A stretch of DNA of 61,422 nucleotides. Origin: a virus (Duplodnaviria > Caudoviricetes). Positions within the stretch are counted from its first letter, which is position 1, and each line of letters starts with the position of its first letter. The notes under the pieces were generated by a model. That model saw only the letters and a list, made by a program, of their open reading frames with translations. It made no database searches and had not been told where the DNA came from. The translations under genes and the position numbers were made by a program. Positions 1-61,422 of this stretch are shown here, piece after piece. The DNA is taken from the IMG/VR virus record IMGVR_UViG_3300033407_000369, positions 1 to 61,422 of that record; one strand, 5' to 3'.

Positions 1-197
1 TTTACAAGATTTTCCCGCCGGAGAAAAACGAAACATGGATCAATGGCATGGGCAGGCGGGCCATTGAGATATTGGCCCCCATCGGTGAATTTTGGGAGTC
101 ACTGAACCTAAAGAACCACTGGGGCGGGAATTTTGATCGGGATTGGAGCCGGGAAGATACCTGGCACGACGTCCCGCATTTTGAGAGGGCGGCATAA
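1..197 (+). CDS. Endolysin C-terminus, M15 family peptidase-like (5' truncated by window)
   Basis: Frame 3 is open from base 3 and ends ...IGEFWESLNLKNHWGGNFDRDWSREDTWHDVPHFERAA*; WGG-x(n)-D-x-PHFE is the M15C C-terminal motif; TAATG overlap with the next gene. Confidence 0.7.
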   Translation, partial: YKIFPPEKNETWINGMGRRAIEILAPIGEFWESLNLKNHWGGNFDRDWSREDTWHDVPHFERAA

Positions 198-664
198 TGG
201 CTTTCTGGACAGGGTTAAAAGGATTGATCGTTGGTGCCGGGAAGATGCCGGACGTTGTAGATACCGGCCTTGATTTGATCAAGAAGGGCGCTTCTGGCGT
301 GGACATGATGTTCTATACCAGTGAGGAAAAAGCCCGTGCCATGGCCGAGAATGCAGGAGCGATCATCGCCCACGCAACAAAGATGAACGAGCTGATGAAC
401 CAGAGCAATACGGCAAGCTCCAGAATTCGCCGCACCCTGGCTTATTGGATTTCTGGGGTGGTGCTTGGAGTTTTTGCCTGGTGCGTTGTTGTTTTGTCGT
501 TAGCTTATTTTATTACCGGGGCTATCACCCAGACAAAAGCATTTATTGCCGACGTTATAGCGATTGCGGATGCTCTCTATATTGGCCCGGCCTTTACCGC
601 CGTCGTGATTGTCTTCTTCGGCTATTACGGGTTAAGCAAAGTCGTCGGGAACAAGGAGAAATAA
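197..664 (+). CDS. Putative holin / membrane lysis protein
   Basis: 155 aa with two C-terminal hydrophobic helices and a basic tail; coupled to the endolysin stop. Confidence 0.6.
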   Translation: MAFWTGLKGLIVGAGKMPDVVDTGLDLIKKGASGVDMMFYTSEEKARAMAENAGAIIAHATKMNELMNQSNTASSRIRRTLAYWISGVVLGVFAWCVVVLSLAYFITGAITQTKAFIADVIAIADALYIGPAFTAVVIVFFGYYGLSKVVGNKEK

Positions 665-666
665 CA

Positions 667-2286
667 ATGCCAATCCCAAAGCCCCGCGCCAGAGAAAAGC
701 AAAAAGACTTTGTTTCCCGCTGCATGGGGGACAGCACTATGGTTGCCGAACATGAAGAAACCGGCAAGCGGGCTGCCGTTTGCTATTCGTCTTGGAAGAA
801 GGCCAAAAAGGCCAATATCAAAGCCAATGCTGCCGGACATTTCTACTTCCCGGAGCTGAAATTCAATCTGGCTGGTCATGGCCGAAGGGAAACGATCAAC
901 GAGGTTGAATATGCAATTTACCCGGTTGTTTTGTTGGTTGAAGGGGTTCACCACGGCGCCATCGGCGATCCTGTCTATTATCCCGCTTCGGTAATCGCCG
1001 ATTCGGCCCCGCATTGGGACGGTATGCCGGTGCCGGTCCAGCACCCGCAGGAAGACGGCCAATATGTAATGTGCGATGGGGATGAAGTTCGGGACAGCTG
1101 GTGTATTGGGCATGTCGGGAATATCAACTTCGCCGAAGGAAAGCTGTCCGGGGAAGTGTTTATCGAGGTTAAACTTGCGGATGAAAAACATCCAGGCCTG
1201 CTGGCTTCGCTGGATTATGGCTCCCCGATGGAGGTGTCCACCGGCTTGCTTGCCCTGGAAGACCAGACGCCGGGTAAATGGAACGACGAAGACTATGCTG
1301 GAATTATCACCGAAATCATCCCTGACCATTTGGCCTTATTGCCTGGTGGAACCGGGGCTTGTAGCTTCAAGGATGGCTGCGGGATTAGAGCAAATAAGGA
1401 GAGCAAAATGATCAGTTTGAAACGAATTAAAGAGGCAGCCCCGGCCTTTGCCGTCAACGAACTTTCTCATTCCGGGGTTTACAGCCTAATTTCGGCTTAT
1501 GTCGATACCAAGGACGTTCGGGACAATGACGGCGGACTGGTCAAAATGCATTACGTTCGGGAGGTCTTTGACAAGTATTTCATCTTCGTCGAACGGTCGC
1601 AAGAAGGCGTCAAGATGTTCAAGCAAGACTATTCAGTCGATTCAAACGATAAACTGGTGCTGGGCGAGTCCATCACCGAAGTCAAAGAGGAAACGCGCTT
1701 CGTGACGGTTTCCGTAAACAATGAAGGAGGAAGCAAAATGGCAGACAAGAAACCTTGCTGTCCGGAAAAGGTCAAGGCGCTGATCGCCAACGAGCACTCG
1801 GCTTACACCGAGAAAGACGAAACCTATTTGCTGGCCCTGGAATCTGACCAGCTCGACAAGATCGTCAATTCCCTGGAGGCCATTGGCGCCGCATCGACCA
1901 AGAAGGCGGAGCCGGAACCCAAAAAGCCGGAAGTCAACACCGACACCAAAGCCGTCACCCTGGCTGACTATCTGGCTGCTGCTCCTGCTGAAATCCGGGG
2001 CGTTCTGAATGCCGGAATGCAGCAGCTCGACAAGGCCCGTTCCGAGGCCATCGCGGCTATCAAGGCCAACACCAAGGCTGCCGGGATGTTCACCGATGCC
2101 ATGCTGATGGGCAAAGACCTGGCCGAACTCCAGGCTATTGCCGCCCTGGCCAAACCGGAACCCCAGCCGGAACCGTCCACCGGATATTTCGGGATGAATG
2201 GCGCTCCGCACACCAACCCTGGCTCCACTGAAGAGGTCACACCGTATGTCCCCCGGACCCTGACTTGCAAAAAGGCTGACGCCTAA
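667..2286 (+). CDS. Head maturation protease / scaffold (DUF2213-like)
   Basis: ATG 667 after AAGGAG; P-x-x-x-HP and PDHLALLP-x-x-x-GAC-x-x-x-DGCG motifs; Ala/Lys-rich C-terminal scaffold region; upstream of capsid genes. Confidence 0.75.
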   Translation: MPIPKPRAREKQKDFVSRCMGDSTMVAEHEETGKRAAVCYSSWKKAKKANIKANAAGHFYFPELKFNLAGHGRRETINEVEYAIYPVVLLVEGVHHGAIGDPVYYPASVIADSAPHWDGMPVPVQHPQEDGQYVMCDGDEVRDSWCIGHVGNINFAEGKLSGEVFIEVKLADEKHPGLLASLDYGSPMEVSTGLLALEDQTPGKWNDEDYAGIITEIIPDHLALLPGGTGACSFKDGCGIRANKESKMISLKRIKEAAPAFAVNELSHSGVYSLISAYVDTKDVRDNDGGLVKMHYVREVFDKYFIFVERSQEGVKMFKQDYSVDSNDKLVLGESITEVKEETRFVTVSVNNEGGSKMADKKPCCPEKVKALIANEHSAYTEKDETYLLALESDQLDKIVNSLEAIGAASTKKAEPEPKKPEVNTDTKAVTLADYLAAAPAEIRGVLNAGMQQLDKARSEAIAAIKANTKAAGMFTDAMLMGKDLAELQAIAALAKPEPQPEPSTGYFGMNGAPHTNPGSTEEVTPYVPRTLTCKKADA

Positions 2287-2314
2287 GCGCCAAATCCTAT
2301 AAGGAGGAATAAAA

Positions 2315-2776
2315 ATGGCAAACAACACGATTATTTTGAAAGGCTGTGGCGTCAGGAATGAAGCCGTGGCGAGCGGCTCGATCACCCCTGGCATGCTGGT
2401 CGCTCTGACCAACGCAACCGCTGATACTGTAGTGGCTCACAACGTCGCTGGTGGAACCTGTGAGCGGGCCTTTGCGGTCGAAGACGATCTTCAAGGCAAC
2501 GACATTGCTGACGCCTATGCCACCGGAAGCCGGGTGCAGTACAACATCATGCAGCCGGGGGATGAAGTCTATGCCCTGCTGGCCAACGGCGAAAGTGCAG
2601 CCAAGGCCGCAAAGCTGGAGTCGAACGGCGATGGTTACCTGCGGGTAGTTGACGCCGACGCCTCTGCCGATGAAATCGCGGTCCAGTCGGTTGTCGCCGT
2701 CGCCCTGGAAGCCGTCGATATGAGTGATAGCTCGGCTGCTGACCCCAGCGGTCGAATCAAAGTCCGGATCATGTAA
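2315..2776 (+). CDS. Head decoration / cement protein
   Basis: 153 aa Ala/Val-rich protein between scaffold and MCP; RBS AAGGAGG. Confidence 0.65.
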   Translation: MANNTIILKGCGVRNEAVASGSITPGMLVALTNATADTVVAHNVAGGTCERAFAVEDDLQGNDIADAYATGSRVQYNIMQPGDEVYALLANGESAAKAAKLESNGDGYLRVVDADASADEIAVQSVVAVALEAVDMSDSSAADPSGRIKVRIM

Positions 2777-2811
2777 TCCGGGGAACCTAAAAAGGAAAGG
2801 AGAACGAACAA

Positions 2812-3888
2812 ATGGCACCAAATATCGAAGTTTTCCGCCCCGGACAGATGCCCACCCTGTTTGGCGGCAACATCGGCAAAAGGCTGATGAGCGCGAACAT
2901 GCAGCCCGGCATCTTGAAGCCGTGGTTGAACGACAAGGGCGAATCTTACGTGACCTTGATGGTCAATGGCAAGCCCGCTGCCGTTCCGGCCCCGCATCTG
3001 AATGCCACCCTTCGTTACGACGAATGGAAGCAGTTGGATGACGCTCTGATCATGGCCGCCGAAGAGCGGTTGGTTGGCGTCGCTGATCTGTACTCCCGGA
3101 ACCTGGTCTATCGGATCAACAACGGCTTGGCCACCACCGTCCTTCAGTATGAGGACATCGACGAGCTGTCCGAAGCCGAACTGACCATGGATGCCGTGAC
3201 CCCGAGCAAGAAGGACCGCCCGGATTACACCCTGAAGTACCTGCCTTTGCCGATCATCCACAAGGACTTTTCCTTCAATATCCGCGCCTTGGCGGCTTCC
3301 CGCAACGGCGGACAGGCCATCGACGTTACCACCGGCATGCTGGCCGCTCGCCAGGTTTCGGAGAAGGTGGAATCTATCCTGTTCACCGGCCATTCCAGCT
3401 ACGCCTATGGTGGCGGGACGATCTACGGTTACATGGATCACCCCAGCCGGAACACCGTCACCCTGTCCCTTAACTGGGACGACGCCAGCAAGACCGGCGC
3501 TCAGATCGTTGCAGATGTCCTGTCGATGAAGCAGGCCAGCATCGACGCCAAGCACTACGGGCCGTGGGTTCTCTACATCCCAACCGCTTACGAAACCGTG
3601 ATCGACGACGACTTCAAGAGCGAGTCCGACAAAACCATCCGCCAGCGGATTCTCGAAATCGGCGGCATCTCGGATGTCAAGGTCGCCGACAAGCTGACCG
3701 CGAACAACGTCCTCCTGGTCCAGATGAGTGCCGATACCGTCCGCATGGTTGAAGGTCTGGCCATGACCACCGTTGAGTGGGATGAGGGCGGCGGGTTCAG
3801 CAGCAATTACAAGGTGCTGACCATCATGGTCCCGCAGATTCGGGCGGACCAGAACGGCAACTGCGGCATCACTCACCTGGCTGCGTAA
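2812..3888 (+). CDS. Major capsid protein (HK97 fold, linocin M18/encapsulin-like)
   Basis: 358 aa, strong RBS, head-operon position; EWKQLDD...LPLPIIHKDFSFNIR...GPWVLY motifs. Confidence 0.8.
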   Translation: MAPNIEVFRPGQMPTLFGGNIGKRLMSANMQPGILKPWLNDKGESYVTLMVNGKPAAVPAPHLNATLRYDEWKQLDDALIMAAEERLVGVADLYSRNLVYRINNGLATTVLQYEDIDELSEAELTMDAVTPSKKDRPDYTLKYLPLPIIHKDFSFNIRALAASRNGGQAIDVTTGMLAARQVSEKVESILFTGHSSYAYGGGTIYGYMDHPSRNTVTLSLNWDDASKTGAQIVADVLSMKQASIDAKHYGPWVLYIPTAYETVIDDDFKSESDKTIRQRILEIGGISDVKVADKLTANNVLLVQMSADTVRMVEGLAMTTVEWDEGGGFSSNYKVLTIMVPQIRADQNGNCGITHLAA

Positions 3889-3920
3889 GGCCAGGGCTGA
3901 GATAACCAGGAGGTTCAACG

Positions 3921-4448
3921 ATGAGTAAAGATAAAATGCAACTGTTTCGGAAATCACGTAATTCCGGTATGCATAAAACCCTTCTGCGGGCTGGTTCGCA
4001 AGTGAATGGCCAGCCCGCAGAAGGTTGGGTTGTGCTTCGCCCTGGCAATACCGTTCTGTGTGCCCCGGCGGATTTGGGGAAAATGGGGATCAGGCAATTC
4101 GACTCCCTGTCGCCGGCCCTGGTCGAGGAAGAACCGATTGTCGAAACTAAGCCAGTGGCTGCAAAGCTCGGCATCAAGAAGCGCGAGAAGAGCAACCACT
4201 GGGATGTTATCAACCCGCTGAATCCAGATAAGCCGTTGAATGCAAAAGCACTGTCGAAGAAGCAGGCTGAAGAACTTTTGGCGCAGCTTCTGGACGAGCC
4301 AGTCGGCCAGGATAACCCCGATGACCTGGACGGTTTGCCCTGGGATTCCCTGGTCGATGTCTTGGAGAGGGAGGGCGGCACGGTTCCGGATGAAGTGGAA
4401 ACCGAAGCCGATTTGGCCGAACTAATCCGTAAAAATCGGGCGGAATAA
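3921..4448 (+). CDS. Hypothetical head-associated protein with C-terminal HeH/Rho-N-like helical domain
   Basis: RBS AGGAGG; follows MCP; C-terminal DLDGLPWDSL...ADLAELI. Confidence 0.45.
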   Translation: MSKDKMQLFRKSRNSGMHKTLLRAGSQVNGQPAEGWVVLRPGNTVLCAPADLGKMGIRQFDSLSPALVEEEPIVETKPVAAKLGIKKREKSNHWDVINPLNPDKPLNAKALSKKQAEELLAQLLDEPVGQDNPDDLDGLPWDSLVDVLEREGGTVPDEVETEADLAELIRKNRAE

Positions 4449-4450
4449 AA

Positions 4451-5071
4451 ATGGCTCTAGCTGCATGGGCCATTCCGAAAATCTGGGAAGGAGGGACCGC
4501 TTTCATTCTTGGGGGCGGTCCTTCCTTACTTTCTGATTTGTCATGTATCCACAAAGAGAGAGTCGTTGGCGTCAATCAGGCATTCCGGCTCGGATCATGG
4601 GTTGACGTTTGCTACTTTGGCGATTGCCATTTTTATTCAGAAAACTTGGAAGATTTGCGTCAGTTTGGCGGATTGATAGTTTCGTCTTGCCAACGTGATG
4701 GTCGGGGCTGGGGATTTGTCCGCCGGGTCCGTAGAAGCAAAGACAAGCCATTTGGGATTGAAAGCAAAAGAAGTGATTCTATAGCCTGGAACAACAACAG
4801 CGGAGCATCTGCTGTTAACATAGCCTATTGGCTTGGCGCAAAAAGAATTGTTCTTGTCGGGTTCGACATGCACCCGGAGAAGGGGCGACACAATTGGCAT
4901 GACCTGTATCCAAAGCGTCAGAGGGGATTCAACCCCTACCCCCGGCATATGATTTGCTGGCCAATTATCGCAAAAGATGCAAAGCAACTCGGAATTGAAA
5001 TTTTGAATGCGACTCCTGGCTCTGCAATCCAGGATTTTCCATATATCGAACTGAATGAGGCTATAAATTGA
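4451..5071 (+). CDS. DUF115/MptE-like Rossmann protein (glycosyltransferase-associated)
   Basis: ILGGGPSL, GVN and NSGASAVNIAYWLGAKRIVLVGFDM motifs. Confidence 0.6.
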   Translation: MALAAWAIPKIWEGGTAFILGGGPSLLSDLSCIHKERVVGVNQAFRLGSWVDVCYFGDCHFYSENLEDLRQFGGLIVSSCQRDGRGWGFVRRVRRSKDKPFGIESKRSDSIAWNNNSGASAVNIAYWLGAKRIVLVGFDMHPEKGRHNWHDLYPKRQRGFNPYPRHMICWPIIAKDAKQLGIEILNATPGSAIQDFPYIELNEAIN

Positions 5072-6081
5072 GAGCCGCAATCCTCAGAGAAATCGGTAAA
5101 CCGCTATCAGTTGAAAACCTTTCATTTTCTTCCGGCCTTGGCGTTGGCCAAGTGCTGGTCCGGGTCAAGGCGTCTGGGATCTGCGGCGCCCAGCTCGGGG
5201 AAATCTCCGGGTCAAAAGGGCCGGATAAATATTTGCCGCATTTGCTCGGCCATGAGGGCGGCGGAATTGTAGAGGCAGTCGGCCCTGGCGTGACGAAAGT
5301 TAAAGCGGACGATCATGTTGTCTTACACTGGCGTAAGGGTAGCGGCATCGAAGCTGCACCCCCCCAATATATCGATAGGAACGATCAGATAGTTGGTGGC
5401 GGATGGGTCACGACTTTCAACGATTTGGCCATTGTTTCAGAAAATCGAGTTACCCCTATCGACAAGCGAGTAGATTTCGCTGTAGCAGCACTTTTAGGGT
5501 GCGGGGTGACTACCGGCCTGGGTTTGGTCAATAACGAAGCACAGCTTAAAATTGGGCAGTCCATCGCGGTTGCCGGGGTCGGTGGCGTCGGGTTGAATGT
5601 GGTTCAGGGTGCTCGGTTAGTTGGCGCTGGCGCTATTATTGCCATTGACCTTTCGGACTATCGCCGGCAAATGGCTTTGAATTTTGGCGCCGATCATATA
5701 GACGAATCGCTTTTATTTTTTCGGGAAAATGGCAAAAATGTCGATGTGTTTGTGGATTGTACTGGAAATGCCCAAATGATTGCAGAAGGACTATCGCTTG
5801 TAAAACCGGGTGGGAAAATGATCTTGGTTGGCCAACCTCATATAGACCACGGCCAGACATTTCCGAAATTTCGCCAGCACTATTGCGGGAAAACTATTAT
5901 GGATTCGCAGGGCGGTTTGACAAACCCCGACATCGACATCCCCCGCTATGTCAAAATGTATCAGAGCGGCAAACTCGACCTTGATTCGCTGATTACCCAT
6001 AAATTTAAATTGGATAATATAAACCAGGCATTAGAAACCATGCGTTCCGGGAACTGCGGGCGCTGCATCGTGGAGATGTGA
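5068..6081 (+). CDS. Zn-dependent alcohol dehydrogenase (MDR family)
   Basis: GICG, GHEGGG, LLGCGVTTG and GVGGVG motifs; the structural-Zn Cys lobe is absent. Confidence 0.9.
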   Translation: MRAAILREIGKPLSVENLSFSSGLGVGQVLVRVKASGICGAQLGEISGSKGPDKYLPHLLGHEGGGIVEAVGPGVTKVKADDHVVLHWRKGSGIEAAPPQYIDRNDQIVGGGWVTTFNDLAIVSENRVTPIDKRVDFAVAALLGCGVTTGLGLVNNEAQLKIGQSIAVAGVGGVGLNVVQGARLVGAGAIIAIDLSDYRRQMALNFGADHIDESLLFFRENGKNVDVFVDCTGNAQMIAEGLSLVKPGGKMILVGQPHIDHGQTFPKFRQHYCGKTIMDSQGGLTNPDIDIPRYVKMYQSGKLDLDSLITHKFKLDNINQALETMRSGNCGRCIVEM

Positions 6082-6085
6082 AAAA

Positions 6086-6865
6086 ATGAACCCGGTTTTC
6101 AAATTTCTCAAAAAACTTATCGTTCTTGATTGCGGACCTGGCTTAACTAAAACCAGAATCGGCAATCGGAACGATGGCGGATATATCGCTTATGAAGAAC
6201 TATGTGAGAAGACCCCAGCGGTTTATACTTTTGGGGTTGGGAATGACGTTTCTTTCGAATTAGATTTCATTTCCAGATTTCCTGATGCTAAATGTTTTCT
6301 GTTCGACCCCACAATAACAGGCCTGCCAGTAGCTCACCCGGCTTTCACTTTTCAAAAGGTAGGATTGCCGCAAGCTTATTATTGGCCCGGCTTAGATGGT
6401 GTCCCGCAAGACAGCCTGCTTAAAATGGATATCGAATGGTGCGAATGGGAATCGTTGGAGGTCATCAGCGTTGATGTCTTGAAAAAGTTCAGCCAGATTT
6501 TAATTGAACTGCATGTTCTTTCTGTTGATGATCCGAAAAATGGCTATTCCCCATATTTTACCGGAGTTTTTCGCGGATTCGCCGGAGATATTAACCGTTC
6601 ATTGTTCGAAAGGTACACTGATGTTTTGGGAAAATTGCTCGACGACTTTTACATTTTTCACATTCACCCGAACAATAGCCTCCCGAAAAAGCGGGTGCAT
6701 ATACACGATTTCCCCCCGCTGCTTGAGGTCAGCTTGGTCCGGAAGGACTTAGTTGATGATATCAAGGAATGTTCTGGCCCGTTCCCTTGCCCAGATTTGG
6801 ACTGCCCAAACAAAATTGATCGCCCGGACATTGAGAACTACTATCCTTTTGGGAGACCGATATAA
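6086..6865 (+). CDS. FkbM/Methyltransf_22-like SAM methyltransferase
   Basis: RIG-x-x-x-DGGY, FGVGNDVSFE, FDPT, LKMDIEWCEW, QILIELH and HIHPNN motifs. Confidence 0.75.
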   Translation: MNPVFKFLKKLIVLDCGPGLTKTRIGNRNDGGYIAYEELCEKTPAVYTFGVGNDVSFELDFISRFPDAKCFLFDPTITGLPVAHPAFTFQKVGLPQAYYWPGLDGVPQDSLLKMDIEWCEWESLEVISVDVLKKFSQILIELHVLSVDDPKNGYSPYFTGVFRGFAGDINRSLFERYTDVLGKLLDDFYIFHIHPNNSLPKKRVHIHDFPPLLEVSLVRKDLVDDIKECSGPFPCPDLDCPNKIDRPDIENYYPFGRPI

Positions 6866-7590
6866 TGTTGAGCGAACGGTCAAGGCAAATCCGCCGGGAC
6901 ACAATCACTCTTTCCCACGCCAATGGCGGTTACCATTACGGCGGTTGTTTCTCTGCAACGGAAATACTGATTGCGCTATTTGATTCTGTTTTGCAGCACG
7001 GGGAAGACCAATTCATTTTGTCGAAAGGTCATGCCTGTTGGCCATATTACGTTTTGCTTCGTGAATTGGGCCTGAATCCGGACTTGGCCGGGCATCCTTC
7101 CCGTGATCCACACAATGGGGTTCCTTGCACCACTGGGAGCCTCGGACACGGCTTCCCCTTGGCGGTTGGGATGGCTTTAGCCAAAAAGGCAAAAGGCGAA
7201 TCTGGTTATGTATTCGTTTTGATGGGGGACGGGGAATGCCAAGAAGGCACAACTTGGGAAAGCCTGCTGATCGCCAACAATTACCGGCTTGATAATTTGG
7301 TCGTAGTCGTAGACTGGAACGGCATTCAGGGTTCTGGCCGGGTAGATGAAGTTTTGCCCTTAGATGGGTTCTGCCGGGCTGCTCAGTCGGTTGGGTGGGA
7401 TGTAGCCAAGATAGACGGGCACAACCCCGATCAAATTATTTCTGCCTGTATTTCTCGCGGCCTTCCCAGGTTAGTGATTGCGGAAACCGTCAAAGGCAAG
7501 GGCATTTCGTTTATGGAGAATCAGCCGGAATGGCATGCGAAATGGCCATCTATCGACGAACATCGGACGATGCTGGAGGAATTGGCATGA
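6865..7590 (+). CDS. Transketolase-like TPP-binding (N-terminal) subunit
   Basis: LSKGHA, GHP, TTGSLGHG and GDGECQEG...N TPP-binding motif; TVKGKG...WH. Confidence 0.9.
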   Translation: MLSERSRQIRRDTITLSHANGGYHYGGCFSATEILIALFDSVLQHGEDQFILSKGHACWPYYVLLRELGLNPDLAGHPSRDPHNGVPCTTGSLGHGFPLAVGMALAKKAKGESGYVFVLMGDGECQEGTTWESLLIANNYRLDNLVVVVDWNGIQGSGRVDEVLPLDGFCRAAQSVGWDVAKIDGHNPDQIISACISRGLPRLVIAETVKGKGISFMENQPEWHAKWPSIDEHRTMLEELA

Positions 7591-8069
7591 GGCGAGCTTT
7601 CGGCAAAACCATCGTCCGGTTGGCAGAAAAAGACCCCAGGATCGTCCTGCTGATCGCGGATGTTTTTCAAGACATGCACGAGCTCAAGCGTCTGTTTCCA
7701 AATCGGTTTTTCAATTTCGGCCTGACTGAGCAAACGATGATTTCCGCCGCCGCTGGCATGGCAATCGAAGGGCTTAGACCAATCGTCTATACCCTGACCC
7801 CGTTCTTGATTGAGCGGCCGTTTGAGCAAGTCAAAATTGATATCGACGAAATGAATCTCCCGGTCATGTTGGTTGGCAATGCCGATTACCCAACTCACGG
7901 CCCAACCCATCGGCCGTTGAACCCGGAAGGTTTGGTTGGATTATTCCGCAATATTCATGGCTATTTCCCCCGGAACGGCCAGGAAGCCGAAAAGGCTATG
8001 CTGGACGCTTATTTGATGAAGAAACCGGCAATTATCTGTCTCAAGAATGATAAATTACCAATAGTGTGA
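7587..8069 (+). CDS. Transketolase-like pyrimidine-binding subunit (no C-terminal domain)
   Basis: ATGA overlap at 7587; RFFNFGLTEQ, ERPFEQVK and HGPTH motifs; only 160 aa. Confidence 0.85.
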   Translation: MRRAFGKTIVRLAEKDPRIVLLIADVFQDMHELKRLFPNRFFNFGLTEQTMISAAAGMAIEGLRPIVYTLTPFLIERPFEQVKIDIDEMNLPVMLVGNADYPTHGPTHRPLNPEGLVGLFRNIHGYFPRNGQEAEKAMLDAYLMKKPAIICLKNDKLPIV

Positions 8070-8073
8070 CCGA

Positions 8074-8709
8074 ATGAAAACAGTGCTAATAACCGGAGCG
8101 GGAAGGGGATTGGGGAAGGCATTGGCTTATGCTTTCTCTACCGCTGGCTATCGCCTGATTTTGCACAGCAATCGTTCGCTTGTCCCTGCCGGGCTGGGTT
8201 TTTCTATCCGGGGGAATCTGCGTGAAGAGAGGGTTATAAACGCCCTCGAAAGAGCCGGGAGTGACGGGGTAGATATCCTGATTAATAATGCCGGGGTTTA
8301 TTATTCCGGCCCGTTCGAGAATATGGCGAATGGCCAAATCGAGGAAATCATTGAGACGAATCTTTTGGCCCCAATCTTCTTAATCAAGAAACTACTCCCA
8401 GCCCTGAAAAAATCAAATGGTCTTGTCATAAATATCAATTCGATTGCTGGTAAAATTCCGGCAAAACACGAAGCTGTTTATTCGGCCAGCAAGCACGGAT
8501 TGCGGGGGTTCGGCCAATCGCTAAGATTCGAAGGGGTGCGGGTGCTTGATATTTATCCCGGTGCAATGCAAACCGATATGGCAAAGACACGCCCCAATTT
8601 CGACAAGTTGATTTACCCGGCAGATGTTGCGAATTTAGTCGTCAAATTGTGTGAATCGGCAGAGACAATGCAAATCCCGGAAATCAATCTAGCCAGGAGC
8701 CGATATTGA
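8074..8709 (+). CDS. Short-chain dehydrogenase/reductase (SDR)
   Basis: TGAGRGLG, NNAG and YSASK motifs. Confidence 0.92.
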   Translation: MKTVLITGAGRGLGKALAYAFSTAGYRLILHSNRSLVPAGLGFSIRGNLREERVINALERAGSDGVDILINNAGVYYSGPFENMANGQIEEIIETNLLAPIFLIKKLLPALKKSNGLVININSIAGKIPAKHEAVYSASKHGLRGFGQSLRFEGVRVLDIYPGAMQTDMAKTRPNFDKLIYPADVANLVVKLCESAETMQIPEINLARSRY

Positions 8710-11162
8710 TGAATTGCGTTTGTGGCGGGAACAAATTCCAGGAAGAGCAACGGGGATTCTATGAGGTCACCGAAAAAGGGGTGACTCGCCTGGCGAAAGG
8801 CAAATTGCCGGTCGCTATTTGTTCTGAGTGTGGTCAGATTCGCCGCCCTGGCCAGGAAGATTCCGAGCAATACAAGCGGTTCTACCAGCAATATCAGCCA
8901 TGCAGTGAGAAATATGACGCGAAAACCTACCAGCACGACCGGGGACTTGCTGTTAAACGCTGCGATACCTATGACCTTGGCGGGCTTGCCGATGTTACCT
9001 TGCTGGATATTGGTTCCGGCTCCGGCGCTTTTGTCGATGAATGCCGGGTCAGAGGAATTCAGGCATTTGGTTGCGAAGTCGCCGAATATGCCTATGCTGA
9101 ATCAAACACCTTTATCTACAAGGGATTGTTCAACGAAATCAATTTCCCGACCGATCATTTCGATATCGTAACTTGCCATGATGTTTTGGAGCATGTACTT
9201 GATCCCGTCGCCTTTGTTGCCGAAGCATTCCGGGTATTGAAGCAGGGCGGGCAATTCATTATCGACTTCCCGGATTTCTTCAACGAGTCCGGTAAGCACC
9301 ATTGGAAGGTCGAACATATTTGGTATTTTACCCCCAGCCGGTTGAAGCGGCTGCTTGATGATGTCGGGCTTGTTGTTGAAAAACTCGACCATCCAATCGA
9401 CAGCAAAATCGTTTTCTATTGCAATAAGCCAAAGCAAGACCGGCCTTCAATTCTTTTACCCCCTGGTCTTGGAGATTCCTTTTGGTCGATTACAAAATTG
9501 CAAGCGTTTTTGAAGCGGGAGAAGTTGGTCCTGCCGGATGTTTTCATCGCCTGCAATCGGGAAAAGAAATTTGATGGCCACAAGCGGGCCTTCCCGTTTC
9601 TCGAAATGTTCCCTTTCTTGAACTGCTCTGGGGAAAGCCTTGGAGACAAAGGCGACCCGGAGTTGCGGAATATCTGGAAAGAGGGGTATGGCCATCAAGG
9701 GCGAACGATTTTCAAAAACGTTCTGGGATGCGATTATTTTATCTCTTACAATGGCTGGCTCCGGGTCGGCGCCCATATGGAAGAGTGCGACCCCGACCTG
9801 AAAACCGACTGGCACCCGCCGATGTTCGTTTCTCTCGAACAGGAGAGATACAAAGAGCATTGCCAGAATAGCTATGGGAAATATATCGTTTTCTATTTCA
9901 TCTTTCAAGGTACTTACATCTATTGGCAAAACGAATTTTCCATCAATAAAATCGCCAATTATATCAAAGACCTTTGCAAAGCAACGGACTGTACTCCGGT
10001 ATTTGCCGGGGCGAAGTGGGATGCCGAAGAGCGCACGGCCAGGCAGTTGAAGCAGCTTATCCCTGGCGCTATTGATTTAGCCGGGAAAACCAGCGTCCAG
10101 CAGCTTTTTGGTTTGATTCGCGGGGCGGAATTGGTTTCTGGATTCCCTTCTGGCCTGACCATCATGGCTGCAACTCTGAGGGCCAAAACGCTGATAATCT
10201 GGAATCAGTTTTACAACAGGCAATTTTTCTGGAACGCTTGCCCGCCTGATACCAGAAACGTCAACTATTTTATCGAGGACACCAAAGGACTCGACCATGT
10301 GGCTTTAGCGCGGATGAGCGCGGATATTATCGAGCGCGGGAAGCCCAGAGGCAATCCCCGTTCTCTTCTCCCGACGCCATCCGTCCCTAACCTCACGAAA
10401 GGCTGGAAACCCACCCCGCTTCCTCAGGAGCGCCCACAGTTGCCATCGAGAAGGATTGTAGAGAATCGGGTTGCCAAGCCAGAACCGCCCCCTCAGACAA
10501 AGCTGGATTTGATTCTGAACAAGGGCAAGTTGACGGTTGTCTGTGTCCTGAAAACTGGCGGAGAATACACCAGAAAATATTCGATGATTATGCAAAACAT
10601 GGTTGAACGAAACACAACCATCAAGCATGATTTTTTGGTGTTGACCGACGCCAATCTTGTCCACCAGAAGCAACTCCGGCTTGCTCGGAATTATCCCGGC
10701 TGGTGGTCGAAACTGGAGTTGTTCAGGTTGAAAGGCCCGGTCCTATATCTTGATCTCGACACGGTAATTGTAGGGAATATTGACCGGCTGGCTAAAGCTG
10801 TTATGGCCCTGCCGGAGAATTCATTTAGGATGCTTACCCCGTTCAACGAGGGTCGGGCCAGCAAAGGGGAATGGGCCAGCGGGATATTGGCCTGGAATGG
10901 GGATTTCAGATTTTTGCTCGACAATATCCCGGCAAGCAAAACCGATTCGTTCTTCAAGGGTTGGGATCAGGTTTACATCTTCAAAAAGCTACAACAGCAC
11001 GGGATAACCATTGATTCGATCAACCGGCATGCCAAAATCTACAGCTATCGCAGGCATTGCGTTGATGGTTTACCAAAGAATGCCGAAATTGTCTGTTTCC
11101 ACGGCAACAACCGCCCCCATTCGACAAATAATGTTGATTGGGTCAACCAGAACTGGAGATAA
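8709..11162 (+). CDS. Multidomain fusion: Zn-ribbon + class I methyltransferase + GT9-like (GT-B) + GT-A glycosyltransferase
   Basis: LDIGSGSG and DVLEH (MTase); GLGD and DLAGKTS...SG (heptosyltransferase-like); Pro-rich linker; VCVLKTGG...WWSKLELF...YLDLDTVI...DQ...CFHG (GT-A). Confidence 0.75.
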   Translation: MNCVCGGNKFQEEQRGFYEVTEKGVTRLAKGKLPVAICSECGQIRRPGQEDSEQYKRFYQQYQPCSEKYDAKTYQHDRGLAVKRCDTYDLGGLADVTLLDIGSGSGAFVDECRVRGIQAFGCEVAEYAYAESNTFIYKGLFNEINFPTDHFDIVTCHDVLEHVLDPVAFVAEAFRVLKQGGQFIIDFPDFFNESGKHHWKVEHIWYFTPSRLKRLLDDVGLVVEKLDHPIDSKIVFYCNKPKQDRPSILLPPGLGDSFWSITKLQAFLKREKLVLPDVFIACNREKKFDGHKRAFPFLEMFPFLNCSGESLGDKGDPELRNIWKEGYGHQGRTIFKNVLGCDYFISYNGWLRVGAHMEECDPDLKTDWHPPMFVSLEQERYKEHCQNSYGKYIVFYFIFQGTYIYWQNEFSINKIANYIKDLCKATDCTPVFAGAKWDAEERTARQLKQLIPGAIDLAGKTSVQQLFGLIRGAELVSGFPSGLTIMAATLRAKTLIIWNQFYNRQFFWNACPPDTRNVNYFIEDTKGLDHVALARMSADIIERGKPRGNPRSLLPTPSVPNLTKGWKPTPLPQERPQLPSRRIVENRVAKPEPPPQTKLDLILNKGKLTVVCVLKTGGEYTRKYSMIMQNMVERNTTIKHDFLVLTDANLVHQKQLRLARNYPGWWSKLELFRLKGPVLYLDLDTVIVGNIDRLAKAVMALPENSFRMLTPFNEGRASKGEWASGILAWNGDFRFLLDNIPASKTDSFFKGWDQVYIFKKLQQHGITIDSINRHAKIYSYRRHCVDGLPKNAEIVCFHGNNRPHSTNNVDWVNQNWR

Positions 11163-11166
11163 AATC

Positions 11167-11838
11167 ATGCAACCACCGATCCTGATTACTGGTGCCGCCC
11201 GTTCTGGAACAAGCATGACTGCCGGGATTGTTAATATTTGTGGAGCATTTGGCGGGGTTATGTCCGGTCCGAACCAGAACAACCAAAAAGGAATGTTTGA
11301 GAACTCGGCCATACGGCAGAATATCGTCAAGCCATACCTGAAAGGGATTGGTTGCGACCCCCTCGGCCAGAAGCCTTTACCGTCAAACCGCCAGATGTTC
11401 GAAGCGACCCAGGAGCAAGCAGCGCGGTGGAAAGAGCGGGTCGAAGCAGTAATGAAGGCTGAAGGGTACAAAGAGGGGCCGTGGTTCTATAAAGGGGCCA
11501 AATCCTGCTTGTACTGGTATCTCTGGCATCTGGCGTACCCAGAGGCTAAATGGATCGTAGTCAGGCGTGACGCGAACGATATAGCCCGCTCCTGCATGCG
11601 AACCAGCTTCATGCGGGCCTATCGGGATGTAATCGGCTGGCTCAGATGGGTCGAGGAACATGAAAAGCGATTCCACCAGATGCATGTTGCAGGATTGCAG
11701 ATCCGGGAGGTTTGGCCGAAAAAGATGATCGATGGTGACTTCGAGGAAATGAAATCGGCCATTGAATGGCTTGGCTTGGCTTGGAATGAAAACATGATCC
11801 GGGCTTTTGTTGACCCGGCTTTGTACGGGAGGAAATAG
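11167..11838 (+). CDS. Sulfotransferase-family P-loop protein
   Basis: ITGAARSGTSM (5'-PSB) and RRD-x-x-D-x-x-x-S (3'-PB) motifs; RBS GGAG. Confidence 0.75.
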   Translation: MQPPILITGAARSGTSMTAGIVNICGAFGGVMSGPNQNNQKGMFENSAIRQNIVKPYLKGIGCDPLGQKPLPSNRQMFEATQEQAARWKERVEAVMKAEGYKEGPWFYKGAKSCLYWYLWHLAYPEAKWIVVRRDANDIARSCMRTSFMRAYRDVIGWLRWVEEHEKRFHQMHVAGLQIREVWPKKMIDGDFEEMKSAIEWLGLAWNENMIRAFVDPALYGRK

Positions 11839-11841
11839 CAA

Positions 11842-12222
11842 ATGGCAAGAGTGGTTGCAGCAGACATAACGGCAATCATGGACGTCGATTCGTCCATCAC
11901 CGACTTGACCCCGTTTATTACAATGGGGAATTTGCTAGTCGATAGTACTTTGTCTAATCAAGGACTTTCCGAATCCCTGTTGACTGAAATTGAAAAGAAT
12001 GTGGTCGCTCATTTGATTTGTTCCCGCGATCCTAGGGCGGCAGAGGAGCGAGCAGGCACCGGTGGAGAAATTCAGGTAAAATATACCGGCAAGTGGGGTG
12101 AGGGCTTGAAATCGACGCCATACGGCCAAAACGCCATGTTGCTTGACCCAACTGGGCGACTGGCCAATCGGGGCGCAAAACGGGCCACAATCAGCATGAT
12201 TGATCATTCGGTGGAGCCATGA
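11842..12222 (+). CDS. Head-tail adaptor (DUF4054-like)
   Basis: AHL...LKSTPYGQ motif; first gene of the neck block. Confidence 0.7.
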   Translation: MARVVAADITAIMDVDSSITDLTPFITMGNLLVDSTLSNQGLSESLLTEIEKNVVAHLICSRDPRAAEERAGTGGEIQVKYTGKWGEGLKSTPYGQNAMLLDPTGRLANRGAKRATISMIDHSVEP

Positions 12223-12566
12223 ACAGCAGGACGGCAAAACACCTATTGCGGCAAGACGCGGTTTATTGGGCCAATCCTATCAACGATGGATATGGCGGGT
12301 ATTCCTACGATACCCCGGTGGCCGTCAAGTGTTGTTGGCTGGACAAACAAGAGAAATTTATTGGAGCCGGGGCGGAAGAATTGGTCAGTCGCGCTGTAGT
12401 GCTGGTTGATCAGGCTATGGCTGCAAAAGGAATGCTCGCTCTGATTGCCCTTGCTGATTTGTCCAGTTCAATGGAGCCAGAAGATAATGGGGCTTTTGAA
12501 ATCAAAGCGGTTGGGTCTGGTCCGGATTTCAAAAATCAATCTTCGATCCGGAGGGTTTGGTTGTAA
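12219..12566 (+). CDS. Head closure / neck protein
   Basis: 115 aa, DGYGG motif, neck synteny. Confidence 0.55.
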   Translation: MNSRTAKHLLRQDAVYWANPINDGYGGYSYDTPVAVKCCWLDKQEKFIGAGAEELVSRAVVLVDQAMAAKGMLALIALADLSSSMEPEDNGAFEIKAVGSGPDFKNQSSIRRVWL

Positions 12567-12994
12567 TGGCTGGGGAGGCATCATATCGTAGTAATACGAA
12601 GGGAAAATTGGTCGGGGTCGATCTCGTGCTGAAGAAGCTCAATATCGAAATAGCCAAGATCGAAGGGCGGACGAAGGGCGGACTGCGCTCGGCGGCATTA
12701 GAGGTTAAGGCGGCGTCTTTGCGACTAACTCCGCACGAAGACGGCCATCTGAGAGGCTCTGCATATACCGAAACTTTTAGTACCTCATCCGGGCCGGGTT
12801 CGGTCATTGGGTATACCGCTGAATATGCTCCTTGGGTACACGAAGCTCCTGGAGTGTTGAAAGGTTTACCGAGGCCGTCTGGAAAAGGAGTTTTTTGGGG
12901 ACCGTCCGGGGAGCCGCAATTTTTGAGGAAAGCGTTGATGAGGAATGTCAGATTGATCCTCAGAAGAATTAAGGAGCACGTGAAAATCAAATGA
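12566..12994 (+). CDS. HK97 gp10-like tail completion / minor capsid protein
   Basis: TP-x-x-DGHLRGS, YAPWVHE and PQFLRKA motifs. Confidence 0.75.
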   Translation: MAGEASYRSNTKGKLVGVDLVLKKLNIEIAKIEGRTKGGLRSAALEVKAASLRLTPHEDGHLRGSAYTETFSTSSGPGSVIGYTAEYAPWVHEAPGVLKGLPRPSGKGVFWGPSGEPQFLRKALMRNVRLILRRIKEHVKIK

Positions 12995-13380
12995 ATCCCG
13001 CAAGCGTTGATATAAAAGATCGTTTGGTTTCACAATCAGTCGGAACTTTCGCAACCGATTTGTTTATCGGTATTATGCCGGAATCCCCGGATGCTTGTGT
13101 TTCGATCCGGGACATGACCGGCCCTCCGCCAGAACTTAGGTATGAACTGGACTACCCGTCAATTCAAATCCTGATTCGCGGTGCGAAAGGGGCGTATCCA
13201 ACCGCATTTGCAAAGGCGCAGGCTGTCCACAACGCCTTGCACGGTGTAGTAAACACGACCATCAACTTGACCAGATATTTGTTAATCTCTGCGGCACATT
13301 CACCGGCTTATCTTGGAGACGATTCGTTGAACAGACCGCTTTTTTCCATAAACTTCGATGTCCAAAGAACAACTGCATAA
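12991..13380 (+). CDS. Tail terminator / minor capsid protein
   Basis: YPSIQILIRG and R-x-x-FSINF motifs; precedes tail tube. Confidence 0.7.
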   Translation: MNPASVDIKDRLVSQSVGTFATDLFIGIMPESPDACVSIRDMTGPPPELRYELDYPSIQILIRGAKGAYPTAFAKAQAVHNALHGVVNTTINLTRYLLISAAHSPAYLGDDSLNRPLFSINFDVQRTTA

Positions 13381-13392
13381 GGAGGAAACAAA

Positions 13393-13812
13393 ATGTCAGT
13401 GAATGCCGTAGTATCAAAAGGAACTCTCTTCAAGAGGGGAAATGGGGAAAGCAATGAAACTTTCACCACAATTTCGGAAATCAACAGTATTGGATTACCG
13501 CAGCGAACCCGGCCAATGATCGATGCCACCGATCTTAGTTCAGTTGCCAGGGAATTCGTCCCTGGTCTACTGGACTCTGGTCAGGTTACGTTGTCGATGA
13601 ACTTTACCAGAGACACCTACATAGACATGGTGAACGATCAGGATTCCGACACTTCGGTCAACTATCAGATCGTTCTGCCGGATACCGGGGCGACCACCAT
13701 CGACTTCGCCGGGTATGTCCAGGACATCGGCGGGGCATCCCCCGGCCCGGATGAAAAGGTGACCGTGGACGTAACAATCAAAATCACCGGCGGGATTACG
13801 ATTAGTTCGTAA
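13393..13812 (+). CDS. Tail tube protein (lambda gpV-like)
   Basis: IDATDLSS...EFVPGLLDSG motif; RBS AAGGAGG. Confidence 0.8.
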   Translation: MSVNAVVSKGTLFKRGNGESNETFTTISEINSIGLPQRTRPMIDATDLSSVAREFVPGLLDSGQVTLSMNFTRDTYIDMVNDQDSDTSVNYQIVLPDTGATTIDFAGYVQDIGGASPGPDEKVTVDVTIKITGGITISS

Positions 13813-13848
13813 TTTGCGCCATTAAACCAAAACCAGAAGGAGAACAAA

Positions 13849-14238
13849 ATGGAAAATCAGAACAAAGAAAATGAAACCGGATTTCTCGGGAAGGACGCAA
13901 TCCTGGGGGCCGAAGACCTGAAGCGGGAGCGGGTCGAGGTTCCCGAGTGGAATGGTGCCGTCTATGTCGGTACGATGACCGCTGCCGAACGAGATGCCTT
14001 CGAGGCTTCGATGGTCACCGAGAAGGAAGAGGGCAAGCCACAACGCAATATGGATAACTTCCGGGCGAAGCTGGTAGCCTCGACGATCCTGAATGCCAAT
14101 GGCAAACGCATGTTCACTTTGGAAGAGGCCCGCGAACTCGGCAAGAAGTCGGCCAGTGCAATCAACCGGATTTTCCAGGTTGCCGCTCGGTTGAACGGGG
14201 TCGGACAGCAGGATGTCGAGGAACTCACAAAAAACTGA
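13849..14238 (+). CDS. Tail assembly chaperone (gpG-like)
   Basis: VEVPEW motif; ends ...TKN* on the slippery sequence. Confidence 0.8.
   Translation: MENQNKENETGFLGKDAILGAEDLKRERVEVPEWNGAVYVGTMTAAERDAFEASMVTEKEEGKPQRNMDNFRAKLVASTILNANGKRMFTLEEARELGKKSASAINRIFQVAARLNGVGQQDVEELTKN
14229..14235 (+). promoter_or_regulatory. -1 ribosomal frameshift slippery site A AAA AAC
   Basis: X XXY YYZ-type heptamer directly before the TGA; the -1 frame is open to 14588. Confidence 0.8.
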
Positions 14239-14588
14239 TAGCCCGGCCGGGGCGGAGGTTTGCATTTCGCCTCTGCCTCGCGCTGGGCTTTGCTCACCCG
14301 GATTCGCTGTACCGGGAGTTGGATGCAAAACAGATGGCGGAATGGGAAGCATACTCGATGATTGAACCATTCGGAGAACGACATCAGGATTTGCGTTTCG
14401 GGATGCTCCAGTGCTTGATTGCGAATGTCAACCGGGATAGCAAGAAGCATTCCGCGCCATATCGCCCGGACCAGTTCTTGCCGCCGAACTACGAAACGTA
14501 CTCGGCGCAGAAAGAGAAAAAAGCGTCTGATACCAAGGTGCTGAACATCTTCAGGATGCTGCGGGATCAACTGCGGAGGAAGAAATAA
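14235..14588 (+). CDS. Tail assembly chaperone frameshift extension (gpGT-like)
   Basis: -1 frame reads LIARPGRRFAFRLCLALG...EWEAY...EPFG; abuts the tape measure gene. Confidence 0.75.
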   Translation: MIARPGRRFAFRLCLALGFAHPDSLYRELDAKQMAEWEAYSMIEPFGERHQDLRFGMLQCLIANVNRDSKKHSAPYRPDQFLPPNYETYSAQKEKKASDTKVLNIFRMLRDQLRRKK

Positions 14589-16628
14589 ATGGCGGTGACG
14601 ATCGGTACATTGATGGCTTATATCGGGGCGGATACTTCCGATTTGAAGAAAGCAGAAGGGAGGGTCAAAGCATCTACCGATAAAATGTCGTCAAATTTTT
14701 CTTCCCTTGCAAGGGTTATTGGTGGCGTTTTTAGCGCAGTAGCCATCACCAATTTTGCGCGGGAGGTTGTGAAAACCGCTGATAACATGACCCTTTATTC
14801 GGCCCGGCTCCGCCTTGTTACAAATTCCCAGAAAGAGCAGATGTTTGTTCAGGACCAGCTCTTCAAACTGGCGCAAGAAACCAGACAAGCATACGGCGAT
14901 ACAGTAAACGTCTACGCCAGGCTTGGTCGGGCCGCCCGCGCAACTGGCAAATCGCACTTTGAATTGCTGGAGGTAATGGGCAATTTGAATAAAGCGATTA
15001 TCGTTTCTGGCGCGACGACCCAAGAAAGTGCAGCCGCTTTAATCCAGCTGTCACAGGGCTTGGCTTCAAATCGACTTTCTGGCGAAGAGTTGCGCTCGGT
15101 AATGGAGCAAATTCCCCGCGTCGCTCAGGCAATTGCGGATGGCCTTGGAGTTGACATTGGTAAATTTAGGGAAATGGCTTTCGCCGGGAAGCTGACTGCA
15201 AAGACAGTAATCGATTCTTTGCTGACCCAAACCGACGTTCTGAACCGAGAATTCGCCGGGATACCTGTCACTTTCGTGCAAGCTATGGTCAAAGTCCGCA
15301 ACGTCTTTGACAGATATGTTGACGACCTGAATAAATCAACAAACGCAACCGGAATTCTCGTTGATGCGGTTGAGGAATTTATTGCTTTTCTCGAAACACC
15401 AGAGACAAAACAGGTAATAGAGAATTTTGTTAAAGATTTGCCTAACCAAATCCTTTTGGTTAAAAATTCAGTCCAGGACTTGCTGACTATCTATAGTAAA
15501 TTACCAGAAGGAACAACTGCTGGGCTGATCGGGGCAATTCTGTTTGGGCCAAAGGCCGGATTGATTGCATTTTTAGTTGATGCGGTAGATTTGACTGAAG
15601 CGCTGGTAAATTCTATTGCTGGTTTCGAAGCCGTCAAAGAAGGGAAGTTGACTTGGTTCGAATATGCAACAGCCAACGCCGATGAACTGAAGTCGCTTCT
15701 TGCCGATATCGCGAATAAGAAGAAAGAAATAAATGCGGTGGTTTTTGAGCCGGGAGCCGCTACATTTGAAGAAGCGCTGGTAAACGAAGGAGTTTTCCCT
15801 TTATTGCCGTCTCAGAGAACTTCCCCATCATCTGCGCCACCGCGACTAGAAGGTTCAAAAGGTATTGCTTTTTCTACTTTCCAGTTTTCCGACGATACAT
15901 TGATAAAGATGCAAAAAGTCAGAAAAGAACTGGAAGATTTCAAAAAAGAACTGCAAACAGAAAAACTCCAGGGCCAACTATCTCAGGAACTCCCCGGAAT
16001 GCAAACCCCGGAAATGTTTGATGACTATCTATCAGAACACAAACAGGTATCCGAAGAGGTAGCAAAAACATGGATTGCCGCATTCCAGACCATCGAAGGC
16101 CAGTTTGCAAATACTTTCCAGATGGCCATGGAAGGCGACTTCGACGCGATCCTGGACAGCTGGGTTAACATGCTCCAGAGGATGGTCGCTGAATGGGCAG
16201 CATCTCAGGCCATGACGGCTCTTTTTGGGAAAGACTATGGGAAGGGTGGCCAGGGCGGATCGGGACTCCTGGGGGCTGTAGGGACGTTTATCGGGGGATT
16301 GTTCGGCGGCGGGGCAACCGGAAAAAAGACTGGCATGGCTTCCGGCGGCATGATCACCGAACCAATTGCTGGCATCGGTACTTCTACCGGCAGGCGCTAT
16401 ACATTCGGCGAATCCGGGGCAGAAAGGGTGACCCCGGTTAATCAAATGGGGGTGGAGAGCAACGGGGGCCAGGGCGGCAATATGACAACCAGCATTAATA
16501 TTATGGCTGCCGATGCTCAATCTTTTTCCGACCTCGCAAAAAGGAACCCACAGGCAATCATCGGCCCGATAACCGATGCTTTAAGACGAGGGAATAAAGG
16601 ATTGCGCTCTGCGATCCAGGGGGCTTAA
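14589..16628 (+). CDS. Tape measure protein
   Basis: 679 aa, helical; QLSQGLAS-x-x-LSGEELRSVMEQ tape-measure motif; MASGG C-terminal motif. Confidence 0.9.
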   Translation: MAVTIGTLMAYIGADTSDLKKAEGRVKASTDKMSSNFSSLARVIGGVFSAVAITNFAREVVKTADNMTLYSARLRLVTNSQKEQMFVQDQLFKLAQETRQAYGDTVNVYARLGRAARATGKSHFELLEVMGNLNKAIIVSGATTQESAAALIQLSQGLASNRLSGEELRSVMEQIPRVAQAIADGLGVDIGKFREMAFAGKLTAKTVIDSLLTQTDVLNREFAGIPVTFVQAMVKVRNVFDRYVDDLNKSTNATGILVDAVEEFIAFLETPETKQVIENFVKDLPNQILLVKNSVQDLLTIYSKLPEGTTAGLIGAILFGPKAGLIAFLVDAVDLTEALVNSIAGFEAVKEGKLTWFEYATANADELKSLLADIANKKKEINAVVFEPGAATFEEALVNEGVFPLLPSQRTSPSSAPPRLEGSKGIAFSTFQFSDDTLIKMQKVRKELEDFKKELQTEKLQGQLSQELPGMQTPEMFDDYLSEHKQVSEEVAKTWIAAFQTIEGQFANTFQMAMEGDFDAILDSWVNMLQRMVAEWAASQAMTALFGKDYGKGGQGGSGLLGAVGTFIGGLFGGGATGKKTGMASGGMITEPIAGIGTSTGRRYTFGESGAERVTPVNQMGVESNGGQGGNMTTSINIMAADAQSFSDLAKRNPQAIIGPITDALRRGNKGLRSAIQGA

Positions 16629-16629
16629 C

Positions 16630-17211
16630 ATGGTTTCTTTCCCGGATATTTCACCGCAGCATCCAGAAGACATCAATCTTGAGTTTTTGACTCTGGTGAC
16701 AGAATTCGATAACGGAGAAGAAAACGCGAAACAGAAGCGATTGTTCCCAAGGCGAAAGATCAAATTGCGATTTGCCGGGAAATCTATCGCTGAAGCCAGA
16801 ACTCTTTGGACTTTTTATATCGCTCGCGGAGGCAAATTTGGCACATTTAATTATTTTTCACCTTTTTCAAATGTTTACGCCGGGGAATATGTTGCAACCG
16901 GAGATGGGACAACCGCTTCGTTCAATTTGCCTTCCAAACTCGCTGCTGATTTCTCTGTATATATCGACGGTGTCGAGCAAACAGAAAATGTTGATTACAT
17001 ATTCACGGCTTCGGGCGGGGCTGACGGTGCTGATTTGCTATCCTTTATTGATTCTGTTCGTATCCCTGAAATTGGGGAAAGGATTACATTTGATTTTACC
17101 GGAATTTTAAAAATCAAATGCCGCTTTGCTGATGACTTTATGAATTTTCAAACTTTTTACAACAGAATTGTGAATTCAGAACTTACTCTTCAAGGGCTGT
17201 TGAATGCGTAA
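16630..17211 (+). CDS. Distal tail protein (DUF2460-like)
   Basis: TGDG and CRF-x-x-D motifs; follows tape measure. Confidence 0.65.
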   Translation: MVSFPDISPQHPEDINLEFLTLVTEFDNGEENAKQKRLFPRRKIKLRFAGKSIAEARTLWTFYIARGGKFGTFNYFSPFSNVYAGEYVATGDGTTASFNLPSKLAADFSVYIDGVEQTENVDYIFTASGGADGADLLSFIDSVRIPEIGERITFDFTGILKIKCRFADDFMNFQTFYNRIVNSELTLQGLLNA

Positions 17212-17863
17212 TATTGACGCCAATATCAAATCAGCGCTCGAATCAGAGGAGCTGCGCCCTTTTCTGTTAGTGTCGTTAAGCATCGACAGCAATCCCATAA
17301 CCATCACCGATTGTGACGTGCCTATCGCCTGGAATGGGGAACTCTACGAGCCTCGCGGGTTTTCTCCCGGCAGCGTCTCATATTCAATCGGCCAGGTCGT
17401 CGATTCTGTTTCTTTTGCCGTCGATAATGTCGATGATTTTTTTACCGCGTCATTTGTAGGCGGAGATCCGAGGGGCACCCAAGTTGATATTCGGATGGTT
17501 TTACTCGATTCTGATTATCAAATTATTGGTTCGTCAGCCGACGATAATGCAATTTTGTTTATCGGATATATCGACGAATGGAGTTTGAACGAGGGTAAAA
17601 TTTCTATTGTTCTCGCAAATGCAATTTCACAATGGAACAAAAAAACCTTACGGCTGCAATCTGCTTCTTGTTCATGGGTGGAATTCAAAGGCGATGAATG
17701 CAGATATTCTGGTGCCGAAACTGAATGCAACCGATCTTATGCCCGCTGCTCTGCGCTGAACAATACCGCAAATTTCGGCGGAGAAAGATGGTTGCCATCT
17801 TTGGATTCTCAAGAAATCGTTTGGGGTAAGCCTTACGCCCCTGGGTTAAAAAGGTTTTTATGA
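17204..17863 (+). CDS. Tail hub protein (DUF2163/BR0599, lambda gpL-like)
   Basis: C-terminal Cys cluster CSW...ECRY...CNRS...C...NFGG. Confidence 0.75.
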   Translation: MRNIDANIKSALESEELRPFLLVSLSIDSNPITITDCDVPIAWNGELYEPRGFSPGSVSYSIGQVVDSVSFAVDNVDDFFTASFVGGDPRGTQVDIRMVLLDSDYQIIGSSADDNAILFIGYIDEWSLNEGKISIVLANAISQWNKKTLRLQSASCSWVEFKGDECRYSGAETECNRSYARCSALNNTANFGGERWLPSLDSQEIVWGKPYAPGLKRFL

Positions 17864-18273
17864 TCCCTTTTGTCGAAATAAGTCAGCAGCTTGTTGGCAA
17901 AAAATATTCACTTGGCGAATGCGATTGTTTCCGCGTCGTATTGATGTTTTTTGATATTGTCGGGGTCGGTTATCCGAAGGAATTCAAAGGCGTTACTGTT
18001 TCGAATTATAAAGATTTGTTTTTGTCAGATCCTATTTCGGCAAAAGAATTGATGATTGATTTTTTGGATTCTTTTATTGAATCAATCCGACCTGCATATT
18101 ATATTTCAGGGGATATTTTATTATTACAACGCGAAGGATTCTTACCGTTTTTGGCAATCGCTGCTGGGAATGGTACAATAATTTCTGCTTCAGAACAATT
18201 TGGAGTTGGTACTACTCCAATCAAATTTTATAAAACAAAAAGAGCCTGGCGATGCCTCAAGCAATCCCGATAG
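17860..18273 (+). CDS. NlpC/P60-like tail-tip protein
   Basis: G-x-x-DC and GDI motifs; catalytic His not evident. Confidence 0.55.
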   Translation: MIPFVEISQQLVGKKYSLGECDCFRVVLMFFDIVGVGYPKEFKGVTVSNYKDLFLSDPISAKELMIDFLDSFIESIRPAYYISGDILLLQREGFLPFLAIAAGNGTIISASEQFGVGTTPIKFYKTKRAWRCLKQSR

Positions 18274-20708
18274 TCGTTGGCATAGTTCTGAAAGCCGCTG
18301 GGGTGCAGGGGCTTGCTGCCGCCCTTGTCGTCGCTGCTTCTTCTGTTGTCGCCGGGGCAATCCAGAACCGGCAGGCCGAAAAAGCAGCTGCCGGTAATTC
18401 CGACCCCGCGAATCGGGGATATAAATTCACGACTAGAAGCACACAAGTTTCTCACCGGGTTATTTATGGCCAATGTCTTGTTGGCGGGAATGAAGTTTTT
18501 ATCGGCTCTTCCGGGTCAAATAACGATTATCTATGGTCCGTTGTTAATTTTGGGGAAGGTGAAGTCGAAGGACTCGGGGAAAGCCTTGGAGTCGATCAGG
18601 TCTTTTTGGATAACAAATTATATACGACATACGGCGGAACCGTTTCTTATTGGTTTCACGCTGGGGCTTCCAATCAGACCTTCGATACCAATCTGCAGGC
18701 AGCTTTTCCGCAAGCAACTGACAATCGGAGATTCACCGCGAATATGGTCGTTCGCCTTTTGTATGATCAAGACCAATATTCCGGGAAGCCAAATATTACT
18801 GCGCTTATAAAAGGCCGCAAACTATATGATTTTCGCGACGAATCTACCGCCTACAGCAGGAATCCGGTTCTAGCGGCCTATGATTGGTTAACCAACAAAA
18901 GATATGGCCTCGGGGTTGATTCGTCTCTTATTGACCTATCAACCTGGACAGCCGCCGCCAATTATGTCGAGGATAAAAACTGGAATCTCGATATGGTTGT
19001 TGATGGAGGGAATTCATTTGATGTTTTCGAAGAAATCCTCCGGCATTTTCGCGGGGCATTGGTTTGGTCCGAAGGAGTTTTTGCGCTTTATTATACTGAT
19101 TTGAATTATGAATCGTCTGTCAAAACGATAACCGACGAACACATTGCGAGGGACGCTTCTGGCAGAGCACAGCTTAATGTCAGCCAGCCATCTATGTCTA
19201 ATCGCCCAGATGGTTTGCGGATCAAATATGTTGATATCGCGAGAAACTACACTTTTGACGATATTCAAATAGGTGACCAGTCCGGGTTGGTCATTGATTT
19301 TCGCTTGTTGGGTTCTAATGATCTGGCGCAGATAAGAGATTTGGCTTTTTACGAATTGGAGCGCCGTCAACTGGACAGAACGATTTCTGGGGTATTCAGA
19401 GACGATTGTCTTGAACTGGAACCGCACGACGTTGTAACTTTTTCCAGTACCGCTTTATCTATTTCGAATCAATTAATGAGGGTCGTAGCAACAGAGGTTA
19501 TGCCCAATGGCTTAATTGCTATAAGCATGATGTATGAAGCCCTTTCACTTTACAATCAAACATTTGACATAACTTCTGAAAATACATATTCTTGCACTCT
19601 TCCAGACCCAAAGACGGCCCCACCTGCAGTTGGGAATATTTCGATTGAAGAAGAAACTTACGAATTCAGGGACCGTACATTCACTAGGCTAAAAATAACA
19701 TTTGATCAACCTGCCGGTTTCCCATCTGGGCAAATATCGCATATAGAAGTTTGGATTAGTCTGGACGAGGGAGCGACTTATAAACACCAATTCAATGTAA
19801 CCGATTCATTCAATATAGAACCAGCAGAAGAAGAGGCCGAGTATTACATAAAATTGATTTCCGTTTCTTCTTTTGGGGTAAAAACAGAAAGCGGACAAGA
19901 AGCAATTGTAAATTATATTGTAGGTGGTTTGATTTCTGTTCCTAATTCTTTGAGTAGCCTTCAAGCAATCGTAAATCAAAATACAATAAACTTATATGCA
20001 GTAGAAGTGTCAAGCTCTGATATTTCCGTTTACGAATTTCGTCTTGGGGATTCCTGGAGCGGCGCTGTGTTCCTGGCGGCACTGAATAGGCCGAATTTCA
20101 GTCTTCATGGCGTTAAGCCCGGTGATCATACTTTTTGGGCAAATACGCTCCGAAATAATGACCAATATGGCGATGTTCCTGTAAGTAAAACAGTTTCGCT
20201 GATCGAACCTCCCGATGGCTGGACAGTTCAGCATACTGAAACGGACGATTATACAGATTCGGGAGCGGTTTTTCAAAATACTGAACTGACAACCTATTCC
20301 GCAGAGAATTATCTTAAATGCTCGCATGGTTCTGCTGGACTCGTCGGAACATATACGTCGAGAATATTCGACTTGGGTTCTTCTGACCGGTATATGGTTT
20401 ATTTGTTGGCCTCATTATCAGTGACCGGAGAAGGTACGACTTGGGATAGCCAATTTCCTGGAACGTGGGAAGAAGGCGCACAAGGAAGAACATGGAAAGA
20501 AATTTTTCAACTTTATGCGGCACCTTCTGTTGGCATCAAATTATATTATGGAGAAACTAGCCCTCCGACCGAATTTGTTGACAGGCTAGAAATTTTATCC
20601 GCGATTGTCACCGGTCGATATTATCAAATAGAAATTACAATAACCGACCCGTCCGATACAATAACGGGTTTGGTTGAAAACTATTCATTAAAATTCGCCC
20701 AATATTAA
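18252..20708 (+). CDS. Central tail tip / host-specificity protein (gpJ/GTA megatron-like)
   Basis: VIYG-x-x-x-VGG, KGRKLYD-x-R, NP-x-x-x-x-YD-x-LT-x-x-RYG and LE-x-x-D motifs; FN3-like C-terminal half. Confidence 0.85.
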   Translation: MPQAIPIVVGIVLKAAGVQGLAAALVVAASSVVAGAIQNRQAEKAAAGNSDPANRGYKFTTRSTQVSHRVIYGQCLVGGNEVFIGSSGSNNDYLWSVVNFGEGEVEGLGESLGVDQVFLDNKLYTTYGGTVSYWFHAGASNQTFDTNLQAAFPQATDNRRFTANMVVRLLYDQDQYSGKPNITALIKGRKLYDFRDESTAYSRNPVLAAYDWLTNKRYGLGVDSSLIDLSTWTAAANYVEDKNWNLDMVVDGGNSFDVFEEILRHFRGALVWSEGVFALYYTDLNYESSVKTITDEHIARDASGRAQLNVSQPSMSNRPDGLRIKYVDIARNYTFDDIQIGDQSGLVIDFRLLGSNDLAQIRDLAFYELERRQLDRTISGVFRDDCLELEPHDVVTFSSTALSISNQLMRVVATEVMPNGLIAISMMYEALSLYNQTFDITSENTYSCTLPDPKTAPPAVGNISIEEETYEFRDRTFTRLKITFDQPAGFPSGQISHIEVWISLDEGATYKHQFNVTDSFNIEPAEEEAEYYIKLISVSSFGVKTESGQEAIVNYIVGGLISVPNSLSSLQAIVNQNTINLYAVEVSSSDISVYEFRLGDSWSGAVFLAALNRPNFSLHGVKPGDHTFWANTLRNNDQYGDVPVSKTVSLIEPPDGWTVQHTETDDYTDSGAVFQNTELTTYSAENYLKCSHGSAGLVGTYTSRIFDLGSSDRYMVYLLASLSVTGEGTTWDSQFPGTWEEGAQGRTWKEIFQLYAAPSVGIKLYYGETSPPTEFVDRLEILSAIVTGRYYQIEITITDPSDTITGLVENYSLKFAQY

Positions 20709-20717
20709 GGAGGAAAA

Positions 20718-21635
20718 ATGTCACAGGATTGGTATACAAATGCCCCGACTTATACGAATGACGCAGAGGATGATATCGGGAAAATGCGGTTGATGTATGC
20801 ATCACTTAGAACCGCATTCAGCGGGGCTACTGCCCCGGCTTCTCCAGTATCCGGGCAATTCTGGTACGATACGACGAATCATATTTTAAAAATCAGAAAT
20901 GAGGCTAATACCGCTTGGCTTGAAATTTTTGATTTGACTACCGCTGGCGGTATCAGCGGGAGACAAGTTTTTACTTCGTCAGGCTCCTTGGTCGTTCCTG
21001 CCGGCATTTTTACTTTGATCGCAAACGCTGGCGCCGCAGGTGGGGGTGGTGGCGGTGGCAGTGACGCGACAAAGGGTTGCGGTGGTGCTGGTGGAACTTT
21101 GGTTTATGGGTTCCCGATCCCTGTTACTCCCGGCGAGACGGTTACTGTTACTATAGGGGCTAAAGGGACCGGCGGGGCTGGGGCGGCATCAGGCGCTGTC
21201 AACGGGAGCGACGGAACCAGCGGCGGCGATTTGGTCATCTCGTGCTCGGCCATTACCCTTACTTTACCTGGTGGGCCGGGCGGCGAAAAAGGGTATGCAA
21301 CATTCACGGCATCGTCAGGCGGTGCAGGATTAACTCTCTATCCTATTTTTCGTGCTGGAGGCGGCGATGACGGGGGAGGCACCGCCGATGGGGCGGACGG
21401 AGAATCCACTTTCTTCTATTCCGGCGGTTCTGGTGGCGTAGGAGGACCGCATGCTGGTGGCGGAGGAGGCGGCGCTGGCATCAATGGCAACGGAGCCGCA
21501 GGCGGCTCATCTGGCGCGGCTGGGAATGACGCTGCGGTTAACTCTGGAGGCGGTGGAGGGGGCGGTAGCTGGAACGGCTCTTCCGGCCTTGCCGGAGGGG
21601 ATGGTGGTGAAGGATATGCTGATCTAAGGTGGTAG
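20718..21635 (+). CDS. Glycine-rich tail fibre protein
   Basis: GQFWYDT-x-x-x-x-LK motif followed by a long Gly-rich domain. Confidence 0.7.
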   Translation: MSQDWYTNAPTYTNDAEDDIGKMRLMYASLRTAFSGATAPASPVSGQFWYDTTNHILKIRNEANTAWLEIFDLTTAGGISGRQVFTSSGSLVVPAGIFTLIANAGAAGGGGGGGSDATKGCGGAGGTLVYGFPIPVTPGETVTVTIGAKGTGGAGAASGAVNGSDGTSGGDLVISCSAITLTLPGGPGGEKGYATFTASSGGAGLTLYPIFRAGGGDDGGGTADGADGESTFFYSGGSGGVGGPHAGGGGGGAGINGNGAAGGSSGAAGNDAAVNSGGGGGGGSWNGSSGLAGGDGGEGYADLRW

Positions 21636-21636
21636 C

Positions 21637-22224
21637 ATGAAAGCCCAAATCCTCGAAGATAGAATAATCTCAACCGGCTCCGGCATTGAAATCGGTAGGC
21701 TCCCCAAAGGCGCCGGGTTGGAACGCCTCAGATGGGACGGTGAAAAGATTATTGACCTGTTGAACCTGTCCGCCATTTGGGTCCGGCAAATCGGCAGTGC
21801 TTTCGAGCTTCATGCCGTCCAGGTCTACGATTCCCAGCTTGTCCAGATGACCTACCCGGACAGAAAGCATCTAACCGATGACAACGGGGTAATCCGGCTG
21901 TTGACCGAACAGGAACGAATAGACAGACAGAAAGCGGAAGTCCTGGCGCAACTGAAGTCGAACCTTCGCCGGAACATTGCGAAGCAAGTTGGGGACCGGG
22001 ATGACCAAATCGCCGACACAGCTAAAATTCTCTCTTTATTGATTTCGGCTGTTCTGGACCAAGACCCGGCCGCAATTGCCGCCCTGGCAGAAATTAAACC
22101 GTTGATGTCGGCCCTGTATTCCCCGGCTGAAACAGCGGTCGTATTGCTGGAAAGGGCCGAAGCGTTGAGGGATGCCGTCGCCCCATACTACGAGGAAAAG
22201 CAACGGATAAAGAACGATCAATAG
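21637..22224 (+). CDS. Hypothetical protein (possible tail fibre assembly)
   Basis: 195-aa ORF directly after the fibre gene; last late gene. Confidence 0.45.
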   Translation: MKAQILEDRIISTGSGIEIGRLPKGAGLERLRWDGEKIIDLLNLSAIWVRQIGSAFELHAVQVYDSQLVQMTYPDRKHLTDDNGVIRLLTEQERIDRQKAEVLAQLKSNLRRNIAKQVGDRDDQIADTAKILSLLISAVLDQDPAAIAALAEIKPLMSALYSPAETAVVLLERAEALRDAVAPYYEEKQRIKNDQ

Positions 22225-22373
22225 CCTTCTGATTTGAGCTGCTTGATTGCAAGCTCCAGGCGGATTTTATCGGCCTGGAGCTTGTCTAGTTTGAGGCGCA
22301 TTTGATACAAGAAAATCAAGGAAAGCATGCAAGCGACCCACATAACCAATACAAATGACCACTTTGCGCTCAT
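22218..22373 (-). CDS. Small membrane protein (51 aa)
   Basis: MSAKWSFVLVMWVACMLSLIFLYQ... then coiled coil; ATGA-coupled to the upstream gene. Confidence 0.45.
   Translation of the reverse strand: MSAKWSFVLVMWVACMLSLIFLYQMRLKLDKLQADKIRLELAIKQLKSEGY
22250..22284. terminator. 12-bp perfect hairpin near the convergence of late and early arms
   Basis: CAAGCTCCAGGC...GCCTGGAGCTTG; no clear U tract; lies inside a small - strand ORF. Confidence 0.4.
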
Positions 22374-23014
22374 TTGACCACCTTCACCTGACTTTCCTGT
22401 CCCTTCATTGAAAACTCAAACACCCGGTCAGCTACATTCAGCAGCTCTTCCCGTGGTGCCCGTTCGTCCGCAATCATGATGATCTGCAACCCTGGCCATC
22501 CTTTATCCGGCCGGGGTTCGCAAATTCCCTTGAGCATGGCTAAGGCCCGGCTGTTCGTCTCGATGCCCTTCAGGTGCTTAAACGGTTCGTCCAGCCACAA
22601 GCAGGCCCGGTTCCTGGGCCGCCTTAAACTCCACAGAGAAGGCCGCAGGGCCGCGCCTGCTATATCCACCGCTCCAAGGCCGGTTGACTCTTTAGGGTTG
22701 AGCCTGGCCCCTTCCCTGACGAACCAGAAGTCCGCCTCGGTCTTGCCCCGTCGAAGCTCGAACGCCACCTCGAAGTCATAAGGGTTGTCAAAGACGCCCT
22801 GCAAGGCCAGCTTTGGCAATTCGGAAAGCTGGTATTGCAATTGTTCCTGGGTCTGCTGGGCAACTACTTGGATCAAGACGCGGGCTTTCTCGGATGCCCG
22901 GTGTTCCTTGCGCAATGCCCGGTAGGATTGTCGGCAGGCGCCGATCAGGGAAACAGTCTGGTCGCGTTTGCCTTGGCGCTTGATTAGGGATTCTTTGAGT
23001 TCGGAGAGGTTCAT
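22370..23014 (-). CDS. sbcC: SbcC/Rad50-like C-terminal half (Walker B)
   Basis: Coiled coil, then degenerate signature STGLG and LWLDEPF Walker B. Confidence 0.7.
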   Translation of the reverse strand: MNLSELKESLIKRQGKRDQTVSLIGACRQSYRALRKEHRASEKARVLIQVVAQQTQEQLQYQLSELPKLALQGVFDNPYDFEVAFELRRGKTEADFWFVREGARLNPKESTGLGAVDIAGAALRPSLWSLRRPRNRACLWLDEPFKHLKGIETNSRALAMLKGICEPRPDKGWPGLQIIMIADERAPREELLNVADRVFEFSMKGQESQVKVVK

Positions 23015-23388
23015 TCGGATTCCTGATTTATTTTCTGGAGCATGTCGCAAACCCTTGCCCGCGCTACCGGATGGAGTTTCACGATACAAGATGTCGGGAG
23101 GTCTTCGCGCCAATTATCATCAAGGTAATCAAACAAATTATCCCAGACCATTTCGAACCACCAACCATCTTTAAAAAATTGATCAATTACTGACTGGCAG
23201 CTTTGGCAAGTTTTGTAGTTTGAAATTCTTCCTTCGCCAAAACAGGTATGAAAAAAGTATTTCTCTTTGGGCAATATGTATTCTTTGCATTCCCCGCAGA
23301 CATTGGTTTTCCTGGCCGTTCTTTCGCGACAACTCCAGGTATTTTCCATATCGCCATCATGGCAAGGAACAGAGCAAGCACAGTCCAT
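23011..23388 (-). CDS. Hypothetical Zn-binding protein
   Basis: ARK-x-x-x-CGEC...YKTCQSC. Confidence 0.55.
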   Translation of the reverse strand: MDCACSVPCHDGDMENTWSCRERTARKTNVCGECKEYILPKEKYFFHTCFGEGRISNYKTCQSCQSVIDQFFKDGWWFEMVWDNLFDYLDDNWREDLPTSCIVKLHPVARARVCDMLQKINQESE

Positions 23389-23392
23389 AATA

Positions 23393-23629
23393 TCACCATT
23401 CGTATTTGCTTTCGAGTTCCGCAATGCCCTCGGTCAACTTCGCCCGGAGCTTGTCCGCCTTGGCCTGTTCAGCCTTGGCCATCTTCTCCCCGGCCTCAAC
23501 CGAATCACAGCCCTCATCTTTCAGCTGCTTGAGCAAGGTGTTCTTTTCCCCGCGCAGTTCGGAAATTTCCTCTTTGCGCTTGGCCAGCTTGGTTGTCATG
23601 TCGTGGATTTTCTTTTCTTCTGGGGTCAT
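23393..23629 (-). CDS. Hypothetical coiled-coil protein
   Basis: 78 aa, charged and helical, within the SbcCD block. Confidence 0.5.
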   Translation of the reverse strand: MTPEEKKIHDMTTKLAKRKEEISELRGEKNTLLKQLKDEGCDSVEAGEKMAKAEQAKADKLRAKLTEGIAELESKYEW

Positions 23630-23718
23630 TTGTTTATTTTGCCACGTAAAGGGTTATTGATTCGGTACCGCCATCGTCGTCAACAGGATAGGTATAAGTG
23701 ATTGAATAGGTCATGGTT

Positions 23719-23949
23719 TCAATCATCTTCTGCAATCATTTTATCGAAGCGGGGGAGATGATCGGAAAAATTTGCAACCATCATATCATAGTAATAAACC
23801 CCGTCTATTTCGCCATTGATAATTGCGGCTATTATACTACTGTCAAAATCTAACCCGTTCATTTCTTCCGGGGTCAACCGAATTATATTCGGCAGCGTTT
23901 TGTTTTTGCAAACAAACTCGATAAATTCTTTTTCATTCGGAATGTTCAT
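23719..23949 (-). CDS. Hypothetical protein
   Basis: ATGA-coupled to the sbcD stop. Confidence 0.4.
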   Translation of the reverse strand: MNIPNEKEFIEFVCKNKTLPNIIRLTPEEMNGLDFDSSIIAAIINGEIDGVYYYDMMVANFSDHLPRFDKMIAEDD

Positions 23950-24893
23950 TTCCTCTTCGCCTCCTTTTCCACGTAAGCCCACACTTTATCTTTGACCTCA
24001 ACCGGCACATCCTCCCGGTCAACGACCGCTTCCAAGTTCTGCAAAAAGTCAACCCCGACTTCTGCCTGATCACCCAGCTTCTCCACAAAGGCATCCATCC
24101 GGCTTTCCCTGGCCTTCACCTCGTCGATGTGCTCCCGGCTAATCACCCCTTCTTCGATCGGCACAAACACTTGCCTGACCCGGTTGGCTTCGGCATACCA
24201 GAGGAACACAGACGGCCTGAAATCCATCTGGTCGGCATCGTTGCGCATCAAGCTGCCGGGATTCACCAATAGCCGTTTGCCGTCCGTGTGGGTAAATGTT
24301 TGGTGGTTGTGGCCGGTAACAATCAGGTCGAATCCTGGCAGCAGGTCCATTACTTGTTGAGCGGTATAGCCTTCGCAGCCGGGGAAGGGCTCGAATTCCT
24401 TGTAGACCATGGCGTGAACGAGGGCAACGGATTTGCTAACCATTTGATTGACATCGTGATCATCTTTTAACTCCGCGCCCCACGGGAACCCCCAAACTCT
24501 AAATGTTTCTCTTTTCTCACCAATATATTCAAATCGGTATGCATATTTCGGGCTTCTCACCGCATTTAGTTTTCCAGCACCCTCCAGCACCGCCATTGCC
24601 GAATTGGAATAGTTAGCAATCGACTTCCCTGGCAGATCGTGATTCCCCGGCACGGTATAGAGCGGCTGGGGCAAGTTGGCCATTGCCCAACCAAGCAGCT
24701 CGTGGCTCGGATTTGTCTTGTATCGCTTGTCGAACAGATCTCCGGCGTCTAGAATGGGGCAGTCGTATTTCTCTTGGAGTTCCCGCAGCCATTTGATTTT
24801 CCTGGCCTGTGCTTCCCAATGGTTGTCGGTTCGGCAGGTCGGCTGAAATGCCCGGAGTTCGATGTCGGCGGTGAGGATGGCGGTTGGTTTCAT
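23946..24893 (-). CDS. sbcD: SbcD/Mre11-like metallophosphoesterase nuclease
   Basis: AGDLFD, PGNHD, GHNH and NPGS motifs (first motif reads DIE instead of DxH). Confidence 0.88.
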   Translation of the reverse strand: MKPTAILTADIELRAFQPTCRTDNHWEAQARKIKWLRELQEKYDCPILDAGDLFDKRYKTNPSHELLGWAMANLPQPLYTVPGNHDLPGKSIANYSNSAMAVLEGAGKLNAVRSPKYAYRFEYIGEKRETFRVWGFPWGAELKDDHDVNQMVSKSVALVHAMVYKEFEPFPGCEGYTAQQVMDLLPGFDLIVTGHNHQTFTHTDGKRLLVNPGSLMRNDADQMDFRPSVFLWYAEANRVRQVFVPIEEGVISREHIDEVKARESRMDAFVEKLGDQAEVGVDFLQNLEAVVDREDVPVEVKDKVWAYVEKEAKRK

Positions 24894-25081
24894 GGTTTTC
24901 TTTTCTCGCAGGTTCTGCAAATCCGACAACCCGGAAGAGCGGTCGGCGTTTCTCTGAGCAACCAGAGATTTTCAATCGGCTTGGCATTCCCGCAAATTGA
25001 CTTGTTGCCGACAAAGAAATGGTTGGTGAACTTCGTTTGTCGCTTGGCCTTGCGTTGTCGGAGAATCCAGCCGGAGGTCAT
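24890..25081 (-). CDS. Hypothetical small Cys/His protein
   Basis: MTSGW...H...SICG...CRIC; ATGA-coupled on both sides. Confidence 0.45.
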   Translation of the reverse strand: MTSGWILRQRKAKRQTKFTNHFFVGNKSICGNAKPIENLWLLRETPTALPGCRICRTCEKRKP

Positions 25082-25143
25082 TCTGAATCGTCCAAGAAAA
25101 TCTTTTTGCATGATGGGCAATATCCACAATAAGGGCAAATCAT
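25078..25143 (-). CDS. 21-aa Cys-rich micro-ORF MICPYCGYCPSCKKIFLDDSE
   Basis: ATGA overlaps with both neighbours; two CxxC. Confidence 0.45.
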   Translation of the reverse strand: MICPYCGYCPSCKKIFLDDSE

Positions 25144-26180
25144 TTTGTCTTGGCTCCACAAGTTGGGCAATTCTTCGGCAAGCCGTTTTCAATCTTTTTG
25201 ATCTCGGCTTCCCCTGCCTCAATCTCTTGGTTTATTATACTCAACCGCCAACAAATCCGATTAATTTTTTTTGCTTTCGATTCACATTTTTCTATCTGTT
25301 CAGCAAGTGGCCGGATCGCAGACAACAGAACTTCGGCCCCATCGAGCTTGCCAAGGCTATCGGCAAGTGCGTTGTTTCGTCGCAGGCTGGCTGTTAAGCG
25401 ACTCAACCTTCCTACCCTATTCTCCAGGGCCGAAATTTCATCTACGAGCGTTTTTAGCCCCTTCAATTCATTTTCAGCTTCCAGGAGCGTTTCAGCTTCA
25501 ATTGTATCCGCTTCGACCTCCCGATATTGCTCAGCGGTTTTGACCAACCGATCCGCTTTCCTTTCCGCATCCCTAGCGTATTGGTCAAATAATTCGAGTT
25601 GTTTGACAGCCGCTTCTCGGTCTTCCAGGTCCGCAAATTGCTCCAATTCAGTTTCCAACCGTTCGAGTTCCGACTTTTTAGCTGTCATGGCCTGGCGGAG
25701 TTTCAGTTCGTCGCTCCTGGAATTGTCTAGTGCCCGGTCGATGTCGTCCAGGCCGGCAATCTTGTTTAGGATGCGGCCCCGCTCTCCCGGCGTCTCGAAC
25801 ATTAGGAAAGCCCGGTCGATTTGGGTCTGGAAATTCACATCATCCATGTTGATGACAGCTTGGACGGCTTCGGGCGGGGCACCATTCCCGGCGTTGATTG
25901 GTTCGTTGTCGTTTAGCCGGTAGTGGTTGCAGCTTTTGCCCTTCATCCGGGTTACTGTTTGGCCATCATCAAACTGGAGCGATACTTCGGTGGTGCCATC
26001 CCAATAGAGAGGCAGCATCTGGTCGCCAAGTGGCCGGTTGAACATTGTCCAATAAGCCGCCCGGAACGCCCCGGATTTACCCGCGTCGGACGGCCCGATC
26101 AGGACATTCAGGCCGGGGAGAAAGTCCAGCTTGGTGTCCCGATGGGATTCATGGTTGACGAGGTGAATAGAGTTGATCAT
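25140..26180 (-). CDS. sbcC: SbcC/Rad50-like N-terminal half (Walker A, coiled coil, Zn hook)
   Basis: GPSDAGKS, Q-loop FQTQ, coiled coil, terminal CPTCG. Confidence 0.85.
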   Translation of the reverse strand: MINSIHLVNHESHRDTKLDFLPGLNVLIGPSDAGKSGAFRAAYWTMFNRPLGDQMLPLYWDGTTEVSLQFDDGQTVTRMKGKSCNHYRLNDNEPINAGNGAPPEAVQAVINMDDVNFQTQIDRAFLMFETPGERGRILNKIAGLDDIDRALDNSRSDELKLRQAMTAKKSELERLETELEQFADLEDREAAVKQLELFDQYARDAERKADRLVKTAEQYREVEADTIEAETLLEAENELKGLKTLVDEISALENRVGRLSRLTASLRRNNALADSLGKLDGAEVLLSAIRPLAEQIEKCESKAKKINRICWRLSIINQEIEAGEAEIKKIENGLPKNCPTCGAKTK

Positions 26181-26371
26181 ACCGGCATTGCGTCACTTAT
26201 GGTTGTCGCCAATTTTCTGTAATTCTTTTTGGCTTTTTGGCATGGATCATGAGCGAAAAGATCAAGCAGCGCCCCAAGCTGGGCAGCTTCTTTCTTTTCC
26301 AAAATCAACACGACTTCCCCGGTTTCTTTCGTTCCTGCGGAATTTGTCATAAATGCGATTTTCATTTGCAT
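26177..26371 (-). CDS. Hypothetical protein
   Basis: Overlaps neighbours in the operon. Confidence 0.4.
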   Translation of the reverse strand: MQMKIAFMTNSAGTKETGEVVLILEKKEAAQLGALLDLFAHDPCQKAKKNYRKLATTISDAMPV

Positions 26372-26661
26372 TTCCTAATCGCCAAAACCACCTGGCGCCC
26401 AAATTCACATCGCTGGCAGTCCGCTTCTTCGGCGTTCCGCCGCCTGTTCATGCACCCCTTGACCGCAATAAAGCATTCCTGGATCGGGCAATAAAAATGG
26501 GTGGCCAGTTCAAAATCCTGGCAACAAGCTGATTCCTGCTTGATAAAGTCGATGGACGGTTTGCCGTGCAGCTTAGTCATTGGCCGGAAGTCGCAAATTC
26601 GGCCATTCCCGCCGTTGGATACCGATGCGCTGAAAAATTTCTTGCATACGCCACAAATCAT
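26362..26661 (-). CDS. Hypothetical Cys-rich protein
   Basis: Multiple Cys clusters; RBS AAGGAA. Confidence 0.45.
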   Translation of the reverse strand: MICGVCKKFFSASVSNGGNGRICDFRPMTKLHGKPSIDFIKQESACCQDFELATHFYCPIQECFIAVKGCMNRRRNAEEADCQRCEFGRQVVLAIRKCK

Positions 26662-26873
26662 ATTAATTCCTTTTTCTTCATCCAAACAGTAATGGTGACA
26701 TGAGGCAAATTATCGACTGTGTGCCTATACTCTCCCGCAATTCGCGAGAACCCTACGTCCACTGTTTTATCGAATAACGAATACCCATCTTTTTCTTTTT
26801 CTTGAATAAAAGCGTTGATTTCGGCATTCAGCTCCCACACCTTCCCGTTTTTATAAAAAACTTGAAAAATCAT
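26658..26873 (-). CDS. Hypothetical protein
   Basis: 71 aa, RBS AGGA. Confidence 0.4.
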   Translation of the reverse strand: MIFQVFYKNGKVWELNAEINAFIQEKEKDGYSLFDKTVDVGFSRIAGEYRHTVDNLPHVTITVWMKKKELI

Positions 26874-26881
26874 ATTAATTC

Positions 26882-27370
26882 CTACTTGTAAAATTCCGGA
26901 GTGATTCCAAAATTGGAAAATAAATCATCTAGCGCAATAGTTAGCTTTCTTGATTTGGGGTATTCGGGGAATTTCTTTTTGCCCCCGAACTTATTATACT
27001 GTTTACGCAACTTTTCGTAAGAACTTTTTTGAAGAATTTTCGCCTTGGGTTTTTCGCTTGGGTGTAGATAATGCGTGTGCGGGCGCTCCAGGTAATCCGC
27101 AACCGCTCTCAATATCGTCGGCAGATCGGCCTGCTTGATAGCAAACCTGACACAGCTATTCTCCGACTTGGCAATAAACGAATTGCAGTTACGACAAAGC
27201 ACCCCACGAATCAAGCCTGTTCCTTTGATTCTTTTTTTGTGATGATGGTCAAGAACGGGGTCAGTAATTAACTTGTCGCAAATCGGGCAAATACCGTTTT
27301 GAAATTCCAGCAAGGTATCCCGAACTGATTTTATTCGAGATCCGGGAAGTTGAATTGGCTTTCTAATCAT
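26882..27370 (-). CDS. Endonuclease VII-like (His-Me finger) resolvase/nuclease
   Basis: Q-x-G-x-CPIC...LDHHH...G-x-IRGVLC-x-x-CN. Confidence 0.88.
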   Translation of the reverse strand: MIRKPIQLPGSRIKSVRDTLLEFQNGICPICDKLITDPVLDHHHKKRIKGTGLIRGVLCRNCNSFIAKSENSCVRFAIKQADLPTILRAVADYLERPHTHYLHPSEKPKAKILQKSSYEKLRKQYNKFGGKKKFPEYPKSRKLTIALDDLFSNFGITPEFYK

Positions 27371-27594
27371 TTTGGCCCCTTTGGTTCGCACCAGTGAGTA
27401 AACAGCCGGTCGATTGCGAACGATTCTTTTTGCCCTGCCAGTAGCTTTTTGGCGTGTTCGTGGGCGATGTAACCCGGTGTTTCCCGCCATTGTTTTGTCG
27501 CCGGGTTCCAGATGAGGACCGGCTCCTGTTGGTCGGGCGGCAGGCGTTTGTGGATCGAAATCCAGATTATGTTCCAGAAGTCGGCTTTGTTCAT
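27367..27594 (-). CDS. Hypothetical protein (DUF551-like)
   Basis: WISI-x-x-RLP...VL...THW motif. Confidence 0.5.
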   Translation of the reverse strand: MNKADFWNIIWISIHKRLPPDQQEPVLIWNPATKQWRETPGYIAHEHAKKLLAGQKESFAIDRLFTHWCEPKGPK

Positions 27595-27603
27595 TTGTTT
27601 CCT

Positions 27604-27673
27604 TGCTATAAATAGCCCTTGCCGGACCCCGCCCCACCTTACCGGACCTCGCCCGGCCAGGCCTGGCCAGACC
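27604..27673 (-). ncRNA. GGY-NN pentamer array 1 with 3' hairpin tail (candidate guide RNA)
   Basis: - strand: GGT CT GGC CA GGC CT GGC CG GGC GA GGT CC GGT AA GGT GG GGC GG GGT CC GGC AA GGG CTATTTATAGC; 11 consecutive perfect GGY units. Confidence 0.8.
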
Positions 27674-27710
27674 AAAAAATATATGTAAATTGAATTTGTA
27701 TTTTGATTAA

Positions 27711-27774
27711 ATTCACTACAAAATAGCCCTTGCCTTACCTCACCTAGCCACACCTAGCCCCGGCTTGCCCCTCC
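27711..27774 (-). ncRNA. GGY-NN pentamer array 2 with 3' hairpin tail
   Basis: - strand: GGA GG GGC AA GCC GG GGC TA GGT GT GGC TA GGT GA GGT AA GGC AA GGG CTATTTTGTAGTGAAT. Confidence 0.75.
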
Positions 27775-27781
27775 ATAAATC

Positions 27782-28282
27782 TCAACTCAATTTCTCAACC
27801 GGCGCGAACAACTGCAACACACTGCGCCGTTGCTTCAGCAAAATCCCCCGGACCCCGGACATTCTGACCTGAGTGTCAACATGCCGTTTCCTGGCCTCTA
27901 TGTCCATTTCTTCCAGCTTGGCGTTGTCCAGAATCCGTTCCCCTTTGTTTAGCCCCTTGCGGATTAACCGCATTGCCTCTTCAACCGCGAACCTGGCCTG
28001 ATCATTTGGCGGCACAATATAATAGCCGGTTCCGCGAACGGTTTGAAGGGCGACTTTTCGCTCAGTCAGTAGGTAGTCTTTGAAAGCATCCACCCGCGAA
28101 AGCAAAAGCCACTGGATTTCTTCGGCTTGCTTCAGGGTTTTGATCGCTGGAATGAGCAAGGCCCACTTGATCCAGTCGTGCGAAAGCATTTCCCCAGCTT
28201 TTTTGTCGTCCTTGTCGTATGCGGAAACGGCATGGGTCAGCCAATCCGGGAATGCTTCGGTCTGCTTTTGCGGTAAGCTCAT
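27782..28282 (-). CDS. Hypothetical protein, accessory to the pentamer-array locus
   Basis: 166 aa, ATGA-coupled to the Cas7-like gene, enclosed by arrays. Confidence 0.65.
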   Translation of the reverse strand: MSLPQKQTEAFPDWLTHAVSAYDKDDKKAGEMLSHDWIKWALLIPAIKTLKQAEEIQWLLLSRVDAFKDYLLTERKVALQTVRGTGYYIVPPNDQARFAVEEAMRLIRKGLNKGERILDNAKLEEMDIEARKRHVDTQVRMSGVRGILLKQRRSVLQLFAPVEKLS

Positions 28283-28845
28283 TTGATCACCTCGACGGTA
28301 AAGCGGCCGAACTTAGGCCGGTAGTCCCCGACTCCACAGTATGCGCCACCGTCTTCCAGGCACTTGATGACTTCGGCCCGGTTGATGACTTCGGGATCAA
28401 ATGCGACTTCGCATTCCGTAGACCACTTACGGAAAATTGGCCGGTAGCGCATGATCCTGGCGGTCTGGACTTTGACGCTTCGGGCGTCGTAAAAACCGGC
28501 AGCCCACAAACCTTCTGCATCTTTCGGGCCGGGATATTCCAGGTAGCAGCGTTCGTCAATAACCTCAACGCTCCGTTTGAGTTGCGTACCCATCTTTGAT
28601 AACTTTCCCCCACCGATAAGAGTGGCTTCGATGTTGACCCCCGGTAAGAACGGGCCGCGTTCGTCGATATAAAGACCACCGAGCCATTCGCTCTTGGCGA
28701 TCAGTTCGTGGTCTTCGTCGGTCTTCTTCCGCTTGCTGGTCAATTCCTTGTGGGCTTTGGTCAGCGGGTTGAGCGGGTCGGCGAACTTGTCAGAATGCAT
28801 GAGCAACGGCCGAGTTCCAGTGATTTTGACTTTGATTGTGTTCAT
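28279..28845 (-). CDS. Stand-alone Cas7/RAMP-like protein (candidate effector of the GGY-NN arrays)
   Basis: N-terminal strand KITGTRPLLMH; LPGVNIEATL resembles RAMP iPGSSlKG; C-terminal G-rich loop YCGVGDYRPKFGRFTV; RBS AAGGAG. Confidence 0.65.
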   Translation of the reverse strand: MNTIKVKITGTRPLLMHSDKFADPLNPLTKAHKELTSKRKKTDEDHELIAKSEWLGGLYIDERGPFLPGVNIEATLIGGGKLSKMGTQLKRSVEVIDERCYLEYPGPKDAEGLWAAGFYDARSVKVQTARIMRYRPIFRKWSTECEVAFDPEVINRAEVIKCLEDGGAYCGVGDYRPKFGRFTVEVIK

Positions 28846-28918
28846 CGCTACTTTCTCCTTGGTTTTATTTTAGCCTAGATCAGAATTGATCTTTTTGGCT
28901 TTTGATAAACTGTTTTGG

Positions 28919-29002
28919 ATTCGCTACAAAGTAGCCCTTGGCGTACCGCGCCTCACCGTACCCAGCCCCGGCTAGCCCGGCCTTCCCCTGCCCGGACTTC
29001 CT
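28919..29002 (-). ncRNA. GGY-NN pentamer array 3 with 3' hairpin tail
   Basis: - strand: AGG AA GTC CG GGC AG GGG AA GGC CG GGC TA GCC GG GGC TG GGT AC GGT GA GGC GC GGT AC GCC AA GGG CTACTTTGTAGCGAAT. Confidence 0.75.
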
Positions 29003-29010
29003 ACAAACAT

Positions 29011-29020
29011 ATTATACTCA
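29011..29020 (-). promoter_or_regulatory. Putative -10 box (TGAGTATAAT) driving array 3 and the Cas7-like gene
   Basis: Perfect TATAAT 8 nt upstream of array 3; no consensus -35; the same 10-mer recurs at 45744-45753. Confidence 0.55.
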
Positions 29021-29042
29021 AACCAAGTCGCATTCGACTAAT

Positions 29043-29183
29043 TTATTTTTCTACCCATTCCTCAAATTCGTCAAACCAGCATTTCCCAGTATCAACCGCA
29101 TCGACCGCAAAGGCCCAAATAAAACCGATGGCCCAAAACGGAACGGACAGCAAATTCAAAACCAGACAAATCGACTTTCTCAT
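29043..29183 (-). CDS. Small membrane protein (46 aa)
   Basis: MRKSICLVLNLLSVPFWAIGFIWAF...; RBS GGGAG. Confidence 0.45.
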   Translation of the reverse strand: MRKSICLVLNLLSVPFWAIGFIWAFAVDAVDTGKCWFDEFEEWVEK

Positions 29184-29236
29184 AGTAACTCCCTTTTTTG
29201 TTTGTGTTTTTATTTACCGATATCCCTCGGCGGCCT

Positions 29237-29503
29237 CTATTTGTTCGCTTCCGGATTAACCACACGTAACCGGAAATAAGCGTTCCCAATTGCCGACATC
29301 ACATGCAGCTTCACCCCGGCCAAAATAATCTTATCCCCGGCGTGCATGATCCGCCGCTCCTTCTGCTCGGTTCCGTTTTCCGGGAATAAGCGGATGAACT
29401 TCAGGAACGGCCAGTCATTTCGCACAACGCGGTATTGCATGCCGTCAATGGATACCAGGGCGTCCGGCTTGAGATTGGTCCTCAGGGCTTCTGGGCCGTG
29501 CAT
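29237..29503 (-). CDS. Hypothetical protein
   Basis: ORF in the operon; start uncertain. Confidence 0.4.
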   Translation of the reverse strand: MHGPEALRTNLKPDALVSIDGMQYRVVRNDWPFLKFIRLFPENGTEQKERRIMHAGDKIILAGVKLHVMSAIGNAYFRLRVVNPEANK

Positions 29504-29508
29504 TGGCG

Positions 29509-30348
29509 CTACATCTTCTTGAAGTGCCTTATCCATTCGTCAACTTCCCCCGCTAGTTTTTTGAACCCGTATAAATCACAAATCGCCAAAAACCCTTCCG
29601 GGTTAAAATTGTCTTTTTGAAGTTTGATCGGCTTGGTTGCGGCGTGTGGTAAATCGACTAGCTGCTTGTTGAATCCTGCTATACGCTTCCCTTCGTAACT
29701 TACGATGTCCTCGAATTTCTTCCCTTTGGTTAATTCCCCCTTTAGATACCGCAGGGCGGTTGTATTGCCAACCCCTGCCACCCCCGGAACCTTGTCGCTA
29801 TTGCACCCGGCAATTGCCTTGACCTCCGCCCATTGCCTTGGAGTAATCCCATATTCAGCCCGGAATGTCCGGCCATTTATTAGCTTTTTCTTGGCAGGGC
29901 TGTACCACGCGCAATCGTCGGTCAGTTGCAGCAGGTCTTCATCGTTTGTCAAAACAACCGATTGCCCCCGGCGTTCCTTGACAAATATAGCAATCAGATC
30001 GTCAGCTTCCAGGCCGGTTTGAATAAACGAATTGCCAAACCCAAGCAACGGCATGATGGTCGTCCGGATGGTTTGGATCTGACCGCAGGCGTCCAAGAAC
30101 GCTTCTTTTTCTTCGTCGGTCTTGGGCTGGTCGCGCTTTTTATATCCTGGCAGAACCTGCGACCTGAATCTCTTCCGGCTGTCCCACATGAAGACCGGAT
30201 CGGTCAGGCCAAACTGGCGGCACATAATCAGAATTTGCGTCACAAACCCGTAGATTACGCCAGTGCCTTTGTCATTATGGGATAATTTGCCGGATGAATG
30301 GAAAGCCCTCCAGCAGAAGTAATGGCAGTCGAAGACCAGGTATTTCAT
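29509..30348 (-). CDS. 5'-3' exonuclease / flap endonuclease (Pol I N-terminal-like)
   Basis: YK-x-x-R-like, EADDLI, DEDLLQL and G-x-x-SDKVPGVAGVG-x-x-TA motifs. Confidence 0.9.
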   Translation of the reverse strand: MKYLVFDCHYFCWRAFHSSGKLSHNDKGTGVIYGFVTQILIMCRQFGLTDPVFMWDSRKRFRSQVLPGYKKRDQPKTDEEKEAFLDACGQIQTIRTTIMPLLGFGNSFIQTGLEADDLIAIFVKERRGQSVVLTNDEDLLQLTDDCAWYSPAKKKLINGRTFRAEYGITPRQWAEVKAIAGCNSDKVPGVAGVGNTTALRYLKGELTKGKKFEDIVSYEGKRIAGFNKQLVDLPHAATKPIKLQKDNFNPEGFLAICDLYGFKKLAGEVDEWIRHFKKM

Positions 30349-30366
30349 TTTTGCCTTTTGAAAATT

Positions 30367-30470
30367 TGGGCGGGCAGGATTTGATACCTGCATGATGATT
30401 TAGTCAAGGGGCCATAGCGGACCATCTTCCACCGTTCCCCCGTAGCGTCTATACTCTTCCGCCACCGCCC
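30367..30470 (-). ncRNA. tRNA-like element with non-canonical, expanded anticodon arm
   Basis: GGGCGG/CCGCCC acceptor stem, Leu-type D arm GCGGAAGAGTATAGACGC, T arm GCAGG-TATCAAAT-CCTGC; no 7-nt anticodon loop and no CCA. Confidence 0.55.
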
Positions 30471-30477
30471 AAAATAC

Positions 30478-30672
30478 CTACGCCTTGGCCAGCTCGTTGC
30501 TCTTGGCCCGGAACTCCTTCATCAGTTTGGTCAGCTCGTTGCTGGCCTTCCGGGCTTCGGCTCCGGCTTTTTTGCTGCCGCGATCCCCGGCGATTTGGGT
30601 TTCGGCCCCATCGTCGAGGATGGCCATTTGTACCCGGATGTCATCAAGTACCGCGTGTAAATCTCTGCCCAT
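30478..30672 (-). CDS. Small histone H1 (Hc1)-like basic protein
   Basis: KKAGAEARKASNELTKLMKEFR resembles the family motif KAAG-x-RARK-x-S-x-EL-x-K-x-x-KEFR; RBS AAGGAGG. Confidence 0.7.
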   Translation of the reverse strand: MGRDLHAVLDDIRVQMAILDDGAETQIAGDRGSKKAGAEARKASNELTKLMKEFRAKSNELAKA

Positions 30673-30871
30673 TTTTCGTTCCTCCTTGGTTGTTTGGTTT
30701 TACTTGTTCTGGCACTCCATCTTGGTTTCAGCCCTTACTCGATTAACTTCTTTATTGAAGTTTGCGTTTGCCGCGAACATCGAAATTGCCCAGAAAATCA
30801 AAACAACAACAATTCCACCATCAAACAATTTTACTGCTTTCATCTTCTCCTCCTTGGTTATTTGGCTAGGG

Positions 30872-31918
30872 TCAATCCCTGGCCTTTGGTTTGCGCTCCT
30901 GCTTGAACTGCTCTTGTATCTCTTCCCATAAATCGATTACGGCTTCTTTCAATTCAGCTTCCAACCCGTCTTCCTCTACGGCTTTGATTGCCCCGTCCAG
31001 GCTGTTTGACAAGACCTCGCTCCCGTCAATCGAATATTTCTTATGCCGGGAGTTTTGCTTCAGGAAAATCAGATTTGCCCGGACATCATCAATCCCGTAA
31101 CTGTCGATGATGTAAATTTCTGCTTGCCGGTACCCTTTATCAACAGAAGATTTGACAACATCGACTTTCGACATCACCCCATAACTTTCCTTGTGGGCTT
31201 TGCCGTGGATGGTTTTTTCTTCCCGCAGCACTTTGATCTTCGTAATTTCCAACCGCAAGGAAGCGTAGAACTTAGGGGCGTGTCCGCCGGTCGCCTTGGT
31301 CTTTTTGGCAAATGGCGTGGTTGCCATAGTGTCCCGGATCTGATTCGAGAAAACCATCAGATAATTGTTGTCTTTGATCAGGCGAATGCAGCGCCGGAAT
31401 CCTTGGCTGAAGTCGTTCGCTCTCTTGGCGCCATCGTATCCGGCAGCGTCTTTCATTTCCGCTTCGGTGCAGAGGGCCGCGATGGAATCAGCGATGATAC
31501 CGTGCGGGCCTTGGCCTTCCGGCTTCCAGGAAACAAACTCTTCGAATACTTCGGCGATGGTGTCCGGCTGGCGGATGGTCTTATCCCCGATGGAAAAGTC
31601 GAACAGTTTGGCGAATTCCTTGTCCAGCCGGGCTTCGGGATCGTTGAAAATCACATCTCCGCCCTTCCGCTGGATAGCCCCGGCGATTTCGCACATCAGA
31701 ACGGTTTTGCCGGCGGACGAATCGCCGAAAATCTCAACCGCAATGCCAACCGGGATTCCCCCTCCCCGCTTTCTGGTACCGGTCAGGGCCAGGTCCAGCA
31801 ACGTCGAGCCGGTGCTGACCATCACTTCGTCATTGCCTTCGTAGAGCGGCTGTTTTCGTTCCGTTTCTGCGTTGCGCTTGATTTTCCGGACCAGCCCAGC
31901 TTTAGAGCCCCTTTCCAT
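30872..31918 (-). CDS. recA: RecA/UvsX-like recombinase
   Basis: STGS-x-x-LD-x-AL, GDSSAGKT, DSIAAL, NQIR and GG-x-A-x-KFYAS-x-R motifs. Confidence 0.92.
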   Translation of the reverse strand: MERGSKAGLVRKIKRNAETERKQPLYEGNDEVMVSTGSTLLDLALTGTRKRGGGIPVGIAVEIFGDSSAGKTVLMCEIAGAIQRKGGDVIFNDPEARLDKEFAKLFDFSIGDKTIRQPDTIAEVFEEFVSWKPEGQGPHGIIADSIAALCTEAEMKDAAGYDGAKRANDFSQGFRRCIRLIKDNNYLMVFSNQIRDTMATTPFAKKTKATGGHAPKFYASLRLEITKIKVLREEKTIHGKAHKESYGVMSKVDVVKSSVDKGYRQAEIYIIDSYGIDDVRANLIFLKQNSRHKKYSIDGSEVLSNSLDGAIKAVEEDGLEAELKEAVIDLWEEIQEQFKQERKPKARD

Positions 31919-32222
31919 ATCTCTCCCTTATTGCTAGCAGAATTTTTTCGATGTGATTTTGTGACAACTTCTTTTCGGCCAACCACGAGTTGGCCGATTC
32001 ATAAAATTCGGCCCAGTTCTTCTTATTCCAGTTGTCGTATATTTTATACCCGACCGACTGGAGTAGGGCCGGAATGTGTTCGTAGCAGGTTTCAATCATG
32101 TCAACAGTCACCTTCGACATGCTGACGTTTTGCTCCAAGGCCATCAGCCGGAGGAATTCAACGCTCTCCTCAGTCAGATAGAGCGGCTGGATTTTCTTTT
32201 GTTTCTTTTGTCCGACTTTCAT
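31902..32222 (-). CDS. Hypothetical protein (possible ribbon-helix-helix)
   Basis: LYLTEE...L-x-x-x-A-x-x-x-NVSMS pattern. Confidence 0.45.
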   Translation of the reverse strand: MKVGQKKQKKIQPLYLTEESVEFLRLMALEQNVSMSKVTVDMIETCYEHIPALLQSVGYKIYDNWNKKNWAEFYESANSWLAEKKLSQNHIEKILLAIRERYGKGL

Positions 32223-32239
32223 TTTTGCCTTTTAAGAAA

Positions 32240-32310
32240 TTTGGGCGGGCCAAAAGCATTCTAGATTCTTTGACCTTCCAGGCTCATCACCCGCTGGTTT
32301 TCCGCCCAAA
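32240..32310 (-). ncRNA. Structured intergenic element sharing closing stem and downstream leader with the tRNA-like element
   Basis: TTTGGGCGG...CCGCCCAAA stem; 32218-32250 is nearly identical to 30344-30375. Confidence 0.4.
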
Positions 32311-32316
32311 ATTCAC

Positions 32317-33687
32317 TTATCCGTTACTTTCCTGCTCAGACATGCAGGCTTCCCACTCGTCGCAGGTGTCGCAGTCCTTTTGCTTGTCGCAGTCCACGCC
32401 GAACTTGTGGCCGGACGGGCACTTGTTGCCGGAGTCCTTGGCCTTCCCGGCCTTCTTGTCGGTTTTGGTAGCTTTGGCCGGGCCGGGCTCAGGATCTGCA
32501 ACTCCGCTTTCCCCTTCGAATGCGGCCTCACAGTCATCCCGCTTGTCGCACTTCTTGCACTTCTTGCTGGTGTCGAAGTCCTCGCCAAACTCAAGCCCTG
32601 CCGGGCACTGCTCGCTGCTGTCTTCGACCTGGCCAGAATGGGGTTCGATCTCACAGGCTTCCATCAGGGCTTCCCGGCATTCATCTTCTTCCATGCCATC
32701 GGTGTCGATGTCCAGGTCGTTCTTGACGATGTACCGGCGCATTTCCTTGAAGCTCATGCCGTCCAGTTCTTCGGCAGTCAGGGAAGGGGCTTCAGGTTCA
32801 GGTTCAGGTTCCCGCTTTTTGCGTTCCTTCTTCTCCGGCTCCGGCTTGGTTGTCTTCCTGACCCTGGCGGTTTCCGGCTGGTCGTCGGGATCGGGGCCAG
32901 GGTCATCCGGGTCACTGGCCGGCATCTGGTCGTCAATTTCCAGGAAGATGTTGTTCAGCTCTTCATACGATTTGATGACCAGTACATCGTCCAGGTTGAT
33001 CACTTCGCCCAGGATAGATTCGTCGATGTCCCCGCGCTCGGTAAAGGAAATCGAATCTGCAGCCAGGAAGTTGTGGCCGCCGAATGACTCCTTCTGGAAG
33101 CGGACGTTCAGATCAAATCCGCCTTCCAGGTCCATGAAGGCTGCATATTCGTCGTTGTCGGGGTCGTTCAATTCGACCTTGAGCTGCTTTTCGAACAGGG
33201 CATAGCTCATCCACCAGAACATGACCGGGCCGGGCTTGCCATTTTCGACCAGCTGGACGTTGTACATCACGCAGTCCTGCGGCTTGAACTTGTTGGCCTG
33301 TTCTTCCGGAATTGCCGGATCGGCCTTGGCCTGCTTGTAGTACTCGGCGACCGGATCGGGCTTGCCAACCGACAGCGGGCTGATATAAGGCCGGTTGGCC
33401 GCTCCGAGTTGGCGATACCGCTTGAACGGGCGCTTGTAATAGATGTCACCGACCGGGGCGATGTCCGGGCCATCCGGATGATGCGGGTCGGTCACGATAT
33501 AGGGCAGCAGACGCAGCCGATATTTGACCGACGATTTCCCTTTGGGGATTTCGGGATTGAAAAACTCAACCCCCTGCGGGATGTTTTTGAACATCGTCCC
33601 GCCACCGCCCGGCCCTTGCTGCGCCGCCGCTGCCTTGATGCGGTCCCGGCCCGAACTGAACTTCCTTTTACCTTCCTTCCTTGCCAT
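32317..33687 (-). CDS. gp32-like single-stranded DNA-binding protein with acidic linker and two Cys-rich C-terminal repeats
   Basis: LRLLPY, DPVAE and F-x-D-x-x-x-G-x-D motifs, SYEEL; acidic tail; next to RecA. Confidence 0.7.
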   Translation of the reverse strand: MARKEGKRKFSSGRDRIKAAAAQQGPGGGGTMFKNIPQGVEFFNPEIPKGKSSVKYRLRLLPYIVTDPHHPDGPDIAPVGDIYYKRPFKRYRQLGAANRPYISPLSVGKPDPVAEYYKQAKADPAIPEEQANKFKPQDCVMYNVQLVENGKPGPVMFWWMSYALFEKQLKVELNDPDNDEYAAFMDLEGGFDLNVRFQKESFGGHNFLAADSISFTERGDIDESILGEVINLDDVLVIKSYEELNNIFLEIDDQMPASDPDDPGPDPDDQPETARVRKTTKPEPEKKERKKREPEPEPEAPSLTAEELDGMSFKEMRRYIVKNDLDIDTDGMEEDECREALMEACEIEPHSGQVEDSSEQCPAGLEFGEDFDTSKKCKKCDKRDDCEAAFEGESGVADPEPGPAKATKTDKKAGKAKDSGNKCPSGHKFGVDCDKQKDCDTCDEWEACMSEQESNG

Positions 33688-33816
33688 CTTTTACCTCCTT
33701 GAGTATTTGCTTGATGGTTTCATAAAACGACTGGATTATTCCCCGCGATACCAAGCGGGATGCCAGATATAGCCAAATAAGCGACCCGAGAAACAGCAAT
33801 ATGAATTGGGTTGTCG

Positions 33817-34371
33817 TCATTTACCCCTCTTCATCTTGCGCTCTTCCCGGCGCTGGTCGATTGCGGAGCGAACTTTCAACCCTGCCGATTTGTTGCTTTT
33901 TTCTTCGATCAGCCTGGCAAGTTCGCTGGTTTCGCGCGGGCTTTGCGGGGTAGCGAAATACCCGAGCGTCGCCATTCTGACCGCGTTTTCCAGGGCTGAC
34001 TTTTTCATGTCGATAGCCCGGACGGCGCTAGACAACATTTTGTGGGCGTGGTTAGCTTCGCTGAGTTCCGCTTCCACCGCTTGATACTGGACAGACAGCA
34101 GAACCGCGTTGTTGACCTGATCGACGGTAGGCGCCTTACCGGTGTCAATCCCGTAAGCGGCCGGGTCTTTTCTGACTTCGGTTGCCATTTCGGCGCGGGT
34201 CACTTCCAACTTGTTCTTGACGTCGGCCGCGTCTTTTGCAGCTTGGTCACAGGCCCGGCTATAGCGAAGCATTAACTGTGGCTGACGGAGCCATTCGACG
34301 TCCAGTTCTTCCGGGTTGATCGAAACATCGGTTTCCGGGTCCAGGTCATATTTGTTGTCGATATTAGGCAT
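33817..34371 (-). CDS. UvsY-like recombination mediator (putative)
   Basis: Coiled-coil protein beside SSB/RecA; LD-x-EWL-x-QP motif. Confidence 0.45.
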   Translation of the reverse strand: MPNIDNKYDLDPETDVSINPEELDVEWLRQPQLMLRYSRACDQAAKDAADVKNKLEVTRAEMATEVRKDPAAYGIDTGKAPTVDQVNNAVLLSVQYQAVEAELSEANHAHKMLSSAVRAIDMKKSALENAVRMATLGYFATPQSPRETSELARLIEEKSNKSAGLKVRSAIDQRREERKMKRGK

Positions 34372-34627
34372 TTTTTGCGACCTCCTTGTACTTCTTGTTC
34401 AGGCTGGCCAACAACCCCTTCCGACACATGGTTCCGGCCAAGGTCTTGACCATCCCGCAGGAGAACGCCCGGACGGTCGGCGAGAGAATCTCGGCCAAGC
34501 CTTTCTTACCGACCGGAATATGGTGGGCAATCCGGTGTTTCTTTTTGATTGACCGGATTTCAGACTTGGCCTTTTTGCCGGTCCTAATTGACGAAAAACC
34601 ACACTGCGGGCAATAATACGAATACAT
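34364..34627 (-). CDS. Hypothetical Zn-finger protein
   Basis: YYCPQCG; RBS AGGAGG. Confidence 0.45.
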   Translation of the reverse strand: MYSYYCPQCGFSSIRTGKKAKSEIRSIKKKHRIAHHIPVGKKGLAEILSPTVRAFSCGMVKTLAGTMCRKGLLASLNKKYKEVAKNA

Positions 34628-34638
34628 TTTGTTCCTCC

Positions 34639-34851
34639 TTATTCTGCTGGTTTGTGTGTAGACAATTTATATCCAGACGACAAATTTATAAAAGAACTGC
34701 TGTGCCGGTCCGCCTTCCCGTTGCAAGCGTGGCAAAATTTATTCGCTGGGATTTTTCCGGCCCAAATCAATTTTAATTTATGTTCGGCTTTGCATCCCGG
34801 ACAAATGCAATCAACCCAGCCTTCAACTATATTATACTCTAGCATAGTCAT
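34639..34851 (-). CDS. Hypothetical Zn-ribbon protein
   Basis: CPGC...FCHAC. Confidence 0.5.
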   Translation of the reverse strand: MTMLEYNIVEGWVDCICPGCKAEHKLKLIWAGKIPANKFCHACNGKADRHSSSFINLSSGYKLSTHKPAE

Positions 34852-35771
34852 TCTCCGATAAAATTACTTCGGTAGCAGGCCATGTACAGACCCATTTTTT
34901 TAGAGACAAAAAAATCGTCTTCGAATTGTTCGAAAATTAGTGCGGCCCTATCATCCCTCCCCTTTTTCATTATTGACCAACAATATTTAAGTACTAATCT
35001 TCTAATCGATTCTTCGTCTGCATCTTCCAACCCATCGAGAATTTTAACAATAACAGACCACGACTTCTTACCGATCAAGGCGCGGGCCAGATCAATTGCC
35101 GCCGATTGCCTGGCGGCTTCTTCTTCAGCCGCTTCTTTCATGTCGGCCGGGTCCATACCGATGATTTTGCCTAGGATTTGAAGAGCGTTCCGGGGATGGC
35201 CGAGGGATTGATCGACGATGACCTGCCGGACCTCCTGCGGGATTCTGACCCTCTCGGCTCGGCAAACTTTGACGATTAGCCCTTCCATTTCTTCGTCGGT
35301 GATTTGCGATACCGAAACAGCGGCGCAGCGACCCTTGATGGTCGGCAACAGCTTCTCGGGGTCGGTAGTGCAGAGGATAAAATAAACGTGGCTTGGCGCG
35401 TCTTCCAGAGCTTTCAACAAAGCTTGCTGGGCGTCTTTTGTCAAACCGTGGCACTCGTCAAGTAGCCAAACCCGGCAGATGCTTTTGGGGTCTTGGGGGC
35501 GGAGCCTGACTTGCTTTCGAATGTCCCGGACGGTATCGATGCCCCGGAAGTCTGCCGTGTCGTATTCTTTGTAGTCGGATTCCCTGGCGCCCAGCTCTCC
35601 GGCAATAATCCGTCCGATTGTGGTTTTGCCACACCCAGTTGGGCCGGTAATCAGGATTGCATGGGGGAATTTGTCGCGCCGGGAAAGTAATCCCTTGACA
35701 GTTTTGACGGCCGGTGAGTTCCCAACAATTTCGTCGAGCGTTTTGGGCCTATGGTCGATTGCAATACTCAA
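34848..35771 (-). CDS. dnaX: Clamp loader, DNA Pol III gamma/tau-like AAA+
   Basis: RP-x-x-x-DEIVG, GPTGCGKTT, LDECH, LLKALE and FILCTT...TIKGRC motifs. Confidence 0.9.
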   Translation of the reverse strand: MSIAIDHRPKTLDEIVGNSPAVKTVKGLLSRRDKFPHAILITGPTGCGKTTIGRIIAGELGARESDYKEYDTADFRGIDTVRDIRKQVRLRPQDPKSICRVWLLDECHGLTKDAQQALLKALEDAPSHVYFILCTTDPEKLLPTIKGRCAAVSVSQITDEEMEGLIVKVCRAERVRIPQEVRQVIVDQSLGHPRNALQILGKIIGMDPADMKEAAEEEAARQSAAIDLARALIGKKSWSVIVKILDGLEDADEESIRRLVLKYCWSIMKKGRDDRAALIFEQFEDDFFVSKKMGLYMACYRSNFIGE

Positions 35772-35774
35772 TTT

Positions 35775-36029
35775 TCAATCCTCCAGGTCGATTTTTGGAC
35801 AAATACCCTTTCCGGGATTCCGTCTCCACGTTTTACTGATTCCCAGGCTGATCGGGACTTCGGCGGCGCACCAATACAGTACAACCCATCCTCGTTCGGC
35901 AAGCAAATGGATTACATTCTCCCTTATTTTCTTCCCACGAGAAAATTCCCGTAGATCGTTGTGGTCATTAAATCTTTTTTGTTTGCAATTGAAACAATTT
36001 TGGCAATGACTGCCCTGAACAGTATCCAT
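35775..36029 (-). CDS. Hypothetical Cys-containing protein
   Basis: HCQNCFNC; between dnaE and dnaX. Confidence 0.4.
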   Translation of the reverse strand: MDTVQGSHCQNCFNCKQKRFNDHNDLREFSRGKKIRENVIHLLAERGWVVLYWCAAEVPISLGISKTWRRNPGKGICPKIDLED

Positions 36030-36044
36030 CTGCCTGCCCCCTTC

Positions 36045-38750
36045 TTAAAAAGTGAAAATATTGTCGAACTTTCTTTGCTCAATTGGAGATGGATCTTGAT
36101 TGGTATTCCAGGCGCCGATTTTGTCCAGAATCGCAAGGGTTGTTTTGCCGATACCCTTGATTTCACGTTTGGTTGATGTTTTTGTGAAAAACCCCTTTCC
36201 TTTTATTGGTTTGTGTTCCGCGATCAATTTCGCAACATTGTCCCCGATGCCGTTGATAGACGTGAACGGGGCGAATAGTTGGCCGTCCTTGTCTACGATC
36301 CAGGAAGTGGCGTCCGAAATCCCAATTTTCGGCAATCGCAAAACGGCGCCAGCCCGCTTAGCTTCGGCGATGTAACCCCGGAAATGATCTTTGTTTCCGA
36401 AAGTCAAGCAACAAGCCAGAAATTCCCGTGGATAGTAGGTTTTCAGCCACATATCCCAATATGTAATTACTGAGTATTCGACAGAATGCGAGCGATTAAA
36501 TCCGTACTTGCCGAATGTTGAAATTGTCTTCCAGACCTCTTTTGCTTTCTTTTCGGTCAACGTTTCTTTTTCCGAGCATCCCTTGACAAATTCTGCCTGA
36601 TATTTGTTCAGCTCTTTTGCGCCCTTGCTTTTTGCCATCACCCCGCGAATTTTATTGCAAACGTTCATCGGGATTCCTGCCAGCCGATTGATGACCAGCA
36701 TCACCTGTTCCTGATAGACGATAATTCCCAGAGTATTCTTTGTAATTTCGTCATATATCGGATGGATTTTTTCAATCGCTTCCCGACCATGTTTCCGCTT
36801 GATGAACCTTTCGGCCATGCCGGAATGGAGCGGGCCGGGGCGGAACAGAGCCGTTGCAGCAGAGAGCAGCTCGAAGTTATCAATCCCGAGTTCCTGGCAG
36901 TATCCAGACAAACCTTTTGCGCTGATTTGGAAGGCACCGGCGACGTCGCCCTTGTTGATTTGAGAAAAGACTTTTTCGTCGTCTAGCCGGATGTCTTGGA
37001 AAACAATGTCGATGCCGTGGTTGATCTTAATCATCTTCCGGGATTCATTCAGGACGGACAGGGCAGACAGGCCAAGCACGTCCAGCTTCATCAACCCCAT
37101 ATATTCAGCGTTTTCCTTGTCCCAATTAGCGACAACAGTATTTGAGCGGATGGCCAAATTGCACTTGCGACCTTTTCGTAAATCCTGAGAAGAAATGCAG
37201 ACGGCGGCGGCATGCTGGCCGACTCCTCTTATCTGGCCCTCCAGGGCTTGCGCGACTTCAACCACTTTCGGGTATCTGGCTCGGAAACGGTTGCATTCTT
37301 CGTTGTCGCCGGAAAATGAGGTTTTGATTTGCTCTTTGTCGTCCAGGGCGTCATCCATCGCCTTTGCAGCTTTGTCTACCTCGGAAAGCGGAACGTCAAA
37401 AACCCTGGCCACATCCCGCAATGCGCCCTTACCCCGGATGGTCATAAACGTGGAGAGGCCGGCAACATTATGCTCGCCGTATTTGTCGGACAGATATTTT
37501 CTAACCAATGGGCGTTTGTGGTCTTCAAAATCAAGGTCGATATCTGGGAGGTCAGAGCGATCCGGGGAAATAAACCGGAAAAAGACGAGATCAAACTCTA
37601 TTGGGTCAACATCGGTTATTCCCAGCAGATAGGCGATCAAACTTCCGCCAACGCTGCCACGACCGGGGCCAACCATCACGTCATTCTTCCTGCACCACGT
37701 TATCAAATCCCAGACGATTAGGAAATATTTCTGGAATCCCATTTTTTTGATGAGTGTGAATTCTTCAACTATTCGTTCGTCGTAAATTGTCTTTTGTTCG
37801 GCGGTTTGATTTGGAAGGCGCAGTTGTTTTCCTTTACAAATCAAACTCCAGAGAAACAAATGCTCTTCTTCATCGACTAAATCTAGGCCGATTCCCGGCA
37901 AGGCAATCGGCTGTTGCTTTATCTCGAACCCCTCGCAAATCTTAGCGACCCTGACCGAATTCCGCATTGCTCGTTTGATCTGGCCTTCGTCAAAACAATC
38001 TTGATAGACAAATGCGTCAAACATCTCTTCATAATCTTTCAGGTGCAGGCCGGCAAACGAAAACTTCCAACGGGTTTTGTCCTCCCAGGTTTTCCGGGAT
38101 TGAATAGCCAGCAAAACCTCTTGGTGCATGGCTGATTCAGCGGTCGGATAGTGGCAATCGTTTGTGGCTACCAGCTCCAGGCCATACACTTCTGCCAACT
38201 TCTTGATCCGCTTGTTCAGTTTGATTTGCGGTTCAAAGTCGTGGGGCATAATCTCCAGGAACACCCGCTCTTTTCCGATCTTGTCAATTGCGCCTTGCAG
38301 AAATTCCCGGCCACCTGGCATACCCAGGAACGACATCGAGCAGCCCGACAACACAACCAAACCGTTCAGGTGGGCCAATAGGGTTTGTGGATCTATCCTT
38401 GGCCGGGAATAGAAGCCATCAAGATTAGCAATGGTCAGCATCTTTAAGAGATTGACCCAACCGATTTGATTTTCGACTAATACTGTTATGTGATAGCGCG
38501 TTTCGCCTTTGGGCTTGTCGGCCAGGTTTGGGACGATGTAGAGTTCGCAACCGATCAGCGGCTTGATCCCGACTTCCCGGCATGCTTTCTGGTGGGCCAG
38601 AGCGCCATCGATGTTACCATGATTGCTAATTGCGAGGTGGGTTTGGCCCTTGGCCTTGGCCAGCTCGGCAAATTGCTTGGAACTTCCGATGCCGTCTAGC
38701 ACGGAATATTCGTTGTGTAGGTGCAGGTGGCAGAAGCGCATTTTATTCAC
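36045..38750 (-). CDS. dnaE: DNA polymerase III alpha subunit (C-terminally short)
   Basis: HLHLHNEYSVLDG (PHP), GPGRGSVGGSL, PDIDLDF, KLDVLGL and YGFNRSHS motifs. Confidence 0.97.
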   Translation of the reverse strand: MNKMRFCHLHLHNEYSVLDGIGSSKQFAELAKAKGQTHLAISNHGNIDGALAHQKACREVGIKPLIGCELYIVPNLADKPKGETRYHITVLVENQIGWVNLLKMLTIANLDGFYSRPRIDPQTLLAHLNGLVVLSGCSMSFLGMPGGREFLQGAIDKIGKERVFLEIMPHDFEPQIKLNKRIKKLAEVYGLELVATNDCHYPTAESAMHQEVLLAIQSRKTWEDKTRWKFSFAGLHLKDYEEMFDAFVYQDCFDEGQIKRAMRNSVRVAKICEGFEIKQQPIALPGIGLDLVDEEEHLFLWSLICKGKQLRLPNQTAEQKTIYDERIVEEFTLIKKMGFQKYFLIVWDLITWCRKNDVMVGPGRGSVGGSLIAYLLGITDVDPIEFDLVFFRFISPDRSDLPDIDLDFEDHKRPLVRKYLSDKYGEHNVAGLSTFMTIRGKGALRDVARVFDVPLSEVDKAAKAMDDALDDKEQIKTSFSGDNEECNRFRARYPKVVEVAQALEGQIRGVGQHAAAVCISSQDLRKGRKCNLAIRSNTVVANWDKENAEYMGLMKLDVLGLSALSVLNESRKMIKINHGIDIVFQDIRLDDEKVFSQINKGDVAGAFQISAKGLSGYCQELGIDNFELLSAATALFRPGPLHSGMAERFIKRKHGREAIEKIHPIYDEITKNTLGIIVYQEQVMLVINRLAGIPMNVCNKIRGVMAKSKGAKELNKYQAEFVKGCSEKETLTEKKAKEVWKTISTFGKYGFNRSHSVEYSVITYWDMWLKTYYPREFLACCLTFGNKDHFRGYIAEAKRAGAVLRLPKIGISDATSWIVDKDGQLFAPFTSINGIGDNVAKLIAEHKPIKGKGFFTKTSTKREIKGIGKTTLAILDKIGAWNTNQDPSPIEQRKFDNIFTF

Positions 38751-39666
38751 ACAATCCGTAAATTGAACTACATTCGGTCGTCTCCGGCTTCGTTAGCCCA
38801 AAGCCGATTCGCTTGCCGCCATAGTGGGTTTTAGACCATCTTACCACGGCATCTATATGCGCACGGCTGTATCCTTCACCGGGGATGGTATCGCTCGAGA
38901 AAAACGTGGCGCATTGCCAGGGGGTTGCTTGAGCAACCATTCTTTCCCATTCTCGGATTCGGTCAATCACTTCGGGGAATCTGGCCTGAATTTGGAACAT
39001 TTCGTCTTTTCCGCAATGAATACACGGCATGCATCCAACTCGCTTAAACCCCATTGAATATAGCGGGTTCGGTTTTATTCCATGCCTTTTTGCCATTGTG
39101 AAAGTTCGTTCTGCGGTCCATCCCAAAATAGGTCGCACGACAATAAAATATTTATCTTCCCTCTGCCATTGGGGGAGATGCATTCTTGCAAGAGATTCGT
39201 CCGCACGTACCCCTTGCCATGAATATACCCGCTCCCCGTCCTGTTGTTTTGAATTGCTAAAATCGGTAAGAATTTCCCGCTTTAATTCCACGGAGCAAAA
39301 CCTCGCTTTAGTTGACGGGAAGCGAGATTTATATATCGCCAAATCTAAAAAAGGGCTGCCGGTTGGCACCAGTAGGTTGGCGGCACTATCTGCGAATTCT
39401 TGGGATACGCCATGCTTTCCAGGCCATTTTGTTTTGATAAACTCCGCCTTTTTGGCCATTCTTACCGAAAAATCGGCCTTAACTCTGAATATTGGCCCTG
39501 TTGCCTCTTCCAAATAATCCAAATAATCCATTGTAACTTGGTGTTCGTTGCCAGTATCGGCAAAGACGGCGATGTGCTCAATGCCTTTTTCAATGGCGAC
39601 TAGGCGAGTAGCAAGGCTATCCTTCCCCCCGCTCATGCTGATTATATGGGTTGCTTTGGGTCGCAT
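38743..39666 (-). CDS. PAPS reductase-family (PP-loop) protein
   Basis: SGGKDS, DTGNE, RFCS-x-x-LK, GVRADES-x-x-R and RVGCMPC motifs. Confidence 0.85.
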   Translation of the reverse strand: MRPKATHIISMSGGKDSLATRLVAIEKGIEHIAVFADTGNEHQVTMDYLDYLEEATGPIFRVKADFSVRMAKKAEFIKTKWPGKHGVSQEFADSAANLLVPTGSPFLDLAIYKSRFPSTKARFCSVELKREILTDFSNSKQQDGERVYSWQGVRADESLARMHLPQWQREDKYFIVVRPILGWTAERTFTMAKRHGIKPNPLYSMGFKRVGCMPCIHCGKDEMFQIQARFPEVIDRIREWERMVAQATPWQCATFFSSDTIPGEGYSRAHIDAVVRWSKTHYGGKRIGFGLTKPETTECSSIYGLCE

Positions 39667-40686
39667 CTACTCTCCAATCAAACAAATTACATGCTTGAAA
39701 TTCTCACCCTCGAACAGCATCGAATTTTCCCCAACCACGCAGTGCGTCACGTGATCCAGGATATCGGCCAGCATCGACGGGGACACCAGGAATTCAATCT
39801 TATCCCCGCTGAACGCGCAATTGACCGATTCTTCGAACCACCCATAGTCCCCTTCGCCCCGGATGACCATGCGCTTGTTCTCGACCGTGATCTTGACTTC
39901 CTCGTCCCGCGCAATCTGGGCGTTGCTAAACACCCCGGCCTTGTCCAGCACTTCCTTCATCGATCCGGGCAACTTCAGCTCCACCCCTTCGACAATTAGG
40001 AATGGTGAAATGTCCGGGAATTCGTCGGCGTAGGTGCGACACGAGAAGACCACGCCATTCTTGGCCCTAAAATGCGCCCAGCCGGTCGTCTGGCAGAATT
40101 CCTTAACCGAGTACCGCACCAGGCTCTTCGCGGCGGTGGCGGGAATACAGAGGCTTTCCTTGAAGGCTTTCTTACCGGCCTGCCCGATGTCAATCCGGAT
40201 GATCCGGAAGTCGTCACTGGCTTCGATGAGTTGGCCCTTGATATGGCAGCAGGTCAGGATCGGCTTGCTCATGTCTTTAGCGGCAAAGTTCATGGCCATC
40301 TTCAGGGCGGGCAGGAAGGTATCGGGAATGGCCGTAAACTTGTCAGCCAGGGTTCCTAGCTCGTCCAACGGCAATTTGATTTCCGCTTCGATCTTGATGC
40401 CGGCCTTGGCCCGCTTCCCGGAAATCAGGAGTTCGTTGTCGGTGATTTGGATGTCGATGTCGTCGTCCTTGAGCTTGGATACCAGGGCGTACAGTTCGTT
40501 TGCTCGGACGGCCCCGGTGATTTGAAGATCAAGGGGATGGCGGACGGCGATTTCGTCGTTGTAGGTTACGACCTCGCCGGGCAGGAATGCGAAGGAAGTT
40601 GCTTGTTCAATCACGTCTCGCTGCCCCAACCCCGGACGAACTGCATCAAGAATCGCAACAAATTCGGCTTTATTTATTTTTGCCAT
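39667..40686 (-). CDS. dnaN: DNA polymerase III beta sliding clamp
   Basis: 339 aa; ASDDFRI (cf. ATDGHRL), EFPD; in the replisome block. Confidence 0.8.
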   Translation of the reverse strand: MAKINKAEFVAILDAVRPGLGQRDVIEQATSFAFLPGEVVTYNDEIAVRHPLDLQITGAVRANELYALVSKLKDDDIDIQITDNELLISGKRAKAGIKIEAEIKLPLDELGTLADKFTAIPDTFLPALKMAMNFAAKDMSKPILTCCHIKGQLIEASDDFRIIRIDIGQAGKKAFKESLCIPATAAKSLVRYSVKEFCQTTGWAHFRAKNGVVFSCRTYADEFPDISPFLIVEGVELKLPGSMKEVLDKAGVFSNAQIARDEEVKITVENKRMVIRGEGDYGWFEESVNCAFSGDKIEFLVSPSMLADILDHVTHCVVGENSMLFEGENFKHVICLIGE

Positions 40687-41302
40687 ACCGGTTCTCCTTC
40701 AATGATTTTGATATTTTTAGTTTGGTTTCTTCTGAACAAACTCTGCCCCGGCTCTTAGCCCCTATTCGACTTTTTGTCAGCTCACTTCTTTTGGCTCCTA
40801 GGTTATGGCTTATCACGTGCGCGGAATGGTTAGTCACCGTTAAATTTTCAATTCTATCATCAGAAGGGTCACCGTTAATGTGGTGAACTATTTCGTTGCT
40901 CAATAATGAGCGTCCTATTCCTTTTTCTACGACAATTCTTGCGCGGGCTTTATATTCACCCTTAGAAATTCTAATAAAAATACGACCGCCCTTCACCGTC
41001 ATTATCCCGCCGCTCCAATTATGGTGTTTATCACCAGATTTCGCTTCGGATAGCTTTCGACGAGTTTGTTCTGATTTTATTCTACCAGTGCTGGAAACAG
41101 ATAATTTTTTTCTGGTTTCTTCTGAAATTTTTATATTCTTCCTGGACTCAGAAAGGCGCTCTTTTGTTTTTTTTGAATGTTGTTTGCCATAAAAAGGATT
41201 GTCTTCCCCATGCGTATTGTGCCCAGAAACATAGCTGCGAAATTCTCCGGGTTTGAATTCGTTAACTTCTTGACCACAACCACATTTGCATTCTCGCGAC
41301 AT
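40670..41302 (-). mobile_element. Free-standing NUMOD3/HNH homing endonuclease
   Basis: NPFYGKQHS and SEETRKKLS repeats; VHHINGDPSDDRIENL. Confidence 0.88.
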
Positions 41303-41365
41303 TTTTGCCCTCCCTATAGGTTGATTTTCAGAATAATAACCTGGGTTGGCGAAGAAAGCTGTATT

Positions 41366-41434
41366 TTATTTATCCTTTGCGGCCAGACCTGGCTTGACAG
41401 CTTCGAGGGCTTCCAGTAGGGTTTTCTTTAACAT
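41366..41434 (-). pseudogene. Remnant 5' end of a dnaN allele (MLKKTLLEALEAVKPGLAAKDK*)
   Basis: Aligns with the dnaN N-terminus (FVAILDAVRPGLGQRD); own RBS AAGGAG. Confidence 0.6.
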
Positions 41435-41446
41435 TTTGGCTCCTTG

Positions 41447-42151
41447 TTATTTGATTGCGATCCAGCCGGCAAAATTCATCCAGCGCCATATACAATCGAC
41501 ATTTTTAAACCCTGCCATGTGGAGAAGTTCTTCGTTCCATTTTGCGGTAACTGGGACAAGGACACCTTCGAGAGACATTTTTTTTCTCTGGATTTGCTCT
41601 TCGGAGTACCCGTTTGCCCTTTTCATATCGAGGTAGGCAGAAACCATTACTCGATCAATATACGAATTGGCGCCAAGAACTTTCTCAATAAAAATAAATG
41701 CACCGCCAGGGAGCAGATGATTATAGACCGATTGAACAATCCATTGACGATACTCAATCGGGACAAACTGAATAGTTAGAACGGACAAAATAAGATTCGC
41801 TGGCGCTATCGACCCCGGAATTCCTTCGCGGAGATCGTGCATTTCTATTTTTACACAATCATTCCCCGAAAACCTTTTTTTAGCGGCAGAAATCATTGGA
41901 GCCGAATATTCAAGGCCAAAAAATTTATTTTCGGCGCCGTTCGCGATTAGTCCTGCGATTGCTTCGCCACGAGAGCATCCAATGTCAATTACTACCGAAC
42001 GGCCATTGATGAACCTCTTCGCGATTTCAGTGGTAATATTCCGCATTATTTCGTACTGTGGAATTGATCGGCCAAGCATATCGTCAAAGCAAGAAGTTAC
42101 ACCCTCATCAAATTCCCATTTCTTACCCGGCTGAACATTATCTTTATTCAT
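41447..42151 (-). CDS. cmoA: CmoA-like carboxy-SAM synthase
   Basis: FDE-x-V-x-x-x-FDDML-x-RSIP-x-Y, DIGCSRG, TIQF, EK, K-x-x-x-LEGV and NF-x-x-x-IA-x-K motifs. Confidence 0.8.
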   Translation of the reverse strand: MNKDNVQPGKKWEFDEGVTSCFDDMLGRSIPQYEIMRNITTEIAKRFINGRSVVIDIGCSRGEAIAGLIANGAENKFFGLEYSAPMISAAKKRFSGNDCVKIEMHDLREGIPGSIAPANLILSVLTIQFVPIEYRQWIVQSVYNHLLPGGAFIFIEKVLGANSYIDRVMVSAYLDMKRANGYSEEQIQRKKMSLEGVLVPVTAKWNEELLHMAGFKNVDCIWRWMNFAGWIAIK

Positions 42152-43581
42152 AGCCCGAACCCTCCAGCTGGTGCCAAATACTTATTCTTGAATTCGTTGC
42201 GGTAAAATGCCATCGCTTGCTGCTTGCCGCCAAATATCTTTTGAATGTCTTCTTTAATCCCTGCGCCATCTTGAAAAGCTACTTTTGGGCGGTAAAGAAT
42301 TTCTTTATCTATTATACTTAATGAAAACGCCGCTGACAAAATATTTTTCAGATTTTTCCCATCTCTTATTATTTCAACTGGTAGCGACAGCAAAAACCGG
42401 ACTAAATTTTTATTTAAAAATGGCAACCGGCTTTCTACTCCAAAATGCATAAATATTTTATTGGTTCTCGGGAAGTTTTTCTTTTCTTGAGAAGAAAAAA
42501 GCTCTTTTCTGTATTGATGAAAATCCTGTTTTTTTAATTGGTGATAGCTGAATGCATAGCTCGCGAGCAATTCATCAGCACCCTCGCCGGAAAAAACTAC
42601 TTTGAAACCATCTTCGCTAATTTTTTTTGCTAACCAATAACAGATCCAGCCAATCTCGATTTGCGCTTTATACGGCATTTCAATAATGTCAATTATTTTA
42701 CTAAGGTCTCCCCTTATTGGCCGGGGGATTTTCACTTCGACCAGTTTAATACTCAGGGTATCCGCCAGTTTCCTTGCATATTTAAGATCGTTCGATTTTT
42801 CATTATATACCGCGGTATACGCGGTGATATCAGGAGTTGTCAGTGAAAGTAAATATGTAATAATCGAACTGTCAATACCGCCAGAAAGCAATGTACAGAC
42901 CGGTACATCCGAAATGGTTCTTTCCAACACAGACTTTTCTAAAAAGGTACGAACCTTTTTCGACGAAGCATCAACATTAAGCGAGCTTTTTGTAATTGGA
43001 ACCTCGTAAAAAGGCGCTGCTGAATACCCTTTTGCGGTAATTTTTAAAATAGATCCTGGTGGGGCATTCATCGAAAGGGCAATAGGAGCACCAATTTGCT
43101 TCAAAACTTTTAATTCAGAACAAAACTGAAATGGATATTTTGGAATAAAATGAAGCGGGATTTCTCCAAAAATATCCCTCGCCAAATAGAATCCATCTTC
43201 TCCAGCTACGCACCAGGCAACAGCAAACATACCACCTAGCCGCTCAATTCCCTTTGCCCCAAATTTATCTATTATGGCCGCAACAACTTCGGTGTCGGAA
43301 TCGGTGTTGAATATCACTCCAGCTTGCTGAAGTTCTGTTTTTAATTCGCGGTAGTTCCAGATTTCTCCGTTGAACGAAATTGTTACCGATCCAAAGGTAA
43401 ACGGCTGATTCCCTCGTTCGGAAAGATCAATTATTGATAATCTTGTATGGCCAAAAATTACAGTATCGTTCGAAAATATTCCTTCTGAATCTGGCCCCCG
43501 ATGTCGTAGCAGTTTAACCGCACGTCGAATATCTATAGCAGATTTCGGCCCACAATTAAACTGCCCGACGATGCCACACAT
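42148..43581 (-). CDS. asnB: Asparagine synthetase B-like amidotransferase
   Basis: MCGI, HRGPD, RLSIID, NGEIWN, SDTEV, LLSGGIDSS and SGEGADE motifs. Confidence 0.93.
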   Translation of the reverse strand: MCGIVGQFNCGPKSAIDIRRAVKLLRHRGPDSEGIFSNDTVIFGHTRLSIIDLSERGNQPFTFGSVTISFNGEIWNYRELKTELQQAGVIFNTDSDTEVVAAIIDKFGAKGIERLGGMFAVAWCVAGEDGFYLARDIFGEIPLHFIPKYPFQFCSELKVLKQIGAPIALSMNAPPGSILKITAKGYSAAPFYEVPITKSSLNVDASSKKVRTFLEKSVLERTISDVPVCTLLSGGIDSSIITYLLSLTTPDITAYTAVYNEKSNDLKYARKLADTLSIKLVEVKIPRPIRGDLSKIIDIIEMPYKAQIEIGWICYWLAKKISEDGFKVVFSGEGADELLASYAFSYHQLKKQDFHQYRKELFSSQEKKNFPRTNKIFMHFGVESRLPFLNKNLVRFLLSLPVEIIRDGKNLKNILSAAFSLSIIDKEILYRPKVAFQDGAGIKEDIQKIFGGKQQAMAFYRNEFKNKYLAPAGGFGL

Positions 43582-44678
43582 TATATTTTACTCAGAATAG
43601 TGTTATAAATATGTTCTGCGACCACTTTCATCATTAACGGTGGCACCGCCCTCCCAAGGCGCTCCCATTTTTTTATAAAATTGCCGTGGAGAATATAGTC
43701 GTCAGGGAAAGACATAATACGCAGGCATTCTTGCAGTGAAATGAAACGAAGTTCGTCAAAATGCATATAACTCTTAACGCGACTTGCTAAAATTGTGGGG
43801 GACGGTAGATCCTTATGCAGCCGATGAAAATTATACCCGTGGCCCTTTGGATGTATATCGCCAATAGATTGGCCTGGCTGCAGCTTTCGGAACCAATCAC
43901 CATAGGTTCCGCCAGGTATTGTTAAATATGAGAGATTTTCTTCGTCCCAAATAATCGGGTCGATATTTCGAAATGCAGAACTGGCACTAATCCATTTTTC
44001 AACAGTCCTTTTGGGAAACGAAGGAGAAATACCAAGATCATCACGAACTCCAATTATAATAAGGCGCTCTCTTGTCTGTGGAACACCGTAATCTGCCGAA
44101 TTCAAAATTTTCCAGCGGACTTTATACCCCGCTTTTTTAAATTCGGAAAGTATCGATACACTTTTGTTTAGGCCAAATCCAGAATTAACTCCGCCGAGAA
44201 TAGCTTTCGCCGCACCAATTGATAACCCTTTGACATTTTCCGAAATAAAGACTTTCGGGCGAACTTCACGCAAAATCCGCACAAATTCAAAAAATAAGTC
44301 GTCGACACGTTGATTTGTATCGCTATATTTTTTTACTTTTCCCCACGCCTTCTCGCGTTTGCCAGACATACTGAATGATGCACATGGCGGGCTTCCATCC
44401 AATATATCCAAGTCGCCTGGTTTGATTCTCAGGCGACGGCATATCATATTCCCAGTTAATTCTCGAATATCTCCGGGGAATATAAATGTATTCGGATAAT
44501 TAGCCCGGTACGTATCAACTGCCGATGGGATAAATTCGTTGATAGCGAGAATCTTCCCTCCTGCTAGGCGGTAACCAGTTGAAGACCCGCCACCGCCAGC
44601 AAAGGTAGAAACGACGGTGAAAAGCCCTTTCTTTTCACCGTCGTAAACATCTTTTATTGAATAAGGGATCGAAATCAT
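43581..44678 (-). CDS. C5 cytosine DNA methyltransferase, possibly a carboxymethyltransferase
   Basis: FAGGGG, GSPPC, ENV and YGVPQ-x-RER motifs; motif X reads LGRAVPP instead of GNAVPP. Confidence 0.9.
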   Translation of the reverse strand: MISIPYSIKDVYDGEKKGLFTVVSTFAGGGGSSTGYRLAGGKILAINEFIPSAVDTYRANYPNTFIFPGDIRELTGNMICRRLRIKPGDLDILDGSPPCASFSMSGKREKAWGKVKKYSDTNQRVDDLFFEFVRILREVRPKVFISENVKGLSIGAAKAILGGVNSGFGLNKSVSILSEFKKAGYKVRWKILNSADYGVPQTRERLIIIGVRDDLGISPSFPKRTVEKWISASSAFRNIDPIIWDEENLSYLTIPGGTYGDWFRKLQPGQSIGDIHPKGHGYNFHRLHKDLPSPTILASRVKSYMHFDELRFISLQECLRIMSFPDDYILHGNFIKKWERLGRAVPPLMMKVVAEHIYNTILSKI

Positions 44679-45448
44679 TTCTTGATCTTCATGATTCCAT
44701 TTTTATCCTTCTCGACAACCGTTCCGGTGCGTTCGGCGGTTTCCTTAATCGCAAATCCTACCTGGCCTTTGAACTCTTTCACAAGATCGTCATGGCTCGC
44801 TTTCCCGGTTGCGATCTTGTCCATCACCTGTGATTTCTTACAGCCTGGACGGAATCCCCATTTGTCCTTTTCGTGGATGATGCCACCCTTCTTGGCCTTG
44901 GGAGTCCCACTTGCCTTGGTAGCAGCCTTGCCGGCCTTCTTGGCAACCGGCTTTGCAACGCCCAGCATCTTCAGGGTGGCCCAGGCGGCATCGGTCAGCT
45001 TTCCGGCATCGGAGGCGTCAAGGGTTCCTGCCGCTTCGGTGATGCTGTGGATGATTTCCAGGTCGGGAATGCCATCGACCTCGATCTCGACCATGCCTTC
45101 GATACCATTCAGTTCGCCGGCCAGGGCGGTCAGTTCTTCCAGGGTCGGCTCGGCGGCCTTAGCGGCAGGTTTCTTGGTGGTCTTAGCCGGGGCTTTCTTG
45201 GCGGCAGGCTTGGCCTTCTCCTTGGCCTTGGCAGCCGGCAGATCGGCGCCGATGGCTTCCAGGGTATCATGGGTTTCGGCGCCGATATCGTCCTCGACGT
45301 CCAGCAGCCCGGCGGCGGTAAGCAGCCCTTCCTTAAGCGCGTCCGGCTTGGCCTTGACGTCGATCTGCGGGTTCAGGTCCAGCAGAGTGTTGAGTTCCTT
45401 GGCCGCATTGACCAGTTCGCCACGCTTGACTTCTTTCTTGTCTGCCAT
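44675..45448 (-). CDS. Lys/Ala-rich histone-like DNA-binding protein (putative)
   Basis: Two related helical domains joined by KPAAKKAPAK linkers; RBS AAGGAG. Confidence 0.55.
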   Translation of the reverse strand: MADKKEVKRGELVNAAKELNTLLDLNPQIDVKAKPDALKEGLLTAAGLLDVEDDIGAETHDTLEAIGADLPAAKAKEKAKPAAKKAPAKTTKKPAAKAAEPTLEELTALAGELNGIEGMVEIEVDGIPDLEIIHSITEAAGTLDASDAGKLTDAAWATLKMLGVAKPVAKKAGKAATKASGTPKAKKGGIIHEKDKWGFRPGCKKSQVMDKIATGKASHDDLVKEFKGQVGFAIKETAERTGTVVEKDKNGIMKIKK

Positions 45449-45781
45449 TTTAATTCTCCTTCGTTCTGGTTTTGATTTTTGGCCATCCGGCCTGATTGAC
45501 AAATCCAGAATATTAGATTGCAAAACGAAAAGCTACAATTATTTTGCTGGATCCCAAATTTTTATTTGCTCTAGCTGGCTACCCCGGGATTTAACGGCCG
45601 GGACAGCCAAAACAACAAATAAATTAGTCCTGTTTTCTGTAGGGATTACTTTTTACAAACTCATAGTCGGCTTTAACAACCCCGGCGCATAATTTACCTC
45701 CTTTGGCCAAATGCCTATTTGGTTATATGATTTGCTATAACCTATTATACTCAGCCGCCCCGATTTTCAGAAAATTATTTT

Positions 45782-47320
45782 TTAAAAACTCCCTAAATGC
45801 GGCCGTCCAATCTCCAACCGCTGAAGAACAGTAGCAAATTTCTTCCCTCGCGCCCCTTCCCGGACCATCAATTGATTGATCCGAAATAACCCGATTTCCG
45901 CTTCCGAATCAGTTTGATTCAGCCCGAAAAACGCTGTAGCGTGGGCATATTGGCGCTTGTCTTCACTAAAATTGTCCAGTTCGAGCCATTCCTTTTTGTA
46001 CGCATCGGCGTCGGCTTGAGTTACAACCACGACTAGACAATGCCATTTATGGGCAATGGCCCGCAGCTTCTTCCAAATTGAATTCTTCCGGTGGCGTTGA
46101 TCCAGGCGCTTGTCTTCCTCGTTGACGTCCATAATATCCGGGTAATCCACCAGTACTACATCGGGCAAAAATCCCTGAGACTTCCAGATTTCAAGCTGCT
46201 GCTCTAGCATCCGGGGGGATAACGTATCGGCCGGATATTCAGCAAAGTTCCAACCCCCACCCCGAACCCTTTTGACAAATTGCCGTTCTGCCTCATACCC
46301 TTCTTTCCAGGTCAGAGGCTGGCATTTCTCCCGGATTTTGAGCCAAGCTGCTCCGATGAAATCGGCTTCGCCTTGACATTTACGGCAAGTTATATGGCCG
46401 GGGAACTCGTAGAAAATTGGCTTCAAAATTTCCGCAATCGGATTCTTTTTGTCCCAATGTTTCAGCCTGGTCTTCCCAGCCATCGGCGCCATACCTGGCC
46501 CATGCTGGCAGTCCCCATTCTGGTTTTTCCAACAATCAGCAACCGGGACGATTAAATCGCCACAATATTTGATCTTGTCGCTCCTTCTCGACAAATAGAT
46601 ATATTTCCGCAGTTCCATAGCCGATTTCGACATATCACCGGCAGCAAAAAACGCAACCTTTCGGCTGTTGCGCTGGGCCTGAAATGCAATATCCATCAAA
46701 ATCCAAGTCTTACCGATTTTTTCCTGACCGAGAAATGCAACAAAACCGCCCCGGACCATATGCTCGTTCAAGAGTTCACCCAGCTTGCCGGAATATTCAA
46801 CAATCGGCTCAGGGACATCTTCGAATATTTTTCTGGTTCGTTCAGGATCGTCCGCAAAAAAGTCGGGGTTAGCCTGAACCATCTTATCGGGAGCCAAGAA
46901 CCCGCCAATCTTAGCGCAGGCCGAACGGTAATCGCCCCGGAGGGCGTCCACCTTGATTTCATCCGCAAGCAGGATTACGGCTCGTTCTGCGAAGTATTTG
47001 ATTGCTTCGTCGGTCAGGACTCCGACGTTGATCTGATTTTCTGCGAAATCATCAGACAAATCTTGCAAAATATCTTCAATGTCTTCCTGCTGGTCGCTGT
47101 CCAGCAACCCACGCCGGGCATAAGCGGAATAGACCAATTGAATGTCCTGGTTCGGTGCGGCGTTGTGTTTTCTGAAATGCCTGATGCACCAACCGCAGAT
47201 CGTCTTTGCTGCCTGGGATTGCAGCAATTCGGGCCGGTAGATATGGTCGACTTCGCGTAAAAAATCGGCAGATGCAATCATGCCGATAGTGATATTCCGC
47301 TCTATATAATCATTTGGCAT
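45782..47320 (-). CDS. dnaB: DnaB-like replicative helicase
   Basis: GQEKIGKT, VDYPDIM and VTQA motifs. Confidence 0.8.
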   Translation of the reverse strand: MPNDYIERNITIGMIASADFLREVDHIYRPELLQSQAAKTICGWCIRHFRKHNAAPNQDIQLVYSAYARRGLLDSDQQEDIEDILQDLSDDFAENQINVGVLTDEAIKYFAERAVILLADEIKVDALRGDYRSACAKIGGFLAPDKMVQANPDFFADDPERTRKIFEDVPEPIVEYSGKLGELLNEHMVRGGFVAFLGQEKIGKTWILMDIAFQAQRNSRKVAFFAAGDMSKSAMELRKYIYLSRRSDKIKYCGDLIVPVADCWKNQNGDCQHGPGMAPMAGKTRLKHWDKKNPIAEILKPIFYEFPGHITCRKCQGEADFIGAAWLKIREKCQPLTWKEGYEAERQFVKRVRGGGWNFAEYPADTLSPRMLEQQLEIWKSQGFLPDVVLVDYPDIMDVNEEDKRLDQRHRKNSIWKKLRAIAHKWHCLVVVVTQADADAYKKEWLELDNFSEDKRQYAHATAFFGLNQTDSEAEIGLFRINQLMVREGARGKKFATVLQRLEIGRPHLGSF

Positions 47321-47328
47321 TTGCGACC

Positions 47329-47482
47329 TTATAACAACTCTTTGCAGTTCGTTCGAGCGCGTCGGTAAATCCGCAAGGTGCGCCAAGGTTTTCCGTTGAC
47401 CGTTATTCGGTAATTATTGCTCCGGGTTCCAGGGTAGAATACCAGAGTATTGGGTTTCCCGCGTCTCAGCTTAGCGTTATGC
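47329..47482 (+). repeat. attC-like site 0
   Basis: TTATAAC...GTTATGC; arms homologous to site 4 (GGTAAAYCCGC; TTGGGTTTCC(C)GCGTCTCA). Confidence 0.65.
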
Positions 47483-47656
47483 TGAACAATAGCATCCCGG
47501 TTTTCCGTCATGGAACGGGCAGCCACATTCATCGCAGAAAGCAGCAAAAGACGGATACTTGTCGATATTCGCAGGAATGATCTTCCAGTTTGGCTTACTG
47601 CCAAGCTTGCTCTGGTTTTCAAAAATTCCCCCTTTTTTTAGCTTTGTCTGCATCAT
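47477..47656 (-). CDS. Cassette ORF, small Cys-rich hypothetical
   Basis: FCDECGC...CYC; stop lies in the GTTA of site 0. Confidence 0.45.
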   Translation of the reverse strand: MMQTKLKKGGIFENQSKLGSKPNWKIIPANIDKYPSFAAFCDECGCPFHDGKPGCYCSA

Positions 47657-47660
47657 TTCT

Positions 47661-47852
47661 TTACTCGTCATCACTGTACCTCAATAGTTTGTGTTCCCAG
47701 AGGATTGCCAAAATATCATCCATAAATTCAAGATCCCTGGCAACCTCGTTTCCGTTTCTCTTCTCATATTCGTCGCGGATCGCCAGGACATCATCCGGTT
47801 CAAAACACCACCCGCACATCATGTCTTTTTCTTTTGATAGCCTTAATTTCAT
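47661..47852 (-). CDS. Cassette ORF, hypothetical
   Basis: RBS GAGGAG. Confidence 0.5.
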   Translation of the reverse strand: MKLRLSKEKDMMCGWCFEPDDVLAIRDEYEKRNGNEVARDLEFMDDILAILWEHKLLRYSDDE

Positions 47853-48019
47853 TTTCTCTCCTCTTCCCCAAATGGCCTACTCACACATGGCCCCGGTCCA
47901 CGGCGGATGTGCTCTCATATGCTTTCGGCCATAATGTAAAAAGGCGGGGTGGCCTGCGTCTTTTCGCAGTAATCAAGAGCAACCAAGATTAGGTACCGCC
48001 ACCCCATAAATTTAAAATC

Positions 48020-48085
48020 GCATAACCAGCGCATTAAGTCGGATTGCCGAAACTGCCCGGCAACCGCTTATGCTGGTCGTTAGAG
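48020..48085 (+). repeat. attC-like site 1
   Basis: GCATAAC...GCAT-T-AAG / CTTATGC...GTTAGAG. Confidence 0.85.
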
Positions 48086-48313
48086 CGCATGCTCACGTTC
48101 CAGCATTTCAGGCTTCTCGCCATCGTCCAGCGGCATCAGCCAGTTGGCTTGCGCAAACCAACTCACACCGGGCGGCACCGGGCACGGGTGTCGCGGGAAA
48201 AGCACTTCGTAGTCGCCTTCATCGTCCAGCGGCCCGACGATCTCGCCTACAGCGCCCAGGGGTGGCATGCACCCGTCAGCGCCAATCAGCATCACAAGCT
48301 GTCCAACCTTCAT
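48080..48313 (-). CDS. Cassette ORF, hypothetical (SH3/KOW-like start MKVGQLV)
   Basis: RBS GGAG; stop lies in the GTTA of site 1. Confidence 0.55.
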   Translation of the reverse strand: MKVGQLVMLIGADGCMPPLGAVGEIVGPLDDEGDYEVLFPRHPCPVPPGVSWFAQANWLMPLDDGEKPEMLEREHAL

Positions 48314-48333
48314 AGCGTTTCTCCAAAAATGCG

Positions 48334-48395
48334 CTCTAACCCCGCCAATCGAGCGGACGCCATAAAGCGGGCGCCGCTCATCGGCAACGTTATAA
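48334..48395 (+). repeat. attC-like site 2
   Basis: CTCTAAC...AAT-C-GAGCGG / CCGCTCAT...GTTATAA. Confidence 0.85.
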
Positions 48396-48602
48396 TTCGG
48401 TAGCAACCAACCTATATTTTGGTTTGCCATTTTCGGTAATCACAACAGGTTCACCAGCTGTCAGGCAGTGTTTGGCTACAGCGGCGCAAGCCTCTCCTGT
48501 CACATCTGTTTTGTTTGACAACCATGTTCTGCCGTCCTTGGCCACATGCCCGCAGAATATCCTATTTGTCAATGGTGATGGTGCTACGTGTAGTTGTTTC
48601 AT
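48390..48602 (-). CDS. Cassette ORF, phage-type hypothetical (SPLTNRIF-x-G...K-x-DVT)
   Basis: RBS GGTGGAG; stop lies in the GTTA of site 2. Confidence 0.6.
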   Translation of the reverse strand: MKQLHVAPSPLTNRIFCGHVAKDGRTWLSNKTDVTGEACAAVAKHCLTAGEPVVITENGKPKYRLVATEL

Positions 48603-48620
48603 GTCTCCACCTTTTTAAAA

Positions 48621-48673
48621 TTATAACAATCGCATTAACGCAGACGGCGGCTCCGCTGAACTTATCGTTAAAC
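48621..48673 (+). repeat. attC-like site 3 (short, degenerate)
   Basis: TTATAAC...GTTAAAC. Confidence 0.65.
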
Positions 48674-48934
48674 TGCCCGAGCATTCCACCGTTGGGCAAC
48701 AAACAACCTTACAAACTCAAGCGTTTCGTCATCCATGCACCCGGTGGAAAAATCAAACTCGCCGCATACCCCGCATTGTATGCGGTGGCACCCTGGCCCT
48801 TTTGGATCACCGCAGTCACACCATTCCACTCCACCACCACAAAAAGGGCAGTTTAACAAAACGTTAGAGTTCGACGGTAAACCCGCCGCGTTTGTTGGCT
48901 CCTGGCCAGTATGTTCTTTCGCTAAATTCGTCAT
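48668..48934 (-). CDS. Cassette ORF, Lar-like restriction alleviation Zn-finger
   Basis: L-x-x-CPFCGG...I-x-C-x-x-CG...WN-x-R; stop lies in site 3. Confidence 0.7.
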   Translation of the reverse strand: MTNLAKEHTGQEPTNAAGLPSNSNVLLNCPFCGGGVEWCDCGDPKGPGCHRIQCGVCGEFDFSTGCMDDETLEFVRLFVAQRWNARAV

Positions 48935-48983
48935 TCCATCCGTCTCCGTGTTGGGTTTCCGCGTCTCAACTCAATCGTTAGCG
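48851..48983 (+). repeat. attC-like site 4
   Basis: GTTTAAC...GAGTTCGACGGTAAACCC / GGGTTTCCGCGTCTCAACTC...GTTAGCG. Confidence 0.8.
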
Positions 48984-49196
48984 AGATGCTCTTTCGTACG
49001 CCCTTAACGGCCGGGTCACAAGCAAGTCAAGGCGCAGGTTTTGAATTAAATTGGCCACATCTCCAGCCACTTCTGCGGCATACGTCAGGTCGCCGGTCTC
49101 TTCCATGCGCTTCGCCACGCGGTCAAACTTGGTGGCATAACCGTTAAGCGTTTTTGACATTGTCTTTATCAGGGTAACGGTTTCTTGCGTTTCCAT
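48978..49196 (-). CDS. Cassette ORF, helical hypothetical
   Basis: RBS AAGGAG; stop lies in site 4. Confidence 0.6.
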   Translation of the reverse strand: METQETVTLIKTMSKTLNGYATKFDRVAKRMEETGDLTYAAEVAGDVANLIQNLRLDLLVTRPLRAYERASR

Positions 49197-49211
49197 ATCA
49201 CTCCTTTAAAT

Positions 49212-49299
49212 CGCTAACAATAAAATTAAGCAGACGCCGAGAACGTCCGCGCTACTGCTGCACCATCAAGGGCGGCGCAGCTTATTTAAGCCGTTACCC
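49212..49299 (+). repeat. attC-like site 5
   Basis: CGCTAAC...AAAT-T-AAGCAGACGCC / GGCGCAGCTTATTT...GTTACCC. Confidence 0.85.
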
Positions 49300-49485
49300 T
49301 GCCAGGGGAGGCCGGAGTTTATGCACTTTAATCAGTGCCTCTTCTAGCATCGTCCCTCGGGGGTCGTCTTGTGCGTCCAGCCAATCCCAAACCCATTCGG
49401 TCAGCCGCACACCCTTGGTCAATTTTTTAAAGCCTGGGGGGCGGGTTGGTCGCCCGCTCCCCGGCTGAACTCCGCCTCGGCTCAT
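49294..49485 (-). CDS. Cassette ORF, small DNA-binding protein (GG-x-x-x-GSGR + RHH-like)
   Basis: SRGGVQPGSGRP...VRL-x-x-W-x-x-DWL; stop lies in site 5. Confidence 0.6.
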   Translation of the reverse strand: MSRGGVQPGSGRPTRPPGFKKLTKGVRLTEWVWDWLDAQDDPRGTMLEEALIKVHKLRPPLAG

Positions 49486-49682
49486 TTCGCGACCAGGTAC
49501 TTGCGGAGTGCGGCGGCTTTCATTTCTTCAAGGCTCCCGACATAAAAACCGTCAACGATAACTTCGGCGACACAAGTTCCAAACTCGGTGGCGTCAGCGA
49601 GTGTCTCGTGGATGTCGCCATCGTTGTCGATGTAGTAGCTGGTGGTGTTATTCTGGTCGGTTGCGGCGTTGATGGTCTTCAT
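49482..49682 (-). CDS. Cassette ORF, acidic hypothetical
   Basis: RBS GAGGAG; ATGA-coupled to the next gene. Confidence 0.55.
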   Translation of the reverse strand: MKTINAATDQNNTTSYYIDNDGDIHETLADATEFGTCVAEVIVDGFYVGSLEEMKAAALRKYLVAK

Positions 49683-49734
49683 GGCTTTCTCCTCGGTTTT
49701 GGTTTCGGGCTGTATTGCCCCTCTCTTGATTATA

Positions 49735-49764
49735 GTTATACCAAAACCTTTTCCGGGCTGTAAA
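49735..49764 (-). promoter_or_regulatory. Sigma70-like promoter inside a cassette
   Basis: TTTACA-18 nt-TATAAC with TG extension; a TATAAT follows immediately. Confidence 0.5.
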
Positions 49765-49806
49765 GAAAAAAGTTTAACCTAAATCATTTTATTTTGTACC
49801 CGGCCA

Positions 49807-49893
49807 GGGTAACAAAATTATCAAGCAGACCAGAAGAAAGGCTGTCCAAGGTCTGCACGCTCAGGGGCTGGCAGCTTATAAAAGCCGTTGGGC
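49807..49893 (+). repeat. attC-like site 6
   Basis: GGGTAAC...TTAT-C-AAGC / GCTTATAA...GTTGGGC. Confidence 0.8.
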
Positions 49894-49901
49894 TGCAAAA
49901 A

Positions 49902-50081
49902 CTATTTCAAATACTCGGGCTTTACCTGTTGGTGAATTGTCTTAATCACCATGTCTCCGTAGAAAAAAGCGTAGCTGGTAGTCTTCGCCAGCCAGTAACA
50001 GCCGTAAATAACGCCACCGGCCAGCGTCAAGCCACCGACAAATACAGCAATTATCCCAACACTTTTAAATAAATTCTTCAT
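49902..50081 (-). CDS. Cassette ORF, small membrane protein
   Basis: Single hydrophobic helix; RBS GGAGG. Confidence 0.55.
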   Translation of the reverse strand: MKNLFKSVGIIAVFVGGLTLAGGVIYGCYWLAKTTSYAFFYGDMVIKTIHQQVKPEYLK

Positions 50082-50109
50082 CAAATTCCCTCCAAGTATA
50101 GTTTTTACA

Positions 50110-50203
50110 CTCCAACAAAACATTGTACGCGGACGGGCAACAAGCCCGGTTGCGCTATTCGCGGCAGGTTCTTAGGCCCGCCGGTAAATTGTGGTCGTTA
50201 TGC
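50110..50203 (+). repeat. attC-like site 7
   Basis: CTCCAAC...GGACGGGC / GCCCGCC...GTTATGC. Confidence 0.75.
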
Positions 50204-50416
50204 AATAAAAAGATCATCGTGCAAATCTTTCCAGCATAATATCCAAAATGGCACGTATTCGCTTTTTATGTTTGGGCATTTATTGGCACTTTTCAGTTGG
50301 TTGTCCGTGAGTTCGTGGCTTTCCCCGGTGTAAACTCCGCCCGAGGTAGTCAAAATCCTGGTCCCCTTGGGCAACGGTTTATTGTCTGCGAGTAGGTTGT
50401 ATATCTCAAGCTTCAT
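50198..50416 (-). CDS. Cassette ORF, hypothetical
   Basis: RBS GGAG; stop lies in the GTTA of site 7. Confidence 0.55.
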   Translation of the reverse strand: MKLEIYNLLADNKPLPKGTRILTTSGGVYTGESHELTDNQLKSANKCPNIKSEYVPFWILCWKDLHDDLFIA

Positions 50417-50439
50417 GGGCCTTCTCCGTAATATTAACA

Positions 50440-50527
50440 GCATAACAATAAAATTCATCGGATGCCGAGAATGTCTGTGGCCCTACCGGGAACAACTCCC
50501 AGGCGGCACCGCTGATTATCGGCGCCG
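50440..50527 (+). repeat. attC-like site 8 (right core site lost)
   Basis: GCATAAC...AATTCATCGGATGCCG / CGGCACCGCTGATT; no terminal GTT; overlaps the DnaC-like stop. Confidence 0.6.
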
Positions 50528-51250
50528 ATCCTTCCCGGTCATCTCAACCAGGCGGCACCAACCAAATATCCGACTAGTCAATCTATTGTCCCCAAGCCTA
50601 TTCGTCAAATCCAGCAAATTCAAATTTGACGTGATTATTGTCGTTTTATTGTACTCAAAACGATGAGATAAAATTAAATAAAGCGTGGATGCCACCCAAT
50701 CAGTGATCTTTTCAACCCCGATGTCGTCTAACACCAACAGGTCGATCCGTTGATAATATTCGACCAAATCTGTTGAGGTGGATTTCGTTGGCCCGGAGTA
50801 GGTTTTGCGGATGTCGTGCAAAAGTTGGGGGCAGGAGATAAACCGGCAATCTTTTGCTAAGCCAGGGCACTGAGATATTGCAGAGAGCAAAATTTCTGCG
50901 GCCTTGAAGGTTTTCCCACATCCAACAGGACCGAAGATAAAAAGCGATTCCGATGCGAATTCTTCAACCTTTCCCGATTCCTCAACGGCATTTGCTGTCC
51001 GGGGTGGAACCCCGCAACCCTCAAGATGAGCGGATGACGGAATGGCGTCGAAAGAAAGTTTATCCGCACATGGCTGACAAAATTTCATGTCTGACGCAAC
51101 CTGCCGGCCGCAAGATCCGCAGCCTTTTGTCTTCGGGGCGGCTTCTTCTTCCTGGCATCGTTGGCAAAGTTCAACGACCGATCCGGGAGGGCATGTTGCG
51201 CCACATTCCAGGCAGGTCAAGCGGCCGCTGAACTTAATATTTGTAGCCAT
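50516..51250 (-). CDS. DnaC/IstB-like helicase loader ATPase
   Basis: GPVGCGKT, LLVLDDIG, TIITSN and R-x-x-SRI...G-x-D-x-R motifs; N-terminal Zn ribbons. Confidence 0.9.
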   Translation of the reverse strand: MATNIKFSGRLTCLECGATCPPGSVVELCQRCQEEEAAPKTKGCGSCGRQVASDMKFCQPCADKLSFDAIPSSAHLEGCGVPPRTANAVEESGKVEEFASESLFIFGPVGCGKTFKAAEILLSAISQCPGLAKDCRFISCPQLLHDIRKTYSGPTKSTSTDLVEYYQRIDLLVLDDIGVEKITDWVASTLYLILSHRFEYNKTTIITSNLNLLDLTNRLGDNRLTSRIFGWCRLVEMTGKDRRR

Positions 51251-52157
51251 CGTAGTTTTCCCTCAAGAAATCTTTGATCTCGTCTGGAATATTGGGGTCA
51301 TTAGCATTATACTCTTTGCCGTCCATATTCCAGGTAAATATTTTCGGACAGGGTTGCTTTTTGAGCAAAGGGGAGGGGTTTTGTTTTTCTTGTTTGATTT
51401 TTTGGACAGCGGCCCAACCAGCGTCGATATCGGCGGCCGAGTTCAGCCAACGAAGTTTATTTAGCCACGTAGCCGGGAGGGGGATATTAGATTGATCAGA
51501 TTGCCATTGCTTGGTTTTGGATTGTTCATAAATTGCCCGGCGGATAGTTTTCCATTCCGGGCGGTTTGGATTTTTGGAATTGCATAATTTATTCCATGCC
51601 CGGAGGGCGTCCCCTTTTGAATTCTTCCGGGGGTAGATTTTCCAGAAGTTTTCAAAAAGTTTCCCGGTAACAAACAAAGATTTATTTATTTCTTTTTTTT
51701 GTTTAATATTTAATTGATTACTCCCCATCTCTTGGGGAACCCCTCCCCCATCTCTTGGGGAACCCTCCCCCATCTCTTGGGGTACCCCATCTCTTGGGGG
51801 AGGGGGGTCATTTAATGCTGGGTGACCAGTTTTTATCGCTTCCACTTCTGGCACTGTTGCAAAATATTTATTTGATGTATAGCTCCCGGAATCGTTCAGG
51901 CGCCGTTTTGCAACAATCCACCCTGACTGTTTGAGATTATCCATGTGGTTCGAAACAGAATTGACTGAACAACCCATCATTTTAGCCAGGGTGCTGGTTG
52001 AGGGCGTCGCCCAGTCTTTTCCATCCCACATGAATTCAGCGAGGCAAACAACTAATAGTTTTGATAATGGGGACAAATCTGAATGAAGCGCGGCCCGCCT
52101 CCAATTGAAGGCCGGGTAAATCTTTCCTGACACATCAACATCATCTTGTTCTGACAT
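51234..52157 (-). CDS. Replication initiator (winged HTH, lambda O-like)
   Basis: PS-x-x-TLAKMMGCS-x-x-SV HTH; FENFWKIYPRK and PATWLN-x-x-RW motifs; internal iterons. Confidence 0.85.
   Translation of the reverse strand: MSEQDDVDVSGKIYPAFNWRRAALHSDLSPLSKLLVVCLAEFMWDGKDWATPSTSTLAKMMGCSVNSVSNHMDNLKQSGWIVAKRRLNDSGSYTSNKYFATVPEVEAIKTGHPALNDPPPPRDGVPQEMGEGSPRDGGGVPQEMGSNQLNIKQKKEINKSLFVTGKLFENFWKIYPRKNSKGDALRAWNKLCNSKNPNRPEWKTIRRAIYEQSKTKQWQSDQSNIPLPATWLNKLRWLNSAADIDAGWAAVQKIKQEKQNPSPLLKKQPCPKIFTWNMDGKEYNANDPNIPDEIKDFLRENYDGYKY
51723..51799. repeat. Replication origin iterons: 4 x CCCCATCTCTTGGGG
   Basis: Copies at 51723, 51746, 51768 and 51785; adjacent AT-rich tract about 51670-51720. Confidence 0.85.
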
Positions 52158-52323
52158 TTTCAGAACCTCCATAGTTGTCAGGGCTATTATCCCCTGAAGG
52201 TTATTTGATGGAAGTCGGGTTGGCAACTATTCCAACCCTCCCCGGCGCCAACCGCTCTTGATGATCAGTCAAGAGTCCAATAAGCAATATAATTTACCGG
52301 GTCAGAAATTAAAAGAAAAATTT

Positions 52324-52542
52324 TTAATCAGCTTCCCGATGCCGATAATGTGTCAGGTCAGGGTCAATTTCCCGGCTTGCAACTTCCCGGTCAACCCGCT
52401 GCGAAACAGCAACCCAATCGTCAATTGGCGGGAACTGATGAACGACAACGATGTTTGAATCAGATGATTTGATTGCGAGGAATAGTAATGTCAGCAACAC
52501 TGCGGAAACCAACCTATGCAAAAAATAGAATAATTTGGTCAT
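52324..52542 (-). CDS. Hypothetical membrane-anchored protein
   Basis: N-terminal hydrophobic helix; RBS GGAGG. Confidence 0.45.
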   Translation of the reverse strand: MTKLFYFLHRLVSAVLLTLLFLAIKSSDSNIVVVHQFPPIDDWVAVSQRVDREVASREIDPDLTHYRHREAD

Positions 52543-52556
52543 CTCGGCCCCTCCAG

Positions 52557-53495
52557 TTATCTTTTAAACCCCAAATCCCGCATTAATGAATCGGCATCTG
52601 CCTGTTTCATATCTCCAGGGTCAACTTCCGTCCCCGGCAGGACTATAACTTCAATCCCCCTGAATCCCAACTCTGCCCGGATCTTGCCGGCCGCATCTTG
52701 TCCGGCTTGGTCAGGGTCGAACAAGACAAATATCCGCTTCCGCCACTTCGCCATCACCCGAATCTGAGGCAATTTGAATTTAACCCCAAAGCAGCAAATT
52801 GCCCCCTCGCCCAGCTTCCAAACATCTGTTACGCCTTCAACCAGCACGGCCATATCTCCAGGCGCCCGGCCATACAGAATCCGCTTATGCTCAATCAGCT
52901 CCCGCTCTTTCGGGCAGGCCATATATTTGAGTTTGTGTCTCCCGGTCACGTCCCGGCCCTGGAATGATACCGTTTTGCCCTCCCACTCAATCGGGATCAT
53001 TACCCGGTGCTTGTAGTCGATGATCTTGCCGCCTGTTTCCAGTGGTGCAAGTGGGCCAGTCGAAAATATTCCCCATTCGGCCACCAGCTTTTCCGGGTCA
53101 AATCCCCGGCGCTCCAAATAAGCGGCATGATGGCGAAGCAGTGGGGATATTCCGCCTGGATATTTAAAAGCCTTCTTGCGGACGTTCGTCTTGCTCTCTA
53201 CGGGTAGATAAGAGGCCGAGCTACCCTTCCCCCCATATTCCCGGAAAATCTCGCTTAGATCGTGTTCTGGGACGTTCAGGAGTTTAGAAAGCGTTTCCTT
53301 GACCGGATGGGCACCACAACGCCAGCAGACGAACCGTCCGGCGAACTGGCCGGAGATAGAATATCCAAGGTGAAAACCCGGATTGCCTTGACAGTAGCAG
53401 CAGGGCACCCCGACCCACCCGGCCCGGACGTGCTTGTGACCTTCCAGCTTGTATGGGATGTGGCGATCTTGGTATAGACGGATGATGTCAATCAT
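52557..53495 (-). CDS. dnaG: DNA primase (Zn finger + TOPRIM)
   Basis: CCYC...CWRC, YLERRG, FQGR, VEGVTD and FDPDQAG motifs. Confidence 0.88.
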   Translation of the reverse strand: MIDIIRLYQDRHIPYKLEGHKHVRAGWVGVPCCYCQGNPGFHLGYSISGQFAGRFVCWRCGAHPVKETLSKLLNVPEHDLSEIFREYGGKGSSASYLPVESKTNVRKKAFKYPGGISPLLRHHAAYLERRGFDPEKLVAEWGIFSTGPLAPLETGGKIIDYKHRVMIPIEWEGKTVSFQGRDVTGRHKLKYMACPKERELIEHKRILYGRAPGDMAVLVEGVTDVWKLGEGAICCFGVKFKLPQIRVMAKWRKRIFVLFDPDQAGQDAAGKIRAELGFRGIEVIVLPGTEVDPGDMKQADADSLMRDLGFKR

Positions 53496-53752
53496 TTTAT
53501 CGACACATTGCATGGGTACGACTTGACCCATACAGCATCCATCGCAGCCAGAATTTTTTCAAGTGCTGCTGTCTGGCCAATTGATTTTCTGGCCGTGACT
53601 CCATCGGGATAATGTCCCGGCGGGAAAATTACGGTGAAATAATATTTGCACTCTCGAAAATCAGCGCACATGCAGTGGTTTTTTACTTTTTCTTTTGAAT
53701 TCTTAAGATCACCGATATTATCTCGGATGGTTTTCATTTTGTCAATCATCAT
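53492..53752 (-). CDS. Hypothetical protein
   Basis: Overlaps neighbours; RBS AAGGAGG. Confidence 0.4.
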   Translation of the reverse strand: MMIDKMKTIRDNIGDLKNSKEKVKNHCMCADFRECKYYFTVIFPPGHYPDGVTARKSIGQTAALEKILAAMDAVWVKSYPCNVSIK

Positions 53753-53922
53753 CTGTCAACCTCCTTCTTCCAGCGGATTTTGACCCCACATCGCGGACAA
53801 AAATCATACCACGAAGCCAAATCTTGCTCGTCACAATTTGTACACTGATACCAATCCGTGTAAACCTCGTCCGGCCCGATAAGCTGATTATTACCGATAA
53901 TGACAAATTTTTTGGCTTTCAT
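53749..53922 (-). CDS. Small Zn-ribbon protein
   Basis: YQCTNC...FCPRCG-x-KI-x-W. Confidence 0.6.
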   Translation of the reverse strand: MKAKKFVIIGNNQLIGPDEVYTDWYQCTNCDEQDLASWYDFCPRCGVKIRWKKEVDR

Positions 53923-54101
53923 CCCACCAACCTCCTCCCAAAATTGATTACCGCCATATCCACAAAAGCTGATTTGTTCGGCTGTCCGGCCAATATCTCC
54001 ACCGCTTCCGGTGATAGGCAAATGCTGATCGTCTTTTTCTTTTTGCCCGGGGGCTTCGGCTTCGCCCCTGAGCCTTCCCGCTTCCCGCCTTGGTTGGTCA
54101 T
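53919..54101 (-). CDS. Small DNA-binding protein (GGKREGSG + RHH-like)
   Basis: QGGKREGSGAKP...ISICLS...NKSAFV. Confidence 0.6.
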   Translation of the reverse strand: MTNQGGKREGSGAKPKPPGKKKKTISICLSPEAVEILAGQPNKSAFVDMAVINFGRRLVG

Positions 54102-54505
54102 GATTGACAGTCCCCATAGCAGTAGGAGTGGCATTTTGGGCAGTATCCGGAGTGTTGCGCGTTCCGGCGATCTTGCTCGGCAAGCTCTACGCGCTCAAAG
54201 TTGATTTCGGTGGCCGCGGCTTCCTCGACGCTCAGCGGGGCGGGTTGCTCAACTGCTTTTGGCTCTTCGGTTGCGGTGACCTCACCGTCAAACCCGCCGC
54301 ACCACATGCAGTTGATGTATGCCTTGACCATTCCCATTTCGGCCATTTTGGCCCGTGCTGCGGCCATGTAGTCAATGCCGTTACCGGTGTTTTCCACAAC
54401 CACATCAACCCCTGGGGTTTTTGTGGCGTAGTCTTGCCAAGCGTAGCCAAGAGCTTTCCGAGGGTCGCCGCTGTAGTCGCTGGGGATGATGTTGATTACG
54501 TTCAT
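54098..54505 (-). CDS. Hypothetical protein with C-terminal CPKCHSYCYGDC
   Basis: RBS AAGGAG; AT-rich upstream gap. Confidence 0.6.
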   Translation of the reverse strand: MNVINIIPSDYSGDPRKALGYAWQDYATKTPGVDVVVENTGNGIDYMAAARAKMAEMGMVKAYINCMWCGGFDGEVTATEEPKAVEQPAPLSVEEAAATEINFERVELAEQDRRNAQHSGYCPKCHSYCYGDCQS

Positions 54506-54606
54506 TTTATTTCTCCTTGGGTTTGCGGTTAGCTTTCTTGCTTCCCTTTGATTTCATTATATAGGATTTTCAAAAAAAGAAAAGAAAATAATGCACAACC
54601 ACGAAA

Positions 54607-56169
54607 TTATTTTTCGTACCCCTTGAATATCTCCGCCCGGATATCCGCAGTCCGCTGCAAAACCCCAACCGGGTCAACAAAATCATACACCATCGGGGTC
54701 TTGCCCTCTGCCGGCCGCAAGATCCGCCCGATCACCTGGATCAGCCGTCCTTTGGCCTTGATTGGCGTGGTCAGGAACAGCGAATCCAAGCCGGGGCAAT
54801 CAAACCCCTCCCCGATCAGCTGGACGGTGGCAATCAAAATATCCAGCCGCCCCGCCCTGACATCGGCCACAACCCTATCTCGCTGCCCAGAATCCAACTG
54901 GCCAACCAGCAGCTTAACCCGGATGGATGACCGCTCTTCCCTCAGCAACGCGGCCAGCTTCCGACAATGGCCAACCCGGTCAGACACCACCAGTGCAATC
55001 CCGTCCTGCTCAGTTACGGTTTTCAAAACCCTATCGACGATCAATTGATTTCTAGCCCCGGAACCAACCAGAGCTTTGATTAGTGATTGGTAGTCTCCCC
55101 GATAAAAATAGCTGAACCGCGTGGGTATTTGGACAAATTCAGGTCGTAAAACAGCCCCGGACTTATGCAATTGCTCGGTATCTACACGGTGGACGATTGG
55201 GCCGATGTAAAACTCAATCAGCTTCGACAGGCCATCGTGGCGGAAGGCCGTGGCGGATAATCCCAATAAATATTTGCAATCAAACGCGGTTACGACCTCG
55301 GTGAACATGCTGGCTGGCACTCGGTGGGCCTCGTCAACTATCACCTGGCCAAAATGTTTGGGTAGTTCATCCAGCCGATTTTTCGCGGAATTGATAATTG
55401 CAACCGTTACCGGCCGGATTTCGTCACGGCCATCCCCGATCAACCCAGCCTGGATGCCCAAGAACGCCTCAATTCGCTCGGCCCACTGATAAAGCAGCTC
55501 TTTCGAGTGGACAAAAATGATCGTCGGTTGCCCTCGCATAGCAATGACGGCCAGGCCGATAACCGTTTTCCCTGATCCTGTTCCGGATTCCAGCACCGCC
55601 TCGTCATGCTGGCGAATGGCCCTGACAGCGTTTCGCTGATATGGCCGGAGCATCCCGGAAAAGTTAAAATTCACCGGCTCGCACAATTTTCGGTCATCAA
55701 TCGTTTTTGCATCCGGGCATAACTCCAAAACCCTGGACAAAAACCCATGTGGAAAAACAATTCCGTCACCCATTTTCCCAAAACAACAAATTTCCGGCAG
55801 CAAGTCCGGCCCAATCCAGCGGCCAAAGCGCAGGGCTTCAGCGTGTTTGGGATTTGGGACAGTCAATTCTTTTTTGATTTGGGCGATTAAATCCGGCTGG
55901 ACATTTTGCAAATGGCATTTTTTGCCGATGATTAGCCGGGGTGGGCCGGTAATTTCCGTTTTTTGGGCGGATTGGGGTTTGACCTTCCCAATTCCTGGCA
56001 GGTTGTATTTGGGCAAAAGCCTGGCGGCCGCTGCCAATTGCCCATCCGATAATTTACCGGATTTTTGATATTCGGCGGTCAGGACGGCAAGCAACATCCG
56101 ATCCGGCAAATGATAATCGCCGGTAGATTTGAGGTGGAGCAACCCGGCATATATTTGGTCAGCGTTCAT
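54607..56169 (-). CDS. SF2 DEAH-box helicase
   Basis: LRPYQ, GTGSGKT, DEAH, SAT, EGFD and QVIGRILR motifs. Confidence 0.93.
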   Translation of the reverse strand: MNADQIYAGLLHLKSTGDYHLPDRMLLAVLTAEYQKSGKLSDGQLAAAARLLPKYNLPGIGKVKPQSAQKTEITGPPRLIIGKKCHLQNVQPDLIAQIKKELTVPNPKHAEALRFGRWIGPDLLPEICCFGKMGDGIVFPHGFLSRVLELCPDAKTIDDRKLCEPVNFNFSGMLRPYQRNAVRAIRQHDEAVLESGTGSGKTVIGLAVIAMRGQPTIIFVHSKELLYQWAERIEAFLGIQAGLIGDGRDEIRPVTVAIINSAKNRLDELPKHFGQVIVDEAHRVPASMFTEVVTAFDCKYLLGLSATAFRHDGLSKLIEFYIGPIVHRVDTEQLHKSGAVLRPEFVQIPTRFSYFYRGDYQSLIKALVGSGARNQLIVDRVLKTVTEQDGIALVVSDRVGHCRKLAALLREERSSIRVKLLVGQLDSGQRDRVVADVRAGRLDILIATVQLIGEGFDCPGLDSLFLTTPIKAKGRLIQVIGRILRPAEGKTPMVYDFVDPVGVLQRTADIRAEIFKGYEK

Positions 56170-56353
56170 CGATTTTGGCCAGCTGTACGATTATTTGCGT
56201 TATGGCATTAACGCATCCGTCTAATTTTTTCTCCAGATTTTGTAATCGCCTTTCATGGTCTTGGGCAATAAGTATTTGTTTTGGCGTTTTCTTCTTCCCG
56301 GCGTATGGGTAATCTTGCAAATTATGATGGTCAACCCAAATTCTGTCTTTCAT
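56159..56353 (-). CDS. Hypothetical protein
   Basis: RBS GAGG; C-terminal coiled coil. Confidence 0.4.
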   Translation of the reverse strand: MKDRIWVDHHNLQDYPYAGKKKTPKQILIAQDHERRLQNLEKKLDGCVNAITQIIVQLAKIDER

Positions 56354-56363
56354 TTCTCGCACC

Positions 56364-56870
56364 TCAAAAAATTCCCTTGATCTCGGCAAACGCATCCCTA
56401 ACCGTCCTCTCTGACCAGCGCCCGGACAGATGTTTGACAATCGCCCGTTTAATTTCCGATGCGCTACAATCCGGGGCGATCCCCAATATCTCCGTAGGCC
56501 CGCCAAAGATAATCGCGCAAACCTCTTTCGCCTCCTGGCCCAGCTTGGCCACGGAATCCTTAAACTCGACCGCCCTGGATGGATTTGCAAACGATCCGGG
56601 CAACTCAACATCCGAATCAATCGGGCAATGCCGAAATTCCTTTTTGCCAAAATCCACCAGGGCGTTGACCACACATCGGTAGATCATCGTGGACGGCCTG
56701 CCCTTCTCCGGGCGCCACGCCGCTGCCGCTTCGCACAATCCCTCGTAGGCGACCGATTTCAGCTCGTCCATGTTAATCCCGGACTTTTTGTGGAATTGCC
56801 AAGCGAGTTGGTGGGCTTGGTCGATGTATTTGGCCATAATAAGTTTGGATGGATATTTGTTGCGGGTCAT
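56364..56870 (-). CDS. Sigma70 region 2-like factor
   Basis: DELKSVAYEGLCEAAAAWRPEKG-x-x-ST resembles DL-x-Q-x-x-x-x-GL-x-x-A-x-x-x-FD-x-x-x-G-x-x-FST. Confidence 0.65.
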   Translation of the reverse strand: MTRNKYPSKLIMAKYIDQAHQLAWQFHKKSGINMDELKSVAYEGLCEAAAAWRPEKGRPSTMIYRCVVNALVDFGKKEFRHCPIDSDVELPGSFANPSRAVEFKDSVAKLGQEAKEVCAIIFGGPTEILGIAPDCSASEIKRAIVKHLSGRWSERTVRDAFAEIKGIF

Positions 56871-57445
56871 TTTATTATCTCGGTGAAAATATTTTTGATA
56901 GCATCCCACGCAGCATCCCACGCAGCATCCCACGCAGCAGCCCCCGCAGCATCCCCCGCAGCAGCCCCCGCAGCATCCCTCGCAGCAGCCCTCGCAGCAT
57001 CCCCCGCAGCATCCCTCGCAGCATCCCACGCAGCATCCCACGCAGCATCCCTCGCAGCAGCCCTCGCAGCATCCCCCGCAGCATCCCTCGCAGCATCCCA
57101 CGCAGCATCTAGCTCTTTTTGTGTTTTTCCCCCTTTAACAAACAACTCTGCGGTCACAACCGCTTCTTGGCTTCTGGGGTCAGCCAGTAAATCCCAGACT
57201 TTCCGACCGTCGGCAAGCGGGGTTTCGCGGATAACCCGGCAAATGAATGTCCGCCAGATATTATCCAACTCCGGCTCTGCCTGGCAACACCAAAGGACAT
57301 CATCCAGCCCATTTGATATCAGGATTGTCAAGAACGGCAGCGGTTCGTTGTCAGCCTTCGTCTTCCCGAGGAATTTCAGAAGTTTTTCCCACCCGTCTTT
57401 GCATGGGGAATGGGCCTTAATTCGGTTGAGTGTGGTGGTAATCAT
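56867..57445 (-). CDS. Phage protein with AA(W/R/G)(D/A) tetrapeptide repeats
   Basis: TTLNRIK-x-x-x-PC-x-x-GW-x-KLL N-terminus; 12-bp repeat C-terminus. Confidence 0.75.
   Translation of the reverse strand: MITTTLNRIKAHSPCKDGWEKLLKFLGKTKADNEPLPFLTILISNGLDDVLWCCQAEPELDNIWRTFICRVIRETPLADGRKVWDLLADPRSQEAVVTAELFVKGGKTQKELDAAWDAARDAAGDAARAAARDAAWDAAWDAARDAAGDAARAAARDAAGAAAGDAAGAAAWDAAWDAAWDAIKNIFTEIIK
56901..57109. repeat. 12-bp tandem repeat, consensus GCAGCATCCCHC, about 17 units
   Basis: Direct reading; coding on the - strand. Confidence 0.9.
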
Positions 57446-57457
57446 TGTCGTGTCTCC

Positions 57458-57739
57458 TTAGTCCAAAAGGTCAAAAAAGTAATCTGGCTCTAATCCAAAA
57501 TCTTCCGAAAGCACCTCTTCCGGGTCATCAGCGGCCCGCCCACACGCTTCCAACACCGCCGAGTCAGGCCAGTATCCCCGCATTTCAGCAACCAGGCTTG
57601 TTACCTCGGTAGCCGTCGGGCATTGCTTTTTTGTCACCGCCACCCGGTCAGGAGCATCCGGCCCACCAAAATTAGCAACCGTTACCCTCACGTAGGTGTC
57701 AATCGCTTCCAGTGTCAAACTTCCGAGTCTGTATTTCAT
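57458..57739 (-). CDS. Hypothetical protein, first gene of the early arm
   Basis: RBS GGGAG; C-terminal FGLEPDY. Confidence 0.6.
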   Translation of the reverse strand: MKYRLGSLTLEAIDTYVRVTVANFGGPDAPDRVAVTKKQCPTATEVTSLVAEMRGYWPDSAVLEACGRAADDPEEVLSEDFGLEPDYFFDLLD

Positions 57740-57789
57740 GGCCTACTCCCTTTGGCTTTGGTTGGTGGGGTTCCGATTTCCTCAACCCC

Positions 57790-57915
57790 GTTAAAAACAT
57801 ATTAATTTATTCAAAATAAAAAGGAAACCATTTTTCTATTAATTTTCTAATAATTTATAAAAAACTCACTTTCCCCTTTATTTTCCCCGCCCCACCCCAT
57901 ATAAAACCCATAGGA
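57790..57915. promoter_or_regulatory. Divergent AT-rich control region between early arm and packaging genes
   Basis: Strand switch and very low GC; individual boxes not assigned. Confidence 0.5.
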
Positions 57916-57924
57916 GGAACACAG

Positions 57925-58557
57925 ATGGTCAGACAATCAAAGCCAGGACAAATCAAATCCCCGGCAATCAAACCCAAGATCAAGTTGCCGAAAAAACCTA
58001 AGCGGGAACCGTTGAGATTGCACGATGGCAGGGTCTTGCAAAACAAAGTGGGTTGCCCCCCTGTATATCATCCGGTAGATACTCCGGTCCTGGCCCGCAA
58101 TATGATGCTGCTTGCAAATTGTACCGACGAAAGATTAGCGGATTTGCTGGGTATTACTGTTGAATGTATCTATAAGTGGTGTAACGAGTATCCAGAATTC
58201 ATTCAGGCCATCAATGATGGCCGCGACCGTGCTGACGCCCAAGTGGTGCGGAGTTTGTTCCAGCGGGCCGTCGGATATACCCATGATGATGTCCATGTTT
58301 CATCCTTTCAAGGGGAGGTGACGCTGACCCCAATCAAGAAGCACTACCCGCCTGATGTCGGCGCAATCCAAATGTATCTGGCTAATCGGACCAGACGCCG
58401 ACCGGAAGAAGAAAGGTGGCGGGTCAATCAAAATATCGAACTGACCGGCAGAGACGGCAAAGCCCTCCAGCAGACCACGATCAACCAATGCATAATCATC
58501 CTCCCGCAAAAGCAAATGGCGGATCAGCTAGACAATCAACAGGTAATTGACATCTGA
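57925..58557 (+). CDS. terS: Terminase small subunit
   Basis: HTH (TDERLADLLGI...IYKW...YPEF), SLFQRAVGY, KHYPPD and ELTG-x-DG motifs; upstream of TerL. Confidence 0.8.
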   Translation: MVRQSKPGQIKSPAIKPKIKLPKKPKREPLRLHDGRVLQNKVGCPPVYHPVDTPVLARNMMLLANCTDERLADLLGITVECIYKWCNEYPEFIQAINDGRDRADAQVVRSLFQRAVGYTHDDVHVSSFQGEVTLTPIKKHYPPDVGAIQMYLANRTRRRPEEERWRVNQNIELTGRDGKALQQTTINQCIIILPQKQMADQLDNQQVIDI

Positions 58558-59993
58558 TGGGCCAGGCCGAGCAAATACAGGAGCCAACCAGGATCAGCCC
58601 CCAGCCCGGCCCGCAAACCCAATTTTTGGAATGTGATGCCGATGTGGTATTTTATGGCGGTTCTGCCGGTGGCGGCAAATCGTTTGCTCTGTTGCTCGAT
58701 CCGCTATATCATTATAACAACCCATTGTTTGGCGCCGTAATCTTTCGCCGAACCATGAAGCAAGTCACAAACGAGGGTGGGTTGTGGGACACCGCTACTG
58801 AGCTGTATGTACCGATTAATGGTACCCCGATCCAATCCCCGACATACCATTTCACATTTCCGTCCGGGATGCAGGTTTCGTTTGCCCATATGGAGCACGA
58901 GAAAAACCGGCTGGATTGGCAGGGTTCGCAAATACCGTGGATTGGATTTGACGAACTGACGCATTTCACCTGGAAGCAGTTCAGCTATATGTTTTCCCGC
59001 AATCGTTCTGGTTCGGGTGCTGCCGGGAAAATTCGTGGAACATGCAACCCTGACCCTGACAGCTGGGTCCGCAAATTCATCGACTGGTATATCGGGGCTG
59101 ACGGGTATGCTATCCCGGAGCGTTCGGGGGTTGTTCGCTGGCTGATTGTTGAAGGGGACGAAATTGTCTGGGCAAACAGTAGACGGGAGTTGCTGGAGCT
59201 GTATCCCGGCAGGACAGACGGCGTTGATATTTTTCCAACTTCATTTACTTTTATCCGCTCGTCAGTCTACGACAACAAAATCCTGCTCAAAAAAGATCCA
59301 CGGTATTTGGCCAACCTTCATGCCCTGAGCCGGGTTGAAAAAGCCCAGCTTTTGGATGGCAACTGGAACGTCAGACCGTCCGCAGGTGAATTCTTCAACC
59401 GCAACGACTTCGAAATCGTCTCTGCTGTCCCCGCCGGTGCTAAAAGGGTCAGGGCATGGGATCTCGCCGGGACTGACCGGGACGCAGACGACAAAAAGAA
59501 TCGCAAAGACGGCGGCCCGGCATATACCGCTGGGGTCAAAATGGCTAAGGTTGGCGGCATCTACTACATTGAGGATGTCAATCGTTTTCAAATTGATGCC
59601 AGCCGGGTGATTTCGTCCATCCGAAACATTGCCAGTCTGGACGGGGTAAAAGTATCTATTCGCCTCCCACAAGACCCTGGCCAAGCTGGCAAGTCGCAAG
59701 TCAAAGCGTTTATCAAAGAGCTGGCCGGGTATGTGGTCAAATCACTGCCGGTCACCGGGTCAAAGATCGCCAGGGCAACCCCAATGTCCGCCCAAGCACA
59801 GGCCGGGAACGTCAAGTTAGTTAGGGGTGCCTGGAATGAGGCGTTTTTGATCGAAGCTGAGAATTTCCCGGAGGGGACATATAAAGACCAGATTGACGCA
59901 GCTGCGGATGCATTTGACGAGCTGACCAACATCAAGCGGGTTGGCGTTTGGGGAACCCAGCCGGACGAATGGACCAACAGGGGGCGCAGATGA
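58557..59993 (+). CDS. terL: Terminase large subunit
   Basis: PQPGPQ, YGGSAGGGKS, FDELTHF, TCNP, WDLA and DQIDA motifs. Confidence 0.95.
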   Translation: MGQAEQIQEPTRISPQPGPQTQFLECDADVVFYGGSAGGGKSFALLLDPLYHYNNPLFGAVIFRRTMKQVTNEGGLWDTATELYVPINGTPIQSPTYHFTFPSGMQVSFAHMEHEKNRLDWQGSQIPWIGFDELTHFTWKQFSYMFSRNRSGSGAAGKIRGTCNPDPDSWVRKFIDWYIGADGYAIPERSGVVRWLIVEGDEIVWANSRRELLELYPGRTDGVDIFPTSFTFIRSSVYDNKILLKKDPRYLANLHALSRVEKAQLLDGNWNVRPSAGEFFNRNDFEIVSAVPAGAKRVRAWDLAGTDRDADDKKNRKDGGPAYTAGVKMAKVGGIYYIEDVNRFQIDASRVISSIRNIASLDGVKVSIRLPQDPGQAGKSQVKAFIKELAGYVVKSLPVTGSKIARATPMSAQAQAGNVKLVRGAWNEAFLIEAENFPEGTYKDQIDAAADAFDELTNIKRVGVWGTQPDEWTNRGRR

Positions 59994-60727
59994 AAGTCGC
60001 AGTTATCCCGGCTAGATTCGATTCGTCTCGTTTTCCGGGGAAACCGCTGGCCCTCATTGCGGGCAAACCGATGGTCATCCGGGTTTGGGAACAGGCCATA
60101 AAAATTCCTGGCGTTGATTTGGTGGCTGTGGCTACTGATGATGGTTTGATTGCCAATGCGGTTAGAGATGCTGGTGGAATCGCTTGGATGACAGGGGAAC
60201 ATCAATCTGGGACCGACCGCATTGCAGAAGCCTGCTCTCTTATGCCAGCCGACGCGATTGTCTTGAACGTACAGGGCGATTTACCGTTTTTCCGGCCTGA
60301 GGTAGGGGCAGAACTTATCCGGGCCTTAGAGAGCGATCCTGGAGCTGATATCGCTACCCCGGTCATTGCCGTAAAGGACGATATTGTTCCGACTAGTAAA
60401 AATGCGGTTAAGGCGGTCTTCGGGTCTAGCGGAAATGCACTCTATTTCAGCCGGGCGGTTATCCCGTTTGTCCGGGAAATTACAGATGGTCCGCTCTGGT
60501 ATCGCCATATCGGGGTTTATTGCTATCGCAATTCGGCATTGCAGAGATTCGCCAAGTTGCCGCAATCCCGGCTTGAGAAAATTGAGTGTTTGGAACAACT
60601 CCGGGCGCTGGAAAACGGGATGAAGATCAAATGCGTCGTTGTAGACAAAGATTGCGGGCCTGAAATTAACTGCCCGAATGATTTGAAAAGACTACAGGAG
60701 GAACAAAATGGAATTGCTGCATGTTGA
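59990..60727 (+). CDS. kdsB: 3-deoxy-manno-octulosonate cytidylyltransferase (CMP-Kdo synthetase)
   Basis: IPARFDSSRFPGKPL, ATDD, SGTDR, NVQGD, ALYFSR, HIGVY and LEQLRALENG motifs. Confidence 0.95.
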   Translation: MKVAVIPARFDSSRFPGKPLALIAGKPMVIRVWEQAIKIPGVDLVAVATDDGLIANAVRDAGGIAWMTGEHQSGTDRIAEACSLMPADAIVLNVQGDLPFFRPEVGAELIRALESDPGADIATPVIAVKDDIVPTSKNAVKAVFGSSGNALYFSRAVIPFVREITDGPLWYRHIGVYCYRNSALQRFAKLPQSRLEKIECLEQLRALENGMKIKCVVVDKDCGPEINCPNDLKRLQEEQNGIAAC

Positions 60728-61034
60728 TGACGATGGTGGGAGAGGGGCATATTTCCCGCGTTTCCCGAGGGAGGTCCAGCAGGTTTCGATTTCCGCTTCT
60801 GCAAGCGTTGCGGTTTCGGTTCCGACCGGTGCCAGATATGTGATTTTCGGGTTTGAGCCAGGGGCAAATGTGGCTGTCCGGGCAAACGCCGCTGCCGTCT
60901 ACCCTGCCGGGGCGTTAGCGGATGGGAGTGGAGCGCTGATCAGCCCGAGTCAGTTCAATGTCGAGGAATTGGTGACATTGAACTTTATTGCAAAATCTAC
61001 TGCCACGGTTGTTTCGTTGGCCTTTTACAAATAA
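60708..61034 (+). CDS. Hypothetical beta-rich protein (possibly virion-associated)
   Basis: RBS AGGAGG; VP-x-GA-x-Y motif. Confidence 0.5.
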   Translation: MELLHVDDDGGRGAYFPRFPREVQQVSISASASVAVSVPTGARYVIFGFEPGANVAVRANAAAVYPAGALADGSGALISPSQFNVEELVTLNFIAKSTATVVSLAFYK

Positions 61035-61046
61035 GGGGGTAGACGA

Positions 61047-61422
61047 ATGCAAGGAATGTTCACGGGTGGGCCAGGTGGGGCAGACCCGAACACTTTAGCA
61101 CCAATCCAATTGTCCTATTCCAGTCTTTCGTCCCTCGCTGATGCCTCCGGGCTAACCCTTGGGCGGAAATACCAGATCGCATATCAGGGGCGAGGGCAAC
61201 AGCCCGGAACCGGGGGCGCAGTCACATTTACAGGCGCAGAGGAAACCCTGATTCTGACCGCCGCAACCAGCAGCACCCTGGAAAAGATTGCTGAGTCGGT
61301 GACTTACCCAGACGATATTGTACACTATAGTCTCAGCAACGCTTTTTACGCTGACGGCTTGAGCCAAACCGGCACCGTGACGTATCGTAAATATGTCCCC
61401 CGCGCCGTTGAGGCTGACTTTG
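61047..61422 (+). CDS. Hypothetical protein, 3' truncated by window
   Basis: Open frame MQGMFTGG...SVTYPDDIVHY... running off the window end. Confidence 0.55.
   Translation, partial: MQGMFTGGPGGADPNTLAPIQLSYSSLSSLADASGLTLGRKYQIAYQGRGQQPGTGGAVTFTGAEETLILTAATSSTLEKIAESVTYPDDIVHYSLSNAFYADGLSQTGTVTYRKYVPRAVEADF

Follow-up and report, generated by a model that had tools for sequence, protein, structure and literature searches.

The stretch of DNA analyzed here (the window) comprises 61,422 nucleotides from an uncultured soil siphophage and carries, all on the minus strand, a cassette with the order vrRNA-3, vipr, vap1, vrRNA-2 and vrRNA-1. The vipr gene (28279..28845) encodes a 188-aa Cas7-like RAMP protein (phrog_4652, E 4.4e-73), and the neighbor is a vap1-like accessory gene (27782..28282) encoding 166 aa (phrog_5926, E 7.2e-26). 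The two genes are flanked by three tracts of pentamer units, termed the guide tracts of vrRNA-1 (array 1, 27619-27673), vrRNA-2 (array 2, 27730-27774) and vrRNA-3 (array 3, 28938-29002). Each tract has a tail, located at 27595..27618 for vrRNA-1, at 27674..27729 for vrRNA-2 and at 28846..28937 for vrRNA-3, where it includes the vipr leader. The tail of vrRNA-1 directly adjoins the ribosome-binding site of an ORF (27367-27594) for a 75-aa DUF551 protein, and an endonuclease VII gene is found at 26882-27370. Endonuclease VII was rejected as an extra nuclease partner, as none of 41 related loci had a homologue and the DUF551 ORF lies between the gene and vrRNA-1.

The units were obtained by reading the minus strand and cutting it into 5-base pieces. 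Tract 1 consists of 11 units, all with a GGY triplet (GGTCT GGCCA GGCCT GGCCG GGCGA GGTCC GGTAA GGTGG GGCGG GGTCC GGCAA), which gives the NN string CT CA CT CG GA CC AA GG GG CC (AA). Seven of the nine units in tract 2 are canonical (GGAGG GGCAA GCCGG GGCTA GGTGT GGCTA GGTGA GGTAA GGCAA), and its NN string, GG AA GG TA GT TA GA AA (AA), holds only eight informative dinucleotides. Tract 3 is the longest with 13 units (AGGAA GTCCG GGCAG GGGAA GGCCG GGCTA GCCGG GGCTG GGTAC GGTGA GGCGC GGTAC GCCAA), eight of them canonical and five with degenerate constant triplets; its NN string is (AA) CG AG AA CG TA GG TG AC GA GC AC (AA). The initial annotation had decoded three minus-strand NN arrays in 27616..29002, and their presence there, as tracts of 11, 9, and 13 GGY-NN units, was confirmed. 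The NN strings given there agreed exactly with the units, and this holds also for the AA bracketed at the start and for the constant AA at the end.

The tracts stand out clearly from the sequence background. When up to one mismatch was allowed, a pattern of four GGYNN units had 34 matches in the window compared to 3.94 ± 2.43 in 100 shuffles (largest 11; none reached 34), and 24 of the 34 matches fell within the three tracts. With a 6-unit pattern we found 15 matches on the minus strand and none on the plus strand, while the backward-read controls gave 1 and 0, respectively.

A small hairpin of the form GGGCTAYTT..TAGY directly follows each of the three tracts. It is located at 28923-28937 in vrRNA-3 (GGGCTACTTTGTAGC), where a second predicted hairpin follows (GATCAATTCTGATC), at 27716-27729 in vrRNA-2 (GGGCTATTTTGTAG(T)) and at 27605-27618 in vrRNA-1 (GGGCTATTTATAGC). 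The arms differ between the three hairpins by compensatory changes (GCTAT/ATAGC, GCTAT/GTAGT, and GCTAC/GTAGC). The vrRNA-2 hairpin is followed on its 3' side by an AT-rich stretch, with a T run at its end immediately ahead of tract 1. Among relatives, the GGGC-hairpin folds in 54 of 60 unique tails, with nine distinct arm pairs, compared to 108 of 1200 shuffled tails. The whole-RNA folds of the three vrRNAs in the window were not better than those of shuffles (z of -1.18, 0.31, and -1.57). No Rfam family reached the gathering threshold in the window, and the related loci gave only a chance miRNA match, in four loci.

The window Vipr and the 195-aa protein of phiSUSP1 both belong to phrog_4652. 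They share 47% identity over 190 residues (BLASTP, E 3e-61), and a tblastn comparison gave 47.4% identity at 99% coverage (E 3e-49). The AlphaFold2 model of Vipr had a mean pLDDT of 90.2 and a pTM of 0.83. When it was compared to the PDB with Foldseek, 96 chains were found at E ≤ 0.001, and the best matches were all Csm3/Cas7/Cmr4-type chains (best E 6.5e-6, TM 0.48). The C-terminal glycine-rich loop of Vipr was invariant in an alignment of 22 sequences.

In the available part of a structure preprint (10.64898/2026.04.26.720927), the contacts to G1, G2, Y3 and the skip-base backbone are assigned to H17, D177, R138, W178, R179, C173, K33, E71, and M72. Six of these residues were identical in the window protein, SUSP1 H17, K33, R138, C173, D177, and R179 corresponding to H17, K33, R135, C170, D174, and R176. 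SUSP1 W178 is replaced conservatively by Y175. The pyrimidine-pocket residues E71 and M72 differ, being V70 and N71 in the window. A residue that the available preprint text gives as T175 (10.64898/2026.04.26.720927) is V175 in the GenBank record of SUSP1 and V172 in the window Vipr.

The 146-aa neighbor of the SUSP1 protein falls in the same PHROG as the vap1-like protein (phrog_5926, E 1.1e-75), and the direct pairwise similarity between the two is weak (E 4e-4). A vap1 homologue was found directly after vipr in 34 of the 41 related loci. None of the 41 carries any of the genes flanking the cassette in the window, which indicates that the vipr-vap1-vrRNA cassette is mobile between unrelated phage backbones. 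One further candidate locus was discarded as a chance match inside a coding region.

Tracts similar to those of the window were found in 39 viral-contig loci with Vipr relatives, with up to six in tandem. Their units have G at position 1 in 96%, G at position 2 in 94% and C or T at position 3 in 97% of cases, with positions 4-5 mixed; these percentages are to be read with the tract finder itself demanding GGY in most units. The initial annotation had pointed to invariance of the NN strings among related phages as an observation that would count against its proposal. The NN strings were found to vary widely among relatives and GGY was kept. Contigs from a second soil run contained only short identical pieces and no variant. 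At the SUSP1 locus, the two genes were found to be preceded by one GGY/NN tract and followed by three, in agreement with the available text of 10.64898/2026.04.26.720920.

Altogether, the region is very probably a compact VIPR (Viral Interference Programmable Repeat) cassette of the SUSP1/Pseudomonas fulva kind, designated type II in the accessible part of 10.64898/2026.04.26.720920. VIPR silences DNA, is related to CRISPR and became known through preprints of 2026. Its Vipr protein is a small RAMP that has a single RRM, a G-loop and a thumb. The vrRNAs consist of four or more YNNGG/GGYNN units in tandem, in which GGY is conserved and NN hypervariable, with 9-16 units in the characterized clades, and a conserved structured 3' tail caps the tract. 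With the type II systems of Escherichia phage SUSP1 and the Pseudomonas fulva prophage the window shares the Vipr and Vap1 families, pentamer guides of 9-13 units located both upstream and downstream of the genes, conserved GGY-contact residues, lack of a self-target and relatives that obey a 1-nt skip. It differs from them in the Vipr substitutions described above, in the host genome, that of a soil siphophage carrying a replication and recombination module of its own, and in the position of the vrRNA-1 tail against the DUF551 ribosome-binding site. The tails are also much shorter than those published, with one 4-5-bp hairpin and without further hairpins or pseudoknot, whereas SUSP1 has a pseudoknot and most related prophage units, of the Pseudomonas type, have a three-hairpin tail.

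The resemblance to Class 1 CRISPR-Cas, where a Cas7/Csm3 filament assembles on crRNA, lies in the RAMP fold with its glycine-rich loop (CGVGDYRPKFGRF), in one protomer per short RNA segment and in periodic base flipping. In Class 1 systems the spacer is contiguous with every sixth base flipped, whereas the VIPR guide is non-contiguous and has a 5-nt period, with two nucleotides read per unit and one target base skipped. No CRISPR array (direct repeats of ~25-40 nt with unique spacers) was found, Tandem Repeats Finder giving only the short-period tracts in 26000-31000, and the PHROG scan of 60 window ORFs revealed no other Cas-like family.

The initial annotation had suggested that each NN reads two target bases and skips one. 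A "1 nt skip rule" is reported in the available sections of 10.64898/2026.04.26.720920 from pangenome searches, competitive binding in vitro and GFP repression. We compared 105 unique guides from the related loci to 384 kb of sequence from such loci, in which the tracts had been masked. At skips of 0, 1, 2, and 3 nt, a match of at least 80% of the NN bases was found for 12, 41, 16, and 18 of the 105 guides, respectively, and for 81, 82, 82, and 74 of 525 shuffled guides. For guides with at least 10 NN and a match of at least 85%, the corresponding numbers were 0, 14, 0, and 1 of 83 compared to 2, 5, 8, and 6 of 830 shuffled guides. The best sites matched 20 of 20, 23 of 24, and 27 of 30 NN bases, and several were located inside vipr genes of other prophages. 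Most strong sites contained 1-3 mismatches.

The proposed register is supported by the preprint rule and by the related loci, where a skip of one exceeds skips of 0, 2, and 3 as well as shuffles; actual targets of the window's own strings are not supported. The skipped base had also been proposed to fall on codon wobble positions. This was the case for 21 of 29 strong guide-site pairs in the related loci, where it was codon position 3, and agrees with the statement in the available text of 10.64898/2026.04.26.720920 that skip bases are "overwhelmingly" on wobble positions. The suggested insensitivity to synonymous escape has a counterpart in 10.64898/2026.10.15.759431, the accessible part of which states that codon periodicity prevents mutational escape.

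In the window itself, none of the three strings was enriched over NN-order shuffles at gaps of 0-3, and the self-targets that the initial annotation had proposed to look for were not found. Likewise, the available text of 10.64898/2026.04.26.720920 describes its systems as being without self-targets. The larger collections were scanned for exact matches only. For the full-length guide of vrRNA-3 (22 bases) there were none in viral contigs and none in metagenome contigs. Its two half-guides (16 bases each) matched 52 and 5 viral stretches, 40 of the 52 being from one redundant family. At best, 19 of the 22 NN bases agreed in total, the skipped base being at codon position 2, and the matches were read as chance.

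The full-length guide of vrRNA-1 had no exact match in viral contigs. In 596 Gb of genome contigs it had a single one, in a SAR324 MAG, where about one is expected for 20 specified bases at equal base use; relative to the longest ORF at that site, the skip coincided with codon position 2. Two near-identical metagenome contigs shared a further exact site, which is part of a cellular gene for a FAD/ALO oxidase and again has its skip on codon position 2. Both were rejected as targets because they did not exceed chance and had the wrong codon phase.

The guide of vrRNA-2 matched an estimated ~430 stretches. Among the 107 matches listed, 85 were in genes for Sak4-like ATPases, at a conserved motif present in many (pro)viruses, in frame and in 26 nucleotide versions. 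A single control with the NN units in reverse order matched 52 stretches, and one conserved family accounted for 31 of these, in frame. Because this control behaved similarly, in-frame matches in a heavily sampled family are by themselves no evidence for targeting. The guides of vrRNA-1 and vrRNA-3 had no match above shuffles in four whole records of the Sak4 group, and none of the guides of related VIPR loci converges on this group. We consider it rather improbable that the cassette is a stripped-down VIPR, for which a single 4-5-bp hairpin cap would be sufficient, with vrRNA-2, the shortest guide with eight NN, directed in frame against the conserved G-N-G-Y-V-Y-E-K motif of Sak4-like AAA_24 recombination ATPases. 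Overall, the collection scans gave only chance-level or uncorroborated exact matches and no convincing target for the three strings of the initial annotation.

This outcome would also fit a true VIPR cassette in which some of the guides, for example tract 2 or the 5' part of tract 3, serve as decoys, are orphans or are in decay and so have no living target. Two of nine triplets in tract 2 and five of 13 in tract 3 are non-canonical, the tails are minimal, and decoy-directing and orphan vrRNAs are described in the available part of 10.64898/2026.10.15.759431. However, natural targets are defined by an NN match of at least 80% in the accessible text of 10.64898/2026.04.26.720920. With scans restricted to exact matches, and with the mismatches seen in most strong sites of related guides, missing targets are expected even for live guides. 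We regard decay, orphaning or a decoy role of some guides as unlikely.

Two further explanations do without guides. In the trp leader RNA of Bacillus, (G/U)AG triplets are separated by 2-3-nt spacers in ~9-11 repeats, and TRAP, a ring of MtrB subunits, binds with one subunit per repeat, the spacers being uninformative. The tracts could similarly be sites for a ring- or filament-forming protein that reads the constant triplet only and regulates the downstream genes. The likeness extends to a conserved triplet with a 2-nt spacer, repeated 9-13 times just upstream of genes and with each repeat bound by a single subunit. Neutral spacers would also account for the rapid change of NN among relatives, and no target was found for the window's own guides. 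In the window, however, the protein is a RAMP, and it is the "spacers" that carry the information. For related loci, a specific match between the NN strings and other prophages is seen at a 1-nt skip and greatly exceeds both shuffles and other gaps, which spacers devoid of information could not produce. Furthermore, repression is reprogrammed through NN changes only in the experiments reported in the available text of 10.64898/2026.04.26.720920, and Pfam revealed no TRAP-family (MtrB) domain in the 11 neighboring and other proteins of the ~85 ORFs. We regard a TRAP-like role as very improbable.

A role at the DNA level is likewise very improbable; the tracts would then be promoter upstream elements, sites of replication or packaging, or DNA that is bent or forms G-quadruplexes. 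GG every five bases could give two-tier quadruplexes, and the tracts are intergenic and lie beside AT-rich, promoter-like DNA. Quadruplexes do not need the position-3 pyrimidine, though, and neither the compensatory changes in the tail hairpins nor their folding in excess of shuffles is in line with such a role. The tracts also travel with vipr-vap1 into unrelated genome contexts, and for SUSP1, 10.64898/2026.04.26.720920 reports that the corresponding RNAs were sequenced and co-purified with Vipr. Candidates considered at the outset, i.e., a promoter, a TRAP-like leader, a type III toxin-antitoxin-like tandem RNA, a G-quadruplex and an N4-type hairpin promoter, were dropped given the RAMP fold and the VIPR preprint.

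For a VIPR cassette, homology with the published system suggests that each tract would give rise to a small RNA. One Vipr protomer would bind per pentamer, with GGY sequestered and the NN pair exposed. The NN dinucleotides of the filament would then pair with double-stranded DNA in which the matching dinucleotides stand one skipped base apart, and the resulting gapped R-loop would block transcription of a competing mobile element. Expression, loading and activity of the three RNAs, and likewise what they would silence, we infer by analogy.

VIPR represents a recently reported form of RNA-guided DNA recognition with a non-contiguous code and has been proposed to predate CRISPR. The locus adds a further example of this already published system, from an uncultured soil siphophage, and leaves the known picture unchanged. 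With the related loci, the 1-nt skip rule is confirmed independently and by computation alone on prophage loci of IMG/VR. This set differs from that of 10.64898/2026.04.26.720920, where RefSeq pangenomes of E. coli and Pseudomonas were used. The minimal tails may help to define what a vrRNA requires beyond the repeat tract. If vrRNA-2 were indeed directed against the Sak4 motif, a single guide would act against an entire family of (pro)viral competitors, silencing them despite synonymous variation, and targeting would be broad-spectrum and escape-proof, aimed at a conserved protein motif rather than at one rival.

Read on the minus strand and cut in register, the three tracts were found to consist of pentamers of GGY followed by two variable bases (NN). 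Tract 1 (27619-27673) contains 11 pentamers, all 11 with a canonical GGY, tract 2 (27730-27774) contains nine with seven canonical, and tract 3 (28938-29002) contains 13 with eight canonical. The NN strings listed for them in the initial annotation were identical to the sequence. A four-unit pattern with at most one mismatch gave 34 matches in the window, 24 of which fall within the three tracts, while 100 shuffles gave 3.94 ± 2.43 matches and none reached 34. The six-unit pattern was matched 15 times on the minus strand of the window and never on the plus strand. All three tracts end in ..GGCAA or ..GCCAA followed by a small hairpin, GGGCTAYTT..TAGY, with compensatory changes in its arms across the tracts.

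The tracts bracket two minus-strand genes encoding proteins of 188 aa (28279-28845; phrog_4652) and 166 aa (27782-28282; phrog_5926). No Pfam domain was found in either. The structure predicted for the 188-aa protein had a mean pLDDT of 90.2, and a search against PDB returned 96 chains at E ≤ 0.001 (best E 6.5e-6), the top matches all being Cas7-family backbone subunits (Csm3, Cmr4, and type VII Cas7). Systems of the Viral Interference Programmable Repeat (VIPR) kind are described as phage-borne and composed of the RAMP protein Vipr, a vap accessory gene, and vrRNAs of 9-16 GGY/NN units with a structured tail, the NN pairs reading double-stranded DNA with one base skipped between them (bioRxiv 10.64898/2026.04.26.720920). 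That preprint presents phage SUSP1 as a characterised example, and its Methods section 20 gives 664-667 representative systems identified from NCBI. The 188-aa protein is 47% identical to a 195-aa SUSP1 protein (E 3e-61), and the SUSP1 protein pair belongs to the same two PHROGs as the pair in the window. One tract was found upstream and three downstream of the SUSP1 genes, in agreement with the description in the same preprint. Residues that hold the skipped base as well as GGY are named in 10.64898/2026.04.26.720927, and six of them are identical in the window protein. Compared to the VIPR of SUSP1 and P. fulva, the locus has minimal tails, a different backbone phage, and two changed pocket residues; SUSP1 Vipr W178 corresponds to Y175 and E71/M72 to V70/N71 (pocket residues). 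In its proteins and guide units the locus shows the defining, testable hallmarks of a VIPR of the SUSP1 and P. fulva kind, with vrRNA expression and loading being predicted. VIPR is already a known kind of system, to which this locus adds one more example.

The 5' part of vrRNA-1, the RNA of tract 1, is self-complementary (27650-27672; GGCCAGGCCTGGCC) and predicted to fold on itself, and for this reason the pentamer pattern is matched on both strands there. Such folding could compete with loading by Vipr.

The record, 61,422 bases with an estimated completeness of 89%, is a siphophage genome. In it are terminase, tape measure and tail genes, along with a large module for replication and recombination. 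Tract 1 is followed downstream by a 75-aa DUF551 ORF (27367-27594; score 22.1 bits, cut-off 22), and this in turn by a 162-aa endonuclease VII gene (26882-27370), the stop and start of the two overlapping as ATGA. A 251-aa ORF starting with GTG (26882-27637) crosses vrRNA-1 and was rejected as an artefact, these two being the actual genes. Directly upstream of vrRNA-3, the RNA of tract 3, a 46-aa hydrophobic ORF (29043-29183) matched no family, and none of 41 related loci contains a homologue of it. Within the structural module, a cluster of sugar/lipid-type enzymes (4451-11162) includes a sialyltransferase-like protein, a zinc alcohol dehydrogenase, a FabG-like reductase, and an 818-aa protein with methyltransferase and glycosyltransferase matches. 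Such a cluster is uncommon in siphophages and may be linked to virion or host-surface modification. Adjoining the DNA polymerase (38743-44678) are a PAPS-reductase-like gene, a SAM methyltransferase, a DNA methyltransferase, and an asparagine-synthase/glutamine-amidotransferase protein that weakly matches QueC; these may form a DNA-modification module.

Scanning viral contigs with the 188-aa protein gave 39 loci of 32-80% identity, and one further locus (L010) came from a pattern scan. At E ≤ 0.001 there were 578 homologues, the named ones all "hypothetical protein" and from sources including Pseudomonas, Vreelandella, and a Competibacteraceae MAG. The vap-like gene directly follows the vipr homologue in 34 of the 41 related loci, while six genes from either side of the cassette in the window were each found in none of them, and therefore the cassette moves as a unit. 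A register-aware scan of the related loci identified 142 tracts of at least five GGY units. Among the tracts listed, nearly all are on the same strand as the protein gene, with up to six in tandem, and a typical unit has about 10 pentamers and then three hairpins, the GGGC-hairpin first and a small one last. In these the unit nearest the gene often has the first hairpin alone, like all three units of the window. The post-GGGC hairpin folds in 54 of 60 unique tails compared to 108 of 1200 shuffled tails, and has nine distinct arm pairs. Tails differ in four distant relatives (32-54% identity), L043 (3743-3915 and 5046-5105), L046 (3668-3800 and 4461-4588), L049 (4587-5247), and L048, and some of the tracts of distant relatives terminate in terminator-like hairpins with T runs. 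The motif GGTAGTAGAGC lies between the tracts of L046, and L048 has a GCT-type periodic tract on the opposite strand (minus, 3259-3349).

The NN strings had been proposed to specify gapped targets. Within the window no site at gaps of 0-3 exceeded NN-order shuffles. The guides of tracts 1-3 (vr1-vr3) were also scanned against sequence collections as exact patterns. No exact match to the 22 specified bases of vr3 was found in viral or metagenome contigs; its 16-base halves matched 52 and 5 viral stretches, with top totals of 19/22 and the skip out of wobble phase. The 20 bases of vr1 had no exact match in viral contigs and one in 596 Gb, in a SAR324 MAG, with approximately one expected by our own arithmetic assuming equal base use. 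One more exact site lies inside a FAD/ALO oxidase gene on two near-identical metagenome contigs, and at both sites the skip is at codon position 2. For the 16 bases of vr2 the scan itself estimated about 430 viral stretches. Of the 107 matches listed, 85 sit in frame on GYGNGYVYEK in Sak4-like AAA_24 ATPase genes, the site taking 26 forms at the nucleotide level. The peptide predicted for this guide, G-K/N-G-Y-V-Y-D/E-K/N, is thus present in these ATPases, but a single control with the units in reverse order behaved likewise (52 stretches, 31 in one conserved family in frame), so the vr2 pattern is what a purine-rich, codon-like 16-mer yields in any case. Neither vr1 nor vr3 exceeded shuffles in four whole records of the Sak4 virus group, and no guides of related VIPR loci were found to converge on that group. 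The Sak4-like ATPase motif is a candidate vr2 target.

The register of two bases read and one skipped suggested in the initial annotation corresponds to the "1 nt skip rule" described in 10.64898/2026.04.26.720920, and alignment of the skipped base with codon wobble positions is likewise described (10.64898/2026.04.26.720920; 10.64898/2026.10.15.759431). To test the rule on data other than those of the preprint, we collected 105 unique guides, comprising those of the window, the SUSP1 locus, and the related loci, and compared them with 384,488 bases from these same loci after masking all tracts; since these loci are mutually related, guide-site matches are not independent events. At skips of 0, 1, 2, and 3, at least 80% NN match was reached by 12, 41, 16, and 18 of the 105 guides, compared to 81, 82, 82, and 74 of 525 NN-order shuffles. 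For the 83 guides with at least 10 NN, at least 85% match was reached by 0, 14, 0, and 1, compared to 2, 5, 8, and 6 of 830 shuffles. The best sites (20/20, 23/24, 21/22, and 27/30) were every one at skip 1. The skipped base fell at codon position 3, 1, and 2 in 21, 7, and 1 of 29 distinct strong guide-site pairs, with phase assigned by a crude longest-ORF rule. The final NN, mostly AA, was matched in only 67% of cases, which makes its omission from the listed strings reasonable. NN invariance among relatives had been named as evidence against the reading; the NN strings diverge strongly even among close relatives, while GGY is retained. The initial interpretation is right in substance.

A guide from the related locus L028 matched L034 (about 4177-4206) and its relatives inside vipr with 18-20 of 20 NN bases, and one from L025 matched L021 (about 4031-4062) inside vipr with 19-20 of 22, both at skip 1. 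Several of the best skip-1 sites lie within vipr genes of other prophages, and the guides matching most widely in related prophages are those against such genes. Judged from these sequence matches, VIPR cassettes seem to be mutual targets.

Follow-up and report, generated by a model that had tools for sequence, protein, structure and literature searches.

Which way do the genes of a cassette array run relative to their attC sites when the array sits in a phage genome? The question is raised by the IMG/VR soil-phage contig analyzed here (the whole stretch of 61,422 bases is called the window below), in which nine attC-type sites (s1 to s9) are clustered at 47.33-50.52 kb and form, with ten small ORFs, an array of eight cassettes. 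Phage clusters of attC sites lacking an integron integrase (CALINs) have already been published: Qi et al. (2023) described them in phage genomes, and five of the six phage attCs tested were recombined by IntI1 (PMC9892861). An earlier sequence-only reading of the window proposed that all its cassette genes are inverted relative to attC. The evidence assembled below makes it very likely that these sites and ORFs make up a true integron-type cassette array that lacks an integrase (CALIN), located in a phage replication module, and that its genes are inverted.

Setting and sites of the array

The array is placed between the genes for a DnaB-like replicative helicase on the left (45782..47323, - strand; phrog_19, 6.3e-29) and a DnaC-like helicase loader on the right (50516..51250, -; phrog_50, 2.6e-35), the TAA of the latter (50516-50518) overlapping L' of s9. 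Farther right, an O-like replication initiator gene (51234..52226, -; phrog_270, 7.7e-30) contains iterons at 51723-51788 (tandem repeat with a period of 22, 2.9 copies, 93% matches), which suggest the position of the origin. The array is embedded in a 35-kb block of - strand genes, and the cassette genes are co-oriented with this leftward block. Searching the contig with TIGR02249 and PF00589 did not yield an integrase, and the array in the window has no intI, attI or Pc.

Five sites are canonical attCs on the + strand, with scores on an architecture scale (maximum 13) and matches to a covariance model as follows: s2 (48020..48085; 13/13; 22.0 bits, E 0.008), in which three positions of the AAC arm (16, 20 and 24) hold extrahelical bases; s3 (48334..48395; 12/13; 31.9 bits, E 3.6e-5), with an extra C, 6 bp and an extra A; s6 (49212..49299; 12/13; 28.4 bits, E 2.4e-4), which closely parallels the top strand of the aadA1 attC of plasmid R100; s7 (49807..49893; R' GTTGGGC; 12/13; 22.0 bits, E 0.008); and s8 (50110..50203; 13/13; 18.6 bits, E 0.05), where the extrahelical bases again number three. 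The right end is formed by s9 (50440..50517, +), a truncated attC in which the arms pair and the right spacer and R' are missing; with R' left free, it scores 12/13 on + vs 9 on -. The remaining three sites fall outside the canonical architecture. The long attC-like s1 at the left end (47331..47482, +; R'' TTATAAC, R' GTTATGC) scores 9.5/13 on either strand and gave no significant match in the covariance model search; other runs break at this site's R' core (47476) in three of three cases. In the alignment it is homologous in both arms to s5 (48851..48983, +; 11/13; 20.0 bits, E 0.024), likewise long, and a third copy of the right arm of s5 is present in X1 record 4, followed by a different cassette. 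The degenerate s4 (48621..48673, +) has an s2-like left arm and almost no right spacer; scoring 7.5 on + vs 8.0 on -, it is not callable by itself, and it was matched by the model on the - strand only (12.3 bits, E 1.5), the sole such match in the array. The cores of s4 are complementary to those of its neighbours at 9/9 positions.

Strand of the sites and limits of the cassettes

According to the published rule, the top strand of attC carries extrahelical bases on the AAC arm, near positions 16 and 23/24, with 6 bp between them (PMC5027507). The architecture score was calibrated on attCs anchored by intI: in eight of eight class-1 attCs (anchored by intI1 and annotated genes) the top strand scored 11-13/13 and the bottom strand at most 10.5, and in five IntI-bearing viral loci nine of nine sites found by the scanner point away from intI, a sixth such locus, L014, having no scanner site. 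Scanning of the 61,422 bases on both strands gave five + hits of at least 12/13, all within the array, and one - hit, outside it (3855-3919); five shuffled-sequence controls gave 1, 0, 0, 0 and 0 hits. On the - strand, no array site scores 11 or more. The covariance model (R1) was built from 14 attC top strands oriented by intI, annotated cassette genes or publication, and the best six of the 14 matches listed for the window are + strand array sites (s3, s6, s2, s7, s5 and s8). The extra unpaired bases noted previously in the left arms on + are real and lie in the AAC arm, and the cmsearch alignments agree: s3, s6 and s7 have unpaired bases at model positions 16 and 23, and s2 has a third unpaired base. 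Fold energies fail to separate the strands, - being more stable in five of the nine sites.

Natural variants provide another test. They come from Logan contigs of other metagenomes, which can be chimeric, and are documented by their coordinates and by 30-nt loose ends; X1 is possibly the sample from which the window itself came. The leftmost cassette gene, o47477, has a different left flank in X2, X3 and X6, the break falling at 47474/47475. Record 28 of X6 matches 47801-48083 with two differences and one gap, through the whole of s2, and then diverges; s2 thus accompanies the genes at its low-coordinate flank. The entire cassette (47477-48079) turns up in different surroundings in X3 and X6, and X2 has a diverged form of it, with breaks at G|TT cores. 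X2 also contains an exact copy of s2, and both X3 and X6 have related copies, again in different surroundings. What moves as a unit is the gene or genes plus the attC lying 5' of the gene, as expected if + is the top strand, and, judging from the natural variants, the cassettes appear to be mobile in nature. The cores point the same way: the R' that opens a cassette and the R'' of the next site are complementary at 9/9 positions in four pairs, at 8/9 in one and at 7/9 in two, and R'' and R' within one site at just 3-5 of 7 positions. This complementarity across genes, absent within sites, indicates that G|TT exchange occurred when the genes were already present.

Three independent tests (architecture score, covariance model and natural variants) therefore identify + as the attC top strand, as the sequence-only reading had it; an attC model favouring -, named there as the refuting outcome, was not what the search returned. 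It is scarcely credible that the orientation is conventional, with - as the true top strand, an attC after each gene and an asymmetry that is near-palindrome noise: viewed from -, a gene does resemble a normal cassette (GTTRRRY, RBS leader, ORF, TAAC stop, hairpin), s4 is marginally better on that strand and the fold energies are mixed, but all three tests contradict this arrangement, the variants breaking at + strand R' cores (47474/47475, 48083) and keeping s2 with the low-coordinate genes while dropping s1, the opposite of the prediction for a - top strand.

Only slightly less improbable is the possibility that the hairpins represent an intergenic element of phages, regulatory or serving another recombinase, that is merely attC-like. 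The Rfam search left the sites unmatched, IntI is absent, and s1 and s5 are long and atypical, all of which would fit such an element. However, a model of integron attCs only reaches E 3.6e-5 in the array with nothing comparable elsewhere in the 61 kb, the extrahelical positions and the 6-bp spacing fit the published rule (PMC5027507), and the arms parallel those of the aadA1 and aac(6')-Ib attCs from plasmids. Moreover, related arrays adjoin a true intI (locus L082 on contig G001, see below), and scans of the array for terminators and promoters showed no enrichment.

Genes of the cassettes

As had been claimed, the ten small ORFs are all encoded by the - strand, and for seven of them a GTTA core supplies the TAA stop, at exactly the seven coordinates proposed (47477, 48080, 48390, 48668, 48978, 49294 and 50198). 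The other three are o47661 and o49482, the upstream genes of two-gene cassettes, and o49902, which ends in TAG 15 nt from the core. Purine-rich Shine-Dalgarno-like stretches are found upstream of nine of the ten starts.

Seven of the ten ORFs have neither a family match nor a homologue. These are o47477 (65 aa; 47477..47674, -; stop in the s1 core, GAGG upstream of the start) and o48080 (77 aa; 48080..48313, -; stop in the s2 core, GGAGAAA before ATG), both searched in Pfam and PHROG; o47661, the second gene of the o47477 cassette (63 aa; 47661..47852, -; GGAGAG before ATG); o48978 (72 aa; 48978..49196, -; stop in the s5 core, AAGGAG before ATG), of which X2 contains an exact 151-nt copy; o49482, the upstream gene of the o49294 cassette (66 aa; 49482..49682, -; GAGGAG before ATG); the hydrophobic o49902 (59 aa; 49902..50081, -; GGAGGG before the start); and o50198 (72 aa; 50198..50416, -; stop in the s8 core, GGAGAAGG before ATG). 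Family matches were obtained for o48390 (70 aa; 48390..48602, -), a DUF7446 protein (PF24233, 2.3e-16; phrog_1578, 1.3e-12), and for o48668 (88 aa; 48668..48934, -; GGAG before ATG), a Lar-like restriction-alleviation protein (phrog_599, 6.7e-6, residues 16-87). The start of the Lar-like ORF is indeed encoded by an attC-like site, the ORF overlapping s5 by 84 nt so that its first ~28 codons lie inside the site; yet s5 is long and weaker (20 bits). The basic protein o49294 (63 aa; 49294..49485, -), with the N-terminus GG...GSGR, has tblastn homologues (44-47% identity, E 1e-11) in L043 and L082, the one in L082 lying immediately upstream of an intI; each is encoded on the strand opposite to the attC top strand. 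The description of the cargo as phage-type therefore holds for two of the ten ORFs, the Lar-like and DUF7446 proteins, to which the o49294 homologues in two arrays may be added.

Pfam or PHROG matches were found for two of the ten - strand ORFs vs none of nine + strand ORFs, and 19 of the 27 X2 differences listed fall at third codon positions of - strand ORFs (14/20 in o47477 and 5/7 in o47661; p 9e-5). When the window itself was put through an automatic ORF-coverage rule, two cassettes were called bottom, one top and three ambiguous; the cassette called top has two genes on -, each of them shorter than a 105-aa + strand ORF.

Polarity of phage cassettes and its possible basis

Viral and bacterial contigs were surveyed alike, with one attC pattern (characteristic of some attCs only) and one pipeline. 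Among the matches listed, cassette ORFs were assigned to the top strand in 41 and to the bottom strand in 6 bacterial cases, and to the top in 3 and the bottom in 12 viral cases (Fisher p 2.7e-6), cassettes within one array being non-independent; by locus majority, the top:bottom ratio was 11:1 in bacteria and 1:8 in viral contigs (p 3.7e-4), where IMG/VR contigs can include bacterial DNA. Ambiguous cassettes accounted for 19/34 viral and 34/81 bacterial ones among the matches listed. Family matches were obtained on bottom-strand ORFs in L010 (RNA ligase, 1e-14; C5 methylase, 6e-25), L031 (2e-9) and L051 (4/6), and none on the 20 top-strand ORFs scanned. Hence, among the matches listed in this survey, mirror polarity is common in attC arrays of viral contigs and rare in bacterial ones, and this like-for-like comparison lends support to the proposed phage-adapted cassette pool. 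A literature search found no paper describing inverted cassette polarity.

Two contigs assessed by CheckV as 100% complete illustrate this polarity. In G004 (38 kb, 11 attC hits), the integrase, primase and tape measure genes are all opposite to the attC top strands. The contig behind L082, G001 (43 kb), is a temperate phage with portal, tape measure and phage integrase genes and a complete integron, the IntI of which scores 461.7 bits vs a cut-off of 265 and is 54% identical to IntI1 over 323 aa. It has the attC type of the window and a homologue of o49294, and here too the genes run against the attC top strand; an excisionase-like ORF (phrog_1300, 4e-6) and the o49294 homologue end in core TAA or TGA. 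Its intI is directly downstream of the cassette genes and co-directional with them, whereas the window is integrase-free. One complete phage with inverted cassettes therefore also encodes an integron integrase.

Like the array in the window, the phage CALINs of Qi et al. are attC clusters without an integron integrase, and their cargo includes orphan methyltransferases and other counter-defence genes (PMC9892861). The arrays are presented there as bacterial-like, whereas the cassette genes of the window are all inverted; in the portion of that text available, the words "opposite" and "antisense" occur 0 times and genes antisense to attC are not mentioned (PMC9892861). TJE1, the best of their examples, proved conventional in our scan, which placed attCs at 1016-1075 and 1462-1519 on the strand of the genes. 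Bacterial arrays, both mobile class 1 and chromosomal, share with the window the attC architecture, G|TT exchange, hybrid R boxes, short ORFs tightly packed between sites and stops inside the core. Their genes, however, lie on the attC top strand upstream of their own attC in 41/47 callable cassettes among the matches listed, as in all annotated class-1 cassettes, whereas the cassette genes of the window lie on the bottom strand, downstream of attC. Some promoter-bearing cassettes, such as toxin-antitoxin ones, sit in reverse orientation. Bottom-strand cassettes make up 6/47 callable bacterial ones among the matches listed, and promoter-bearing toxin-antitoxin cassettes are scattered exceptions in conventional arrays; the window array is inverted throughout and its cargo does not consist of toxin-antitoxin pairs. 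Bacterial cassettes are expressed from Pc beside attI, elements that the window lacks, and promoter-bearing cassettes (e.g., toxin-antitoxin cassettes of chromosomal integrons) are independent of Pc (PMC13108822).

It is unlikely that the attCs, although real, are a dead relic, a piece of a bacterial array captured once and inverted, the gaps of which were filled by phage genes. The contig without an integrase, the degenerate or truncated s4 and s9, and a flanking-gene search that found no closely related phage contig with a different array agree with such a relic. Against it stand the 7-9/9 complementarity of the cores flanking each gene and not of those within a site, and the occurrence of cassette 47477-48079 elsewhere (X3, X6; diverged in X2); in addition, a wrong-way capture leaves ORFs ending exactly in the core TAA unexplained, and the same polarity recurs in 8/9 callable viral loci among the matches listed.

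In the inverted array, each cassette comprises TTRRRY, one or two small - strand genes, their own attC and then G, an order that places the gene antisense to attC and downstream of it in the sense of transcription. Movement would proceed by ordinary integron chemistry, in which the bottom strand (here -) folds and is cleaved in the AAC of R', with an integron integrase probably supplied in trans by the host or a co-resident phage. As a conjecture, the inversion would place the recombinogenic bottom strand on the coding strand, which transcription does not use as its template and which serves as lagging-strand template when a fork moves with transcription. The geometry of the replication argument made earlier stands (a leftward fork, with - as its lagging-strand template), and published experiments back an effect of replication on attC folding (PMC5371416, PMC13108822); the origin in that argument is the putative one at the iterons, and the reason offered for the inversion is accordingly conjectural.

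It is possible, if the less favoured reading, that the polarity is real and general and has a cause other than replication: reading may need to run from a phage promoter upstream of the array into an intI beyond it, as in G001; transcription may expose the non-template strand; or opposite polarity may silence phage cassettes in bacterial integrons and bacterial cassettes in phages. The shared direction of early genes, cassette genes and intI in G001 and the position of the window array inside its - strand block speak for such causes, but all three share one geometry with the lagging-strand idea and are not separated from it by the present data, and the published replication effect (PMC5371416, PMC13108822) favours the latter. 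Should the conjecture on the coding strand be true, phage cassettes would stay recombination-prone while being read from upstream phage promoters.

Structure and top strand of the attC-like sites

The phage contig is linear (61,422 bp, CheckV completeness 89%), and its genes from ~22 to 57.7 kb are encoded on the - strand. This region holds a replication module comprising a PolA-type polymerase (36045-38750), a DnaB-like helicase (45782-47323), a DnaC-like loader (50516-51250), an O-like initiator (51234-52226) with iterons inside its gene (51723-51788), and a primase (52557-53531). The loader is CxxC-rich in its N-terminal 100 residues, outside its PHROG match (residues 100-244). Between the loader on the right and the helicase on the left lie nine attC-like hairpin sites, s1 to s9 (47331-47482, 48020-48085, 48334-48395, 48621-48673, 48851-48983, 49212-49299, 49807-49893, 50110-50203 and 50440-50517), all of which open with xxxxAAC and all but the last of which close with GTTxxxx. 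On the top strand, the AAC of a 5' inverse core RYYYAAC (R'') and the GTT of a 3' core GTTRRRY (R') could both be placed in eight of the nine sites, s9 having no R'. The core that opens an interval is complementary to the inverse core of the next site at 9/9 positions in four pairs, 8/9 in one and 7/9 in two, whereas R'' and R' of a single site are complementary at just 3-5 of 7 positions. Complementarity between rather than within sites is, judged from these cores, the classical trace of G|TT exchange among different attC sites. For the R'' of s1, no partner GTTATAAG was found left of the helicase.

Searches with generic instruments did not single out the sites: Rfam (gathering thresholds, and E up to 10) gave chance matches only and no attC family, generic repeat finding did not pick them out, and a 22-base pattern common to s6 and s9 had no match in genome contigs or in viral contigs. 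Scans of the array for promoters (7 vs 6.2 in shuffles) and terminators (9 vs 7.1) revealed no enrichment. The two longest sites, s1 (152 nt) and s5 (133 nt), are homologous along both arms, and record 4 of metagenome run X1, possibly the source sample, has a third copy of their right arm with another cassette behind it; s1 and s5 might represent a favored point of entry or a duplicated boundary dividing the array in two.

In attC sites, the extrahelical bases of the top strand share an arm with AAC, close to positions 16 and 23/24 with 6 bp between them (PMC5027507, in excerpt). This rule was expressed as an architecture score of 13 pairs and calibrated on attCs of independently fixed orientation, taken from plasmid R100 and from another four class-1 arrays in which intI1 and the cassette genes are annotated; for all eight calibration attCs the top strand gave 11-13 and the bottom strand no more than 10.5. 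At six plasmid loci the scanner placed sites solely on the strand opposite intI1 (6/6), and at the five IntI-encoding viral loci with scanner sites all nine sites read away from intI; a sixth IntI-bearing viral locus, L014, had no scanner site. In the window, an imperfect hairpin with extrahelical bases on the R''-L'' arm and a central spacer left unpaired gives s2, s3, s6, s7, s8 and s9 12-13 of 13 on the + strand, and s1, s4 and s5 fall short. When both strands were scanned at a score of at least 12, five matches were found on +, all in the array, and one on -, at 3855-3919, vs 1, 0, 0, 0 and 0 matches in five shuffles of the window. With the missing R' left free, s9 scores 12 on + vs 9 on -; for s4 (7.5 on + vs 8 on -) the score gives no strand. 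The strands could not be told apart by fold energy.

The same strand is favored by R1, our own covariance model (not that of IntegronFinder), which was built from 14 bona fide attC top strands and run on both strands with filters off. Its best matches in the window, in the order s3, s6, s2, s7, s5 and s8, are all on +, with scores from 31.9 down to 18.6 bits; these six of the nine sites reach E <=0.05, and the sole - strand match within the array is s4 (12.3 bits, E 1.5). The sequence-only reading, which took + to be the conventional top strand, is thus upheld: better scores on -, set beforehand as the outcome speaking against it, were not what R1 returned.

Profile searches with TIGR02249 and PF00589 had zero matches anywhere in the contig (89% complete), so the array, with six significant co-oriented sites inside 2.2 kb and no integrase, is a CALIN (an attC cluster lacking integrase), whose recombinase, if there is one, has to be supplied in trans; the intI, attI and Pc that make up a complete integron were not found together beside it. 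The search for relatives through the flanking helicase gene found none, and that through the DnaC-like gene found two loci (L002 and L003) with an attC match in neither. Comparison of the array with plasmids and with phages by blastn gave chance matches only, or none.

Coding strand and the cassette unit

The intervals between the sites are filled by ten - strand ORFs of 59-88 aa. As the initial inspection of the sequence had it, seven of these take their TAA stop from the GTTA core (at 47477, 48080, 48390, 48668, 48978, 49294 and 50198), and its further claim that the cassette genes lie on the - strand holds for all supported ORFs, which are bottom-strand, that is, inverted relative to the attC top strand. 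Two - strand ORFs match known families (DUF7446/phrog_1578, and phrog_599 for a Lar-like protein), vs none of nine + strand ORFs; o49294, which encodes a basic GG...GSGR protein, has homologues in two other arrays; and in a variant from metagenome run X2, 19 of the 27 listed differences fall at third codon positions of two - strand ORFs (p 9e-5). Seven of the ten ORFs had no homology support in the family and homologue searches. A crude ORF-coverage rule called two of six window cassettes bottom and one top, leaving three ambiguous, and an all-vs-all blastp of cassette ORFs returned few cross-array pairs, three bottom-bottom and two top-top, the latter being shorter antisense echoes.

The boundaries of one cassette are fixed by natural variants. 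Contigs from three other metagenomes of different studies (X2, X3 and X6) were compared with the window over 45000-52500, as coordinates plus 30-nt loose ends. The segment with o47477 matches a 1661-nt X3 contig over 47474-47690 with two differences, the contig being unlike the window below 47474; it matches X6 over the same 47474-47690 and X2 over 47475-47810 (~84% identity), in both cases with a left flank unlike the window. Record 28 of X6 (1110 nt) matches 47801-48083 with two differences and one gap; the match begins at the start of o47661, takes in the spacer and the entire s2, and gives way to divergence past the GTTAG of s2. An X3 loose end shows the same alternative continuation beyond s2. 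Together, the left-flank breaks and the linkage through s2 delimit, as far as contig comparison goes, a cassette unit of 47477-48079, consisting of two - strand genes with an attC on their 5' side and reaching from the G|TT of s1 to that of s2. This is the unit predicted with + as the top strand; with - as the top strand, the genes should instead stay linked to s1 and break off at the inverse core of s2, and neither was seen. In a conventional cassette the ORF shares the attC top strand and precedes its own attC, an arrangement not found here.

Variation is also present inside this cassette. Contigs of X1 and X2 match rightwards from 47640 and differ leftwards, within o47477, and a 48-nt piece (47643-47690) over the o47661/o47477 overlap occurs alone at higher depth; the differences at 47640-47690 suggest allelic or modular variation within the cassette, away from attC. 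In the diverged X2 copy 203 nt are missing (47811-48013): o47661 loses its initial 14 codons, and most of the 167-nt spacer that precedes s2, the longest non-coding stretch of the array, is gone as well.

Cassette polarity in viral and bacterial arrays

The top-strand left arm was used as a pattern to survey IMG/VR and one-genome-per-species bacterial contigs, with one scanner and one ORF rule for both sets and with the duplicate viral locus L085 dropped. Among the matches listed, the bacterial set comprised 120 loci, 109 sites, 15 arrays and 81 cassettes (41 top, 6 bottom and 34 ambiguous), and the viral set 118 loci, 67 sites, 19 arrays and 34 cassettes (3 top, 12 bottom and 19 ambiguous). 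The orientation check on phage vs bacterial arrays thereby came out as expected from the window, with callable cassettes among the matches listed mostly bottom in viruses and mostly top in bacteria (Fisher p 2.7e-6 by cassette); by locus majority, top:bottom was 11:1 in bacteria vs 1:8 in viruses, again among the matches listed (p 3.7e-4). Two of the three viral top calls among these matches are in L024, which has intI, and the third is from L010, in which two genuine + strand ORFs had been split. R1 and the scanner were concordant on arrays. Family matches of bottom-strand ORFs at L010 (RNA ligase and C5 methylase), L031 (RNA ligase) and L051 (four of six ORFs) confirm the coding strand there, and 20 top-strand ORFs scanned for families had no match. 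For the methylase cassette common to L010 and L051, attC identity hardly differs between its own site (0.71) and the neighboring one (0.68), and for the o49294 cassette, compared between the window and L043, identity is ~0.5 for every pair of sites, own or neighboring.

Several loci have peculiarities of their own. A beta-proteobacterial MAG (L146, 46-1945) has attC matches each 296 nt (46, 342, 638 and 934), with very short, near-identical cassettes, possibly a tandemly amplified cassette. A Flavobacteriales MAG (L185) carries two convergent, opposite attC arrays on an 8-kb stretch, with + sites at 1105-2652 and - sites at 4200-7373. On a Vibrio cholerae plasmid (L128, 3353-4702), a group II intron reverse transcriptase adjoins the aadA16 attC and is encoded opposite to the cassettes, a placement that is a known habit of group II introns targeting attC.

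Two whole phage contigs, both with CheckV completeness of 100%, carry inverted arrays. In G004 (38 kb), genes for a serine integrase, primase and tape measure all lie opposite the tops of its 11 attC matches. The temperate phage G001 (43 kb) has ParB, Rha, portal, tape measure and phage integrase. Its additional integron integrase (461.7 bits, cut-off 265; 54% identity to IntI1) follows immediately downstream of cassette genes that are antisense to their attCs, and is read in the direction of those genes. One of these cassette genes upstream of the integron integrase is an o49294 homologue (~13243-13521 in G001; 3299-3577 in the surveyed locus L082), which ends in TATAAC, 78 nt ahead of the intI start codon, so that only this interval could hold the attI of the phage-borne integron. 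Its cassette has an AT-rich leader of 110 nt. The integron integrase gene of G001 faces a second integrase gene of ordinary phage type (phrog_1, 9e-49) at 13522-15603 (L131), the two converging with ~10 bp between them. The published CALIN of phage TJE1 has the conventional orientation, in contrast to the inverted genes of the window array.

Possible reasons for the inversion and its meaning

From the hybrid cores and the core breakpoints in other metagenomes, we infer that an integron integrase would act on the folded - strand of these attCs, exchanging cassettes. Placement of the attC bottom strand on the lagging-strand template increases folding and excision, and inversion of a Vibrio cholerae array raised excision from <7e-5 to 3e-2 (PMC5371416 and PMC13108822, both in excerpt). 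Where the genes of a phage run with the fork, the attC bottom strand would reach the lagging-strand template in inverted cassettes only, and we conjecture that the inversion serves this placement, favoring folding and excision. Three further conjectures stand level with this one: the inversion may let transcription of the cassettes run on into an intI behind them, the layout seen in G001; it may expose the bottom strand as the non-template strand in transcription; or it may isolate phage cassettes from bacterial integrons. We consider it possible, at somewhat below an even chance, that phages keep their own cassette pool of mirror polarity, in which the bottom strand is both coding strand and lagging-strand template, host or phage-borne (G001-type) integrases service the pool, and the opposite polarity silences phage cassettes in bacterial integrons and bacterial ones in phages.

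Phage CALINs have already been published (PMC9892861); in the text consulted, that paper does not mention genes antisense to attC, and its tables of all 17 phage CALINs may bear on inverted examples. A full-text literature search found no paper describing inverted cassette polarity. Cargo of phage arrays, here including anti-restriction (Lar-like) and DNA-modification genes, would be wrongly annotated by tools that expect cassette genes on the attC top strand.

In integron theory, strand selectivity exists for the right-sense placement of promoterless genes behind Pc. Inverted, apparently still mobile phage arrays imply either another use of this selectivity in phages, for which single-strand availability and read-through from phage promoters are candidates, or separate phage and bacterial cassette pools. 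If phages do keep a pool of mirror polarity, a cassette array would serve them to store early and counter-defence genes and to reshuffle these quickly.

Follow-up and report, generated by a model that had tools for sequence, protein, structure and literature searches.

Integrons are usually viewed as bacterial devices, and to our knowledge only a few phage examples, all of them small, have been described. In T4-type phages, small early genes in a plastic region are bounded by stem-loops and make up mobile promoter-stem-loop modules. The closest described systems are CALINs, taken here as clusters of at least two attC sites with no integron integrase nearby. Virulent phages with such integrase-less clusters are already on record (Qi et al. 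2023, Front Microbiol, PMC9892861), so the kind of element considered here is a known one, and according to section 3.4 of that article IntI1 recombined five of six attCs from virulent phages. Insertion outside integrons by attC x attG recombination, yielding SALINs and small CALINs whose expression runs via local promoters, is described in a preprint by Loot and colleagues (bioRxiv 10.1101/2022.09.11.507474).

The record analysed here is a 61,422-bp contig of a virulent-type phage from soil or sediment (its whole length is what we call the window), 89% complete, with about 11% of the genome missing. Nine attC-type sites, S1–S9, of which eight are complete and one is degenerate, lie within 3.2 kb and separate ten small minus-strand genes; a sequence-only reading had pointed to nine attC-like palindromes, and on inspection of the sequence all nine were found where that reading had placed them. 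The same reading placed the array between dnaC and dnaB. The DnaC/IstB-like assignment stands on the right (4.6e-14), and the "dnaB" on the left is a weak DnaB_C match (1.3e-4) below the cut-off; with DnaB-like and DnaC/IstB-like genes as its flanks, the array sits in the replication module. Sites were scored with two covariance models, R1, built from 25 bona fide attCs that adjoin intI or lie in known arrays, with coordinates chosen by eye, and R2, built solely from 17 attCs of two other phages. The features are as follows.

45782–47323, minus strand: DnaB-like helicase gene on the left side of the array (DnaB_C, E 1.3e-4, under the Pfam cut-off)
47329–47482, plus strand: S9, long attC-type site of 154 nt, leftmost (R1 13.9 bits, R2 11.1 bits, 5' part only; constrained fold)
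47477–48079, plus strand: cassette 1, with genes j and i (minus strand), a leader of about 165 nt and attC S8
47477–47674, minus strand: gene j, 65 aa, Cys-rich C-terminus (ORF list and translation; no Pfam or PHROG match)
47661–47852, minus strand: gene i, 63 aa (no Pfam or PHROG match)
48020–48085, plus strand: S8, attC (R2 25.5 bits, E 0.0058; R1 13.5 bits; 12/12 model pairs)
48080–48313, minus strand: gene h, 77 aa, in cassette 2 (48080–48389), with a 12-nt flanking inverted repeat
48334–48395, plus strand: S7, attC (R1 9.2 bits; 12/12 model pairs)
48390–48602, minus strand: gene g, 70 aa, DUF7446 / phrog_1578 (Pfam 2.3e-16, PHROG 1.3e-12), in cassette 3 (48390–48667)
48621–48673, plus strand: S6, short attC of 53 nt (R1 8.9 bits, R2 11.6 bits)
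48668–48934, minus strand: gene f, 88 aa, Lar-like restriction alleviation (phrog_599 6.7e-6; Pfam Lar E 0.02, below the cut-off), in cassette 4 (48668–48977)
48851–48983, plus strand: S5, long attC-type site of 133 nt (R1 11.4 bits, 5' end only; constrained fold)
48978–49196, minus strand: gene e, 72 aa (ORF list), in cassette 5 (48978–49293)
49212–49299, plus strand: S4, attC (R1 23.3 bits, E 0.0036; R2 22.9 bits, E 0.022; 11/12 pairs)
49294–49485, minus strand: gene d, in the two-gene cassette 6 (49294–49887) with gene c (no Pfam or PHROG match)
49482–49682, minus strand: gene c, in the two-gene cassette 6 with gene d (no Pfam or PHROG match)
49807–49893, plus strand: S3, attC (R1 19.2 bits, E 0.031; R2 17.0 bits; 11/12 pairs)
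49902–50081, minus strand: gene b, 59 aa, hydrophobic, in cassette 7 (49888–50197)
50110–50203, plus strand: S2, attC (R1 12.9 bits; 9/12 pairs)
50198–50416, minus strand: gene a, 72 aa, in cassette 8
50440–50527, plus strand: S1, degenerate remnant of a terminal attC (AAC core and S4-like 5' arm kept; GCC replaces GTT)
50516–51250, minus strand: DnaC/IstB-like AAA+ loader gene, right flank (Pfam IstB_IS21 4.6e-14, Bac_DnaA 6e-6)

The array region has no match among isolated phages (megablast and blastn, 50,697 phage records), where the best relatives of the PolIII alpha protein are 34% identical; among viral contigs PolIII alpha finds two loci at 48% identity and the DnaB-like protein none, and a 188-kb relative, G003, has no array. 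The ten cassette proteins have no tblastn match in the 46 collected loci.

The cross-site complementarity of cores, on which the sequence-only reading had built its case, holds in all eight units. The first bases of each cassette complement the R'' core of its own attC, as a circular intermediate cut at G|TT would leave them, and perfect complementarity extends beyond GTT/AAC by 4, 9, 6, 9, 5, 6, 2 and 4 bases. These 45 extra complementary bases compare with 3.1 expected, the mean sum of eight among 8,087 control GTT..AAC pairs lying 150–700 nt apart elsewhere in the window, and the maximum in 200,000 draws was 18. The inverted repeats that flank the genes were also recovered independently by a repeat search. 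In seven of the eight cassettes the crossover core supplies the stop codon, its TTA being TAA on the gene strand; the ATG of gene f lies inside S5, the final codons of the DnaC-like gene share sequence with S1, and inspection of the sequence places the ribosome-binding region of the DnaB-like gene over the R'' core of S9.

Both inverse cores, R'' (..AAC) and R' (GTT..), are present in eight of nine sites (YAAC ... GTTR), the exception being S1; the wider RYYYAAC/GTTRRRY consensus fits only loosely, as it does in the bona fide reference sites. Because S1 has GCC instead of GTT and is matched by neither R1 nor R2 at E<=10, we regard it as a degenerate end site. At the other end, S9 has arms in common with S5 and no cassette partner core to its left (no GTTATAAGG partner). 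Plain MFE folding is not decisive, with z-scores of -0.04 to -3.0 and only about three of nine sites per strand clearly better than shuffles. In constrained folds, from which alone the hairpin anatomy of the long sites S5 and S9 was judged, the minus strand folds better in six of eight sites; S7 forms a clean minus-strand hairpin with a bulged T and G in its 3' arm, and S8 and S4 likewise have bulged bases in that arm. The sites are imperfect hairpins with an L box, an unpaired spacer and extrahelical bases. Their 3'-arm bulges and better minus-strand folding are both traits that Nivina (2016) describes for the attC bottom strand, along with an L box, an unpaired central spacer and extrahelical bases on the arm that faces the bottom-strand AAC.

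The attC covariance model that the sequence-only reading had named as a check also points to the array, in the form of our own models, each of which has its top hits in the window at these sites. R1 gives nine matches window-wide at E<=10, eight of which fall in the array, all on the plus strand and six with exactly the ends assigned by that reading; for R2 all five window-wide matches are in the array, again on the plus strand. S3, S4 and S8 are individually below E 0.05 window-wide, and the model pairs form in S4, S3, S8, S2 and S7 (11, 11, 12, 9 and 12 of 12, respectively) with different letters. For five of the eight matched sites R1 gives only 9–14 bits, which would not be significant alone, and the array-less G003 yields one match of 17.9 bits. 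Among published arrays, those of Pseudoalteromonas phage H101/PH101 (four sites, 32–43 bits) and MW202573 (two sites) are found by our model. R1 has no match in the published phage CALINs of TJE1 and P12002L, and since these were missed, both models must be narrow. A first DNA pattern made from S3 and S4 hit 11 viral loci. Model matches are present in just two of them, L012 and L009; the other nine are probably chance.

Evidence of exchange comes from metagenomic contigs. An independent contig (L051) matches window positions 47474–48083 along 611 nt with 99.0% identity, and on both sides it differs from the window; the similarity ends at G|TT points, and the neighbours differ from those in the window. 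In two sequencing runs (X2 and X4) there are contigs that break off at 47474/47475 and at 48083. A fixed gene order had been named as the outcome that would count against the sequence-only reading, and variation at the GTT junctions is instead what L051 and the X2 and X4 contigs display. Furthermore, 60 nt of S8 are 100% identical in two contigs (L049 and L050), beside other genes, and an S5-like copy stands in another context in run X1. A discrete unit in different contexts with G|TT junctions was found for cassette 1 only (one of eight), window stretches without contig cover in runs X1–X4 having been given no weight, and no excision junction or circle within the phage was seen among the assembled contigs. 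The occurrence of the same cassette at 99% identity in another arrangement implies that exchange has been recent.

We consider it probable that the array is a CALIN of eight gene cassettes between the helicase-loader and helicase genes, built and still exchanged by IntI-type recombination in trans. What is observed is the anatomy of the sites, the cassette footprints, the model matches and their strand, one cassette in a second context and a record with no recombinase gene. Each cassette, read on the plus strand, would begin with the TT of one G|TT core and finish with the G of the following one, with its own attC at the right end, and IntI-type site-specific recombination at the G|TT of folded single-stranded attCs would assemble and exchange these units. 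The enzyme would be supplied in trans, most likely by an integron-bearing host during infection. With eight to nine sites in 3.2 kb and no TIGR02249 or PF00589 match in the record, the locus falls under the definition of a CALIN; it is not a complete integron, there being no intI, with the DnaB-like gene occupying the place of attI and Pc.

The array could also be a frozen relic, built by past integron recombination or copied from another element and now passively inherited, with its hairpins persisting merely as spacers between genes or as RNA structures. A degenerate S1, several weak-scoring sites, an S9 with no partner core and a record free of recombinase genes are all features that a relic might have. 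However, the cross-site cores are still perfect over 5–12 nt in all eight units, cassette 1 is found nearly unchanged in its other arrangement, and in the assembly of the sample that is the probable source, breaks fall within the array, which makes passive inheritance an unlikely account.

The sequence-only reading was right that the window holds no integrase: profiles TIGR02249, PF00589 and PF00239 find no IntI and no other tyrosine or serine recombinase in its 61,422 bp. It seems to us very unlikely that the sites are acted on by an enzyme of the phage itself, be it a recombinase from an unrecognised family or an IntI encoded in the 11% of the genome that is missing. The record is incomplete, and another phage (G009) has an 80-aa IntI C-terminal remnant adjoining its array, from which it follows that phage-borne intI genes have existed; but arrays are also present in G001 (98% complete) and in the complete PH101 genome, neither of which encodes a tyrosine or serine recombinase, and a scan of about 40 larger ORFs of the window revealed no site-specific recombinase. 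The S8 attC family occurs in 24 bacterial loci, and IntI scores above the curated cut-off in four of five tested bacterial genomes with attCs of this family. Three points are our inference: the enzyme acting in trans is IntI, its source is the host's integron, and cassettes are still being exchanged in the present phage. Least credible of all is integrase-free shuffling, in which the palindromes are regulatory or RNA-processing stem-loops and genes are swapped when similar hairpins recombine by homology or by replication slippage, as in the promoter-stem-loop modules of T4-type phages. In its favour, identical S8 copies beside different genes would offer homology, some sites end in a T-rich run on the mRNA strand and S4 is flagged as terminator-like. 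Against it, homologous exchange does not make the first bases of a unit complementary to the core of that unit's own site, only about 9 nt around G|TT are common to both contexts where cassette 1 begins on the left, promoter-like and terminator-like signals are not in excess of shuffles (9 versus 7.7 and 10 versus 8.8), and models of bona fide attCs match on one strand only.

All ten genes lie on the attC bottom strand, and seven of the eight window sites are of the antisense type; no promoterless ORF on the attC top strand, in the orientation of Pc, was found in these cassettes. The same antisense polarity is seen in seven of seven viral arrays examined, two of them published (31 of 36 scored sites), whereas the bacterial or integron sites (n=59) comprise 44 sense and 3 antisense. 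The copies of the chromosomal Shewanella and Vibrio anguillarum arrays that were compared lie in phage or prophage records. The position of the genes on the bottom strand had no place in the sequence-only reading. Antisense polarity appears to be the new part of the finding: the words antisense, opposite and reverse do not occur in the main text of Qi et al. (2023), whose supplementary tables may record polarity.

Since the genes are on the attC bottom strand, phage transcription would read them, and an integron Pc would leave them silent. The recombinogenic strand would be the attC bottom strand, here the coding strand, and as the non-template strand it may favour folding of the sites during infection. 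It is conceivable, if on balance somewhat doubtful, that there are two strand-inverted pools, with phage cassettes expressed in phage transcription units and silent behind the bacterial Pc, and bacterial cassettes the reverse, and that recombinase-less phages trade early or counter-defence genes among themselves via the host's integron integrase. We see the consistent polarity as the larger point. If it holds systematically, phage and bacterial cassettes would form two pools with shared recombination machinery and separate expression, a view that bears on the origins of cassettes, on how phages gain genes for counter-defence, the Lar-like protein and methyltransferases being examples, and on how integron finders annotate viral contigs. 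It predicts that IntI should recombine the coding strand of phage sites. To the examples known so far the present record adds a lytic-type phage with a full-sized array in its replication module, together with one cassette in two arrangements, and this combination indicates that integron-type exchange does shape the accessory genomes of phages in soil and sediment communities.

Compared with known systems, the sites share with class 1, Shewanella and Vibrio anguillarum arrays the AAC...GTT cores, a bulged L box, an unpaired spacer and a variable loop; their 5' arms resemble Vibrio-type sites, and the stop codon lies inside the core as in bacterial integron cassettes. Unlike bacterial integrons, the phage array has no intI, attI or Pc (attI and Pc as judged from gene position), and its cassette genes are on the bottom strand. 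The T4-type promoter-stem-loop modules differ in that no promoter signal above chance is present here, where integron cores and cassette footprints are. The attC x attG route of Loot and colleagues could let IntI seed a cassette in a genome without attI, such as that of a phage; in that study, which did not extend to phages, each cassette brings one attC, whereas here the sites number one more than the cassettes. The nearest relatives are the CALINs of Qi et al. (2023), which are likewise integrase-less attC clusters in lytic-type phages with small cargo genes, the published cargo including methyltransferases. Set against these, the present array is larger, with eight cassettes and nine sites as compared with the three attC sites stated for TJE1, and it combines a place in the replication module with direct metagenomic evidence of one cassette in two contexts.

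Between a DnaC/IstB-like and a DnaB-like gene lie ten small minus-strand genes (a to j) with good ribosome-binding sites, separated by nine AAC...GTT palindromes, here S1 to S9 from right to left (50440-50527, 50110-50203, 49807-49893, 49212-49299, 48851-48983, 48621-48673, 48334-48395, 48020-48085 and 47329-47482). The sequence-only reading had proposed nine integron-type attC sites in this interval, and all nine palindromes are where it placed them; the AAC/GTT form stands except at S1, in which the AAC core and 5' arm are kept but GCC replaces GTT.

Features of the array and its surroundings
45782-47323: DnaB-like gene, array flank
47477-48079, plus strand: cassette 1 (genes i and j, attC S8)
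48080-48389, plus strand: cassette
48390-48667, plus strand: cassette
48668-48977, plus strand: cassette
48978-49293, plus strand: cassette
49294-49887, plus strand: cassette
49888-50197, plus strand: cassette
50198 to about 50527, plus strand: cassette
50516-51250: DnaC/IstB-like gene, array flank
58557-59993: terminase gene

Inverted cores flank every inter-site unit, with 4, 9, 6, 9, 5, 6, 2 and 4 extra bases past GTT/AAC (sum 45). When eight pairs were drawn 200,000 times from 8,087 GTT..AAC pairs in the rest of the window, the sum averaged 3.1 and reached at most 18, bearing out the complementary cores that had been noted across each cassette. In seven of the eight, the opening TTA of the cassette is the gene's TAA stop read on the other strand. 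Plain folding energies of the sites give no decisive separation. An exact 12-nt direct repeat, CCAGGCGGCACC, has one copy in the S1 3' arm (50499-50510) and the other within the DnaC-like gene, at its end (50548-50559).

The identity of the sites was examined with two covariance models. The 25 reference attC top strands behind R1 come from class 1 cassettes in a P1 record, from a Shewanella integron with its CALIN (an attC cluster without integron integrase) and from a Vibrio anguillarum array; 86.5% of their R-box/L-box cells are paired, a level reached by none of 500 shuffles. On the reference loci, R1 gave 41 matches at E<=0.05, all inside arrays and on the correct strand, untrained sites included. 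A search of the full window (both strands, filters off, E<=10) returned nine matches, eight of them in the array, all eight on the plus strand; the ninth is noise (E 9.5). Match ends coincide exactly with those of the sequence-only reading for S2, S3, S4, S6, S7 and S8, while matches to S5 and S9 share the start and end early. Scores in the array are modest (23.3 to 8.9 bits), with window-wide E <0.05 only for S4 and S3. R2, for which two other phages alone supplied the sites (17 in all), placed five of five matches in the array, all on the plus strand (S8, 25.5 bits), so that both models favour the proposed attC identity. Of 12 model pairs, S8 and S7 form 12, S4 and S3 11 and S2 9, with letters differing among sites. 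Because the models fail on two published phage CALINs and give one 17.9-bit match in a distant relative of 188 kb that has no array, they are narrow and single weak matches carry little; the weight of the attC evidence is in the position, strand and register of the matches.

Judged from sequence, four features identify the plus strand as the attC top strand: every model match in the array is on it; the AACAA... / ...CGTT ends are common to reference top strands; bulged bases lie in the minus-strand 3' arm; and the minus strand folds better in six of eight sites, the last two being bottom-strand traits (Nivina et al. 2016). Since the minus strand carries all ten genes, they run antisense to the canonical cassette direction.

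The same orientation recurs in other phages. Arrays are present in G009, G010 and G001, the last a phage genome of 50,738 bp, 98% complete and without recombinase, with two arrays of 5 and about 10-13 sites; the arrays already published for PH101 and MW202573 were also recovered. Sites were called sense where the longer open frame stops at R'', and antisense where it stops at R' on the other strand. Bacterial or integron arrays (59 sites) gave 44 sense, 3 antisense and 12 neither, against 31 antisense, 1 sense (a shadow frame at S5) and 4 neither for 36 sites of six viral arrays (Fisher's test by sites, p = 2e-17, sites within one array not being independent). By arrays, eight of eight bacterial or integron arrays are sense and seven of seven viral arrays antisense; of the other six viral arrays, four were reached through similarity to the window's sites, so that only PH101 and MW202573 are independent samples. 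In PH101 the polarity call was obtained at one of four sites, with all annotated genes on the opposite strand, as they are in MW202573 by annotation. A pattern of 24 specified bases for the S8 family found 24 bacterial loci (9 sense, 1 antisense, 9 neither, 5 unscored).

In G009 the last attC of the array is separated from the large terminase gene by the 80-aa C-terminal remnant of an integron integrase (11899-12060, equal to L047 6251-6493, plus strand; TIGR02249 positions 258-313, 90 bits; Pfam Phage_integrase 2.5e-17), which runs in the same direction as the antisense cassette genes. Among the products of the cassettes there are an N6/N4 DNA methylase and a PAPS-reductase-like protein.

Mobility is seen for cassette 1. 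A metagenome scan with the S8 arms gave three contigs (L049, L050 and L051). L051 matches 47474-48083, the predicted cassette 1 with S8, at 99.0% over 611 nt; similarity starts two bases ahead of G|TT, both sides are unlike the window, and another attC adjoins on the left. Four public runs, labelled soil or sediment metagenome, supplied contigs for comparison with 45500-52000 (X1 may be the source sample, hence not independent). In X2, genes i and j occur in diverged form over 47475-47810 (53 differences in 336 nt), with sequence unlike the window left of 47475 and a join to S8 across a 203-nt gap; a 1,661-nt X4 contig shows 2 differences over 47474-47690 and is likewise unlike the window to the left. 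In pieces from both runs S8 is unaltered up to 48083, followed by a common continuation differing from the window. These L051, X2 and X4 junctions show S8, but not S9, moving together with genes i and j, a pattern that, for one of eight cassettes, agrees with plus-strand polarity and exchange at G|TT. The cassette variation expected at GTT junctions is thus found, cassette 1 occurring in a second context.

The leader of about 200 nt between gene i and S8 (47811-48013) is absent from the X2 copy (joint 47810 to 48014), and may be a separate insertion or regulatory piece. L049 and L050 have only the 60 nt of S8 in common with the window (100% identity), beside differing genes whose start codons are toward the site. 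In L050, S8 sits in a phage-like early region (SSB, DUF3310, ParB_N, C5 methylase), and two attC-like minus-strand matches (3038-3097 and 3294-3351; 17.3 and 24.7 bits) are opposite in strand to three at 3941-5081, making a mixed-polarity array.

The linear record (61,422 bp, 89% complete by CheckV) has the gene set of a virulent-type tailed phage, including the terminase and minus-strand genes for a PolIII-alpha polymerase, clamp-loader subunit, RecA, endonuclease VII, SbcCD-like proteins, C5 methyltransferase, primase, SF2 helicase and sigma factor. No isolated phage is close, none giving a match at the DNA level, and the polymerase is <=34% identical to those of isolated phages. At 38743-44678 (minus strand) is a row of genes probably for DNA modification (PAPS-reductase-like; a protein of 339 aa faintly matching HSP20; SAM methyltransferase; asparagine-synthase/QueC-like amidotransferase; C5 cytosine methylase), within which lies an HNH/NUMOD3 homing-type endonuclease (40670-41302). 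A CMP-sugar-type cytidylyltransferase gene (59948-60727, plus strand; CTP_transf_3, 3.3e-48) directly follows and overlaps the large terminase gene, an unusual position.

Six-frame searches of the whole record found no integron integrase, other tyrosine recombinase or serine recombinase, in keeping with the integrase-free window first described, and no product is predicted to be able to carry out G|TT recombination chemistry. The bacterial S8-family loci are mostly in Desulfobacterota MAGs, also in Glaciecola and Aliiglaciecola; IntI is above the curated cut-off in four of five genomes tested, with intI far from the matched sites. In five Desulfobacterota MAG chromosomes (L025, L027, L039, L035, L041) the attCs lie hundreds of kilobases from intI, and may be dispersed CALINs or SALINs, or prophages. 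IntI1 recombined five of six attCs of virulent phages (Qi et al. 2023, PMC9892861), and IntI inserts cassettes at non-att genomic sites (Loot and colleagues, bioRxiv 10.1101/2022.09.11.507474), a possible founding route of the array. Since the record has no recombinase, the S8-family loci, the IntI of the tested genomes and the two published results make host IntI acting in trans the best inference. Desulfobacterota as host is only a lead.

Virulent-phage CALINs have been published before (Qi et al. 2023), which makes this a known kind of element. The antisense rule is absent from the main text of that paper, and no report of it appeared in the openly accessible literature searched. Compared with the TJE1 CALIN of three sites described there, the present array is larger, is placed within the replication module, and includes one cassette found in two contexts.
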